From Setoptus koraiensis (lineage: Eukaryota > Animalia > Arthropoda): DNA of 64,000 nt. Made by a program: the position numbers and the translations under genes. The DNA is taken from the NCBI GenBank assembly GCA_048013815.1, contig CM106586.1:15624001-15688000 (forward strand). The letters are read 5' to 3'. Numbering within the stretch: position 1 is the stretch's first letter; every line of letters starts with the position of its first letter. The notes under the pieces are model-generated. The model ran no database searches and was not told the DNA's origin. It was given only the letters and a program-made list of their open reading frames with translations. This document shows, one piece after another, positions 1 through 64,000 of the stretch.

Positions 1-844
1 ATGACACTCGGTGACACAACACAAACAGCGGCACGCAAGCATCTTTCGTCATCGGTTTAGTTTCAGCATCATTTCTTGTAACATTGTTGTGTAACAATGT
101 CTGCTCGCCCGTCGCATCACAATCGGCGCCTGTCAGTGGTGGCCGTAGACCCCACGGCATAGAGTTGCGATTGTGGAGAAGAGTCGCCGCGGGGTGGGCG
201 CGCAGATGAAGAGATGTCACCAAGAAAAGGTGTTATGTAACAATATTGTGAGTTATGCAACAATGTCGCATGTTGCCCAATGTCCGACAAGTTGGAGAGA
301 ACAGACGAGAGTCGACAGTCGGCGCGATCTCGCAGAGCCAACATGCCGCTGTCCGAACATGACTGTTTGACAGCGGCTCACTAATGCTGTCATCGTTACG
401 AGCAGATAGTGTTACATAATGCGACATTGTGTCGCCGTGATGTGTGTAACGACCATTGTTGGCCGCTCAACAGAGACACAAGCGACAAGTGTATCAATGA
501 ACTCTGTCCCATTGTGCGCCATCGGTCTGCATCACACTGTCGGCTATTCTGGGCTATTCTGCACTGGCCGCAAGACGCAGCCCAACGGCGGGCCCATTGT
601 GGTCACTTTCTCCATTTTTGCCATTTGTAAACAAACAATTTGTAGACAAACAATTTGTGATAGACAATTTGTGATAGACGAACAAATTGTGGACTAACAA
701 ATTGGCAGCACATTTAGCATACATGGCGTGCCAATTTACAGTTGCCTTGCTCATCTGGGCTGCGCTAACTGTAAATTGTCGCAAATTGTGTAACTACTAG
801 TGGCCATACTGCACGACACCACAGACACCCTAGCGCTTGACCGC

Positions 845-883
845 TATAAATAGCGGCCCGGGGCAACCATGGCCGGCTCATTT
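845..883 (+). promoter_or_regulatory. Putative core promoter (TATA box plus Inr-like element) of the 527-aa gene
   Basis: TATAAA at 845-850 inside CCGCTA-TAAA-TAGCGG. TCATTT at 878-883 matches the arthropod Inr consensus TCAKTY. It lies about 300 nt upstream of the ATG at 1182. Confidence 0.45.
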
Positions 884-1181
884 GCATCGTCCGAGTCGCA
901 TAGGTCGCTCATGAAAGCGCACAAGTCAAGCCAGCAAGCAGATACAGCCAACCAGCAAGCCAGCCAACGTCCAGACCGAATATTCAGATAATCCGATCAG
1001 ATAAACCAGATATAACACAACACATTTTGCACATTTGCACAACAACACACACGTAATACAGCACCAAGAGCATCGTGGAGTACAGCAGTGATACACGGTG
1101 CTTCACTGGGTACCACTGAGTTATATCACAGTTAGCTAGCAATATAACAGAGCCACGTATCATATCATATATCACACCAAA

Positions 1182-2765
1182 ATGGCCAAACTGAGCGTAC
1201 CTGTCACATTGGTGCTATCGTCGGGCGCCTGTCTGGCCGTCTGTTGTCTCATACTGATCGCAAATACCCACTCAATTCAAGCGAGCACCTCTGACTCGCC
1301 CCTGGCTGCCGTCGTTTCCGTGCCCATGGATGAGGCCGAGACGGTGGCCGTCACACAACAATTGTTTGCCAATAACGGATCGTCACAGCAACACGAAAAA
1401 GAGGCAGAAAAGAAGCCCCAAACAACGACAACAACCAACTCAACCGAACAGCACTCAAACCAATCACAACCACCGACACAACAGAGAAACACAATTAGAC
1501 ACAGACAACGCGGCAGCAGACAATATTCGCCCAGCTCGCTAGACTCATACGCAAACGCATATCAGGCCGTTTCCGGTGCCGGCTCAGCAGCCAGCCAGTA
1601 CTCAGGCGACGCTGATTATGCGCCTATAACCAGCTCCAAATTATCGTCGTCGGCCAACTATCACCCGTCCTATTATGACAGGCCGTCTCTGTCCGCTCTC
1701 GACAGTGTTGGCCCGTCATCTGGTGCAACCCAACAGCAACTGTCATCCAGTGGCAGAGCCTCTGATTACATAACCCAACAGCAGCAGCAGCAATACAGCA
1801 ACGCTGGTCACTTCAATGGAGATCAATTGAGTCAAACAGATTATTCTGACGGGCCCAGCTCGTCTGCAATGTATTCAGCGGGGCACAGTGGCGCCTCTAG
1901 CGGACCAGTTCATGGCAACAGCAACAGCCCGGCATCTGGTAGTGTGTCGTCCCACCAGGCGGCCCACTCATTGAACAGTCCAAGCCACCAAGCGATGTAT
2001 TCTGGCCACCATCAGCAGTCGGCGGTCGTGCCCATTTCATCGCAACTGTCCAACCACAACAACTACAACAATCACTTGCATACTTCCGGTCATTACGGTC
2101 AGTCAGCCGGCGCGGATCAGCAGCACGGCAATGCCGCAATGCATGCTCAAGCCATGCATCACAGATACTACAGTGGTGCTCAACAGTCCGTGCATCCAAT
2201 GTCGCTGGGCGACCGAACCGCCTCGCCGTCGTCGCTGTTCGGCAACTCAATGGGGTCCATGGGCCCGTTTGCTTCGGCCTCGCATGTTGCCTCGTCGGCA
2301 CTGTCCAGCTGGACAAACGGATTCAGTCTGATGGAGATCGCTTGCGGCGTTCTGGCGGTGGCCATTGGGGCCGTTGTGCTGGGCGGACCGTTCTTTTTAA
2401 TCTATTTGGCCCTGTTCAACATGTATTCGGGCACCAGTGGCACCAGTTCGGTCAGTCTGACGGGTGCGTCGGGCACAACCGCCAGCACCACTGTCAACGG
2501 ACGAAAACAGCAGCGATCTAGCGTGAGCAGTGTGTCGAGCGCCCTCTTTGACAAACTTAGCCCGTACATAGACACAGAACAGGTGATGAGCACGTTCAAT
2601 TCGTTGATCAAATCCATAAACAACTACTCGGCGGATAACTACTCGGCCCACTTATCGCACAACAACAGGCACTCACAGGTGGTCGCAGGTAAGCGTCACG
2701 GCGACGATGCGGCCAGCAATCGAGCCACCTCCACGCCGCCGACAACAACAACGACCGCCAAATGA
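1182..2765 (+). CDS. Uncharacterised single-exon secreted/membrane protein, 527 aa (signal peptide, S/Q/H/G low-complexity region, one hydrophobic segment)
   Basis: Long ATG-initiated ORF with N-terminal hydrophobic stretch LVLSSGACLAVCCLILIA and a second hydrophobic segment IACGVLAVAIGAVVLGGPFFLIYLALF. AATAAA at 2904-2909 downstream. No family recognised. Confidence 0.75.
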   Translation: MAKLSVPVTLVLSSGACLAVCCLILIANTHSIQASTSDSPLAAVVSVPMDEAETVAVTQQLFANNGSSQQHEKEAEKKPQTTTTTNSTEQHSNQSQPPTQQRNTIRHRQRGSRQYSPSSLDSYANAYQAVSGAGSAASQYSGDADYAPITSSKLSSSANYHPSYYDRPSLSALDSVGPSSGATQQQLSSSGRASDYITQQQQQQYSNAGHFNGDQLSQTDYSDGPSSSAMYSAGHSGASSGPVHGNSNSPASGSVSSHQAAHSLNSPSHQAMYSGHHQQSAVVPISSQLSNHNNYNNHLHTSGHYGQSAGADQQHGNAAMHAQAMHHRYYSGAQQSVHPMSLGDRTASPSSLFGNSMGSMGPFASASHVASSALSSWTNGFSLMEIACGVLAVAIGAVVLGGPFFLIYLALFNMYSGTSGTSSVSLTGASGTTASTTVNGRKQQRSSVSSVSSALFDKLSPYIDTEQVMSTFNSLIKSINNYSADNYSAHLSHNNRHSQVVAGKRHGDDAASNRATSTPPTTTTTAK

Positions 2766-2959
2766 ACCAAAGCTGGCGCAACAACATCAACACCAACGAC
2801 AAATAGGATAATAGGGATAAATTCAGGTTTCAAACGAACGGATAATAGATCATTATGATCGCAAAACATGAGTAACATGACATGGTTGCATGGAGACATT
2901 TGTAATAAACGATCGCGAATCAAAGCAAACGAAACTGTCCCTCATCCGTGCCCTTGTCT

Positions 2960-3090
2960 GGCCGCTTGTCTGTCCATTTTTCCGGCCGCTTGTCTGTCCA
3001 TTTTTCCGGCCGCTTGTCTGTCCATTTGTCCGGCCGCTTGTCTGGCCATTTGTCCGGCCGCTTGTCTGGCCATTTGTATGGCCGCCTGTT
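2960..3090. repeat. 24-bp tandem repeat, 5 full copies plus a partial (GGCCGCTTGTCTGTCCATTTTTCC consensus)
   Basis: Units start at 2960, 2984, 3008, 3032, 3056 and 3080, with gradual divergence along the array. Confidence 0.95.
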
Positions 3091-3151
3091 GTCGCAATTG
3101 TCCCATTGGCTGGCCGAAATTTCCGGCAAAACCGGAAAACTGAATCTGAAG

Positions 3152-4587
3152 GTTCCTCTTGCTATCGTCTATGCCGTACTATCCATAATCCAATTACTTG
3201 GTACACCTATAGCTGGCTACATAGCGGACAAGATGGGAAATTACAAGCCGGTCCTTCTAATAAGTTTGGGCACTTGTATAGTGACTACTTCGCTCATACA
3301 AATAGTGCCTGGTAGAAAGGGCCCAGAGCCAGACGATTCCGATGAGTCTCAAGCGGCTGACAATTGGTACATGTTAACTTTCTGGATTTATATATCAGTG
3401 AGAATATTTCATCAGGTTGCCGTTGGCTTATCCTATGTGTTGCTAGACACAACAGCCATTGTATTGTCCGAAGAGCACGGTTCAAGTTATGGTAGACAAA
3501 GATTTTGGGCAATTTTGGCAACAGGTATTTTTTCGCCTATTTGCGGCTTTATTATAGATCACATAAGTGTTTCTGTCGACGCAGAAACTGGCAATATCAT
3601 CAACAATTACGCACCAGCTTTCTATTTCTTCAATGTACTTACTGCCATAACTTTCTTTGAGGCCACCATGATCACTGTTACAATACCGGAACTACCCACC
3701 AATGTTTGGAAAAATATTAGACCACTACTTAAAACGGCTAATATATGGCTATTTTTATTGTCGATATTCGTCATGGGCTCATGCTGGGGCTTCCTAGAAT
3801 CATTCTTGTTTTTACATTTACAAAAATTGGACGCACCAAACTATTTAATGGGATTAACACTGACCGTCGGCGCTTTCGTTGGTCTACCATTCTTATATGA
3901 ATCTGAGTGGTTTATTAACAAATTTGGAGCAGTTCCGATATTGTTGGTGGCTTTAGTGGTTTATTTTATAAGACTGATAGGATATTCACTAATAGTAAAC
4001 CCATGGTGGTGCATTCCATTTGAAGTGATGGAGGCATTTACACTCCACTTAATGTGGGTGGCAACAGTCAAATTTGCATATTGCTATTCACCTCCAGGTA
4101 AGTAATCGCCATGGTGTTTTTTTTTTCTATTTTTCTAGAAACTTTAAATCACGCAACCCAGGATAAATCTCACAAATGTTGGTACTTTCAAGAACCTATC
4201 TAATTATTGATGATAATACACGATTCTTTCATCTATTATCAAACAGGTATGTTGGCCAGTTTACAAGCAGTAGTTGGTGGTTTGAATTTTGGAGTCGGAA
4301 GGGGATTCGGTTCACTTGTAGGAGGTATTGCTTTTGGCCTATTTGGAGCAAGGGTTGCCTTCAGAGTTGTAGGTTGTTTGGCATTGATAATGGCCATCAT
4401 TTACGGTATTTGTTATCAATTATTCCTAAAGAAAAGTATCATCAAGGATAGGAGGATACCAAAAAGGAGACAAGTTGAGAATGGCTCGGATAATATAAAT
4501 AACGATGAAAGTTGTCAAGAGACAATTTTGAAGAAGAATCCATCAGTGGACGTGAAGTTCGTAGCTGAAGAGAAATTAAATATGTAG
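3152..4587 (+). CDS. MFSD6: MFSD6-like major facilitator superfamily transporter; exons about 3152-4097 and 4247-4587; 5' end unresolved
   Basis: Motif-A-like GYIADKMGNYKPVL, SYGRQRFW, GSCWGFLESFLFLHLQKL, PWWCIPFEVMEAFTLHL and GGLNFGVGRGFGSLVGG are typical of MFSD6-family proteins. The intron 4098-4246 (GTAAGT...CAG, phase 1) joins two ORF-track fragments in frame. TM1 and a start codon are not found. Confidence 0.8.
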
Positions 4588-4755
4588 ACCAAGACTTCAA
4601 AATGGTCATAAGCATATGTACATATGCATATATCATATATATATATATATATTTAAATAAATACATATATGATTTAACGATGCAAGTATGTTTTGTAATA
4701 TAATAATAATAATAAAAATCATCAAGTACTGTTCTATCAGTTTTTGTGTTTCTTA

Positions 4756-5757
4756 TCAAAAATAAAAGCCATCGTCTGGTGGACTAGAGCTGTCAGAGCT
4801 ACTAGAACTACTCGAGCTACTAGAACTGCTTGAACGACTCCGGCCGCTGAGAGGACTACTAGAGCTGCTTGAATCGCTGGAACTGCTCTCAGATAAATGG
4901 GGTCCGCTTTCGTTGGAATTGATATGATGACTCTGATAGCCGTTATTATCCATCAAGTTAATTGGCATAGATGATGAGGATTTGGGATTTGGCGTGCAAT
5001 TGTTGCTAGTATTACTATTATTAGTTGTATTGATTGTGTTAGGTCCAATACTAGTGCTTCCGCAACTATTGCTACTAGTGCTAGTGTTTCCATTACTTGT
5101 GGCTGCAACAACATGATTGTGATTTGTTATTGTTGCCGATTGATTGATATTATTATTACTACTATTACTATTGGCTTGATTATTATTATTATTATTATTA
5201 CTAGTGTTATTACTATTATTATTATTATTATTATTACCAGTACTATTGGTATTGTTAATATTGTGGCTGTTGCCACTGCTCACTCCACGTCTTGTTGCTT
5301 TAACTGTAATATTATCAGTAAGTCTTTGTAGAACCATTTCGCCTGTAATCTTATCAATAACTAAGACACACTCTTTAACATGGGGCCTCCGTTGGCCTCT
5401 GAATACAGAATGACTTGAGACGGATCCTTCAACATTGGGGGCCGTTATAGTAACTTGACCAGAAGGTGTAACTTCAACCATAGCTGTTTCGGCACTGCTA
5501 ACAGAGGCTGGCTTAAAATCGTATCTAAGCGTATGATAGGCCTGCTGTTTATCAGGGGATAAGTGATTTGAATGATCATCTTTATGCCTCTTCAAAGCAT
5601 GATGACTGTTTTGGTGGTGATGGCTGTGGTGGCTCCGGCTTTGGTTACTAGCAGCGGTAGGCTGCCAGAAAGTGTGGCCCAATTTGAGTTCCACAGGACC
5701 CGATGGTAGACCCAATTGATCGGAAGTAATACTGCTATTAGTGTTAGTATTATTCAT
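4756..5757 (-). CDS. Eaf: ELL-associated factor (EAF1/EAF2 family), with poly-Asn and poly-Ser tail
   Basis: EAF domain motif HTLRYDFKPASV...VTITAPNVEG...VFRGQRRPHVKECVLVIDKITGEMVLQRLTDNITVKATR, followed by an N-rich linker and an acidic/Ser-rich C-terminus. ATG at 5757; the track start is a GTG two codons upstream. Confidence 0.92.
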   Translation of the reverse strand: MNNTNTNSSITSDQLGLPSGPVELKLGHTFWQPTAASNQSRSHHSHHHQNSHHALKRHKDDHSNHLSPDKQQAYHTLRYDFKPASVSSAETAMVEVTPSGQVTITAPNVEGSVSSHSVFRGQRRPHVKECVLVIDKITGEMVLQRLTDNITVKATRRGVSSGNSHNINNTNSTGNNNNNNNSNNTSNNNNNNNQANSNSSNNNINQSATITNHNHVVAATSNGNTSTSSNSCGSTSIGPNTINTTNNSNTSNNCTPNPKSSSSMPINLMDNNGYQSHHINSNESGPHLSESSSSDSSSSSSPLSGRSRSSSSSSSSSSSSSDSSSPPDDGFYF

Positions 5758-5769
5758 GGTCACATTGAG

Positions 5770-6360
5770 TGGTGATGGTGGTTGTGGTGGTGGTGGTGGT
5801 GGTGATGGTGAAATAATAACAATAATATAATAATGTTATAATTGCGGGGTATTGAGTAATGGTGAACATTAACATGAAATTATTAACATTTGTAACAAAC
5901 AAACAACAAAAATAGTAGTGAGCGGTAATAGATAATAGTAAGCAGTAATCAAAATGATAATAGTAATAATAGTAATAATAATGATGGTGGTAGTGGTAGT
6001 AATAATAACTATAACAACAAAATAATAATAATGTGTGTCAATAATATCATCAGTCGGGAGGATGGGAGGACGTTCGCTGGCCAAATTGATTGATCCAAAG
6101 CTGATAATGGTGATAATAATAAAAGATATAATAATAATGATAATAGTAACAGTCTGTATATTATGTAGTGATGGTTGTTGTTGTTGTTTCAATTATAATA
6201 GTGATGATAATGTGCATTAATAATCATAATAATAATAATAATAATATATCTCTAAATAATTGTGTGTGTGTATGAGTATAAATAAATATATATATATATC
6301 TATGTGTTGATATAATATAGTAATATATATATATCTGTATATATATATATGATAGATATA
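5770..6360. repeat. Low-complexity region ((TGG)n, (ATA)n, (AT)n microsatellites) upstream of Eaf
   Basis: Runs of GGT/TGG, ATA/AAT and TA repeats are directly visible. Confidence 0.85.
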
Positions 6361-6589
6361 GATATGATAGACTTTATGGAACTAGGTAGGAAAACGAGGA
6401 AGAATATCCATCAAGTATCACTCTCTAACGACACACACTCTCTTCCTATCAAAAACTAATGTAGCTGATATTGCTGCTTTTTGTTGTTCTTAATACAGGC
6501 CGCCAGAAAATGATTGGTGGCGCCAGCACGCCGACTGTGAATGCCGTGTTTAGTCAGAGACTATGGCGCGCACAAGATATTTTGAAAAG

Positions 6590-6770
6590 CAAGTTTTTGG
6601 CGTCGCCAAAACTGTAAACATCAACACAAAGGCCAAAGTAAACTGTTATAGGCAAGGATTAGTGCCAGCTGTTGGACTATTGCCTATAGGATGATTCTTA
6701 CATGACATTATTTTAGCGCAAAATTCAAAAAATGGCGCCGTCGCGACTCGCCGGTCGCCACGCCATTTCC
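6590..6770. promoter_or_regulatory. Candidate promoter region for Eaf (E2F-like palindrome, YY1-like motifs)
   Basis: TTTTGGCG-T-CGCCAAAA at 6595-6611, AAAATGGCG at 6729-6737 and CGCCATTT at 6761-6768. This is a GC/CpG-rich island next to the AT-rich Eaf upstream region. Confidence 0.3.
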
Positions 6771-9700
6771 TGACTGCCCAATGCATGCAATGATGATAAT
6801 GGTATTATTATTATACCGGCGGTGTTGCATATATTACACCACGAAATAATTATTATGTTCTGTCATGTATGCAGTTGTGTGTTATTGTTACTGCCGCGGA
6901 GTAGCGGCCCCAAATTGATTGTCGTCGACGGATGTCGTTTGAGGCCGGCCATTTTGTGTGCCGTGATGCTGTGTATTGAACAAGTTTAAGGCGCAGTAAA
7001 AGCCATTGCCCTTTAAATGCCTCGCCAATAATACCAATCACGCTCGCAAGGTGTCGCTGCTCCCGTTAACAACCAGCGCCACCGCCATACTCACCTGTCG
7101 ACCCTCGAACCGGCCGAACAATCATCAAAGAATCGCCCATGACAACCACAACCAGTCGCTCCACGAGACAACAATAGCTCTCTCTCTCTCTCCCTCCAGA
7201 CACGGCACGCTTGAAATGGACTAGCCACACTTTCGCTAGCCTCTGGCCCGAAAATATAAAGCTGATGCACGATTTTAGTGAGAAACATTCGCATTCGCAG
7301 AATATGATATCAAAAGACTGTTTGTCTATGGTTCTAGCTCGCCGGTCACGTCAGTTTGTCCAGATCTAGACTAATTGTGAGCGTGCTGGAAGTATCGAGT
7401 CTTTTTTTCATGTCAACCTACTCCTAAGAAGGTAATTACTTACTAGCTCCCAATCGACACAAACGAAATGTGTTGAGTTCATCAGGCCCGGCTCACACCG
7501 ACACTAGTGTTGAAATAGCCATTCGTAATAACCAAGACCAGTGAGTTACGCAACATTGCTCTTTATCCCCACATACTATATATACCGGTTATTGTGCATT
7601 CTCTGCACGTCTCGCTGAATCATCCCAATCCCACCAAGGTGCCCATATAGAGCCCATCTTGACAGATACTTGCACTAGATCACTGATGCCATCAGCTGAC
7701 TTCGGAGAGAGCGTAAATGTATGAAGAACAAGGATCTCTTTGCCATGAATCCCACAGTGGCAACAAAACGGAAACAAGGTGCAAAAGTAGTGGACTTTCA
7801 GCATGTGAGAAGAGGAAATAACGAGAATCCTTACTTTCAGACCCGAAAAGCATGTGAGCAGCAACACACATCAGATAAGTAAGCTTACCAGCAGCCTCCC
7901 CAACCGGACTGTCATAAACTCAAACTGGCGACTCACGCCCGTTCTTCCTTCTTGAGTAGACATTGTTGTTGACCAAGCTCTGACGCCTCTAATTAAATTA
8001 CTCTTGTTGAATATAATTCTAAACCATTCACTCATACTCAAGCAGACTCATAGTGATGCGATAAAATCAGATAGTTACGCTCAAAGCTACATGAGTTCAG
8101 CATAGATGCACACAAGCGATGCTTATTCAGCTGCAAAATAAAGATAAAGATTCCTGCCTCCGGTGCATAGCTAATTGATCACTGAAGAATGTCGGTCGTT
8201 ATTGGTAAGCTTTAACTCAATAACATTTCAAAGTGTCTAGCAACCAAACGACGCCGACTAATCTGGCAATAGGCATGGATAGATTCATGTGCTAGTGTTG
8301 GCGAACTTACGTAAATTGAAAACTTCTTCTCATTCTATTACTAATCGTCATTGATTTTTTCTCAAGTGGTGATACAATCGCACACACGCCGACTTGCGAG
8401 TGAATGTGTAACAATAAACATAATCTTTTACATCTATATGCAATCTCTAGTGAACTAAAAGTCAGTCTTAACTTTCTATGAGTAAACATAATGCTGCCGC
8501 TGATGCTGCCGGTGCAACGAATCAGCCATCTTGAAACTAACTTCTCGAGCTACCGATCGACATTGTTACACACTATTATACACTTTTTATGTTTAGTTAA
8601 GTTGTGTTAGAGGCGAGTGTTCCTCAAGCTATTGATGATGATGACCAAAGTAAACTCAATTGTAGCCATCACAAAAGGCGGATACTTAAGAAGCTCCGCA
8701 ATTGAAATTCTTTCAGATCAACCTATGCGGTATTGCTGCCAGAGAGCTTCTGGAAAGCCTCAAATATGTATCAGTGACAGCACATAAAGATTTCCAACAC
8801 AGTGGACTGGACTGGGATTTTTCCATTGTGGATTAATGAAAACATTCCCGTTGTGGTGATCATTTTCTATTGATAATAAACAATAGCCACAATTGACCAA
8901 AGAGAGCCGAAGATGACTCATTCTTGAGGCTATACCATCTTAAGGAATCGCATGTATTTTTCCACCTGCAGCCAGGTAGAATTGGCCTTCTTTAGTGACC
9001 TGTGTCAGTCTATTAGCTCACTACCTGCCGCCGACTAATTCATAGGTGAATAATTGATTTGCTCTAGTACATAGTAGATTGGGATTGTTTCATCATGGGG
9101 AATGTGCTTTTGTAACAACGTCGCCATGAAGCTTACTGCCGATTATCGTGATTTTTGGCTCTTGCTGCCAAGAAGTCAAGCCCATCATAAATGTGCCAAT
9201 TCTCAGAATATATCCATGAAGCTCTTTTGTTGCAGTTGTTTCCTTTTGCTCGTTGTTAGTTTTGCGAAATTTCTTACAGTGCAGTTTTTTCATTATTCTT
9301 AATGAATCAGTATGAGCTATCATGAGCTGGCGTGAAACAGAAGAGTTGAATTGAAGCGATTGAACGATAGCAGATGCCATAGAGACTCCATGTAAAAACT
9401 TGTTGTACCAGAGTTTTTACGGACTCACCAAGCCATGCAATCGTTAGTGTTGCATTGGTATCAAATAGTCAGTAAACAGTGGTAAGTGATACCCTTTTCC
9501 CTAAGAGGATCGAGTGATCACCAGTGTGTCAACGGGGGGTGAGGGCGACGCAGTATATTTCTAGTATTAGATGTCACACATGGTAGTGCGCATATTGTCA
9601 TCAGAGAGATGCAAGTGAACCGAGAAGAAAGTTCTCGCTGCTGGAGAGGTGCTGATACAATTCAGTATTGACTGACCAAGCTTGTTTCAACTTGACACTG

Positions 9701-9999
9701 TTGAGTTCACAGGGCAACTTGGATGAATTCTGCGAATGGTCTGGTGTGTGTCTGTGTCATTGCAATTATTATACATGAGTATTAATGAGTTTTTGCATAA
9801 CCTAAGCCAAGTGCTCGCTAGCAACCGCCGTCTGGACATGGACTAACTTGAGTTGACAGGAGTGTCTACGCCCACGGAATAAACAATGCAGAATTATGGA
9901 ATTGAGAACAATTTAAATTGATTGGAATTCTCTGTCTCTCTATCTCTTATATATACATTGTTTTTGATTTTTAATATCATGCGTTCAACAAACTAAACT

Positions 10000-10499
10000 N
10001 NNNNNNNNNNNNNNNNNNNNNNNNNNNNNNNNNNNNNNNNNNNNNNNNNNNNNNNNNNNNNNNNNNNNNNNNNNNNNNNNNNNNNNNNNNNNNNNNNNNN
10101 NNNNNNNNNNNNNNNNNNNNNNNNNNNNNNNNNNNNNNNNNNNNNNNNNNNNNNNNNNNNNNNNNNNNNNNNNNNNNNNNNNNNNNNNNNNNNNNNNNNN
10201 NNNNNNNNNNNNNNNNNNNNNNNNNNNNNNNNNNNNNNNNNNNNNNNNNNNNNNNNNNNNNNNNNNNNNNNNNNNNNNNNNNNNNNNNNNNNNNNNNNNN
10301 NNNNNNNNNNNNNNNNNNNNNNNNNNNNNNNNNNNNNNNNNNNNNNNNNNNNNNNNNNNNNNNNNNNNNNNNNNNNNNNNNNNNNNNNNNNNNNNNNNNN
10401 NNNNNNNNNNNNNNNNNNNNNNNNNNNNNNNNNNNNNNNNNNNNNNNNNNNNNNNNNNNNNNNNNNNNNNNNNNNNNNNNNNNNNNNNNNNNNNNNNNN
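10000..10499. other. Assembly gap of exactly 500 N
   Basis: The round, fixed length suggests a scaffolding placeholder, so the true distance is unknown. Confidence 0.97.
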
Positions 10500-13387
10500 G
10501 ATTTCACAGCAGGCGCGGCTGTTGCTTTTGCTTCGCATGTTGATTGCGCGTTGTTGCAAAGAATGATGGATGATGGTTGATTTACTATTTTATAATTAGC
10601 GCGTAGCAGTATGTGGTCTCGTGCGATGCTAAATGGCTTCGACTCTGTCTGCGCCTTGCTGCGCAAAATGAGACACAATTTGTAGCGTGTTTAGTTACGA
10701 GATATGTGTGCATGGATAGGTATGAGAAAACTAAGGCAGGTCAGTACCAGGCCGTCCGCAAGTTTGCCTCTAAATGCGCTGGTATGGCTTGTGTTGCGGC
10801 ATCCGCTGCGCGCTGCTTGCGATTAGCAACTACAGACACAAACACGCACACAAACACACAGCACACACACCCTCGGTTAGAAATTGAGCGAGGCGAAAAC
10901 AGACAGCAGGACAATACAAACTGCGAACGATGTAACACTGGTAGCGTCCAGATGTGGGACGATTGGTGGTAGTCTAGGCAGGCTAGGCATAGGCAGAACG
11001 GCTTGGATGCAATTTTCTGCCACCGCGCCGACCCAGTAGAACTGTCCGTCCAGTGCCTCCTCGTCGCGACACAGCGCCACACTCCTCTTGCTCTGTGTTG
11101 CATTAGAGTTCTGGGTATTCGCCATTGCGCACACACCTAAACAAGAATTTTTTCTGGATACGATCCTCGGCGAATATTTGTGGTTACGCGTTTCCTAGCT
11201 TGCCTTTCTACTGAGCGTGTGTTAGTGGTACTGGTGTGTGTGTGCAGCGCGACAAACAGCTGCAAGAAAGAATTCGATTTTTCATCATTGGTAGTCACTC
11301 ACACATAGTTAGCGGTTCGTGGAACGAACGTCAACTACGACACCAGAGAGGAGAGGGAAATTCGAAAATCGAATATGCCACAGCGCCAAATTTAAAAAGC
11401 GACCATTGTCTATTTTATTTCGCGCTCGCTTCGAAGCGACAATTTATAATCTGTCATACCCCAATTTATGTCTTCGTCCACACCAGCAGTCTCGGGATTA
11501 CTGTAATGGCATTTGGATGAATTAATTATGGTATTGCTGTCAATTAGAAGCAGAAATTAAATAATCAATCCATGTTCGGATACGAATAGAGGGCCGATAT
11601 ACGTTACCGGCGACCAACGCATATTAGCGGCAGTGGCTCACAATGGCTGGACTATTATATGTTTTTATACCCATTGCAATTATGCATAAATGGTGACAAC
11701 AACTCAGAATGTTCCGCAATTAGATCACATACTGGCTCTACGTGCTGAACGAAGCATAATAGCATCGAAACAATTGGTTGGCAACTAGAAAGGCTATAAT
11801 AGCGGATGCGTATAATAGCAAACGCATAAGTAGTTATCGCAGTGACAGTTGAAACGCCAGCGACCGCGCGGTCCGCGCAACCGACAGATCATTATAGATT
11901 GCATGATAGCAGTCTTTATGCCATGTCGCTTGATGGACCGGTCATTCCTGCTCATTTATGTCAATTGTATTAGTTGTGCCTTACTATTGTTATACAAAAA
12001 AAAAATTTTCTGTGCATTTTAGAGCCAGTGCTGGTTATTGCGCTCTTCCCATTAGAGGGCAGTTATCACTACTATTGTTAGAGCGCCATGTATATATCTT
12101 ATTGTTAGCGGTTGACACCTCGGCCGAGATTGAGACCAGTACCCAGTGCTGCCCCAGTTTTTGGGTAAGTGCATCGCTATTCATGTCAAACACCTCAAGA
12201 GGATTAGTGACTATTGAATAGAGACAATAAGTGACATAGACAAGAATTATGTTGTTGGACAATTATATTATTTAAGTAATCGTGCTGCATCAGGAGAAGC
12301 TCTCATAGATAACCAGATCAATCTCAAGCTTTTGCATCAAGTCATCCCATAAGTATCACGAGGCTAGTATTATATATTACTTACTATTATTTATTATTTC
12401 CCGCATTTTATTACTTCAATCCAACTGTAGATGTTACATGCTCTTCTCTCGAAGTCTCTCGATTCGTCCGCCACGTCTCTACTTAACATCATCTGTAGCG
12501 CCTTTACATCTGACCGCTTTTTATCCTTTAGATGTGGCAAACAATCCTTCCCCGGATCAATCAACCATTTATGTTCACAGGGCACAAGATGGCAGCTGCG
12601 TGGGTGTCTGTAGTAAATCAGAATATTATACCGCTTGAATCTTATCTAAAATCGGAAGTTCCAGACACCGCCTTAGCCCGAATCTTTGCTCGCATTCTTG
12701 ATTTAAACTGTATTATCAATTTGAGCTTAGTTTATCGCGCTAGACTACTATATCATCATCGGCGGCGCTCCTCAATCGACCCAATCTATATTCCTGCTTC
12801 TACGTGCGCAGAGGGTGGAACGGCCACAAAGGTTTTCGCGTACATAGAAACCAAATAGTCGGTTCAATAGTTCATATGCCAAATGGTACTTACTCGGTTC
12901 TTCCACTCGGCAGAAAGAAGGCACATGTTAATGGTTAAAGGGCACCTTCTGAGATGAGGGGCTAATGTTTTATGCCGCACTCAGAAGGTCGATCACTGCA
13001 CTTGCAATAGGTTCGCTTAGCAGGCACGAAATGGTTGATGATGTATATCTGAGATAGAGAGAGTGTATGGCGCGATGCGATGTGAATGTCACAGATCACA
13101 CAACGGGGCTTACAGCCTCGTCATACTTCGGGCACAAGAAGTCGGGAGCATATTTCAATATGCGTGTTTTAAAATTTGTTAACTGTGTCAAATGGGGTAA
13201 TTCAGAAAATCTAGCCACTGCAGAAAGGTTTGTTACGGTGAAGTTTGTGATAATTTGTCTGTAGCAAGTATCTAAATAGGTTCCTCACAGAAGGATCTAC
13301 TCGTATGTTCATGTTAAGGGACTTATATTCTTTACATGAGAGGCACTTTAACTTTTGTATATTGTATGCTACCAAAATAGTGGGTAC

Positions 13388-13748
13388 CGCCACCCACCTC
13401 CCCCCACCACCCCGCCCCCCCGCCCTCCCCCCCCCCCCCCAGCCCCCCCCCCCACCACCCCCCACCCACACCCCCCCCCCCCCCCCCGCCCGCCCCCCAC
13501 CCTCCGGCCCCGCCCGCACAGCGCGCTCCCCCCCCCCCCCCCCTCCCCCCCGCCCCTCGCCCGTCCCCCTCTCCCGCTCGCCCCGCTCCCGCGCTCGACC
13601 CGCCCCACTCCCTCCTCCGGCCGCCCCCCCCCCTCCCCCACCCTCCCCCCCCGCCCCTCGCCCCCGCCCGCCCTCTCGCTCCCACTCCTCCCGCGCCCCC
13701 CCCCCCCCTCGCCGCGCGCACTCCCTCCGTCCTCCGCCCTCGCTCACT
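13388..13748. other. C-rich low-complexity tract, probably a sequencing/consensus artefact inside the ankyrin-repeat coding region
   Basis: About 360 nt of almost only C on the + strand, non-periodic, embedded in indel-rich sequence and flanked by ankyrin-like codons. Confidence 0.65.
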
Positions 13749-13779
13749 AGTTGAAAAGATCTCAAGATTACATGTACAT

Positions 13780-15963
13780 AATATCAATATTATTATTGTA
13801 CTATTAGAATGGGCCTATGAGATAAATATACTAATAGCCGCTCACGCGTAGTTATACTTTAGCACATCAAACGTTTAGTATCTGCCTAACATCACAGCCT
13901 CTAGCCGTCTCGCTCGACGAAGCAACAGGGACACGAGCAGTAGCCACGCGTGTACTCTTAAAAACACGAGGCTCTAAAGAGCGTATTCGATTCTCCGGAA
14001 GACAAGCAGAGTCTGGCTGCTGATCGTTTATTGCACGATAGGAGCTCGATGAATCACAAAGATGATTGTGCTGCAGCTGCCTTATTAATACAAAATAATA
14101 TTAGTCCGATGTTACCTCTAAATCTGGATTCATGCACTCCACGTAGCCAGCATTATGGAACGAACGCCGTAGCTAAGCTGCTCCTTGGATATCAGGTAAT
14201 GTTAACTTTCAAGCCAAACATAATATCACTCCACTCATGTCGCAGCTAAATGGGGCAAGGAGAGGATGGTGGAACTTACTTATAGAAACGGAGCTACTAT
14301 CGAGCGACACTAAAAGATGGACTTACTCCATTGCTTGTGCAGCTCGCAGTGGTCGCAACGATGTTGTCGATATATTAATTCGTAAAGGTGCTCCAATATC
14401 CGCGGCTGAGGGTCTAGAAGATGACGTGTTTAAGCCCCTCTACACATGGCAACCAGGGAGACCATCATGAATCTGCGTCTCTCTGGCTCATCATAGGGCA
14501 TCAGTAAATGATGTAACTAACGATTATCTAACAGCTCTTCATGTGGCTAGTCATTGCGGAGCATGTTACAGTGGCAAAACTTCTCTTAGATCATAAAGCG
14601 ATCCAAACTTTAAGCTCTGATGGATTACATCGTTGATATAGCATGTAAAAGAATCGTTTAGCGGTGGTGGAACTACTATTACGTTATGGTGCTCATTAAA
14701 TTTCAGTAACCGAATCAGCATAACCCCATTACATGTTGCTGATATTATGGGTAATATCGATATAGTCACATATTATTTTAAAAAGCATGGAGTATATTGA
14801 AACATCGACTGTTAGAGGAAGAGACACCGTTGCATCTGGCAGCCAGGGCAATTCAAATTGATGTGATCAAAATATTATTGCGTCACGGTGCTAACGTTGG
14901 AGCTAAGGCAAAAGAAGCGCAAACAGCACTTCATATCGCCTCGAGACTGGGCAATGCAGAAATAGCGGATCTCATTGATTCGTCTCGGTATTCGCAGTGG
15001 ATGCTCCCACCAAGGACAGCTATACAGCACTACATATTGCTGCAAAAGAGGTCATGATGAGGTAGTTGAAGTTTTACTAGATCATGGAGCAAAACATCAC
15101 TTGTGCAACCAAGAATCACGGCTTCACACCCTTGCATCTCTGCGTCAAAGTACGGCATTGAAAGTAGTCGAACTTCTCCTGGAGACTTGGTTGCATTAAT
15201 AGACGGCAGGTAAAAAGGAGTAACTCCTTGCATGTGTCACTCATTATGGATACCTGGTTGTCGTTCGTTTTTAAGTTAGAGGCCTCTCCACCGTACACTG
15301 CGAAGAATCAGGTATACCTCTCTACACATCGCAGCCAAGGGAAACAGATTAGATGTCGCTACAGCATCTTCTTGAGTATGGTTCCAAGCCAAATGCAGAA
15401 TCTAAAGCTGGTTTTACTCCGTTACATCTCGCAGGACAGAAGGCCGTGCAGATATGGCGGCTTTGCTTATCTACAATGGGGCTAACGTGAAACGCTCGAG
15501 CCAGAAATGGTATCACCATTACATTATGTGCCCAAGAGGATCACGTGAATGTGGCAAGTTAATGTTGCAAGTCGGGTGAACAACTCAACGAACAAACAGG
15601 GGTGGTTTCATCCTCTGTCATGTTGCCTCACACTTCGGTAGAGTTAATATGATACGATTTCTATTATCTAATGGTGCTAATGTAAATATTCCAGCAGCTC
15701 TGGTTTCAACTTTGCATCAAGCATGCATGTACCAGCAAATAGTTGTCTTCTTTTGCAAGCAAAGCGCATCCAGAAGCATAACAGTAGTGGTCAAACAGCG
15801 CTCTCAATAGCTCAAAATTAGGCTACGTATCCATCGTTGGATTACCTGAGTAATCACAGAAACAGTAGTCAAAGACAACAACACTGACAATAACAGAAGA
15901 AAAATACAAGATCGTTGGCCCACGAAATATGCAAGAAACTTTCGTCAGCGACTCAGAAGAGAG
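13780..15963 (+). CDS. Ank2: Ankyrin membrane-binding domain (ANK repeats) exon, heavily frameshifted in this assembly
   Basis: Fragments in shifting frames follow the canonical ankyrin order: [131 protein letters not shown]...[11 protein letters not shown], ending at donor GTAAGT (15964). The 5' boundary is uncertain and may extend to about 13200. Confidence 0.75.
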
Positions 15964-16270
15964 GTAAGTGTTTCTTAAAACATTCTCGTTCATTCGTTGC
16001 GTATCGTTTTCAACAGATGCACACTTTATACATATATCTTGAATATCATGAATCTACGGTTAGTCGTTATCGGTCCATTCATGTGTCAGCTTCCTTGACT
16101 AGACACGAGCTGTTCAGACCCTCTGCAAAACATATTCTAGAAATCTTCCTGCGAAGGAACTAGTCACATCTCGTGTCTTAGCTGGTCCACTTAGAGAGAA
16201 CTTAGTGACATGGGAATTCGCCAAATAATTTGATGGTGGTGCCACATAACTCACTTGTCAGCCGTTGTAG

Positions 16271-16890
16271 TTCGAATATAGTGCCAAGATATCAGCTTGT
16301 TGTACCCTGAGAATCTCCTGTCTAAGGACGAAACAGCAACTGGCCAAGATAGGTTCGAACAGTTCAAATAGCGGTCACCAATCTGTCGGTATACCCGTCG
16401 GCTGTATATGTGATCCGCGAAAGATCGTTATATGTCACCAGATTTACATACATTGGGGCAAAATATCTCATTATCTTGCCTGTTGTCGTCAGGCATGCGA
16501 TCAATCTGGCTACTTTGTTAGGCCCACCATTTTTGAGACTGACAATCCCATTGATGAAGAGGGAATTTTCAGGGACAATAATAACCTGTTACTCTTTTCT
16601 TGACAACAAGCTAGACAAAATGATAGATCTTATTGCGAACGACAGTGATTGCGCTTCAACTGGTGGCATTTTTACTCAAGATGAGTTGTTTATTGAGCTT
16701 GCGATAAATTCAGAATGTCAGCTCGTAATTTCTATATTAACGATAAGTCGACTGGAGTGATTGTAAGACAACTGCCATTTGGCGGTGGCCGACTATTGTG
16801 CATTAACGACAAGCCAATTTGTTAAGATGGGCAGATTCGCAGACAGTCAAAAGTGCGAGATCGCACATGATTGATCGGCAATAATGCGGA
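16271..16890 (+). pseudogene. Degenerate 3' fragment of P5C dehydrogenase nested in an ankyrin intron
   Basis: Collinear with 53100-53751: TTCGAATATAGTG, GATCAATCTGGCTAC, ATTTTTGAGACT, CAAGATGAG, AATTTCTATATTAACGATAAG, CCATTTGGCGGTGGCCGACTA. Translation FLDNKLDKMIDLIANDSDCASTGGIFTQDELFIE versus YPDNKLDETLDLVANNSKYALTGAIFAQDESFIE. Indels present. Confidence 0.85.
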
Positions 16891-19800
16891 AGATAAAAAA
16901 TATTCGATCGTTGTTCATTCGTTGCTCTTCTTTTCGCACGCATGTACATATTTTATCTACATGTCGCGAACTCTATGAATTGTGAGTCGCATTGAAAGTT
17001 GCACGAAGTGCGAAGGCATGATGGTTTTTAACTATCTCTCTCTCTCTCTCTCTCTCCCTCTCTCTAGAATTGAATTCTCATAGTCTCGTTATTAGTTTAG
17101 CCTAAAATAGGCCTTATAGCTATACTGTCACACTTTGGAGATCGATAGAATGGGTGAAAAGCTGATTGTAGTCAGTATAGACAGCGATAATAGATGCATG
17201 TCAACTTAGAATATTTTCTTACCGCCCCTCTCATTTTGTAAGACGGATATTTCTTAATGACGGTAGCAAGAAACATAAATGGCTTCATACAGCTTCAGCT
17301 AATCATAGAAACTCTTTATTTATTTGTTGGAAACCTCGTAGCACATGACTGCTACAATCTACTCCTGTGTTGTTACTTTCAATTTTAGTCATAAAAACCT
17401 GTTGTAGCTATCATTTCGCCCACCTTCATTGAGCTTCCCTAAGCCACGATTCCGTGAATGTTGTGTGTGTTGTTTCGATATAGTTGAGCCCGACAAGTAT
17501 TTGACTTCAGCTACAAGAACATAGCTTGAAAAATTTCTAAACGCCACGGGCATTTTTCCTCGCAATTCAGCCCCTCTTATCTATAAAATACAACTAACAA
17601 ATATTTTAGCTGAAGAGAGAACGTAAGCTGACTCTCATTCGAAAATCGAGGTAGTAGAGAAACTGTGAGTTGGTGTGAGAATGTAGTATTCTCTATCAAA
17701 GGTGATTAAAATACTTATTTTTGTCCAACTAATACATTTCCATGGACTGCGTGAGTAGTGATGAATGAGCAGAAAGCTAGAGAATAACAATTTCTGAGGT
17801 TAACAAGTAGCGACGAACATAGATCACCTGATTTAGCAAATATCTTATTGTTATGTAAGTTGAACCCAGCAACAGTGAATATTGATAAATTGAGATACTG
17901 CTTGATTTGGCACGAGTTGCCCACGTGGTAGCCGAACCAAGGCCTGTTTGATTCAGCAGCTCCCATTCGTTGAACACTGTATGAACACTCTTTATTGGAG
18001 GCATATATTCTCAACTATACTAGCACAGTGCTGGAACTGATAATCTATCTTTCAGGATGTTATGAAACATATATCAATCTCTTCCTTCATCTATATTAGT
18101 GAAATAATCAGTCGTTAGGCATGCCCGCGTGTCAGTTTATCCTTGCCTGTGAACATTTTTATAAACAATCGTTCAATTGTGATAATGAAAGAAAAAATCA
18201 AACTGCTTACAAACTAGAAATTGGATTGTCAATTGTCAGCAATTCTAATTTCTATCATAACAGTATGTGTGTAATGATGAGTTGAGTGATTTGATTGTCG
18301 ACTTATTGAAATCATGAGAATATGAAGATCCGTCTAGACGAATGCCACAATATCTATTTGTAATCTCAAGATACTCTGTATCGTTAGTTAACTAGAGAGT
18401 TAGAAACTCTCTAGTTAACCAACGATTCATGGAATCACGATTACTAATTGAGTATAGTAAGTAACGTTACGCAACCACCATGCTCACACTTGAATTGTGC
18501 TGTGGCTAAAATGGTTACTAAAGCTTTTTTATTCATCCTCTATGGCTTATAAACATATTGTTCAGCTTTATTGCACAGCAACTCCTATTCATCTATTCTC
18601 TCTGATATCTACCATCTATAAATTTATTGGCAAAGCACTCCTCCCCATTATTGAAGTGGGAAAAAATAGTTGCCCTTCTTTCCTCATTACTATAAGTGCA
18701 AGTGTGAAACTATCCATTCTTTAATAAGCTTATTCAGCTAGTTTAATTACACTGACTGTATTATTATATTCTTTAGCTATCTAGAAAAAAAAGGCACCTG
18801 CAGCATTCTAGTCATTACGATAATAACCATCGTAGTGGAAGGATGTTTACCAGTAGTATCATATAGTGAGTGCAAGTAGTAAGTGATAAGAGCAAAAAAT
18901 AGATAGTAGTTGCGATAATAAAAAGCGATAAATACTTATTGTAGCGGGATTGTGTGATTGCACTTCAAGTAAGTTTTGCTTCAGAGGAATAGGAGTGATT
19001 CGCACAGATTCAAAATCATAAAAGCATTGACAATTCATATAACAGCAAAGAATAAATTAACATTTTCGCAACTAGCTTACTATTAAGCTACTAGACCAAG
19101 AAGAAGCACAGAGTGCAACAACAAAACCAGATCAACTTGATTGAACAGTCTGCTAGATATATTCATTAAGCTATAGCTCACGGGTTCGTATTAGTTTTAA
19201 ACCTCAATTATTTAATCGTGGTTCTTCTACATCTGATAATATGGAATGAATATAGTGTCAAGGATACTTGGCACGAACATGCATCAGAATACTCACATTA
19301 GTTGAAGATTACCTATACACAAAATACACACGCACACATCATTGCCGACGAGGCATAATCACAGATGTGAAAACGTTGCGAAACAATCAACAAAGACAAC
19401 AATCTACTACTAAACTCGTCAAGCCTGTCTTGAAAGCTTGTTTTGTGTCGTCTAAAGTAAAAAGAACAATTATCGCAAGGGACAATTGCTGTAGTTACAT
19501 TTGTTAAATGAATTGTTCTGAAAAACTAATTAGATTTTTCGTCGCACACATCGCATCCCCATCCATTCAACGAGTCCATCCTCTAGTAACTATTATAGTG
19601 AGCTAGCCAGTCTCGATTTTTCATATCTGTTTGTTTTTAATACATTAGCAACAATTCAACCGAATGCATACAAGTGCACACAGGTGAACCAAGAGTTGTC
19701 CTGACTCTACACCTTCCTCTTATTGTGTTGATATTATTAGTTATATAATTATAACTTGTGTATGTAATATGCTGGTGTTGCCTCACATGAACTTTGTTGT

Positions 19801-22800
19801 TAGCAAGTTATAAACAACACATATAACATGCTTTTAACCAACCATTTTGTATGCATTAAGCTGGCGAGAAAGCTTTCTCATGCTTACACCAAAAGTGATT
19901 ATAATTAGGTATACAAGGATTTGTATTATGATGCAGCAAAAACAAGCCATTCATTCACATAGAAATCCATTCCAAGCAAGTAATGAATGATTACAGCAAG
20001 ATGCTAAAATAAACATAGAAAGTGTGAGTGTGTGGGCCTGTTTTTCTTATAGCTGTTGTTTAGCCTGCCATCTGTTTAGTTTCTTGCTGGATATTTCGAT
20101 TAGCGAACACAATCAATCGAAGGCCAAAAAACGATAATGCTCATAGATTTTGCAAACAAGACAAAGAGTGAGAGAGAAAGAGGAATAGGGTGAGATTCGA
20201 GTGGCATCAAATAAGCTCGTTGAGGTACGCAGACAACGCTTTTAAGTTGGCATTATCCAATGGAGGGTTAAATCTGAACTACATCTCGGCAGGTGCTTCA
20301 AAAAATTTTTATATCCTGTAAGTTTGTGCTGATGCTCCTTGTTCGTTCAGTCTGATCGCCTTTTATTGCTTTTCCGACCAGAATAGACGAGAGAGTGAAA
20401 TAACAGTATGATAGTAGATAAACCTATCAGATAGTTCTGATTGTATACATAACCCTTCCTGTCCTTCGACTTGTTTCCTTCTCAAGGACAATAGCGTTAG
20501 GCATGCAATGTTTTTCTCGCTGTACATCATTAAGTTTTCGTCGTCGTGTCTGCAGAGCTACTTCTATCTTGTGCGATAACAAAGTTTGGCATTAAAATGT
20601 TTGTTTTAGTGTACTCTATGACTAGTTGTGTGTGTGAGAACATCGCATATATCGGCTAGATAGATAAGAGATGTTATAAAGCGTTATATTGAGAGACATG
20701 CCACTAGGAGAATGAACAAAATTGGTTATAGCGAGAAAACTAATAGTTCAGAGAAGCAACAACCAATCACGAAGAGTTAAATCATGGTCGTCGTTCATCG
20801 TATGTGTAGCCATTTTTATAGGTAGTGTACGCCGATGGCATGGCTTAGTTATAGATAAATTGATAGAATCCAAACAAACCTCGCACTAAAGATGAGCGCT
20901 TGTATTATCCAATCATATATATATAAATATAAATTCATATATACAAAAGAAGGTAGAGATAAGACCACTGCACAGGTAGATATCAGATAATCAATTGGTA
21001 GGCCGGCATGATTGATTTATCAATGGGGCACACACATCTAAACAATGTCTCGCCTATTCAGAATATAATGATGATGTTTTGTACTCGTATTTTCAGTCAT
21101 TGACGACCTTTATTAGAATAGAAACATTGTCTATGTAGAGCTAATGATTTCTGCATCGAGACTTAGTTCACTCACTAGTTAAAGCATGGCTTAAATGCAA
21201 CCATGTGTCATGTCTTCGTGTCAGTTGTCGTATGTCATTCGAATAGTATACCTCATGTAGGGATTTGTCTATTTGTCAGCAGTTGTCTAAGTTAACAATC
21301 AAATTGATTTAATGCTGTGTCTGTAATTCGGGTGATTTGTTGTTTACTAAATAAGACACAATGGGTATCTGTTTCGCATACTACCACCTCTGAGGTAGCC
21401 TTAATCTGAATCATATCGCTATCTCACCCCTCTCTCCTTGCTCGCGGATTTTTCCATCTGAATAATTGATGAGAAGCAGTCCATCAATGCAAAGCGGGTC
21501 TAAACTAATCATACTAATGGCCTTGTGCGAAAGAGTGCAAGCTATTTCTATATTGTAGAGCATTTATCATTAGATTCTATATAAAGATCCAAGCGATAGA
21601 GCAAGAGAGGGCAGGAAAAGAACAGTTTTGATGATTGTCTGTGTTCATGACTACATATTAAAACTTTCATATACATGCTGACAACTCGTCGAATATGCGT
21701 CGATTTATAACAATGACTATGGTTCCGATATTGAGAGGGTTTTATTACACTTGTATGCACTTACAAACAAAGTGGCCTACCAATCGAATGAAACTGAACA
21801 ACAATCAAGCTGACAATGATAGTTAGCCTTGTTGACGGATATTATTGAGCAATAAATAGAGAAGCATAAAGTGCGAGTTGAACAAACACACGAAAATATA
21901 GTAGCATTCAACGATAAACATTATGCTCGTTGATTTTAGTTATACTGTAGTGTGTAAAGTGTTCTGACGGTTATCTATCTAGGTAATCCCATCAATTTTG
22001 CGAACAAACAAACACAACGATGGCGATGCGCAAACTATATTCACAGATGGTATATGGTTTCTGTCTAGATGTATGTTTGCATTTGGCCTGTATGATTGTG
22101 TATTTATGTTGGTGTGTCTCTCAAAATTATATGCATTCTCTACGATAAATATAAGAGGAAATAATTCATTTTTAAGCAAGCAAAACTGGGTTAACAAGGC
22201 CAACAATTCTAACAATTATCTCTGACACACAAAACAAAGCTTCTGTTTTTGTTGACAACATCCTTTGTCTTATCACACTTGTGCCCGTACTGTATGTGTC
22301 TCGAGAAACTCTTGAGCAGCGTTGATTTTCATAAGCCTGAAGGGCCGATTGATCGCATCATAAGCGCCGCTGTGATGCAGGCTTTTAAGAATTTGTCCCA
22401 AGTCTAATATGAGTCTAATGTATCTTTGCTAGAGCATTTGAAGTGATAATGTTGATATGGCAACAGCCCAGATCAGCCAGCGATAGGGACACGGAGCAAG
22501 TTCAGCATCAACTTAATTGCCCTAAATACAACATCGGCAGCACCGACGACGCATAGGTAGAGAGCACGCTGCTTACATCATATGAGTTGTGTGTGTGTGT
22601 GTGCACTTTGTGAGGGCCCCTCCCTATATCAATCCCCAGATGCAATATGGTGCGGCTGCCTCAGTGAGATGCGGCAATTTATTTTGTTAGTAGCATGAGT
22701 CATAGCAGCAGTAGTGAGTCGAACTCCGCTAGGTTAACATTGGACTTTGGGAAAAATGTCAATGGAAAGCCGATGGACGGGGGCTCCCGCGGGGCAAACA

Positions 22801-25418
22801 GATAAATGAATGGGGGTGGGGCTGATAGTTTCTCGGCGCCACCGCCAGGCTGTAGCTCTGGCGCGGCTGTGTCGATCCATACTATGGATTGCATACTATG
22901 GATTCCATAGCGATCAGAGCCGCACTGTTTGTGGTGCTGCTGTGTGACGCAATCATTGTATCGCACCTGCGCATTGGGAATGTTCTCGAGCGATGGGTGC
23001 CACGGTTAAGGTTATCTGTTGTTAGAGTTGAGTCCGTTCGACTGAGCTGCAATTGTGAGAAGTAAGTGAGATGCTCAAGTGTTGGACTTAGTTTTGCAGC
23101 GTATAGAGCGGTGCAGCAGTTAAGCTACCGTTCAAGTGAGAGCGAGCGAGCGAGCGAGTTTAGCCCAGACCCCATTGTGGATTACTGCGCAAACGACGGG
23201 GAATAATTGCGCGCGTTTTATTGCTGCTCCGCTTGATATTGTGCCGCTTTGCAATGTAGGTGGGGTGGCATATTCGGTATAGTTTTGCACAATAGTGGCT
23301 ATCCATTCTACTAGAAACATATAGCGAGCTAATGTTAGTGTAGCGCGTGTTGTGCGCCAGCCTAGTATGTGCTTCATTTCTGACGATGTGTTCCGCCGAC
23401 GATGTCTGACTAGCTGGCTCACTGTGTGGCTTGCTCGCTGACTGGAGTGCCCTGTACAAATAAACTGTGAATATCACCGTGTGTGTGTGCCGTCTCGCCA
23501 GCGTTGCGCTTATATACCAGCCTATTGATATATACGGAGTGGCGAGGATTGTTCAGTATTGGAGCACGCAGTTTTAACGCACAAAAACACACACATTTGT
23601 CATTGTGTTTATCATAGTATCTAATTCAGCATGGGAGCGCGAAAAGCAACTTAGTCGCTTCTTTAATCTATAGACAGAAAGCTATAAAGTAAATTCAAAA
23701 CAAAAATTCTAATGCTAAAACTAACTCCATCAGCATCATGTAGCGTCGTGCGTAGGGGACGCGACGTATAAACAACAAGACACATCAGCACATGAGTCAA
23801 TATGTCTGCCTGCCAGTAATGCTAACGCTACATGTACGTTCATGATTTATATATACACAAAATATCTGCTCATATTAGAGTAACTCCAACAGCGCATTTC
23901 ACCGAGAGAGCAGCACCGATAGAGACAGAGAGTCTCTATTAGAGAATATAGAGACAGAGAACAGAAAGAATTGTGTGACGTAAGTTACGGGGGCGCACAC
24001 AGTCACACACAAAAAACTATATCAATATATCATATATCTATGATAATTCAGCATTGACAAACAGCAAATACAGCAACAAACACACCACTTATCTAACCAA
24101 AACACAGGACAGTGAGATTAGCAGCAGCCGACAGAAGCCCAGCGTACGTTGATATTGTATATAACATAGGCGGTATTTGCAGCAGAAATATAGTTGCAAA
24201 TATAGTTGTTCATAACAGATATCTGATATATAGGTAGTAGTCATTGGAGAGAATTTAATTGGGCCAACTTTTGGCAACACCTTTCTCCGCTGACGATCAC
24301 TCTAGTGTTTCAATTCATCAATTCAGCCACACACACACAGCCAATTGAACACCGACAGAGAGACAGAGATATAAATAAGAAAACACTTGAATATAAACAT
24401 CATAATAAAAATAAAACATAGACGAATTCAATATCGATACAGTCAGATTGTAACAATCACACATCAAGCCAAAGCATTATTGTTGTGTGAGTGTGTGTGT
24501 GTGTGTGCCTCAGCAATCATGATAGTTCGTTATAATAGTTGAATAGAACAACTAGACAGAAAGGTAATTGTCGCTCTTGGTCGCTTTAGACTCAAATTCT
24601 CAGCGCATTCACAGTCACAACATATATGAACACAAATACTTTTGTTGTTGTGTAATGACAACATTCATACAGAAGCATATTGTCCCAACAATTCATTCAT
24701 ATGAGTATTGACACAAATGACTGTTTGTACAATAACTAGTTAATGACTAAATCTCATCTCAAATAATATAACTGTTGTTTGTGACGCTGTTTACGACCGA
24801 CTCACAACTACTGACCATCCGGTCGCTCGACAGCTAGCTCGGCGTACTTTGAACCCTTTCACTCACACCACATCAACCACTCATCTAGCCTAGTGTGTCT
24901 CGTTCAGTGATAGTTGTAGTTGCTTGTGTGTATGTGTATGTGTGTGTGATGTCACTGCATGGATTATTGGTCTATACATTAGAATCATTTTATTATCCAT
25001 ATGGATTACGTCTGTAAACTTTATTGCCATGTTGTACGTGATACAAAATAGCCAAACGATCTAAGCCAACTCAAGGTTTTACAGGTCACACAAGCAGTGG
25101 CACATACACACACAACAAAAGCACGTGCAAAAAAGAGCGTGCCAAGCTTAAAGATGAGCTCGCTGTCGTTGTTATCTAATCCTCAAGATGGCACTGAGAT
25201 AGTTGTTTAGTTTTGTTTGTCCAGCCCTCGATGCAAAGGTTCCTCCCCTCCCCTCCCCTCCCCCTAAGAATGCCGCGCGAATGGCATTGCAAATAGAATA
25301 ACATTGAACAAAGTCCTGGTAGGAATTACTTACTTATCAATAACTTATCACAACTAATGACTAATTAAACCTTTCATTATCCTATCCGCTTAAATCTATC
25401 TCCAATGATTACACACAG

Positions 25419-25743
25419 CTGAGGACACTGCACATGCAGAATCAGTCAAATTCTTAACCACTGATCATATGAGAGGCCTGGGCGAAGGTAACTCTCACAT
25501 GGATGTTCGACAAGACGAAATGAGTCAAGACATAACATTCTTGTCTCGTGATTTCACCGCTCCATTGGATGGTGGTGAATCAACAATGGGCGGCATTTAT
25601 GGCACTGCCTCGTCTAATTTGGGCAGCACAAACCAATCGCAATTAGACCAAACTACCAGAGGATATGTCTACAATGAGCAAGCCTTAAACCAGCTTTCAC
25701 CTGATAATGTTGAAATAGCCAAAGCACCTCTATTGCAAGCTGG
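25419..25743 (+). CDS. Ank2: Ankyrin exon: linker between ANK repeats and ZU5-A
   Basis: ACACAG acceptor, open frame (AEDTAHAESVKFLTTDHMRG...DNVEIAKAPLLQAG) and GG/GTAAGT donor. The phase matches the ZU5 exon (GG+G = Gly, then FLVSFMVDARGG). Confidence 0.8.
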
Positions 25744-26124
25744 GTAAGTTTTTTATTTATAGTTATTTATAGTAGAAAAATACACACACACACACACACA
25801 CACACACACTCGATTTGCATATACTACAACCGGCTTGATTAAATAACTAGTGCGCCTTTTAGTGAACGTTCTTCCAATGCTAGTAGTAGTAACCTAATCA
25901 CCCAAATAACTGTATTGTATAACTGTATCAAATAACTTATCTAAAATCGTTGTTATCTTTTCTACTCATCACTATCACTATTACTCTTCTGCTATCAACT
26001 ATTACTATTAATCCGCGCGCAACTAAACTCAAAACTAAAACCATTACTAAACTATGCATAAAATTAACTGCTCACTATTGATTAACTATGTGCTACATAC
26101 TCACTAACTAACGCCATCGTGTAG

Positions 26125-26133
26125 CCTTAAACC
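26125..26133 (+). CDS. Ank2: Candidate 9-nt ankyrin microexon (CCTTAAACC)
   Basis: CTAACTAAC branch-like motif, then GTAG/CCTTAAACC/GTAAGT. Frame-preserving; changes G-FLVSF to G-L-K-P-FLVSF. Confidence 0.45.
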
Positions 26134-27936
26134 GTAAGTGTCATCATTAGTGAAGATCATTATCACTAGTGTTGTTGCATGTTCAATTTTGGAACAAGTG
26201 CTGCTATCTATCTCTTTTTACTCACTCATTCTTCTGTATAGTGATTGCATGTGTTTCAACTATATCCACTATTAGCAGCAGTGTCCACTGATTGCCAGCT
26301 GAAATTGATACGTTGCGTAACACATACTTTACACATAGTTACAGACAATTATTATTGTTCTGGTGCTTGCCTACAGCTGTGGCCAACTCTCTAGCTAATG
26401 TTGAGAGTGGCCACTAATGTCCCGCTCTCTCTCCCTCTCGCTCGTTCCCTCGCTCACTCACGATCTAATAGCATAGCATAGATAACTATCCCAACCTTAT
26501 ACCTTGACGATGATTATCTAATAGCTGTTCCGATCAGCGCCATTCAAATAACAACAAGATAATGGTGATAATGATTACTGTCATGCTGTTGTAGTTATTT
26601 GCGAGCCCCATAACAACGACAAAGACAACAATCTGCTGCTGCTGCAGCAACAACAACAATAACAACGGCAACAACAACCATGATAAAAAACGTCAATGAC
26701 GAACTTGTATGTTATATACTATGGAGAGCACAGTATAAAAGTGTTGGGAACGACAACTCACCTGGCGACCACAATGCAACGAGTAGAGTAGTGTGCTATT
26801 CATGTCACGCGGTGTAGCATAGAAATAATAATGTTGCATGACGATCATAGACACACGATGGACAACATTGGACTGTTTCATTCAGGCCAGGTTCAATGAC
26901 CCCGGCTGGCTGGTTAGCTGTCGTCTGTATCGCTGTGGAGACCAAGTTAGCCAAAAAGCAAAAAAAACAAACTGAACAGAGGATACCATCAACATCACCG
27001 GCGATGTCGTAGTCGTCATCTTCGTGTGTTGTTGCGGTAGTTGGCTGGTTGCTATCTCTCTCTCGTTGTCTGGCTGGCTTGCTCGCTTGCATGGTTACCG
27101 CCCTCTCGACGATTAGTTGTTCTCTCTCACTCTATGTGTATGCCAACTTTACCCATCCTGTGTGATTCTCTGTACACTCTTATGTGAATCGATGAAACTT
27201 TTGGTTTCTCCCCATGTAATTGTTGTTGTTGCTGTTGCTGTTGTTGTGTATTGTTGCGTAATAGCCAATGTACAATGTGTGTCTGTCAGTAAATGAATCA
27301 TGAGTTAGGAGGAGTGAGGGCGATAATCAAGAGTACTAACATTAGTGGTGTCTGTAGAGAGATAGCAAAGCAACAATCGGCAGCTACATTAGAAATAACA
27401 AAGCAACAACAACAACAACAACAACAGCATCCTAATTGTCTCATCTCGCTCTTGCAATGACCACTCAACTGTGTTTGCGCGCTCAAACATGCAAATTATG
27501 CAATTTGAAAAGTTTTCTATGAACTCACTGAGATGCAGAGAAAAATCTTTTTGCCTCTTCTTTATTCAATGGAACAGTCAGTCAAGCGACTTTATTCCTT
27601 GTTGATATTTCGCACGCATTACCTACCACCGCCACCAACAATTGCTTAGCTGCTTCATTCAGGCTCGTCATTCGCGAACAACCATCACACACAGCGACAA
27701 CACCGCTACTTTTTTTTTATTATCATTACATTCATTACATAATCACAATCATCATTATTACTATGATTGTGCAAACACAATTCGCAATTTTACTATTATC
27801 ACATCGCAAATACTGATCATTATTATTATTTATATTTTCATATTTGACATATTTTGATATTTTTCATCAACGCATTATTACGCCGGAATTGCACGATGGA
27901 TATTAAATCAACTCTAACAATTAATAAAACGAACAG

Positions 27937-28328
27937 GTTTTTGGTTAGTTTTATGGTTGACGCGCGTGGGGGTGCAATGCGCGGTTGTAGACACTCCGGA
28001 GTACGCGTCATAATACCACCAAAAACAGCACAGATGCCCATGAGAATCACATGTCGATATCTGAGAATGGACAAACTAATTCATCCACCTAGATTGAATG
28101 ATGGCGAAGCTTGCGCATCTAAAATCATGGAAGTGGGTCCAGCGGGAGCTAAATTTCTCGGACCGGTTCTCATTGAAGTGCCACATTTCGCCTCGTTGCG
28201 CGGACGCGAACGCGAAATAATTATTTTGTCTAGCGATGACGGCGAAACTTGGCGCGAGCATCCTATTGAGTCAGACGAAAAGATTGTCCAGTCAATAATT
28301 GATCAGGCCAATCAAGCCGATAGTAGAG
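27937..28328 (+). CDS. Ank2: Ankyrin exon: ZU5-A (spectrin-binding) domain
   Basis: FLVSFMVDARGGAMRGCRHSGVRVIIPP...EVGPAGAKFLGPVLIEVPHFASLRGREREI...GETWREH, bounded by AACAG and G/GTAAGT. Confidence 0.95.
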
Positions 28329-28450
28329 GTAAGTCAACTTCAACTAAAAATTGTCATCTTACTTTGAATGACTCGTGGTCAAAGAAATAAGTTCTAATGA
28401 TTTGATTACTTGTTTTTTCTTCTTTATTCGTTTTGTTTCTGTTTGTGCAG

Positions 28451-28680
28451 ATAAAATAAACGAAGAAAATAGACCAGCCGACGAATTAAGTGAATCGCAA
28501 AGAATCACGAAGATTATCACTGACGAATTCCCTCATTATTTTGCTATCATCTCAAGAGTAAGAAGAGAGGTTCATGCAGTCGGCCCCGATGGTGCCATTA
28601 TTAACTCGACTGTTGTTCCTCGTGTTCAAGCTACATTTACTGAAGGTGCTTTAACTAAAAGAATCAAAGTTGATATTCAG
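28451..28680 (+). CDS. Ank2: Ankyrin exon: end of ZU5-A and start of ZU5-B
   Basis: KIITDEFPHYFAIISRVRREVHAVGPDG...VPRVQATFTEGALTKRIKVDIQ. TGCAG acceptor and CAG/GTAAGA phase-0 donor. Confidence 0.93.
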
Positions 28681-29508
28681 GTAAGAGTCTTGTCCCGCAT
28701 AAGCTCAACAACTCGTTAACTATCTACCATTACTACTGTGTATATCATCATCTGCTGTCACAATTGTTGCTGTCATACTTAGCATTGCAATGTATATACA
28801 TGTGATATATATATTATCTGAACATTATTTGTAGTTTATTATTTTTTAAACAAACATCTATGACATCAACATCTTTCGCTATAACTGATGAATTGTCGCA
28901 AATAGTGACAATTCATCAGTACGCGCTCACATTTCCACTTAACTTATCATGATTGATAGTGTTGTTATACTATTTGCGAATCATGTTAAGATTGTATCCA
29001 CTCGCGATGACTTACTGGTGCCTCATGCATACAAAAGCATTGATTATGTTTGAGTCTAGCAGTGTCGTTTGAATCTCACGCGTTTCGTGCCCTCTCTATA
29101 CATACCCCTCTCCCCGATCCTTTCCCTAATTATCACATCCCTTGATACCACCACATAATTTTACAATTATTCTACCATGTCTACTTACTGCCAATGCTAC
29201 TACTACCAATGCTACCACTACCATAACTGCTACCATAATACTACCACTACCACAACTATGTACGTCACTATTTTTGCTTGTCACCAAACAATTGTAAATG
29301 TAATTGTAATAATCTCAAACAAAAACAACATCGAATTATCATCGTCAACGCACACACAAATCACCTTATTATATATCTTCAACACACATACAAAAAATCA
29401 CCTTTATATGCATCTTCGACACACACTGACCAAAATACATCGAAACTCATCAAAATTCACGCAATAAATTTCAAATAAATAAAATGAATCCCGCTATCCC
29501 ATCAACAG

Positions 29509-32500
29509 AAAGAAAATCAAGAAAGAAGTATAAGCCCGACAAAGGACGGCGAGATTATCATTGTGGATGAATCCCGTAATCAGCTAGGCGACGAGCCAGG
29601 CGAATTCACTGAAACAAGATCTATTCGTTCGCCAACACCCGGTGGTGGAAGCAGGCCACAGTCTGCCAATACTAAACGAAGGAGCAAATTTTTATTGTGC
29701 TTCGGAGGCCAGGGTTCAGTTGAGCTTTTGAATGATGCCAATTTAGATAGTCCTACTAAAAGCGACGCCCAATCAGTTGAGGCTCAGAACTCAATACTAG
29801 CCGATTTAGCTGACGCCAATGAACGAATAATTGTCAAGAGGCATGTATTAGGGGATATTGACGTAATAGATAACGAGACTAATGATGATAAGGGTGAACC
29901 AACTGGTTTTTCTTGTATGCAGCAAATAGTTTCAGAGGATTACTATATTGAGAAAGAGCCTCCACTTATACTTTATAGTGAGCCAAAGACTTATGGTAAA
30001 CGATTGACCAATCAATCGGCTCAAACAGATAGTAAATTGCAATTGAACAAGCAAAAGACAAACAAGAAAGACAAGAAAAACAAAAAGTCCAAGACAGTTA
30101 AATTAGCTTTAAATCAGACTGCTGCCAAACAACAACAGCATAATAAGAAGCAACGAAACAAACGATCAGCCTTGGGCGACGAGGATACAGTTGTTACGGG
30201 CGACAAGCAGCAGCAGGACGCTTCGAATGATAAATTCTTAGATCCTGAACGTATTAGTATCATTCAAGATGTGATTACTAGCGACGATCATAAGTGGCGA
30301 ACTTGCACAATACAAACAGATGGTGACAGTATTATCGTCAATCACGTTTCACTCATCGATGATGGCTATTGTTCGGAGAATGGAGATCTCACTAAGCAGG
30401 GCTCTTTTGGTATGGGAATCTTCAAATCGTCTAGCGCAAAAGCAAACAAAAAGAAACGCCAGCAGACCAACAACAAAGAGAAAACGTCCAAGAAGAGCAG
30501 CAAACCATCCAAAGAAGCTATTGCTGTTGAATGCGATGATATTGTTGCTCTCGAGAAAGAATTAGCTAAAAGGGGCGAGGATTTGAGTAGCTCGGTTAAA
30601 TTTGCCCCTAGCGTAACAGATGATCAACATCGCAAAGAGGAGGCTTCTGAAATAGATCAACCACAATCCTTGATAGATACAACCGTTGCCGAGTCGCCAT
30701 TGTCATCGAGCGAAAACTTGACTGAATCACCTCATAAGCAGATGCAACAGCAACAAGTTGATGAAAGGCCCGTGTCTGCTGATTCGAAGCAAGAGAAGTT
30801 ACGCCTGAAATTAGAGAAGCAAGAAAAATTGAAGAAAGAAAAAGAAGAGAAGCGTGCCAAGAAAGAACAAGAGAAGGCGGCGGCTGAAGCGGAGAAATTG
30901 AGGAAAAAATTGGAGAAGGAGAACAAGAAACAACAAAAAACTGCTAGTTCTTCTCCGTCACCCATCAGTCCCAGCGGCTCGCCAGAACCCACCGAGGTGG
31001 ATAGTTCTATTGCGTCTAATACCGAAAAGCAACAGAAAAAACTCGAAGCCAAACGTATAGAGGCCGAGAAGAAGCTAGCCAAGGAAGAGGCCAAAAAGAA
31101 AGCTAAAGAGGCTAAGGAGGCCAAAAAGCCTAAGACCAAAGAAGATAAAAAGTCCAAGGCTAAAGAGGAATCTGTTAGCACCAGTGTGCCTGTCGAGATT
31201 GTCACCACATTACATAGTGTGTCCGATCAAGCTGAGCAGCTGCAGCCCGTCTCTGAAATTGAAGTTAAGGTTGTCGAGGTACCAACTACCCATAATCAAA
31301 AACAAGCTGATGACATTGTGACTCTAGTCAAAGAATTACCTGCAGAGAAAGAACGAGATGTTGTTCCTTCAATTGAAGTTGTTGTTCCAACAATTGACCA
31401 CCACGAAGAGTTAGTTGTAGAATTAGATCAACCTAAATCGCTTAAGTCAGCCACTGTAGTCGAGCCGACCATTGTTGTCGAGCAGAACGCTGTTTTCGAG
31501 CCGGTCATCAAAGTCGAGTCAACCACTGTGGCCGAGCCAACTGCTGAAGCCCAGTCGCCACTACCAACGAGCGAGAACTTGACCGAGTCAACTGAGCAGG
31601 TGCAGCAATTAGTTGTTGAGAAGCCCTCGGTTGCTGATCCTAAACAAGAGAAGTTGCGCTTGAAATTGGAAAAAGAGGCAAAATCAAAGAGAGAGAAAGA
31701 GGAGAAGCGTCTTAAGAAAGAACAAGAGAAAGCGGCCGCTGTAGCAGAGAAACTGAGGAAGAAGCAAGAGAAAGAGAACAAGAAACAGGAGAAGATCAAC
31801 GCAAAGAATCAGAAGAAGCTAGAGGCTGAGCGTTTAGAGGCCGAAAAGAAGCTAGAGGCAGAACGACTTGTGGCCGAAAAGAACCAGAAAAAGCTAGATG
31901 CTGAGCGTTCAGAGGCCGAAAAGAAGCTAGAGGCTGAAAGACTTGTGGCCGAAAAGAACCAGAAAAAGCTAGATGCTGAGCGTTCAGAGGCCGAAAAGAA
32001 GCTAGAGGCTGAAAGACTCGTGGCCGAAAAGAAACTAGAGGCTGAGCGACTTAAGGCTGAAAAGAAACTCGAGGCTGAGCGACTTGTGGCTGAAAAGAAG
32101 CAGAAAAAGCTCGACGCCAAACGTTTGAAGGCCGAGAAGAAGCAGGCAAAAGAGGAGGCCAAAAAGAAGAGCAAGGAAGATAAAAAGAAGAGCAAAGATG
32201 CCAAAAAGAAGGGCAAGGATGCTAAAGAGAAGAAGCCAGAAGAGGACACCACTATCACAAGTATACCTGTCGAAATTGTCACAACCTCAACTGATGATGC
32301 ACCACCAGTACCAACTGAGCCACAAGCTGTCGCTAATATTCAAGATAAAGTAGCTGAGGTGGCAGAGCCTGTAATAGATGAGCAAAATGAGCCCATTCAC
32401 ACTTTCAGTAAGATTGAACAAACTTGCGAAGAAGTCGTTGGCGAAGATGGAATAGTTACCAAGACCACCAAAGTAACTGAGACAAAGTACACAACTCACG

Positions 32501-33531
32501 TAAACGAGAGTGTGGAAGTCAGAGAGCGCATCGTAAACTTGGGCGAAAGAGATATTGGTATAATTGTTGACGATTCGGACGAGGAAACCGGCATCAAACC
32601 ATTAGAAAATCAAGCCAACGAAGCTGTCTTGCGAGAAATCGAAGAGGAAACGGCCGAACCCGAGGTAGAATATGCTAGCGCATTTTCGCCACCCGAAAAT
32701 GGTGCTAAATTGAGCAAGAAAGAATTGAAGAAACAAATCAAACTGAATTCTAAGCTTATCAAGAAAGCAAAGAAACTCTCAAAGAAACAGTTGAAAGAAG
32801 CCAAAGTGCAGGCGAAATTGGCTGAGGCGGAAATTGAAAAGGCCGCTGAAGCAGAGCGCATCGCTCTCAAGGAGTCTAAGAAGGCTCTCAAGAAGGCCAA
32901 GGAGGCTGAAAAGAAGACAAAGAAGGCACACAAGAAAATGGACAAGATTGACAAAAAGATTGCGAAAAAGGCCAAGAAACTAGAGAAGAAACAGAAGAAG
33001 ATTGATGAAAAATTGGCTAAACAGCGCAAGAAACTAGAAAAGAAGAAGGCAAAGGTGTCGCTGAAGGTAGAAGATATTGGTGAACCTGTTCTACAAACTT
33101 CGTCAAAGTCATTCGAGGTGCCAATGAGCATTGAGACAACCTCTGCCGATCAACAGATGCCTGATATATTACCTAGCGAACAACAAGTGTCTATTGATGT
33201 TGGTCAACATGATTTTCAGGCCGACATTGAGCACAACAATTATCGAAGTGAAGCCGAGCCAATATTATTGACACTCGAAACAGCACAAAACTTGCCTCAA
33301 GGAGAACAATCAAGTACTGACGAATGGCTAGACGAACCTAAAGACAGTATTCAATTGCCCAGTTCAAACAAGGAACAAAGCATTGGCGAGACTTTGGTTT
33401 CGGAAGTGGTCAGTGTTGTGAAGAGTGCAGAAGAAGTAAAAGGTCAACTACAAAAGCAATCTTCGAAAGAATCATCTTCGAGTTCGAGTTCGAGTCAGTC
33501 TGAAGCATCTAGTATAAAAAATCGCGATTGA
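29509..33531 (+). CDS. Giant Lys/Glu-rich ORF in the ZU5-B intron; probable alternative terminal ankyrin exon (1,340 aa)
   Basis: Uninterrupted 4,023-nt ORF. In-frame stop at 29485-29487, then CAACAG acceptor (29508) in phase 0, matching the donor at 28681. No ATG until about 29917. Ends with TGA. Coding status is well supported; the link to ankyrin is inferred. Confidence 0.7.
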   Translation, partial: KENQERSISPTKDGEIIIVDESRNQLGDEPGEFTETRSIRSPTPGGGSRPQSANTKRRSKFLLCFGGQGSVELLNDANLDSPTKSDAQSVEAQNSILADLADANERIIVKRHVLGDIDVIDNETNDDKGEPTGFSCMQQIVSEDYYIEKEPPLILYSEPKTYGKRLTNQSAQTDSKLQLNKQKTNKKDKKNKKSKTVKLALNQTAAKQQQHNKKQRNKRSALGDEDTVVTGDKQQQDASNDKFLDPERISIIQDVITSDDHKWRTCTIQTDGDSIIVNHVSLIDDGYCSENGDLTKQGSFGMGIFKSSSAKANKKKRQQTNNKEKTSKKSSKPSKEAIAVECDDIVALEKELAKRGEDLSSSVKFAPSVTDDQHRKEEASEIDQPQSLIDTTVAESPLSSSENLTESPHKQMQQQQVDERPVSADSKQEKLRLKLEKQEKLKKEKEEKRAKKEQEKAAAEAEKLRKKLEKENKKQQKTASSSPSPISPSGSPEPTEVDSSIASNTEKQQKKLEAKRIEAEKKLAKEEAKKKAKEAKEAKKPKTKEDKKSKAKEESVSTSVPVEIVTTLHSVSDQAEQLQPVSEIEVKVVEVPTTHNQKQADDIVTLVKELPAEKERDVVPSIEVVVPTIDHHEELVVELDQPKSLKSATVVEPTIVVEQNAVFEPVIKVESTTVAEPTAEAQSPLPTSENLTESTEQVQQLVVEKPSVADPKQEKLRLKLEKEAKSKREKEEKRLKKEQEKAAAVAEKLRKKQEKENKKQEKINAKNQKKLEAERLEAEKKLEAERLVAEKNQKKLDAERSEAEKKLEAERLVAEKNQKKLDAERSEAEKKLEAERLVAEKKLEAERLKAEKKLEAERLVAEKKQKKLDAKRLKAEKKQAKEEAKKKSKEDKKKSKDAKKKGKDAKEKKPEEDTTITSIPVEIVTTSTDDAPPVPTEPQAVANIQDKVAEVAEPVIDEQNEPIHTFSKIEQTCEEVVGEDGIVTKTTKVTETKYTTHVNESVEVRERIVNLGERDIGIIVDDSDEETGIKPLENQANEAVLREIEEETAEPEVEYASAFSPPENGAKLSKKELKKQIKLNSKLIKKAKKLSKKQLKEAKVQAKLAEAEIEKAAEAERIALKESKKALKKAKEAEKKTKKAHKKMDKIDKKIAKKAKKLEKKQKKIDEKLAKQRKKLEKKKAKVSLKVEDIGEPVLQTSSKSFEVPMSIETTSADQQMPDILPSEQQVSIDVGQHDFQADIEHNNYRSEAEPILLTLETAQNLPQGEQSSTDEWLDEPKDSIQLPSSNKEQSIGETLVSEVVSVVKSAEEVKGQLQKQSSKESSSSSSSSQSEASSIKNRD

Positions 33532-35510
33532 GAGGTTATTTACAATAGCGGTTAACTTGTAGTGCTGATATAATCCTGGCACCACAAAATTCAATCAACT
33601 AACAACATGCAACATATTGGCCGGCTAAGTTGTGTTGAAATGTTTTTCTTTCACATCAACATAACACACATAGTATATATTCTTCAGAGGTATTTCATCT
33701 ATTGATTTGGCTCTAGTATTAAGTAAGATCTCAAATATATAATAATGAGATTGGCGATGTTATTGTTAGCTATCCCTCATGTTTCCCCATTCTCAATTGT
33801 ATTGTATTGAGATTGATACAATTTGTAGTGCAATACACATCTACATGTATGTGACAAGTGCAACAAGGAAGACAATAGATCTCATGCATTCATATATTTG
33901 ATTTTGATTGAGATTATTTCTTGAAATCTCGAATCAAATTTAAAATTTCTTTCAATTGAACAGTTGAAACCCTTTACATGGTGCAACAGCATACTACTCT
34001 ACCACTATCAGATATACAATACACATTTATAAATATACACAATACACATTTATACATAAACAAGCAACCCCCTGGATATTTATGTAATTATACGACACAC
34101 AGAACAATAAATGTTATGTAATGATTCTAATTGAATCACAAAACAATTTTATATCTATATTAATGTACACATTTCGAACAACAACAGCAACGACAACAAA
34201 AGCAGCAGCACTAATAACAACATCAACGTTATTATTATAAATTATTATTATATACCCACACAATGTAATGTATTATGTAAGACGAAATCGTCGCTTGAGT
34301 GACTAATCGATACTAATGTCGAATCGATTGGACGAGGTCAAGGTGGACGATTTCGTCAGTGTCAGCGAATCATCACTATGGTCACAGGTCGTCATCAATT
34401 CTTTTACTTTTATAATATAAAAAATTGATGAATCTATCCTTTCTAACAATGATAGCAACAAGAAAAAAAAAATGAAGGTTGTTCATTCAGCTCATCGGTC
34501 ATTTGTCTTTTTGTTCAATCAAAGAGCTATATCAGTGACCCGTTGTTTATCATGTGTGGTGATTGACCAACAAGATTATTGTCATTATTATTAATACATT
34601 TCAACTACCTGTCATCATTGATTTCATTAGCAATCTAACACCCTTACCATGTCAAGTCTTTTATTGACCGAAGTCCCAATTAGATTAATCTACAAGCTGC
34701 TATAACCAACACCAACACCAACGTAACAATGTCAATCAAAACAATTGCCCTCCTTAATCGGGTTGAGAATACCATTTACAGTAAACAAGCACGTCGATAA
34801 ATCCGTCTATGGTCTTTTTAAAATCTTCATGCAAACACACTCACACACCGAGATGCGCATACATTTTACCATACACAAAAACACAATGGAACCTTTAATG
34901 AGTTAATTAAACCCAATTGTAATCAAATCAAGATAATTGTGACTTAATAAAACTTAAAACAATTATAAACTTAATGTAATGATTGGTAGCGCGAAAGGTC
35001 AAGTGGACCATTTTTGGCATCCGGCGACGCGCTGGCTGTCAATTCCTCAATCGATAATTCCTCAGTCGATTTAGACATTATATCTAGTTGTTTTGTTGTT
35101 GATTTTTTTTTTCATTTTACATTTGTCATATCTTTGTAGCATGACACGAACAACAAAACAAACAAACAACACTCCATATGTTCCGAATATGGTCGCACAA
35201 CGTATTCGGGCCCTATCGATACTCGTTGGTCAAGCATGATCCTGTTCGAGACAACAGTTGAATCTTGACCCGGGCGCTGATAAGTGATTCTGTTATTTTT
35301 TTTCCTTCAGATAGACCTATGTCTATTTTTTTCTCGACAAGCGCGACAAGCTAGACGATATGCACAGTACGAATTCGCAGATTGAATATCTGTCAATTCA
35401 TTAGGCTCTATGATGGGCTGATTACTTAAAATAATGATCTGATAAAATTGAAGTATCCAACTGACCTTTTTGTTACATATTCCCTGTCTTTCGCTATTAT
35501 TATTATTCAG

Positions 35511-35703
35511 GCACAAGCCATACCTAATTCAGCAACTATTAAACTATTTGGCCAAAATAGAGTATCATTTAGTCCTATTGTCACTATTGAGCCGCGTCGT
35601 AGGAAGTTCCATTGCCCCATACAGATTAAGATTCCATTGCCACCAAGCGGAGGAGGGCTGAATGCCGACGGCACCGGACTGCGACTTCTTTGCAGCATCA
35701 CAG
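35511..35703 (+). CDS. Ank2: Ankyrin exon: ZU5-B
   Basis: [37 protein letters not shown]...[14 protein letters not shown] phase-0 acceptor and G/GTGAGT donor. Confidence 0.93.
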
Positions 35704-35827
35704 GTGAGTGTGACACAAATGATGATGACACAATAACAATATAAAATAACCTATTTGTTACATGTGTGACTAATTTGTCAAATTTGTATGTTTTGCATCG
35801 ATTGTGTTTGTTACAAATGTGCAACAG

Positions 35828-37255
35828 GTGGAACAAACAAGGCGCAATGGGAGGATGTGACCGGTTCGACCCCGTTAGCCATAGTGGAGGATTGTTTGTT
35901 ATTTACAACAACAGTTTCGGCCCGTTTCTGGCTGGTGGACTGCCATTCTAATCAGGCGAGCGTGGACTCGACAAAGTACGCAACGGAATTGTACGAGCAT
36001 ATCATTCGGGTGCCATATATGGCAAAATTTGTAATATTTGCCAAACGACGCGACATAAACGAGGCCAATGTTCGCGTTTTTTGTATGACGGACGACAGAG
36101 AGGACAAGACACTTGAGTCACAGGAACATTTTACCGAGGTGGCCAAATCGCGCGACGTCGAAGTGTTAGACGGTCAACCGTTATATTTGGAGTTTGCGGG
36201 CAACTTGTGGCCCACAATATTGATCAAGTCCAATTTGGCCAACACCGATCAGTTGGGCTTGCGCTTCACGCCATTCCGCGAGAATCGTCTTGCGTTTGTG
36301 GTGCGCATCCGGGACATCGGCCAGGATCCTATTGGGCGGGTGGCCTTCATGGAGGAGTCGCTGCGACAAGTGGCCCTGCTACAGCGGCAATTCGGTCAGC
36401 AGCGCTACAAGAGCAAGGCAATTTGCAATTTGAACATATTACTGCCGGGAATGTGTGTCAGTCACGACGAGATATTGGGCACCCCAAAGCGAAATTCGCA
36501 CTTGGCCATGGCAAAAATAGGCGATCTGACACTGGCGGACATAGCCAACGAACTGGACGACGCCGACGACAGTTTGACCGGGCCGCACGACGCCCACGAC
36601 ATTCTGGAATGGGTAGAGCTGGCGCCCAAATTGGGCATACCCCGCGACGAGGTAGAATTTATACAGTCTAGCTACGAGCACAACACGCTGAGCCAAAGCG
36701 CCAATAGGAACATAACGCCCGCGCTGATAATGCTGATGCACTGGTACAGGTTATCGTCGCCCATGACCCGCAACCAGGATCTGGGCCGGGCCTTGTTGTC
36801 TATTGGGCGCAACGATATTGCGCGCAAGTTGAATTTTTTCATTGAGCCGCGCAAGATAACGCGTAGCACAATGGAGTTGTTGCGCGAAATAGAGCTCATA
36901 CCCGTCAAGTCGTCGGACAATTTGTACGGGGTGCACCAGCATGCGGACGGCAGCGGAACAGCGGACGGCGGCGCCGGCGGCGGACTGGCCTATACCACGG
37001 GCAAGCTGGACCGGAATCTCAACATACGCTCGAGCAGTCGCTCCAGCGACGGCCAGCTGAGGTCGCGCACCAAGTCAGAGGGCGGCTACAAGTCGTCGTC
37101 GTCGTCGTCGGCGCACGCCACGCCCATCACTAAGCGGATCAGCAACGCCAGCCTGAATCGGGAGCCGGCAGAGCGGGGGGGCCAGCACGACACGGAGAGC
37201 ATAGCGGCCCACATGGGCCAGCCCGGGGGAATGGAGGCGCGCGTGAACACAAAAG
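35828..37255 (+). CDS. Ank2: Ankyrin exon: end of ZU5-B, UPA domain, death domain and start of the C-terminal tail
   Basis: GGTNKAQWEDVTGSTPL...FTTTVSARFWLVDC...VPYMAKFVIFAKR...VFCMTDDREDKTLESQEHFTEVAKSRDVEVL...FRENRL; death-domain-like EWVELAPKLGI...LMHW...LGRALLSIGRNDI. AACAG acceptor and G/GTGAGT donor. Confidence 0.93.
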
Positions 37256-38342
37256 GTGAGTAGTGACAGTTGCACTTGTGCATGCGTGACTTATGGTTCT
37301 TGTTGCGAGCTTGTTACGTACGTCTAACAATTATGTGCATCGGACTTGACAGACCCCCGCTAACTGACTAACTAACTCAGCAGCGCAATGTTGTTGTTGT
37401 TGCCAGTGAGTGAGAGCAGTGATTTGTTGCCGGCGTCAGCTGACGCGCTGTCAATAATAACGCGCGCGCACTTGCATAACAGTAATTGAGTGAGAGCCGC
37501 TGCTCGTGGCTGGCCGTCGATGCGCCGTTATAATCCGGTTTGCGCGCGGATTAGATGCAATGTACATAATGACAGCGGCGCCAGTACGCGTTTGTGCACG
37601 CGCTGCGCACCGGAACTCGCCCCGTTCGCTGGTGGGCGCCGATCGGAAACGGACCGGCGAGCTGGCTGGCACCGGCTCGCCGCTTGTTAGCTCGGCGCCG
37701 CCAGCCAGTAATGAGCTCGTGAGGCGACGGCCAAGCCGGCGGCGCCGGTGCCGAGGTAACTCTACACTGGCCACCGTTATACAACTAGCGAGCGTTATAT
37801 AACCAACCGTTACGTAACTGTTATATAAGTTATATAAGTTATATAAGTGAGCGTTGTGTAACTGTTATATGACTACTATGAGCAGCAACTGTATTGGCTG
37901 TGTATTGGCGGCGAGAGTGGCTCCTTTAATTGAGGTCAGCGTCGACGCTGGCGCAATTGTTGGTAGTGGCGCGTTGCGAGCGATTCTCTAATAATGGCAA
38001 CACACTCACTCAATACATACACTTGTGTACAAACACACACACACACGCACAACATAACAACGACTACTACTACTACTACCACCACTAACAATAGCGCCCA
38101 ATAGCGAGCGATGTGAAACAACTGCGAGCGAACACTAAACGCTAAACACTAAACACTAAACGCGCTAGACAACAGCCCAAAATGCTGAATAATAATGAGA
38201 CGAAGCAACAACAGTCTCGACAATATTGACTAACACCGCCGTTGCTGACACAAACTGACTTTGTCGTAGCTACCACCGAATAACAACAACAACAACTCAC
38301 AACGACAACAACTCACAACGACAACAACAACGCACGTCAAAC

Positions 38343-38373
<31 letters not shown>

Positions 38374-38418
38374 ACGCACAACAACATTTCATAACTATCA
38401 CCATCACACCACCATTAG

Positions 38419-39198
38419 GTCTCGTTGGCTCACTGAAGAACAAGCGACAATCAGTCGGTTCGATCGAGGCCAAACAACAGCCACAACAGGATGATTATCG
38501 TCAGTATTCGCCAGAGTCGGCCAGCGATCGCTGCTCGCCCGCAACGCCCAAAATAAAAGTCAGCGCCATCGCAAGCAGCAACGGGCACGCCGCCAGCAAG
38601 AGGTCCTCTGTGCAGAGCACCGATCTCGACGACGATAACGATTTGAGCAGCCACGCCGGCCGCAGCCGCGATAATTACAGCAATCACGACAATCGCGACA
38701 ACCTCAGAAATCGCGACAATCGCAACAGTTCACATCGGAACGACACCATGAGCCAAGCCGAGCGGGCCAAACAAGCGCCGTGTGGCGAGTTGCCAGCACG
38801 AATGGACGCGGACGACGACGCGGACGACACCGACTATCCGGAGGAGCAACAGTACAGCGTAATAGACGATTCGGCGGATTCCATCATCGTGCCGGGCTGC
38901 CAGTCGCGATCGTCCATTTGCACAACAACAAACCAGGCCAGACAGCAGCAGCAGCAGCAAGACAGCGGCGCAAACAGTGAAATATTGAGGGACAAAAACA
39001 CCAGAGAACTTGTGACGCAATTGTCAAACAGGTTGGCCGCAACCATCCAATCGGAGGCCTTATGTGATTATTTGAGAGAGGCGCACAACGTGCTGGGTTA
39101 CGTGCCCAAATCGTGTTCGGCCGACAACAACAAAGCCAAGAGTGAAAGTGATTCGAAGCAGCAAGACGACAGTCGTAGCTATGACATTAGTAGTCACG
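38419..39198 (+). CDS. Ank2: Ankyrin C-terminal tail exon, 780 nt, phase 1-1
   Basis: CATTAG acceptor, open frame extending the track ORF 38610-39209 upstream (GLVGSLKNKRQSVGSIEAK...), and CACG/GTGAGT donor. Confidence 0.75.
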
Positions 39199-39452
39199 GT
39201 GAGTCGTAGTCAGTAATTAAATTAGCTAGCTCGTGTGTGTGTGTGTGCGTGTCGGCATGCCATTCTGATGCTACTCCGATCATTAGCATGAGTATGAGTA
39301 TTAGTAGCAATTAGTATTAACACATTAGTATTAGCCACCTAGTCACACATTAGATCAGTTATGTAAGACGCAGCACGACATTTCAACAACAACATCGCAC
39401 ATTTGTACACACAAACAATACAACTATGATATATATATATACAACAATGAAG

Positions 39453-39865
39453 GTGCCCCCGACCGACCCGACCGACCCGACCGACCCGACCGACCCGACC
39501 GACCCGACCGACCCGACCGACCCGACCGGCACGACCGACACGACCGACCAGACCGACCCGAACGACCCGACCGACGCGAGCGCCACTATGACAGCTACAG
39601 CGACACGCAGCCAACAACAACCGCAAACGACTTGCCGTCGCAGTATCGTCAGTTGCCGCACAGCTCGGCGGACAGATTTGTCAAGAGGCGCCGTCGTCAG
39701 GCCCGCAGCGTGACGCCCGTTAAAATAGACGACGAAAACAGTCGCATCATCGACGTCGAGCTAGACGAACCGACCACTCTGGACAACATTCTGGACGAGG
39801 CCAGGAGATACACGAAACACACGGGAGTTATCGTGACGCCACTAGACAACGACGATCTGGACTGA
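39453..39865 (+). CDS. Ank2: Candidate alternative terminal ankyrin exon with a (DRP)n repeat
   Basis: AATGAAG acceptor in phase 1. Reads GAP(DRP)7-DRH-DRH-DRP-DRP-ERP-DRR-ERH-YDSYS... and continues in frame into track ORF 39632-39865, ending DNDDLD-stop. Confidence 0.55.
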
Positions 39866-40037
39866 TTAACCAATTCATCACGCGCCCAATTAATTACAAA
39901 TTAATTAATAACTGTTATTATTGATTATCATTATCACATGCGCAATATTGTATAGCGATTATATAAGTAGTGGTAGTAGTGTGGCTCTGTCTAAATATGC
40001 CAATATGCCGCTAAATCGATATGTCGATATCCTCACC

Positions 40038-40156
40038 TATCGATGCGCTGAACTATCGATGTGCTAGTGTATCGATGTGCTGACCTATCGATGTGCTAGT
40101 GTATCGATGTGCTAGTGTATCGATGTGCTGTCGTATCGATGCGCTGATGTATCGAT
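40038..40156. repeat. 16-bp tandem array with 8 TATCGAT cores (TATCGATGTGCTAGTG consensus)
   Basis: Cores at 40038, 40054, 40070, 40086, 40102, 40118, 40134 and 40150. Confidence 0.95.
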
Positions 40157-40634
40157 TTACCGTAGTATGTTGCTTGTTATGTCTGTTTGTTCGGTGAATC
40201 AATTAAACTATACACCCTCGATTGTACCCTCACACATTATTACGTCATGTACCTTATACATTGTATACATTGTTAGTGTCTCGCCGGATCTCTAGCTGTT
40301 ATTGCGACTTTTTCCAGCTCTGTTATGAGTCTGTCCAGTGAGGCGACTCTGGCTTACATTGTCAATTGGTCAAACGTCAGTCCACTACGTGAAATGCAGT
40401 GAACTGACGTGAGTGACCGTGATTTTTCGAAATTCATCATTCATCGTATCGTTTGAAATGTTGAGCCGTTTAGCAGTCGACAAGGGGTTGTCACGTAAGC
40501 GAGCTCATGGCTGCATCGAGCACACAAAACGGTACAACAGAAATATCTGAAATATTATCTTGGAACTTGGAATTGACTAGCAACTGACCTTCTCAACTGA
40601 TCTTTCCCTTTTGCCCCAATGCTTTCTTCTCCAG

Positions 40635-40742
40635 AATGGGTCCAGGAGGACGGCCAAGGAGTGTACCATTTCGTTGAGCAAACTGCCACCCTCGAATCGA
40701 AGCCAAAGCATCGAGCCAAGAACTCGCGATTGAAATCATCAG
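40635..40742 (+). CDS. Ank2: Candidate 108-nt symmetric ankyrin cassette exon (EWVQEDGQGVYHFVEQTATLESKPKHRAKNSRLKSS)
   Basis: Long polypyrimidine tract ending TTCTTCTCCAG, an open 36-codon frame, CAG/GTGAGT donor, and phase 1-1 like its neighbours. Confidence 0.65.
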
Positions 40743-42888
40743 GTGAGTAAGCCGGCTACAATCGGCCCCAATTGCATGCCCCACACTTGAGGAGAACCTT
40801 GGAAAAATGCATGCTCGAGAATCCGCACCCAAGTGCCACTATTCGAATTGAGTCGACTATTATTGTCTCAATCGGTCCGCAAAGCGGCCCCTGTCGCCAT
40901 ATTGATATCAAGCAACTGGTATCAGTGGTCGCATGATACCGATATGGCGATCGCAGACAGCGAGAATAACAGCATCCGAGTTGAATTGGGGCGCGAGCTC
41001 GAGTGTCTCGTATTCGCTGCATTTGCATTTGCCTTTGTTCCTTTGGCTCCTTCGTGTCATTATTATTATCACTGTATCATTGTTATCATTTAGTCCGTTA
41101 GTCTAATTATCATTTTCCGTGTTTTTGACGCTCTGTTCAATGATGCCACTGGCCATAATTGACATGCCATGATGCAATTATCATTGCGTGGGCCGTGGCA
41201 CCGTTAACACTGTATTCTGATTTGTATCTATATAACAATATATACATACCACATATAAAAATAGGCCGAGAGGCCAGTCGATGATGATGTCGAGTTGATG
41301 CTGGTGACAATCGACAAAAGGATCTCTTGGCCGATGGCAGCATAATAATGATGTTATAAGAAATAAAAGCGATAATAAGAAGCGATAACACACAAACATC
41401 CGATTGAGCCGGCCGATAACAAAATAATATTTGCAAATAAATAACCAGAATAATAACAGATAATATTGTCAGATGATATTCAGATGATATGATTGTATAA
41501 CGTATTAGTTGTAGCCGTTTAGTTGTAGCTCGAAAATTGAATTGGTTAGGATTGAATTAAAATCACAATTGAGAACAATTGAGAAAAAAGAAATTAAAAA
41601 AACAAAAAATGATAAAAACTTGATGATAAGAACAATAATACCTGCATGCCACCGCCACCACAACCACCAATTATGCCTGCGCACTAGTGACACACACACA
41701 CACACACACCTGACCTGTATTACCTGTATTCGAGGAACCGCCAACACAGCAATATTACATAACTATTATTATTATTACTATTATTATACTACCACTATTA
41801 TAATTATTATCATTATTATAATCATACTTAACTATTATAATTGCCATCACTGCTATTATCACAGTATAGTTGTTAGTCGGGACTACGCAAAGTTATGATC
41901 TTTAGTTATTATTATTATTATCACTATCGCCTGCTACAACGACTCACTGTGAACAACCTAATTAACTAGTTACTTATCATAACAATCTGGCCAGACTGTT
42001 TGGCCAGATATTGTTGTTATCTGTGAGAGTTTTCGCGCCATGTGCAAGCACGAACAAACAAACAATCTATCTAGTTAGCGGCATGTGTAATACAGTTTTT
42101 TGTTGCGACAGCAAACACCTCTATCTAATACAGATTATAACTATATATAATTTAAGCTACTTAGAAACTACACTGAGAAATAAACATTGTCTACTTTAAA
42201 GCCCGCCTCTTGTTGTGTCCATTCTCTGCGCTCTGATCAACTGATTGGATGAGCCCCGTGTGGGGGCCTCATTGATACTCGCTCGTCTCGTCGCTACCAC
42301 TCAACTCGGTGCTGTGACAGGTGCCAAATTATCGGATGACTACAGTTGAGGCGCTATAATTAGAGTGGCGTCGTCAATAATTGATAATACCAACAGACAG
42401 TTCCCCAATAGACGCATCCCCAATTGACAGCAACTAACAATATCCAGCACGGGACTAACTCTCTCTCTCACTCTTTCTCTCTATTTGAACGCAATTCTTT
42501 TCCGTTTGTCATCGTGTTGAATGTCGACCAAAATAAACGGCGCTTCGACCAAAACCAACGGCGTTCCGACAAAAATAAACGGCTTTGCGACAAAAACACG
42601 AAATGTCACTCGCAAACAAACTAACAAACTACGAATCGACGGACTGTCGCTATATACGCTGGTCACTCGCTCCAAATATATCCATTGCTGCTCACTATAC
42701 GCTTGGCTAAACGTCTGTCTGTGTGTTAAAATGGCGCCGTCATCATCATCATCATGTATCACGTTCGCTTGTTGTTTCATGACACGGCATGATTATAACA
42801 AAACGTCGCGTTGAAACACGCGTTAAAACACGTTTCGCGTTACATAACTATACACTACTGCAAAATGCATCCATATAACGACCGCCAG

Positions 42889-44115
42889 ATCTCATTGATA
42901 AGCTAGACGAGATAGTTGAGTTAGGTAACGACAGTGATAGCTTGAGTGGTGCCAATAAGGTGAGCCGCTCGCCCGAACAAAGTGATACTATTGACGCCAG
43001 GCAAAAGTCTACAATTGACGCCAGACGAAAGTCTACAATTGACAGTCAGCAAACAACAAATATCTGTGCTGCCGGCGGCGGCGAGCTGTCGCGTAATTGC
43101 ATTGATATCGATATGTTGCAAGTGGCCTCAAATGAAGAATTATCTATTTGTGCGTCCAGTGAGAATATGTTGGAGGCGGCGCCACTGTCTACCACTGCCA
43201 GCAGTGTTTGTGAGGACCTTGAACGTGACCGGCCGCGCCATCCAACGGGCAACTACTTGGCCAGCAGCACCGACAACAACTGCGCTTCTGGCCGTGACCT
43301 AGATTCGCCGCGCACACTGACAACAGCAGCAACAGCAACAACAACAACAACAACAATGACGACAACAACGCAAGCAACAACAACGCAAGCAACAACAACG
43401 CAAGCAACAACAACACAAGCGGTGCCAGACGGGGCCCCAGTTGCGACAGCAACATCAGCAGTGGCAGCGGCACCAAAAACAGCCACACCGACACCGTCAG
43501 AAGTGGATAGTCTGGCCGAGTCGCTGGTGGCCGAGTCGCTGGTGGTGGGCGTAGGTTGTGCCGTTGTTGCGGCACAGATTGTTGAAGATGAACTCAATTC
43601 GGATATAGCTGGCAGACAGTCGGCGCAGACGACACAAAACGACGGGCCCCAGTCTGCTCAGTGTAGCCAGCGCGGCCCCAAGAAACAAGCCGGCCAATTG
43701 GCAGCAGCAGCAGCAGGTGACGCGCCGCCGCTGGTAAAAGGGCGCCAGTGGAGCGAGCGCATCTCGAATGACCTTGATACTGCCAATAATAAGCTAGAGT
43801 TACATAACAATTCAGACAACGATGAGCGCAATTCTGACGACGACCAGCACGAGCAGCCTTTAAATGGCGCTGACCTAGATTCGTTGAATGGTAATGGTGC
43901 CAGCGCCGAGGTTGGCGCTGCTGCAGTGGCATGCGCATTAACCGCCAACCAAAAAGCAAGGTCACACGGCCCAATTGGCGGCATGGGCCCCATTGGGCCC
44001 AGCGTGTCACAGCGCACGCTCAGCAGCCAGCGGGGGCCCCAAAAGGAGAGCGAGCTAGTTGTTGAGTCAGCTTGCCAAATGCGGGCCAGCGCGTCGCCAG
44101 TTGTTGTGCAGTCTG
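42889..44115 (+). CDS. Ank2: Ankyrin C-terminal tail exon, 1,227 nt, phase 1-1, T/A/S-rich
   Basis: CGCCAG acceptor (an alternative TTAG at 42924 is in the same phase) extends track ORF 42942-44123 upstream. TCTG/GTAAGT donor. Confidence 0.7.
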
Positions 44116-44603
44116 GTAAGTAGAACGATGACCCTGAGGCGCGCGCGTTGCGAGCGCGTTGTCGCTAGGCGCTTCTTGAAGCTTCTCGACGCGGGCAATT
44201 CTTTCGTTGTGTAGCCTTTCGTTGTGTAGCCTGGCGCTCATTAGTTTGTTTGCACCGTTACCCTCGCCACGTTATTTTGCCGTTATTCTTTGCCAGTCTC
44301 GCCATTCGCTGTTCGCCATTTGAACACGATTTGCGATTTGCATTATTTGTTGTGTGCCGAGTGTGAATGTTTGAGTGCGCGATATGCATGCAATACGATG
44401 GGCGCACCCCATTAAAATTCGAGCGAAGCCAACGTTAAAATTGAGCAGCCAACGTTGAAATTGAGCGGCCAACGTTAAGTTCGAGCAGCCGACGTAGACA
44501 ACGAGGGCGCCCGCTATCAAAAGAGCCATTCTCTCATTATTATCGTTTCATTTGTTGTTCATTTCATGTCAACCACAACCACAACCGACCGCCACCGCGA
44601 CAG

Positions 44604-45123
44604 CAACCGACATCCGGCCAACATCGGACAAGCGCGACGGGCCCGCTGATTCCGACGCGGCCCCATTAAGTAGAGCGATATCAACTGACTCAATAGAGGA
44701 CGACAGCCGACAAGCAACAGCCAGCGATGAATTCAATTGGGGCCCGCAGTCAGCAGACGAGAATGGCGCCCACGGCAGCGCCGATTCGCTTGTGAACGGC
44801 TCGTCCGGCGCGCAACAGCAGCAGCAACAACAACAACAGCAACAACAACAGCAGCAACAGCAGCCGACACAAAGGGAAACGCGAAACAGTCTGCCCATTG
44901 ATCTGGGCCAAAGCGACATACAAAACATACAAAGTGCTGCGAGCGACATTAGCATCTCAACAGCCAGTCTCAACAGTGAACACAGCAGCACAGCCGACAA
45001 CAACAACCGATCGAGCAGAACAGGTGATTGCAGAAGCCAGAGGCTCAATCAAGACCATTCAAGCAGAAAACGTCACTCGATTGCGTCACACGCCGACGAC
45101 AACAACACAACAGCAGCAGCAGC

Positions 45124-45170
<47 letters not shown>

Positions 45171-48100
45171 ACCAAAGCAGTGCCAGTACCTCAATTGTGC
45201 AACTGTCTCAGCTCAGTCACAGTTCACAAGCGTCGGTTGTGTCCGATTGCGGCGCACAACAACAACACAACCAAAGCGAACCCACCATCACCAACAACAA
45301 CAGCTCACATCACATTCACATTCAGCACACTGTCAACCACAACAACTATACCACCAACCACAACAACTATACCACCAACCACAACCACAATAGCAGCATA
45401 TCCGACGAGGATCTAGTGGAGCATCCGCGAACCGATTTGTCGGCGGGCGATTTGCTTGTTGGCGGCTACTCGCTGGAATTGGCCAAATCAATATTGGAGC
45501 ATCAGTGCAAATCGGTGCCAGACGAATTGAGCAGCGACAAGTTCAAATTCGACAGTTGCGAATTGTTGGCCACCGGCAACAACCTCGACGCAACAACACT
45601 CACCACAAACAGCGACCAATCGCCACCAACTGGCACCGACGCGACACACTCTCACCGACCAGCCGAGCCCGTTTTGCAGCGACCGACTGAGCCCGTTTTG
45701 CAGCGACCGGAAGTAGCCGAAAGTAGCTCGAACAACTCGAGCGACGCGTGCTCGCCAAAATCAGTGGGCGAACAGCGCGTGCGAGCGGCACAATCGTCGC
45801 ACCAACAATCGGCCTGGACAATCAGCGACAGTGACACTGATCAACAAGCGATCAGCGACGGCACACTCGGGCCCCAGCAACTGGGTGGCTCAAACGGTTT
45901 GAGCGGATTAAGCGGCGCACAGCAACTGGAAAAAGGGCCCCCCAATCGGCCGACGAGTCGCACAATCGATTCGCAGCAACAGCACACAGCGGACAGTTTG
46001 GGTGACATTTCGCGACTTGTTCGCGCCACCAGCAACGACTCGCTCGACAACCAGAGTGCGGCCTCAGTTTCGTCGACACTGACAGCCAGCGACAGCAACA
46101 GCAAATTGCACAGCGCCCCACTGATGACCAACAATCAATTGCAATCGCAGCCATCACAACACATCAACAACAACAATCTACCTGGCGGTCAGCCACAACA
46201 ACAATTAAAATCACAATCGGCCACCGATTTCACCGCAAAGCCGCACAACTCACAACAGCACTCACACACACACAGCGCACGACCACTGACCGGAAGTAAA
46301 CAATCGCTGCTATCGCAACAGCAACAGCAGCGCACCCTACAGAATCACACCATTGCAGACAGTAGGCAGCAGGACAGGGAACAGCTGACCGACAGCAGCA
46401 GTCGGTCTACGCAATCTTACGTAACTGCGCCCCTAGCGCCAGCCAGTTTTTCAGCCGCATCGGGCCCTGTTGCGGGCGCCCTAGACAGCAGCGCAAGCAA
46501 CATGTCGGTGTCCATGTACGAGACGGCCCGATCGAGCACCATGACTCCCACGGAATACCATTCAATATCCGTGTCGCACGCGGCCGCCGCTGGCGGACCC
46601 GACGCATTGGCCGACAACGGACAGGGCGGCCAAGTGAACAACATTGCGCAGCAGCACAGAGCCGACAGCAACCAGTACCGTCTGCAGTCGTCGTCGCCGC
46701 TGTCGCTGCTGTCGGGCTCGCTGGCCGACCCCGAAGATACCCAGGCGGGTCTCAGCAGCCAGCAAACGCTGTCCGCGTGCTCGTCGCGGGCCGGCGACTT
46801 AAGCGAGGACACCGCCACGCTGACGCCCGCTCCCGAGGAGCTGGCGGCCAACGAGGAGGCGCTACAGGACGACTTGGACTCCGCCGACTCGTTGGGGGCG
46901 CGCTTGGGCGGCTCTGCGCCGGGACGGCGCGATGCCGGCGAGCCCGACGACGCCACACAGAGCGCGCCGGCAGCCGATCGGTCGGGCCGACTGACGGGCC
47001 GGGCCCACGATGCCCATCTGCTAGGCCCAGAGGACGTTTCAGCGGACGGCGATGACGTGTCCGCTGAAACGTCCTCTGGCGCGACCAGGGACGAGCACGA
47101 CGCCGACGACGAGATAAGACGCGCAAACAAGCGACGCGCCAAAGTGCTGGAGTGGCACACGGACGAACAAGCGGACCGGCCCGTGGAAGAGGACGTCGGC
47201 GATCTAGAGCAGGCGGCGGGACCCGATGAGCAGCAATTGAAGCGAATTCTCATGAACAAACGCACCTCGGATGGCGCGCTCCGGTTCAGCCGGGCCAACT
47301 CGTCGGGCGGCGCGCCGGCCGCCAATCTGGGTGCGGGCCAGATGCGCAAAAACTCGCTGCCTCAGGTGGACGAGACCAGTGCCATACACTTCGCATCCAT
47401 GACAAGCGGCGGCCCGTTGAGCGGGGCCGGGTCAACACGTAACGGTCAGCAGCAGCAGCAGTTTGTGCAGCGGCCCCAGTCGCTGTACAAAGATTGCGTT
47501 GGCCGCCGGCTGGCGGCCAACGGCAACCAGACGGGCGCAAGTTGCGGGCCCGGCGCGGATCAATATTTGGGCAGTGGCGGTGACCTGAGCGGGGCCGGTC
47601 AGCAGCATGCTGCGATGCGACGGGACTCGCGCGATCACAGTAGCTCGTCGGCGTCGCTGGAATCGCGATCGCCCATGCACCGGCGATCGCGAGACTCGAG
47701 CATTATATCACAGAGCAGCGTCACCAGTAGCATACTGAGCGATCACGCCCGCAATCAGCTCAACTTTGACCTAAGTCCCGATTTGGCGCCCGACATAAGC
47801 CTGCACGATGTAAACAATTATCACCTGTACGAAGATAGGCCCGCCTCGCCGGTTCCGCTCGGGTCCGACCGATCGAGCCCGGTGGATCTGGGCGCGGTTG
47901 GCCTGGCGCGCGGTCCGTCGCGCGCTTCCGGCCCGCAGTCGATACAAGCGCGCGGAGTGAACGCAGAATTTTCGCTGGATTTCGACTGCGACCATACCAC
48001 GCCCACGCCGCCTCTGTCGCCGCTGGCCAGCGGCGACCAGGTCAGAACAACAACAACACCCGAGCTGCACGAAGCCGCCTGCCGGCCGGCAACAGCAACA

Positions 48101-49805
48101 GCAACGACAACAGCTACAACAACCGCAACCACAACAGCTACAACAATTGCAACGACAACAGGCGCGCCAGGTGAACAGCAACAGTTGGCCGGAAGTGGTG
48201 AGTCGCTTGACGCGGTCAATTGGGCCCCATCGGGCAAGCGGTCGCCGGCTACCACGGGCAGCAACGACGCCAATGGCAACAAGGTCAGATTGCGCCAGGT
48301 TTCGTCGCCGGCGGGCTCGTCGTCGCTGGCCGAATTTGAGATATTGGAGCGCTCCATGTGCAGCCAATCGTCCGATCAAGACGAGCTGGCCGGCCGGCAG
48401 CAACCACAACCGCCACAACAACAACAACCGCAGCAACAACAATCGCAGCAACAACAACATGCGCATCTACGGTCGGACGCGGCCACCGTCGATGGCGGTC
48501 GCCAGCGCACCGCGCATCAGTTGGAGGCGCCAACGGGCCCGGGCGGACGCGACAACGGAAATTCGCTGTCGCTGATCGAGGAGGGCGTCGAGACCAAGTC
48601 GTCGTCGTCGTCGCTGTCGTCGCTGGCCAACACCGACCGACAACCGCAACACTTGCAACATGTCCAACAGCTACAGCAACTGGCCAGCGTTGAAACGGAC
48701 TCGCTGTCCAGCAAACTGTCGACAGCAACAACGGCAACCGCAACAACAAACAAAACGTGTCAGCCAATAGAGGACGGCGACGGAGCAACGGGGGCCTCAA
48801 ACAAAGAGCACCGGCAGCAGCAAAAAACGCTTGTTGCGCGCTCTATCCAATTGAAAGACAAGGTAGCGAGTAATGGCGATGCATCATCATTGTCGTTATT
48901 ATCATCATTATCATCGTTGGATGAGGCACAGGAGTCGTCGCTGTCGACAAACGCAACCATTGCAACCTCATGTGAGGCCCACAAGTCGCCCACGACAACT
49001 GACAGCATTGACGGGTCACAATCCGGCACTTCCGGCGACACCGTTGAGTCTAGCGACAACAGCACTGCTCGACTTGAGCCTCGAGAATTGTCGCACGCGA
49101 CTGCTGGCGCCACCACCAAACAACAGGCCAGAGTGGGCGCCTTCAGTGGTGGTCGTTCCTCTTCGTTGAGCGCCACCACAAATGTTGCGTCTCACCAAGT
49201 GCACAGCGTGCTTGCTTCAGGCCCCAGCAGCGGCCGGCCCGCAATCAAATCCAAGCTGGTGGGACCCGCTCAATCAAGCCGCCAGTCAATGAGCCAACGC
49301 GCCTCATCGATATCGTCGTCAAACAACAGCAATCAACAACAACCACAACAGTATACCACATTTGGCCATAGGAAAATGTCTGCCCCGTCTGCAGGGGCCT
49401 CACCCAACCCGACTAAACCAATTGTTAGACAAACGAGCACGACAACAACTCACCAAAGTCCGTCGAGACTGCCCAAACCGAATCGATCTACATCCACTAG
49501 CGGCATAGTCAGACCTCAACCGACCCAACCACCGAGAGCACCCCACTCACCTGTGGCGGGCCGGCACCAACAACAACAGCTACACAATAACGACAGCAGC
49601 ACCATTAAAGCCGGCACCGGACGAAGCGGGCGCCATTCGCAATCGCCCGTCAATTCGCCGTCGCCAACTCATGGCTCGCAGCACGGAACCCCCAGACGAA
49701 CGCCCACGCCCAGGGCGCATTCATCGGCCGCGTCAACCTGTTCAAATTCATCCACATCTTCCACTACCTCGACTAACAGCCACTCAAAGGCGTCACTCAA
49801 AAACG
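44604..49805 (+). CDS. Ank2: Giant ankyrin exon, 5,202 nt, phase 1-1, S/Q/T-rich and predicted disordered
   Basis: Lies within the 1,763-aa track ORF, which has no true ATG start. CGACAG acceptor in phase 1 and AACG/GTAAGT donor just before the ORF stop. Confidence 0.75.
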
Positions 49806-50084
49806 GTAAGTTAACCAGCTCACAGCTGACCGGAAGTTGGTGACTTGGTGGTCCGCTAACCGTTGCCATCGACTGATCATCCGTTGCCGTCTAACATAGT
49901 CGACACCAACTGACGCTTGACCCTCCAAAGCGCCTAGTTCAATATCTGGTTGAAGGTGATTGCTTGATCTGTTTTATTTTGCTTAGCTTTAATTTTGATT
50001 GCCAACTGCTCATCCAACTATGACCGTGTTTTTTTTTATTTTATTTTATTTTATTTTTATTCAATTTTGTTCGCTCATTTAAAG

Positions 50085-50413
50085 ATGATTATCGTCACAT
50101 TTATCTGATTGAAAAAACTAGAAAGGAGATGCTGAGAAAACAACTGATTGCCCACACAGGCAAGAGACCAAACGAGCAACGACAACCGCAACCAGTCAGC
50201 AGCAACATTGTTGGCCAATCTAACATCACATCGTCTATCTTGCAACAACAACAGCAACAACATCAAACGCCATCCCAAATAGCCGTGCTAACGACACCCA
50301 ACCGAGCAGCCTCTCGCCAGGTATCGCTGGGTCACAGACATAGTAGCGTGGGCTCCGACGGACGCTTAGTAGAATCAGAAAAGTTATGCTATTGTACCTC
50401 GCACGCACCATAG
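50085..50413 (+). CDS. Ank2: Terminal ankyrin exon (DDYRHIYLIEKTRKEMLRKQ...CTSHAP-stop)
   Basis: T-rich tract then TTTAAAG acceptor in phase 1, in frame with track ORF 50129-50413. Confidence 0.7.
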
Positions 50414-51933
50414 TCCCATAGTCCATTTACATTATTTTTTCAATTATTCAATTATTATTATTATTATTCAACCAACATGATCATTACAATTCATTATCAT
50501 TAGAGCGCGTGTAACGTCACGTGATTGTCATCTTGAATCCTATGATTGCGCATCTAAACGCGTCACCTAATTATCCTATCATAGAGCTTTAATGGAAATC
50601 AAATCTAGTTAGCTTATCGATTGAACAAGTCAAATTGTTACATACTGACCAACACTAAAATATTTATAGCATGACTTGATTGTTCAATCATACCACATAA
50701 AACGTATCGCTGTTCTGTTGTACAATCTAGTTCTAGATGGATCGAGTCACTCACCTAGATAAACACTTATTGCAAACCATGCTCGACGCCATTGACCATC
50801 TACACATTCATTCATTCTATTCTATTGTATCTCTATTTCACACTCAACATTAATTACACGATGAAACATCCGATCTCAGGTGGTGAAGGAGACGAACAAC
50901 ACCGAGACAGTTAATACAGTGTCTGGCGCTTTCTCATACAAGCTTAGACAGCCTGAATTTCAGCAAACTTTCCAGTGGTGACCATTCGCTAGATGAAAGG
51001 GAACCAAAAACAAACCTTGCACGCTCCACAAACTCACAACCAAGCAATAATACCACCGTTATACAGCTTTTACAATTGTTACAATTTACAATATGATATA
51101 ATCACATATACATATCACGTGAACTGTCACTGGCTACTTGAAATGTTCACCAACTGATTATCAGACAATAATACAATCTCGTGATAGAGATCACACAAAC
51201 CAAAGAAACATTGAGGCTTTTAATTGAATACAAATGTAATAATCAACAAAACAACGCAAGCAAAAATGTGCGAGCTATCGTTGTTGTTATTGTTACTGTA
51301 TCGCCCTGAACCCCGGTACTACCAATAAAAAATTTTGCTTTTGTTGATTGCAACTTATTGCAACATCACTTATTCACTATCACCAATAGTATAATATCAC
51401 TAACCAACCAATTGGCTCGGTGACATTTTTTCAGCTAACCTCATACTGTATGTAGCAAATGATTATGATTGGCGAAATTGTGGCTATTCATTAGCTATTC
51501 TACGTCACAAACAGATCACAACGACGACCCGTCGCGTTTGGAAATTCGATTCCTTTGCTTGTTAATTAGTCATCACTAATTAGAGTTATAATTTCATCCC
51601 TAATTCGTCCTATTGATCCAATGGGACATTGTGTTATGTGAACAGTCTCGTAGAGTGATTAGCAAAAAGTTAGTTACGTAATTTGGTGACGTAAATGCAA
51701 CGGTTGCTAACTCACACCAATATGAAAATAGTAGGCTCATAAAAATAGTTGTGTCGTCAGTAAGCCAGTTGTTGTTGTCAGTGTATTATTACCACATCAA
51801 TAACGAGTGTAATAGTATTACGTGGATAAACTTAGATTTACTGACTTGTTGGACATACAATCCATCTGTCAACTTCAATTCAATGAATACAGTCAACTTG
51901 GTATATTTATCCTATTGCGAGTAGCCGATCATC

Positions 51934-53751
51934 ATGCAACTTCGAATCAGAGCTACTACAGCCAACTACAGCTTGAAATTGATGTTCGCTACCCCTCAGA
52001 GAATGCTTTTTGGCCACACTTTATCGGGCAACCATTTATTGAGGCTGTTGCAATTTGCAGCAGCCAACAGCGGTCGCCGAGAGATATGTTTGCCATCAAA
52101 AACTAGTAAAAGATGCATCTCCACTACAAACAATAGAACGGAACAACATTTAGAGAGCCAATTGACAGCTCCGAAAAACGAGACCATTCTAGGTTATAAG
52201 AACCAGCATGAGCAACATTGTAAGTTGCTCAAACAAGAACTCGGCTCTTTTATGTCAGAATGCCAACAAGTTCCAATCGTAATTCATGGTCAAGAGCACA
52301 AGACTGACAGGGTGAATTATCAGATAATTCCATTTGACAAAGAACACAAATTAGCCAAATTCTATTATGCAACGCCAGATATTATCAAGAAGGCAATCAA
52401 TTCCAATCTGGCGGCCAGGTTAGAATGGGAGAGGACGCCAGTGGTGGACAAGATGGCCATATTTAGCCGGGCAGCGGATTTAGTTTCGGGACCATACAGG
52501 CAAAAGTTGAACGCTGCCACTATTTTAGGTCAAGCCAAAACAGCCAAGCAAGCGGAAATTGATGCAGCGGCCGAATTGGCGGATTTTCTACGCTTTAATG
52601 TTCATTACTTGAGTCAATTATTACAGTTCAAGCCCATAAGCACTACCAATGAGCTCAATCTGATGAGATATCGCGGCCTAGAGGGTTTTGTGGCAGCTAT
52701 CAGTCCATTTAATTTCACCGCTATTGGTGGCAATTTGGCCAGCGGGCCAGCTCTAATGGGCAACACTGTCTTGTGGAAACCGTCTGACACTGCCATAATG
52801 TCAAATTATCTCGTATTTAAAATATTCCAAGAGGCCGGCTTGCCAAATGGCGTGATCAATTTCGTGCCCGCCAATGGGCTAGAGTTTGGCCAGACCATCA
52901 CAAGCGATGCAAATCTGGCCGGCATTAATTTTACGGGTAGTGTGGCCACCTTCCGATGGCTCTGGAATGAGGTGGGCATCAAAATCAGACAGTACAACAA
53001 TTATCCGAGGTTGAGTGGCGAATGCGGCGGAAAGAATTATCATTTTGTACATAGATCCGCACATTTAGACACAGTGGTGGCTCAAACTATTCGTTCGGCA
53101 TTCGAGTATAGTGGCCAAAAATGTTCAGCCTGCAGTAGATTGTATGTGCCTGAGAGCCTCTGGCCACAGATAAAACAACAACTAGCCGATATAGCCGGCG
53201 AAAAGCTCAAAATTGGACCGGCCACCGATCTGTCGGTTTACACGTCGGCCGTTATCGACGCAAGTGCCTTTAAACGACACCAGAACTACATAGAATACGG
53301 AAAAAAATCCCAGAGACTTGTTTGTGGCGGTCAAACAGACGATCAATCTGGTTACTATGTGAAGCCCACTATTTTTGAGACTAACAACCCCGCTGACAAG
53401 CTCATGGAGGAGGAGATTTTCGGACCAATACTAACCTGTTACGCTTATCCCGACAATAAGTTAGATGAAACGCTAGATCTTGTGGCAAACAATAGTAAAT
53501 ATGCATTAACGGGTGCCATTTTTGCTCAAGATGAGTCGTTTATCGAGCGAGCTTGCGACAAACTCAAAATGTCAGCAGGTAATTTCTACATCAACGATAA
53601 ATCTACTGGCGCAGTTGTCGGTCAACAACCATTTGGCGGTGGTCGACTATCTGGCACCAACGACAAGCCTGGCGGTCCTCACTATCTATTGAGATGGGCA
53701 AATCCGCAAACAATTAAAAGAGCTCAATTGCATCTGACAGAATGGGAATAA
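51934..53751 (+). CDS. ALDH4A1: Delta-1-pyrroline-5-carboxylate dehydrogenase, mitochondrial (ALDH4A1 family), single exon
   Basis: ISPFNFTAIGGNL, WKPSDTA, FTGSVATF, GECGGKN (catalytic Glu), FEYSGQKCSA (catalytic Cys), EEIFGP, and NDKSTGAVVGQQPFGGGRLSGTNDKPGGPHYLLRW. Arg/Ser-rich N-terminal extension. The real start may be the ATG at 51982. Confidence 0.96.
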   Translation: MQLRIRATTANYSLKLMFATPQRMLFGHTLSGNHLLRLLQFAAANSGRREICLPSKTSKRCISTTNNRTEQHLESQLTAPKNETILGYKNQHEQHCKLLKQELGSFMSECQQVPIVIHGQEHKTDRVNYQIIPFDKEHKLAKFYYATPDIIKKAINSNLAARLEWERTPVVDKMAIFSRAADLVSGPYRQKLNAATILGQAKTAKQAEIDAAAELADFLRFNVHYLSQLLQFKPISTTNELNLMRYRGLEGFVAAISPFNFTAIGGNLASGPALMGNTVLWKPSDTAIMSNYLVFKIFQEAGLPNGVINFVPANGLEFGQTITSDANLAGINFTGSVATFRWLWNEVGIKIRQYNNYPRLSGECGGKNYHFVHRSAHLDTVVAQTIRSAFEYSGQKCSACSRLYVPESLWPQIKQQLADIAGEKLKIGPATDLSVYTSAVIDASAFKRHQNYIEYGKKSQRLVCGGQTDDQSGYYVKPTIFETNNPADKLMEEEIFGPILTCYAYPDNKLDETLDLVANNSKYALTGAIFAQDESFIERACDKLKMSAGNFYINDKSTGAVVGQQPFGGGRLSGTNDKPGGPHYLLRWANPQTIKRAQLHLTEWE

Positions 53752-53797
53752 TACCTAAGATCGTTCGTTTTATGCATCACCTGAAAATGTTTAATTA

Positions 53798-55300
53798 TTA
53801 CATCACTATCGGATCTCTGAGGCTCTTTACAAACAAATTGTAACATTCTTTCCTGAGCGACTTAACCACTTCTCTGTGTCTGAGCTGATCCTCTAAATTG
53901 AGATTTATTTTGTAGCCGTGACAATCGCCAAATGGTATGGTAACTTCAGATCCGTTGGATTTTATCTTGAACAGGCACTTGCCTTGATTTGATAGGCCCC
54001 TTCCGATGGACCACATAAGTCGACAACAATCCATGCTGATGCGCTGCGAAACAAATATAACAATCTCGAGGTGACTTATTTGACACAGATATATGAGATG
54101 TTTCAGTCTGTCATCTTGATTGCCGATTTTATTGTCGCGGATTTGCAATTGTATGTTGAATTTTGTTATGCCACTCCTGTCAGATAAAAGGCTCTCAATC
54201 ATTCGCCTATGATGTTCGATCAAAGAAAGATTGTCCAGTAAAACGGATAAGCAACTCACACCAGCCGGTATAGATTTGAGGAATTTTGTTAATATATCCA
54301 TTTGATTAATGCTCGTCAACAATTCCATGCTTTTGAGAAACTGAAAATTCTCAACACTCCGTTGGAATAAATTCAATATGAGAAAATTAATCAGACAATA
54401 GTCGTTCGTCACGAGCCGTTTCAAGTATGTGGCCTCATTGAATAAAAATGGATAAATCTCTCTGAAGATGCCACCATCACAGTTTGTTGATTGTTGGTCC
54501 CGCGAGTGACGTGTTAATTGCACACTATCTAATTTTTGCAATATATCTACCATTTTGTCGCTCTTGCTGTTGTTATTGAATCTCCTAGTTGTGACATTTG
54601 ATTGGAATTCCTCGCGGACGTTCAATTTGAGGCACTTGATATTTCTGCAGCGTTTCAATAGATTTGCCAGACAGCAAGGCCTGATGTTGGCGTCGCGTCC
54701 CCAATCTATCAGATTTATGTCTAACTCGACTATGTTGTCGAAGGATTTTTGAAATTTCTCGCAATCTCCATCATGGTTGTCCTGGTTCCCATAATGAACT
54801 GTTATGTCAAGAGTTAGACAACGGATCTCAGCCGCATCTATTAGAACCATCAATTTGACGAAATTGCCAAACATGACCTCACCGGTCAGCTGCACCTCTC
54901 GACGACGAGCGATTTTCTTATTTATGATTCTGATTAACTTAGTGTCCCTCTGTACAAGAGGAAAATGGTTCAAATTGATAGAGATTGCTGACTCGGTGGG
55001 CAAGATGGATAGCACGAGGAAGAACCAGCGTCTACAAACGAGACTCAGATTTTTTTCCTCCTGAGCCGTTGAGTGTTTGCTCGAACGAAACACTCTCCTA
55101 AATACCTCTATGAGGCACTCATCGTCGAGATCATTCAGACTGGCGGTTGATGGTAGTGGTCGATGCTGCGGCGCTGGCTGCTTTGTCGGCGGATCCCCCA
55201 ATTTGGCCAATTTCGGGATGGCGGTCGACGAAGATTTAAATTTTTTTTGCTGAACAGATGTTGACGGTTGGCCAACGGTTTGATTAATTTGTTGATTCAT
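53798..55300 (-). CDS. F-box domain protein (500 aa from the ATG at 55300), possibly with a degenerate LRR-like C-terminal region
   Basis: LNDLDDECLIEVFRRV...LSLVCRRWFFL fits the F-box pattern (L..LP.E.L..IF..L...L..VC+RW). Leu/Ile-periodic C-terminus. Single exon. Confidence 0.75.
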   Translation of the reverse strand: MNQQINQTVGQPSTSVQQKKFKSSSTAIPKLAKLGDPPTKQPAPQHRPLPSTASLNDLDDECLIEVFRRVFRSSKHSTAQEEKNLSLVCRRWFFLVLSILPTESAISINLNHFPLVQRDTKLIRIINKKIARRREVQLTGEVMFGNFVKLMVLIDAAEIRCLTLDITVHYGNQDNHDGDCEKFQKSFDNIVELDINLIDWGRDANIRPCCLANLLKRCRNIKCLKLNVREEFQSNVTTRRFNNNSKSDKMVDILQKLDSVQLTRHSRDQQSTNCDGGIFREIYPFLFNEATYLKRLVTNDYCLINFLILNLFQRSVENFQFLKSMELLTSINQMDILTKFLKSIPAGVSCLSVLLDNLSLIEHHRRMIESLLSDRSGITKFNIQLQIRDNKIGNQDDRLKHLIYLCQISHLEIVIFVSQRISMDCCRLMWSIGRGLSNQGKCLFKIKSNGSEVTIPFGDCHGYKINLNLEDQLRHREVVKSLRKECYNLFVKSLRDPIVM

Positions 55301-55893
55301 CCTCACTTCTGGATCCACTGGTGGTTTAATTTAATTGTCACCAACTTTGTGGGCAAGTTTTTTTAAATACAATAATCGTGGGTTTATGTGGGAAGTTGTC
55401 CGAGAAACTAAAGTTTGTTTACTAAAAAACTTGTTTATGTTGTGCGCCTTTATACCCGCGCAGGGTGAACACATTTGTGCTGTGCGCAGCAGAGGCGAAC
55501 GGGACTGCGCCGTCCCTAACATTTACGTCCAACTGTGCCGCTTCCCTGCGCGCGAATTATTTGAATATAATTGTAATTATCATTACGTAGTGATTAGGGG
55601 AGCAACTCTGTGTTGGCTCACTTATATTGCTCACGCGGGTGCTCCCCGAATCTTGCTTCCGCTCCCCATCGGGGAGGCTCCCACGATCACTATGATAATT
55701 ATTCAAATAATTCGCGCGCAGGGAAGCGGCAGAATTGGGCGTAAACACGAGTTTCCGGGTTTGTATGTAGAAAAACTTGCCCACAAGGTTGCTGACAATA
55801 TTAAACCACCAGTAGATTTAGAAATGAGGATGAATCAAAAAATTAATCAAACCGTTGGCCATCCGTTAAAATTTGTTCAGCAAAAAAAATTTA
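55237..55893. repeat. Imperfect fold-back inverted duplication of the F-box 5' end and upstream region
   Basis: Outer arms 55237-55362 and 55771-55893 are reverse complements with a few mismatches. Inner arms include an exact 31-bp pair, 55536-55566 and 55701-55731 (TGCCGCTTCCCTGCGCGCGAATTATTTGAAT). Confidence 0.9.
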
Positions 55894-56875
55894 CCTAATA
55901 TCGTTCGTTTTATGCATCACCTGAAAATGTTTTTATTACTACATCACTATCGGATCTCTGAGGCCCTTTACAAACAAATTGTAACATTCTTTCCTGAGCG
56001 ACTCAATCACTTCTCTGTGTCTGAGCTGATCCTCTGAATTGAGATTTATCTTGTAGCCGTGACAATCGCCAAATGGTATGGTAACTTCAGATCCGTTGGA
56101 TTTTATCTTGAACAGGCACTTGCCTTGATTGGATAGGCCCCTTCCGATGGACCACATAAGTCGACAACAATCCATGCTGATGCGCTGCGAAACAAATATA
56201 ACAATCTCGAGGTGACTTATTTGACACAGATATATGAGATGTTTCAGTCTGTCATCTTGATTGCCGATTTTATTGTCGCGGATTTGCAATTGTATGTTGA
56301 ATTTTGTTATGCCACTCCTGTCAGATAAAAGGCTCTCAATCATTCGCCTATGATATTCGATCAAAGAAAGATTGTCTAGTGAAACGGATAAGCAGCTCAC
56401 ACCAGCCGGTAAAGATTTGAGGAATTTCGATAATGTATCCATTTGATTAATGCTCGTCAACAATTCCATGCTTTTGAGAAACTGAAAATTCTCAACACTC
56501 CGTTGGAATAAATTCAATATGAGAAAATTAATCAGACAATAGTCGTTCGTCACGAGCCGTTTCAAGTATGTGGCCTCATTGAATAAAAATGGATAAATCT
56601 CTCTGAAGATGCCACCATCACAGTTTGTTGATTGTTGGTCCCGCGAGTGACGTGTTAATTGCACACTATCTAATTTTTGCAATATATCTACCATTTTGTC
56701 GCTCTTGCTGTTGTTATTGAATCTCCTAGTTGTGACATTTGATTGGAAATCCTCGCGGACGTTCAATTTGAGGCACTTGATATTTCTGCAGCGTTTCAAT
56801 AGATTTGCCAGACAGCAAGGCCAACGGTTTGATTAATTTGTTAATTCATCCTCACCTCTGGATCTACTGGTGGTT
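55892..56875 (-). pseudogene. Recent tandem pseudocopy of the F-box gene, lacking the F-box domain
   Basis: Near-identical to 53752-54681 fused to 55270-55326. It has a 592-bp deletion at a GGCC microhomology (56819-56822) and ATG-AAT-TAA at 56849-56841 (CAA to TAA). Confidence 0.9.
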
Positions 56876-56925
56876 AGATCGTAGGGAGGTTACGAACGTA
56901 GATCTTTATACTTTTATACTTTCGG

Positions 56926-59191
56926 TTAACTCTTTATGTCCACATGTGCCTCTCGCGTGAGCCGACTGGGCAACTGAGCTAACTTGGAGCCTGTTTCAAC
57001 CTTATCCGGGTCGCTTATCATCAGTGTGGTGATAGTGCCATCAATGGACGCTAAAACAAGCGCATACCTATCCGCGCTCACCCTCACTTGGCTCACTTCG
57101 CTGGATGGCCGATATTTGGCTAGTATTTGCCCATCGCGAACTCTAATCAATAGCAACAGGCCGCCATTTCCGGCCGAAGATGACGCGCTACCTGTCGAAG
57201 GGCCCCCAGCGGTCAGCCCACCAGGCCCAGTTTGAGCGTAGCCAATCAGAACGTAAACGTACTGGTCATTTGGGCCGCAGAAGGAACAAAATTTCACTTT
57301 GTTTGCCGTTATGGCTGCGTTTGGCTCATTTGCTTGACCAGTGGTGCTGCTTAGTTGCTTGCCTACTGATGTGGTCAGTTCAGTTGGTGCTGCCACTGAC
57401 GGTGAAGCGGAAGCGCCCTGGCCCGCAAACGACGATTGTATGTTGGCCAGATGAGAGTGCGACAATAGCAACTTTATCGACGAGCCCAGTCGCATCTCAA
57501 GCAATTCCAATCCCGACGATGCCGTCTTGCCAAATGCGGCCTTCACATTGGAGTGGCCCGTTCCGGCTAGAATACCTGCCGCGCTGCCCGCCATCAACGA
57601 GAACCAACTGAGTCCGTAGCGGCCGTCGCTGGTGATTTTGCCGCTCCAATTGTTGAACTGAACCAACAATTGTCTGGTGTAAATATCCAACAAGCACGTG
57701 GTTTCGCGTTCTTGGTCTATGAGGGCCACAACCGACGATCTGTTGTCTCTATACAGCGCCAGAGATTTCATGCGAGTGAATTGATTGTCAGCGGACAGGT
57801 ACAATTGATCGGGCGCGACCACTGTACCGCCGCCCGGCACTTGCAAATGCGATCTGTTGTTGTGGTTCTTGTTGATGTTGGCATGGCTAGACGAGCCGGA
57901 CAGGCCGGTTTGCGGCTGTTGTTGTTGTTGTTGTTGATTGATTTGAATGGTGCGTAACAGGTAACCGTCACGACTGGAGTGGACATTGATAACGACAGGC
58001 GGACGTTGTATGACGGACGATTGGCGTCGGCGGCGCATTCTCTCGTCCAGAATGTAGCCACCGCCAATGGGGAAATGCTGTTGTTTGTTTGTGTTTGGGG
58101 CCAGCGCCACACTTACAAGATATTGTTGATCTCGCGTGAGTATGGGCAGCCTGATTGCTTGCAACAGCTGACGCGAACTCGAAGCCTTCGTTTGGCGCCT
58201 CTTCAAATTGGCACCGTGTCGCGTTGGCTGATGGTGCTGATCATGAATGAGCCCAGTTTGGCCAGACCGAATGGACGAGCTCACTGTTTGGCGGGTGTCG
58301 AGCGTTGTAGAAGAGTGGCCGCCGTGTTGCCACCATGACAATTGTTGTTGCGAGTTGCCAACAGTTGACGCACCAAATTGATTATTGTATGACGCAAGCG
58401 AACAGGAGAACGTTGGCGTCAAATAGTCCAGCTCGTACAGCGCCTCACACTGGTGCAAATTATCGCTCACCTGTCGCACCTGAATGAACACCCTTTTAAC
58501 TAGCTTTGACACGTTTGAGCGCGAACCATCGGCGCTCGTCAGGTCTTGGCCGTCTTGGCGATCGCTACTGCTGACACCGTCGCTACTGCTGCCGGCGGCC
58601 ATGTCGTCGTCGGAAGTTTGCGCCACCGGCTGCCGGTCATCGTAGTCGCCAAAGTTACTGGTCAGCGGAACGTCACTCTCGCAAACAATTATGAAACGTG
58701 AATCCTGTGAGAAAAATCGCACCATTCTCACCAGACCCGGCACTTTGATTTGGCCCATCAAACCGGCCACTTGTCCGTTATTTGTTGTTTGTCGTTGTTT
58801 GTGTCGACCGTTTGGTAAGTTGTCCGTTTGACAGTTTGAGGATGAGTGCTCATGCTGCTGCTGCTGCATCACTGTCACTGTTGCCCCATAACTTGTATCA
58901 GCTGATGAACGTTTGCTTGCCCGATGATTGGACTCAATTAGATGATCTACATTCCACAGTGTTACGCAATGTTGCAGCTGCTGATGACTGTTGTGACTCG
59001 CGGCGACATTCTTTTGCTGCTTTTTACTGCTGTTGCTGGCTGCCTGCACCGCTTGCACAATAGCTGTCTGACCAACTACCAAATACAGTCCGTTGGCGCT
59101 CATTCTCACCGCCGTCACTATGCAACTGTCCACAGGTGAGACCGTGTCGTGGGCGCCCTTGCCAATCTCATATATATTGTGCAATGGATCG

Positions 59192-59279
<88 letters not shown>

Positions 59280-62200
59280 GCGAGCAAGAGTCTAAAAATA
59301 CCGGCTGGCACGTGGCCAACAATTTGATGGTGCGCCAATCCCAAATGCCCACCTCTTTGCTTGTGACACCGGCCACATAGCTGCGCTGTTTGGCCATACT
59401 GAGTGCCTCAATGGGCATGGACAGCCGCCTGATATTGTGACTTTCTTCGAACACATTGGCCAAGTTCCATATTTTGACAGTGCGATCCATTGAGGCGCTT
59501 GCAATGAGCAAATCTGTGCCAATTTGTCTCTTGAGCGATTCATTATCGTTATCCTGGCTTCGCGTGTCATGTTGTTGTTGCTCGTCCTCTTCCTCCTCTG
59601 CAATCTTGTTGCCATTGTCGCCGTTCGATCCATCAGCATTTCCGGCAAACGGTTCCCAGGAAAAGTTGTCCAATTGTTTGAGTTGTCGCAATTGCAATAT
59701 GCGCCCATAGTGTGCATCAAACTGCCTGAGAAGACGGCCGGTGCCCGGCTGACCGGGCAGACTCCACATAAACAAAGTGTTTCGTATGGCGCCTATGGCG
59801 TAATTATACTTGTTGAAAGTTGACTGTCTCAACGACTGTTGCGGCGAACGCGTGCACCCGTTCGTTAGCAATTGAAACTTTGTGAGGCACTTGTTGGGCT
59901 CTATGGAGATGTTGCGCTCGTTTGGGGGCAGATAAACGCAGTGATAATTGCAGCCACCCGTCGTGTTGTTGTCCGCTTTAGTTGGTTGCTGCTCCTGATT
60001 GAGATAAACAACGACAATTTTGTTTATGTAGTATATCACAACTGCCACCGAGCCACATTCTTGCTGCCTTGTAGCTGGCGAGGGCGCCAGCTCAGCAGAC
60101 AGATGGTGCCCAGCCAATGTGGTGCCCAGATTTTGTTCATTCAAAAAATCGTCAAAGTTGTAATTTGACATCGCCTTAGTTGCGCTCGTCCTTGAATACG
60201 CGCCGCTCGCTTCCATTGGGCCCGGTTTGTTGTCTGTGATGAGCTCTATCGCAAGCGGCAAACGAGCCTTGTTGCATCGATTGTCCAAATCCAGCCGGAA
60301 GTTGACAGTGCCCATCGCGGTGCCGCTCAGTTCGTGCGATCTGCTCATTCTGCGTATCTGCTGAGCCAGATCATAACCAAAGTAACTAGAGCGCCGCTCG
60401 TGCGACTCCGACGGCAATTCAGTGGATTTGTCAGCGTGGGGCCCGTCGCCGTTCGCAACGCCATTAACTTGTATTGGCTCTTGACGCTCGATGGAGCAAT
60501 CATTGAATAAAGACAGCGACAGGTTGTTGTTGTTGTTGTTTGGGGCCAGTTTGCTGCGTTCGCTTCTGTTGGCCCAGATTTGTTTTGGTTGCGACCAGCA
60601 GGTTTTTCGTAACCGATGCATCGTGATTTGGCCCCTGTTGTCGTCGCTGCACAAAAAGACACGATTCAATTGACTGTTAAAAATCACGCCAGAGCTAACA
60701 CGCAACGGGTTTGGCCAGATATTGTAGCTGGTGGTCAAACGGGCGCCATTGATGCATGTAATCATTTGGGCAGTTTGCACCCATTGGACACTGTTGTCCC
60801 TTCTGTCTTGCAGTGTCAGCACCAGAATATCACATCGGCGCTCGCCTGTCACCAGTTTGCCATTTGGCTGCTCGAACAACTTGTCAGAGTGTTCTTTTCT
60901 GCACTGGCGCGACTTGGCCTCCAATCTGCATTGTTTCACTTGGATTATCTTGAAATTCTTTCTGTCGAGCGGAGCGCCCACTGTTTGCACAATTGTCTCA
61001 ATCGCCTCGGACTTGTTGCTGGCCTTGCTCACCATAGATTCCAACGACTCTACGCGCTCTAACGCGATCTGGCTCACAGACTGACCGTCGCCCGTGTCGT
61101 TCAGCGACTGACCGTCGATGTCGCCAGAGTCGCTGTTGACGATGCTCATCACCAGCCAATGGGCCTCAGTCCACACCAAGAAGCGATCCTTGGCGTCATC
61201 GATCAGTTGGAGGCCGCGAATTTTGTGTCTGGCGTCGCGCCTGCCGGCCTGGGTCTGTGCGCCCTGCTGGCCCCAAACGATGGGCCCCTCGCTGCTCGGT
61301 CGCTCGTCGCCAGACTTTTCATCGATTTCGCCAGACTTTTCATCGATTTCGCCAGACTTTTCATCAGCGCGTGTCTCACTCTTGCCGGCTACATCTGGGC
61401 TCGCCGGCTCGTTGGAGAAGAGCGCCAGATCGTGGGCGAGCAACGGGTCGTTGAGGTCGCGAATTGTCACTACCTGGGTGAGAATGTTCATTGCAACCAT
61501 GACGTTGAGATTTGTGTAAGCGAGCGCAAATTCGTCGTCGCTTGTTAATCGCAGCTCCAACATCAGACCCTCAATGTTTGGCAAGACATCGCGTGATTTT
61601 TCGCCCGTCGCTATGTCCCACATGACAAATCTATTAGACACTGACAGTATGTAACGTTCGTCCGATGTAACGGCAAAATCCCACACGGCAAACAGATGAT
61701 CCTCGAGCGAGCACACCAATGGCCCGTTTGGCGTTTGCAAACAATGATCCGTGGGCAACAGGGCGCAATCCTGGCATCCGTGCGAGTCGCATTGATCTAG
61801 CAACTGGTTGACATATTTGTAATTGGCCGGCCTCAACGGTATGAGGCGCGCCAACAAATGGGCCGCCAGCATGTCGGGTTGAGCGTGCAGCATGCTACTG
61901 GACAATCTCATGGTGTCAATTAATAATTTTATCTGTTTTATCATGGATTTCAATTGGCGGCCGTCCAATTCGTCGGGCCCCACGAACGTTTCCACTTGCT
62001 GCTGGCCCAAGAGGCCGTCGCCGGTGTGATTGTACCACTGCTGGCCGAAATTGGAGGAGGCCCGGCGCTTGGCGGCCGCCAGTGCCGCCACAGCCGCTTC
62101 CTCTTCTCTCGTTTTCGCCTGGCTGTTGAGACACATTCGCAGCTGTTGGCTCAATTTTTTGCTTGCGTCCATCAGATCCAGCAGCATCGATTGCAGCGGA

Positions 62201-64000
62201 CTGGAGCACAGTTTTGCCTGAATCCATTTGTAGTTGAACAGCACCAACTGGAACAATTCCTGGTAGCGGCCGCACTGCATCAGGTGATAGGGCAGCTCGA
62301 TGAGTTTGCGCAAATTGTATCGCCGGGTGGACAGGTCGCTGTTGCACAGCGAAGCCGTTCGCTTCTGATCGAGCATTAACTGACCGGAAGTGGTCTGGTG
62401 CTGCTGCTGCTGTTGTTGTTGCTGCTGTTGCGTGTTGCTCGTGGACGCGCTGGCCGCCACCACTTGCACGTGGTAGAACAAGGGCTGAGCCGGAAGTCGC
62501 CGGTCGGCCTTGGGACAATGGAGCGCCGACTGAGCAACTGTGGACTGTTTTGGTCTGGTGGATGAGGCGCTCGCTTGCTGCTGCTGCTGCTGTTGCTGCT
62601 GTTTCATGGTGGCCGCCAGCAGTTTCACCTGGGCCTTGGTATAGGTGAACGGCTTGGGTTTGTCGGCCCATTTTCCGATGAAATAATCGGCCATAATGGA
62701 GTGAATATAATTGAATTGTTGCGCGTCGCTCAGGTATCGCTCGTGCACAACGGGCGCAAATTGTTTGTGGTACCATTGTAGCACGATGCCGTCTGAGTCG
62801 CGTTCGCTCAGGTAATTGGGCAAATCGTTGCAAATGCGCGTCCACAACAGGGGCGGAATACGTCTGACGGGCGGCAAATGATACTGATACACATCGTTCA
62901 GCACAATGTCGTCCATGGACAATAGATCCTCGAGCTCGTTCTCGCTGATGCCAATTTTGGCCGCCGTCACGTAAGACAGGCTGTGCTTGGTGAGCAAGTG
63001 GCCGTGTTGCAGCTCAATTCTGGCAAACAAACGATTTATCGACTCCTCCACGTTACTGGACAGATAATGGGCCCCGCTGTGAAAGGCCCGACTGCTCATG
63101 TGAAACTGGCTGGCACTTGGCGACCTGGCGTCGGCCTGGCCGTACGTGGAGGCCGACTGTATCGAGATGCTGTTCATGACATTGACGTGATCGCTGAATT
63201 GCTGACGCCACATCAACAAATCCGACGAGTCCGATCCGTTGTATTGGGCGCCCCCGGCGCCGGTCTCAAGCAGCAGCGACGCGGCACCCAGTTGCAGTTG
63301 ATTGGCTAACGAGGGCCGAGGCGAGCTGCGGGGCCCCGCCTGTTGGTGTTGCTTCTGTTGGCTGGTGCTGTAAATTCGTGACGTATAAGATTTCCACTCG
63401 CTTATCTCGCCAAAGGCCAATTTGAGATAGATGGGCAGGCCGCAATTGTTGAGCGCGTCGCCCACAATGGACCACTGCGACTCGGTAAGAGTGCGGCCCG
63501 ACGCGAGCAGCCATTCTCGCATCACTTCTACGGCCATATCGCCACTGAGCGATTTCAGATGCAGCATGGAGGCCCGAACGAGCCGCATTGCGACGCTCTG
63601 GCCGCTTGTCAGCACTTGGGCCCCATTTACTTGCTTGGTTGTCTTATTGGCCGCTTGCAGGCACTTATGGAACAGCTCGGATAGCAAGAAGGCGAATTGC
63701 GTTGTGTCGGCGCCGGCGGGCGCTGGCTCTCTCTCTGGCACCTCTGCGTCGTGCAGATCCGCAGAGGTGCACGATATTATGAGGCGCACATTGGGCGGAA
63801 AATAGCTCTTGAAGATCCAGCAAAACTTCAGTTCGAGATTGTGCTGCTGCGGGCCGCTCAATTGGTCCACGCTGTCCAACACCAGAACGAACAGGCGCTT
63901 CCGGTGCAGCGGGTGCCAGCAATTTTGCAGGAGCTGCTTAAACATGAACACCAGGCGCACGAAATCCTCGGGAATGGGCTCGATGGCGAACTGGGGCCGC
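56926..64000 (-). CDS. NWD2: NACHT domain and WD repeat-containing protein (NWD1/NWD2 family), 5'-partial (continues past the window edge)
   Basis: Walker-B-like LVLDSVDQL, LFARIELQHGHLLTKHSLSYVTAAK, VYQYHLPPVRRIPPLLW, YNLRKLIELPYHL, LEDHLFAVWDF and SASMDRTVKIWNL WD repeats. The frame is still open at position 64000. Confidence 0.9.
59191..59277 (-). repeat. Perfect (AAC)29 coding microsatellite giving poly-Asn in the NWD2-like protein
   Basis: 29 consecutive GTT triplets on the + strand. Confidence 0.95.

What the first reader, a model, noticed from the sequence alone, without database searches (positions are those of the whole stretch)
29509..33531. A 4-kb giant exon positioned inside ZU5-B: candidate new giant-ankyrin architecture
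The ORF sits in the intron between ...KRIKVDIQ and AQAIP..., which splits ZU5-B. It has a phase-0 CAACAG acceptor 21 nt after an in-frame stop, matching the phase-0 donor at 28681, and no ATG for its first about 135 codons, so it behaves like an exon rather than a nested gene. It ends in a stop. The product would keep the ANK repeats and ZU5-A, the domain established as sufficient for beta-spectrin binding, but lose ZU5-B, UPA and the death domain. They would be replaced by a 1,340-aa K/E-rich, largely coiled-coil or single-alpha-helix-like tail. The giant exons I know lie between UPA and DD (vertebrate AnkB/G) or further C-terminal (Drosophila Ank2-L/XL, C. elegans UNC-44), not within ZU5-B. 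The KKE-type repeats recall the MAP1B microtubule-binding region (inference).
Basis: partly seen in the sequence, partly recalled or inferred. Interest (0 to 1): 0.8.

Follow-up and report, generated by a model that had tools for sequence, protein, structure and literature searches.

The report
Mite-specific long end-exon inside ankyrin's ZU5
A 4-kb protein-coding stretch inside an intron of a gall mite's ankyrin gene looks like a real alternative last exon, kept by selection in at least a dozen mite genomes. It would replace the back half of ankyrin with a long charged tail, a position not described for giant ankyrins, but no RNA evidence could be obtained.

Summary
An open frame of 1,340 codons (29509-33531, +) lies in the intron that splits the second ZU5 domain of an ankyrin gene. 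It has a phase-0 CAG acceptor, matches the phase-0 donor at 28680/28681, and has no ATG for 136 codons.

Eleven further genomic loci from other mites, plus GenBank's Fragariocoptes setiger model, show the same layout: ZU5 exon ending GLQ|GTAAG, a short intron, a homologous tail frame with its own stop, then ZU5C-UPA-death domain. The evidence favours a spliced terminal exon over a nested gene:
- Seven of nine species have no ATG before the first conserved motif.
- The predicted acceptor is always the first AG after a long AG-free zone, 444 nt here, the longest in the window.
- In a close species pair, DNA conservation resumes exactly at the acceptor.
- dN/dS is 0.17.

The tail family has 15 members among 1.84 billion proteins and no Pfam match.

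- The ANK-repeat region upstream (14108-15964) is a decayed relic, so this product would not keep the ANK repeats.
- There are no MAP1B-type KKEE motifs.
- Only part of the tail is helical.

RNA runs gave zero reads, which is no test. I rate it a new variant of a known kind, of moderate interest.

The parts
14108..15964 (+). Relic of the ankyrin-repeat (membrane-binding) domain. It is collinear with repeats about 6-24 of canonical ankyrins but decayed.
   Evidence: tblastn gives 28-30% identity with 133 gaps. Each frame has 24-31 stops and the longest open stretch is 105 codons. Pfam Ank hits fall only on fragments in different frames.
25469..25743 (+). First intact conserved coding exon (linker before ZU5-A). 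It starts at an ATG and ends GG|GTAAGT.
   Evidence: Sequence read. The N-terminus is the same as in the GenBank Fragariocoptes model P0002. tblastn support is.
27937..28328 (+). ZU5-A (ZU5N) exon.
   Evidence: Pfam ZU5 6e-29. It is 74% identical to spider ankyrin. A 240-nt AG-free zone ends at its acceptor. Boundaries were read.
28451..28680 (+). Exon with the end of the ZU5-A module and the first 34-39 residues of ZU5-B. It has a phase-0 donor (CAG|GTAAGA) shared by both splice choices.
   Evidence: The same GALTKRIK.GLQ|GTAAG donor occurs in all 10 loci that reach it.
28681..29508 (+). Intron upstream of the long exon. Positions 29063-29506 form a 444-nt AG-free zone that ends exactly at the CAG acceptor.
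   Evidence: It is the longest real AG-free run on the + strand of the 64-kb window, where AG occurs every 17 nt on average. Eight other species show 52-167 nt zones at their predicted acceptors.
29509..33531 (+). Long alternative terminal exon, coding part: 1,340 codons plus TGA.
29626..30438 (+). Conserved, mostly disordered N-terminal region of the tail. Its invariant motifs are KRRSxFLxCFG, DYYIExEPPLIL..EPKTYGKRL, the KWRTCTIQTD hairpin and DDGYxSxxGDL.
   Evidence: Alignment A2 has 36 invariant columns. AlphaFold2 gives pLDDT 48 with one beta hairpin. dN/dS in this region is 0.06 for L002 against L011.
30694..30933 (+). First copy of an internally duplicated module (SPL..SENLTES..KQEKLRLKLEK.. 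K/E helix).
   Evidence: Read from the translation.
31555..31788 (+). Second copy of the same module.
   Evidence: Read from the translation.
31803..32143 (+). Lineage-specific tandem repeat with a 75-nt period and 4.7 copies. It encodes KKLEAERL(V/E)AEK(N/K)Q units.
   Evidence: Tandem Repeats Finder, score 428.
32371..33108 (+). Conserved C-terminal region: a beta hairpin (EEVVGEDG..TKTTK..ETKY), then one strongly basic helix of about 120 residues (32716-33075, with invariant HKKMDK.DKK), then KxEDIGEPVL.
   Evidence: Alignment A3. AlphaFold2 gives helix pLDDT 94-98 and hairpin pLDDT about 78.
33532..34111 (+). Putative 3' untranslated region, with the only AATAAA within 1.2 kb of the stop at 34106-34111.
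   Evidence: This is inference; no poly(A) site was observed.
35511..35703 (+). Canonical next exon (middle of ZU5-B), the alternative partner of the 28680 donor.
35828..37263 (+). Exon with the end of ZU5-B, UPA and the death domain in one open frame.
   Evidence: Pfam UPA_2 4e-43 and Death 1e-6. tblastn support is.

Best explanation
29509-33531 is an alternative 3'-terminal long exon of the ankyrin gene.

Splice choice. The phase-0 donor after ...KRIKVDIQ (28680) can join either the canonical acceptor at 35511 or the acceptor at 29509.
- The canonical choice gives ZU5C-UPA-death domain, plus post-death-domain tails.
- The alternative choice makes the transcript end after the stop at 33529-33531, probably with polyadenylation near 34.1 kb. 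This last step is inferred.

Product. The ANK-repeat region is decayed and the first intact ATG is at 25469. So the product would be about 1,639 aa, made of a linker, ZU5N, a 34-39 residue stub of ZU5C and a 1,340-aa tail.

Tail. The tail belongs to a mite-restricted family under purifying selection. It combines disordered stretches with invariant short motifs, K/E-rich helices, acidic V/E/P/T spacers, a conserved beta hairpin and one 120-residue strongly basic helix.

Inferred function. It would be a cytoskeletal linker. ZU5N docks on beta-spectrin, more weakly than the full ZU5-ZU5-UPA unit. The basic helices and motifs engage an acidic partner such as microtubules or membranes, as the unrelated tails of Drosophila Ank2-L/XL and vertebrate giant ankyrin-B do.

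What is shown: the frame, its conservation, its position and the splice-site signatures. What is inferred: actual splicing, the poly(A) site, the start codon and the function.
For: 1. Synteny. Eleven further genomic loci show ZU5 exon, GLQ|GTAAG phase-0 donor, 38-300 nt, a tail frame of 1,600-2,065 codons with its own stop, 640-1,400 nt, then the AQ..[14 protein letters not shown]..UPA..DD exon (L001-L011).
2. An independent gene predictor made the same join in Fragariocoptes setiger (KAG9510269.1 = P0002..KRIKVGLQ|SKRLKR..).
3. No in-frame ATG lies upstream of the first conserved motif in 7 of 9 distinct species. The frame opens 0-27 nt before a phase-0 AG in most. In L007 and L008 the closing TAG is itself the acceptor AG.
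4. The gap between donor and frame is too small for a promoter plus a first exon: 139-246 nt in L009 and L001.
5. AG-exclusion zones. The predicted acceptor is the first AG after 444 nt here and after 52-167 nt elsewhere, against an expected AG every 21-49 nt. The confirmed acceptors at 27937 and 35828 show the same signature.
6. In L002 against L011, DNA identity is high to the donor, collapses in the intron and resumes exactly at CAG|GG.AAAGACAAG.
7. Selection. dN/dS is 0.17 overall and 0.06 at the N-terminus, and many columns are invariant across 13 sequences.
8. Terminal nature. Every tail has its own stop. An EEIDVV..LP block lies 15-30 residues before the stop, and five tails end in ..AD.
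9. The composition (S, E, T, D, K and P together 54%) matches the signature reported for ankyrin long exons (PMC5135030).
Against: - There is no transcript evidence at all. Four RNA runs gave zero reads even on the constitutive ZU5 exon, so they were no test.
- All homologous contigs found are genomic, none is cDNA.
- No fused full-length isoform other than P0002 was found among annotated proteins of 1,262-4,016 aa.
- In the L002/L011 pair an in-frame ATGAAC lies 15-27 nt upstream of the acceptor, and a conserved 30-nt island lies about 130 nt upstream. That could mean an internal start or promoter in that lineage.
- The decayed ANK region leaves the real 5' end of the transcript unknown.
- Losing UPA should weaken spectrin binding.
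- The only AATAAA is 575 nt after the stop.
Confidence: 0.72

Rival explanations
1. It is a nested, independently transcribed gene in the ankyrin intron. It would have its own promoter and start, and would encode a tail-only protein unrelated to ankyrin function.
For: - Gene callers list it as a separate frame in all Logan, ENA and JGI contigs.
- L002 and L011 have an in-frame ATG just upstream, and L003 has one inside the frame before the first motif.
- A conserved intronic island sits about 130 nt upstream in L002/L011.
- No fused transcript was found.
Against: - Seven of nine species, including this window, have no ATG before the conserved KRRSxFLxCFG motif.
- The donor-to-frame gap is as short as 139-246 nt.
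- Conservation begins exactly at a phase-0 AG that ends a long AG-free zone.
- The phase always matches the ankyrin donor.
- The position has been fixed across genomes whose synonymous sites are saturated.
Confidence: 0.1
2. It is a spliced exon, but it is joined to another 5' exon or an internal transcription start elsewhere in the locus, not to the 28680 donor. ZU5-A would then be absent from the product.
For: The ANK relic shows that the 5' part of the locus has been remodelled. The true start of transcription is unknown. No junction was observed.
Against: - In every species the nearest upstream donor is the ZU5 one, and it is in the right phase.
- In most relatives ZU5-A and the ZU5-B start form one exon directly upstream, so skipping it would need a more distant donor of matching phase.
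- GenBank's predictor chose the ZU5 donor.
Confidence: 0.1
3. It is an internal cassette exon. A donor near the 3' end of the frame, for example GAA|GTAAAA at 33435/33436 in phase 0, would join 35511 and insert about 1,300 residues into ZU5-B.
For: A phase-0 GTAAAA exists at 33436 and is phase-compatible with 35511.
Against: - That donor is weak (A at -1, A at +5) and is not conserved in other species.
- Coding conservation (EEIDVV..LP and the ..AD ends) continues to the stop in relatives.
- An insertion would break the ZU5C fold.
Confidence: 0.04
4. It is a chance or decaying open frame with no function, for example a low-complexity K/E repeat.
For: There is no Pfam match. The frame has repeats and the atlas search gave nothing.
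Against: - The frame stays intact for 1,340-2,065 codons in at least 11 genomes.
- dN/dS is 0.17.
- Non-repetitive motifs are invariant.
- GC is 9-20 points above both flanks.
Confidence: 0.02

Closest known systems
Giant-ankyrin long exons: vertebrate 480-kDa ankyrin-G and 440-kDa ankyrin-B, Drosophila Ank2-L/XL, C. elegans UNC-44 long form (Jegla et al. 2016, PMC5135030)
   Same: It is an unusually long single exon inside an ankyrin gene and is optional by splice choice. It encodes a mostly disordered, charged polypeptide with a similar amino-acid bias (S, E, T, D, K and P together 54%). Like the Drosophila tails, it ends the protein. The same gene also keeps long frames after the death domain, the canonical protostome position.
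   Different: The position is inside ZU5C, not before or after the death domain, so ZU5C, UPA and the death domain are lost. There is no detectable homology to long isoforms of spiders, horseshoe crab, centipede or dust mite. K is the commonest residue. In this genome the ANK repeats are decayed. Expression and neuronal role were not tested.
GenBank KAG9510269.1, 'Ankyrin-2, partial' of Fragariocoptes setiger (automatic annotation)
   Same: It has the same architecture: a start at the linker before ZU5-A, ZU5-A..KRIKVGLQ joined to a homologous tail, and the same conserved motifs.
   Different: The tail is 1,980 aa against 1,340 aa and is only about 29-44% identical. It is a prediction, and I found no paper describing it. 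This window's tail lacks several blocks conserved in the others.
Ankyrin isoforms without ANK repeats (mouse Ank3 forms lacking the repeat domain, PMC2199924; lysosomal forms, PMC2132472)
   Same: The protein begins near the spectrin-binding domain and lacks the membrane-binding repeats.
   Different: In mouse this comes from alternative transcripts of a gene with intact repeats. Here the repeat-coding DNA itself is decayed. The mouse forms keep ZU5-ZU5-UPA and the death domain.
ER/K-type single alpha helices and basic microtubule-binding helices or repeats (MAP1B KKEE repeats, MAP7-like helix). This is a resemblance only, drawn from general knowledge.
   Same: The tail has long K/E-rich helices with many i/i+4 opposite charges. 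It also has one 120-residue helix with a net charge of about +28 and no regular heptad core.
   Different: There are no KKE[EIV] motifs, no Pfam or structural match and no binding data.

Membership tests
Canonical ankyrin gene (ANK repeats, ZU5-ZU5-UPA, death domain) | 24 ANK repeats encoded intact | tested here: not met
   Region 14108-15964 has 24-31 stops per frame plus frameshifts, and is 28-30% identical to canonical repeats.
Canonical ankyrin gene (ANK repeats, ZU5-ZU5-UPA, death domain) | ZU5-ZU5-UPA cassette and death domain | tested here: met
   Pfam ZU5 6e-29, UPA_2 4e-43 and Death 1e-6. The exons are 47-74% identical to spider ankyrin.
Giant-ankyrin long exon (sense of Jegla et al. 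2016) | Unusually long single exon within an ankyrin locus | tested here: met
   The frame is 4,023 nt here and 4.8-6.2 kb in relatives, always between ankyrin exons.
Giant-ankyrin long exon (sense of Jegla et al. 2016) | Position immediately before or after the death domain | tested here: not met
   It lies in the intron 34 residues into ZU5C. The paper describes only the two positions around the death domain.
Giant-ankyrin long exon (sense of Jegla et al. 2016) | Composition bias: S plus E about 25%, and S, E, T, D, K and P together over 55% | tested here: met
   S plus E is 22.5% and the six residues total 54.0%, borderline but similar.
Giant-ankyrin long exon (sense of Jegla et al. 2016) | Included in mRNA together with the ankyrin core, giving a giant isoform | not testable with these tools
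   The RNA runs gave zero reads anywhere on the stretch. Only comparative splice-site evidence is available.
Alternative last exon | Phase-compatible acceptor sharing a donor with the constitutive downstream exon | tested here: met
   The donor at 28680 is phase 0, and the acceptors at 29509 and 35511 are both phase 0. The same holds in 9 species.
Alternative last exon | Own stop codon and poly(A) site | tested here: inconclusive
   A stop is present in all species and the C-termini are conserved. AATAAA lies 575 nt downstream here, but no poly(A) site was observed.
MAP1B-type microtubule-binding KKEE repeats | Multiple KKEE or KKE(I/V) motifs | tested here: not met
   There are 0 motifs in 1,340 residues, against a shuffle mean of 1.2. 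Pfam finds nothing.

The most novel reading that the evidence does not exclude
A clade of mites evolved a third, independent kind of long ankyrin exon that cuts the protein inside ZU5C. This gall mite has in addition let the ANK repeats decay. The locus would then encode not a membrane-to-spectrin adaptor but a ZU5N-anchored spectrin-to-(microtubule or other) linker with a lineage-specific 1,300-2,000 aa tail. The tail may be a captured, formerly independent gene.
Probability: 0.35. Interest if true: 0.7.

Novelty: new variant of a known kind. Interest (0 to 1): 0.55.

Why it matters
Only two positions are described for long ankyrin exons, both beside the death domain. They have been used to argue for a single bilaterian origin with one positional switch.

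A conserved, selected long exon at a third position shows that ankyrin genes can gain long tails repeatedly and at other sites. This one removes ZU5C, UPA and the death domain.

It also offers a natural experiment on what ZU5N can do without the rest of the spectrin-binding unit. In this gall mite it further tests what the protein does without ANK repeats.

The tail is a new, sharply delimited protein family with clear invariant motifs that can be tested for binding partners.

Tried and rejected
- RNA evidence. One run search and one read-laying run were made on 28440-34439 (6,000 letters) with four poly(A) or oligo-dT runs. They gave zero reads everywhere, including the constitutive exon. The runs probably do not contain the mite, so this was no test.
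- Search for cDNA-derived contigs. All 14 fetched loci are genomic. The metagenome scan found only three contigs of one species already in hand.
- Search for annotated fused isoforms of 1,262-4,016 aa. Only P0002 was found.
- Pfam on the tail: nothing.
- ESM Atlas feature search: no usable hit.
- Foldseek against PDB with the C-terminal model: no match at E 0.001 or better. Matches to a lone helix are meaningless.
- Homology to long isoforms of other arthropods: none.
- MAP1B-like motif idea: rejected.
- Cassette-exon idea through the GTAAAA at 33436: judged unlikely.
- Identifying the window with the published 34.5-Mb 'unidentified eriophyoid' assembly: rejected. Earlier notes place this window at least 14.5 Mb from one end and 6.6 Mb from the other end of its piece, longer than that assembly's 17.4-Mb chromosomes.
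- The species of the Logan and ENA contigs could not be named.
Exons were handled one by one by reference. The only joined sequence used was GenBank's own model P0002.


Full report
**Observation**

The window holds an uninterrupted + strand frame from 29488 to a TGA at 33529-33531.
- A CAACAG acceptor places the first exon base at 29509, in phase 0, 21 nt after the in-frame TGA at 29485-29487.
- The first in-frame ATG is at 29917, codon 137.
- The upstream ankyrin exon (28451-28680) ends ...GALTKRIKVDIQ followed by GTAAGA, also phase 0.
- The next ankyrin exon starts at 35511 (AQAIP...) after TTATTCAG.

Pfam finds ZU5 in 27937-28328 (6e-29), a weak mid-ZU5 match in 35511-35702, and UPA (4e-43) plus Death (1e-6) in 35830-37260. 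It finds nothing in the long frame. In a spider ankyrin the second ZU5 match covers residues 22-97 of the segment 1100-1300, and the GLQ|AQ junction falls after residue 56. So the intron does split ZU5-B about 34 residues in.

**Is the frame a real coding sequence?**

A word-index search found 12 relatives. A profile of the N-terminal 271 residues, scored against 1.84 billion representatives, found 15 proteins. All had E below 1e-40 and there were no weak hits. The family is real and sharply delimited.
- Thirteen sequences align with many invariant columns in non-repetitive blocks. These include KRRSxFLxCFG, DYYIExEPPLIL..EPKTYGKRL, KWRTCTIQTD, DDGYxSxxGDL, EEVVGEDG..TKTTK..ETKY, HKKMDK.DKK, KxEDIGEPVL and EEIDVV..LP.
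- For the closest pair with DNA (L002 and L011), dN/dS is 0.17 overall and 0.06 at the N-terminus, with dS about 1.2.
- GC of the frame is 9-20 points above both flanks in every locus.

**Exon or nested gene?**

I fetched the DNA of eleven further loci (L001-L011) from Logan and ENA assemblies. Three metagenome contigs (L012-L014) turned out to be one species already in hand.

All loci are genomic and have the same order: ZU5 exon ending GALTKRIKIGLQ|GTAAG (phase 0), 38-300 nt, the tail frame (1,600-2,065 codons with its own stop), 640-1,400 nt, then an exon starting AQ.. with [14 protein letters not shown], UPA and the death domain.

Four lines of sequence evidence favour a spliced exon.
1. 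In 7 of 9 distinct species, including the window, no in-frame ATG precedes the first conserved motif. The frame opens 0-27 nt before a phase-0 AG in most. In L007 and L008 the TAG that closes the upstream frame is itself the acceptor AG.
2. The predicted acceptor is always the first AG after a long AG-free zone: 444 nt in the window and 52-167 nt elsewhere, where composition predicts an AG every 21-49 nt. The window's run (29063-29506) is the longest real AG-free run on the + strand of all 64 kb. The accepted acceptors at 27937 and 35828 have runs of 240 and 117 nt. Long AG-exclusion zones with distant branch points are a known mark of regulated 3' splice sites (general knowledge).
3. In the L002/L011 DNA alignment, identity is high through the donor and 13 nt beyond. 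It collapses in the intron and resumes exactly at CAG|GG.AAAGACAAG.
4. The gap between donor and acceptor is only 192-245 nt in L009 and L001, which leaves little room for a promoter, a first exon and an intron.

In addition, GenBank's automatic model for Fragariocoptes setiger (KAG9510269.1, P0002) makes the same join..KRIKVGLQ|SKRLKR...

**Terminal or cassette?**

Every tail has its own stop. The EEIDVV..LP block lies 15-30 residues before the stop, and five tails end ..AD. So the stop is the real C-terminus. The phase-0 GTAAAA at 33436 is weak and not conserved. The only AATAAA within 1.2 kb is at 34106-34111. The poly(A) site is inferred, not observed.

**What I could not show**

No transcript evidence exists.
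- The run search listed only DNA-like holders plus RNA runs that share a species label.
- Four of those RNA runs gave zero reads on all 6,000 bases, including the constitutive ZU5 exon, so they are no test.
- No fused isoform of 1,262-4,016 aa other than P0002 exists among annotated proteins.
- In the L002/L011 pair an in-frame ATGAAC lies just upstream of the acceptor, and a conserved 30-nt intronic island lies about 130 nt upstream. An internal start in that lineage cannot be excluded.

**Correction: the ANK repeats**

tblastn with dust-mite and spider ankyrins finds the ZU5, UPA and death-domain exons at 47-74% identity. It finds the ANK-repeat domain only at 14108-15964, at 28-30% identity with 133 gaps.
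- That region is collinear with repeats about 6-24 but has 24-31 stops in each frame.
- The stops fall at positions homologous to coding residues, and there are at least three frameshifts without missing residues.
- Canonical TPLH motifs are lost.
- Pfam sees Ank only in fragments lying in different frames.
- The long frames elsewhere in the window are intact, so this is decay and not assembly error.

The first intact conserved coding is the exon 25469-25743. It starts at an ATG and has the same N-terminus as P0002. Counting from that ATG, the tail isoform would have 299 + 1,340 = 1,639 residues. Whether a second ankyrin gene with intact repeats exists elsewhere in this genome was not tested. 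Earlier notes of this scan list none.

**The tail**

- Composition: K 16.2%, E 13.6%, S 8.9%. S plus E is 22.5%, and S, E, T, D, K and P together are 54%. Net charge is +2. This is close to the bias reported for ankyrin long exons.
- N-terminal 310 residues: predicted disordered (pLDDT 48) with one hairpin at RTCTIQTD..VNHV.
- Middle: basic K/E helices alternate with acidic V/E/P/T-rich spacers. There is an internal duplication (residues 396-475 and 683-760) and a 75-nt tandem repeat encoding KKLEAERLxAEK units.
- Residues 955-1200: a confident beta hairpin followed by a single helix of about 120 residues (pLDDT 94-98). The helix has a net charge of about +28 and no regular heptad core.
- There are no KKE[EIV] motifs, so the MAP1B comparison fails at motif level.
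- Foldseek and the atlas give nothing.
- Profiles of the conserved regions do not hit 112 canonical ankyrins, including 3,000-3,800 aa isoforms of spiders and a horseshoe crab. All of those read straight through GLQ-AQP.

**Most likely mechanism**

This is an alternative last exon. It is chosen by competition between two acceptors for one donor, and probably between polyadenylation after the long exon and splicing to 35511.

ZU5N is the domain that contacts beta-spectrin. UPA also contacts spectrin, and the coupled ZU5-ZU5-UPA unit is needed for high affinity (bioRxiv 10.1101/2020.03.04.976142). The tail isoform would therefore bind spectrin weakly or need help from the tail.

By analogy with Drosophila Ank2-L/XL and vertebrate giant ankyrin-B, whose unrelated tails organise microtubules (PMC6703079; PMC7401806, abstract), I infer that the basic helices bind an acidic polymer or membrane. 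This step is inference only.

**Comparison with what is known**

Jegla et al. 2016 describe long ankyrin exons only before the death domain (chordates) or after it (protostomes, echinoderms). They sampled no mites. This window also has long frames after the death domain (38.6-49.8 kb; scan note s1-325953). So the intra-ZU5 exon is an addition, not a moved copy.

It meets the 'long exon in an ankyrin locus' and composition criteria. It fails the position criterion, and inclusion in mRNA is untested. I therefore rate it a new variant of a known kind.

Earlier scan notes call this genome a gall mite. The only named relative is an eriophyoid, and one homologous contig comes from a 'plant metagenome'. 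The breadth of the family within mites is unknown.

**Verdict**

- The reading as an ankyrin exon at a new position is well supported by comparative sequence evidence, but not by RNA.
- The claims about retained ANK repeats and MAP1B-like repeats are wrong for this genome.
- Confidence in the alternative-terminal-exon reading is 0.72, and interest is 0.55.

Noticed in passing
window 14108-15964 (+): The ANK-repeat domain of this ankyrin locus is a decayed relic, with 24-31 stops per frame, frameshifts and 28-30% identity. ZU5, UPA and the death domain stay intact. The locus seems to have lost its membrane-binding domain.
   Followed up: yes
window 42448-42886 (+): The second-longest AG-free run of the window (439 nt) ends 56 nt before the frame 42942-44123 in the post-death-domain tail region. 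It probably marks another real acceptor with a distant branch point.
   Followed up: no
L002:3810-3850 and L011 (intron between ZU5 donor and tail acceptor): A conserved island of about 30 nt (AAACTTAC.AAGAACATCA.AATTCGCCAA) sits in an otherwise unalignable intron, about 130 nt upstream of the acceptor. Both species also carry an in-frame ATGAAC 15-27 nt before the acceptor. It could be a splicing regulator or an internal start.
   Followed up: partly
L001, L005, L006, L007, L009, L010 introns: A T-rich stretch followed by CTAAC/CTAAT (branch-point-like) lies 38-86 nt upstream of the predicted acceptors. No AG occurs between it and the acceptor.
   Followed up: partly
window 29509-33531 against relatives: This window's tail is the shortest (1,340 aa against 1,600-2,065). 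It lacks blocks conserved in the others (SSFFxRLF, IVSEMYPSDPDD..ILEVNVP, DDQATLVNxSQM). It has gained an internal duplication and a 75-nt tandem repeat.
   Followed up: partly
window 53798-55318 (-) and 55939-56799 (-): Two neighbouring reverse-strand frames (506 and 286 aa) share nearly identical C-terminal halves. This looks like a recent tandem duplication, one copy shorter.
   Followed up: no
window 16410-16760 (+) and 51934-53751 (+): A short frame inside the ankyrin locus resembles the C-terminal part of the intact 605-aa aldehyde-dehydrogenase-like (P5C dehydrogenase-like) gene 35 kb downstream.
   Followed up: no
window 9907-10507: A run of N (assembly gap or masked stretch) lies upstream of the ANK relic. 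ANK repeats 1-5 could be hidden there.
   Followed up: no
runs X7, X10, X11, X12: RNA runs that share the species label of three DNA holders carry no read of this locus at all. The label may be that of a host or mixed sample and not the mite.
   Followed up: no
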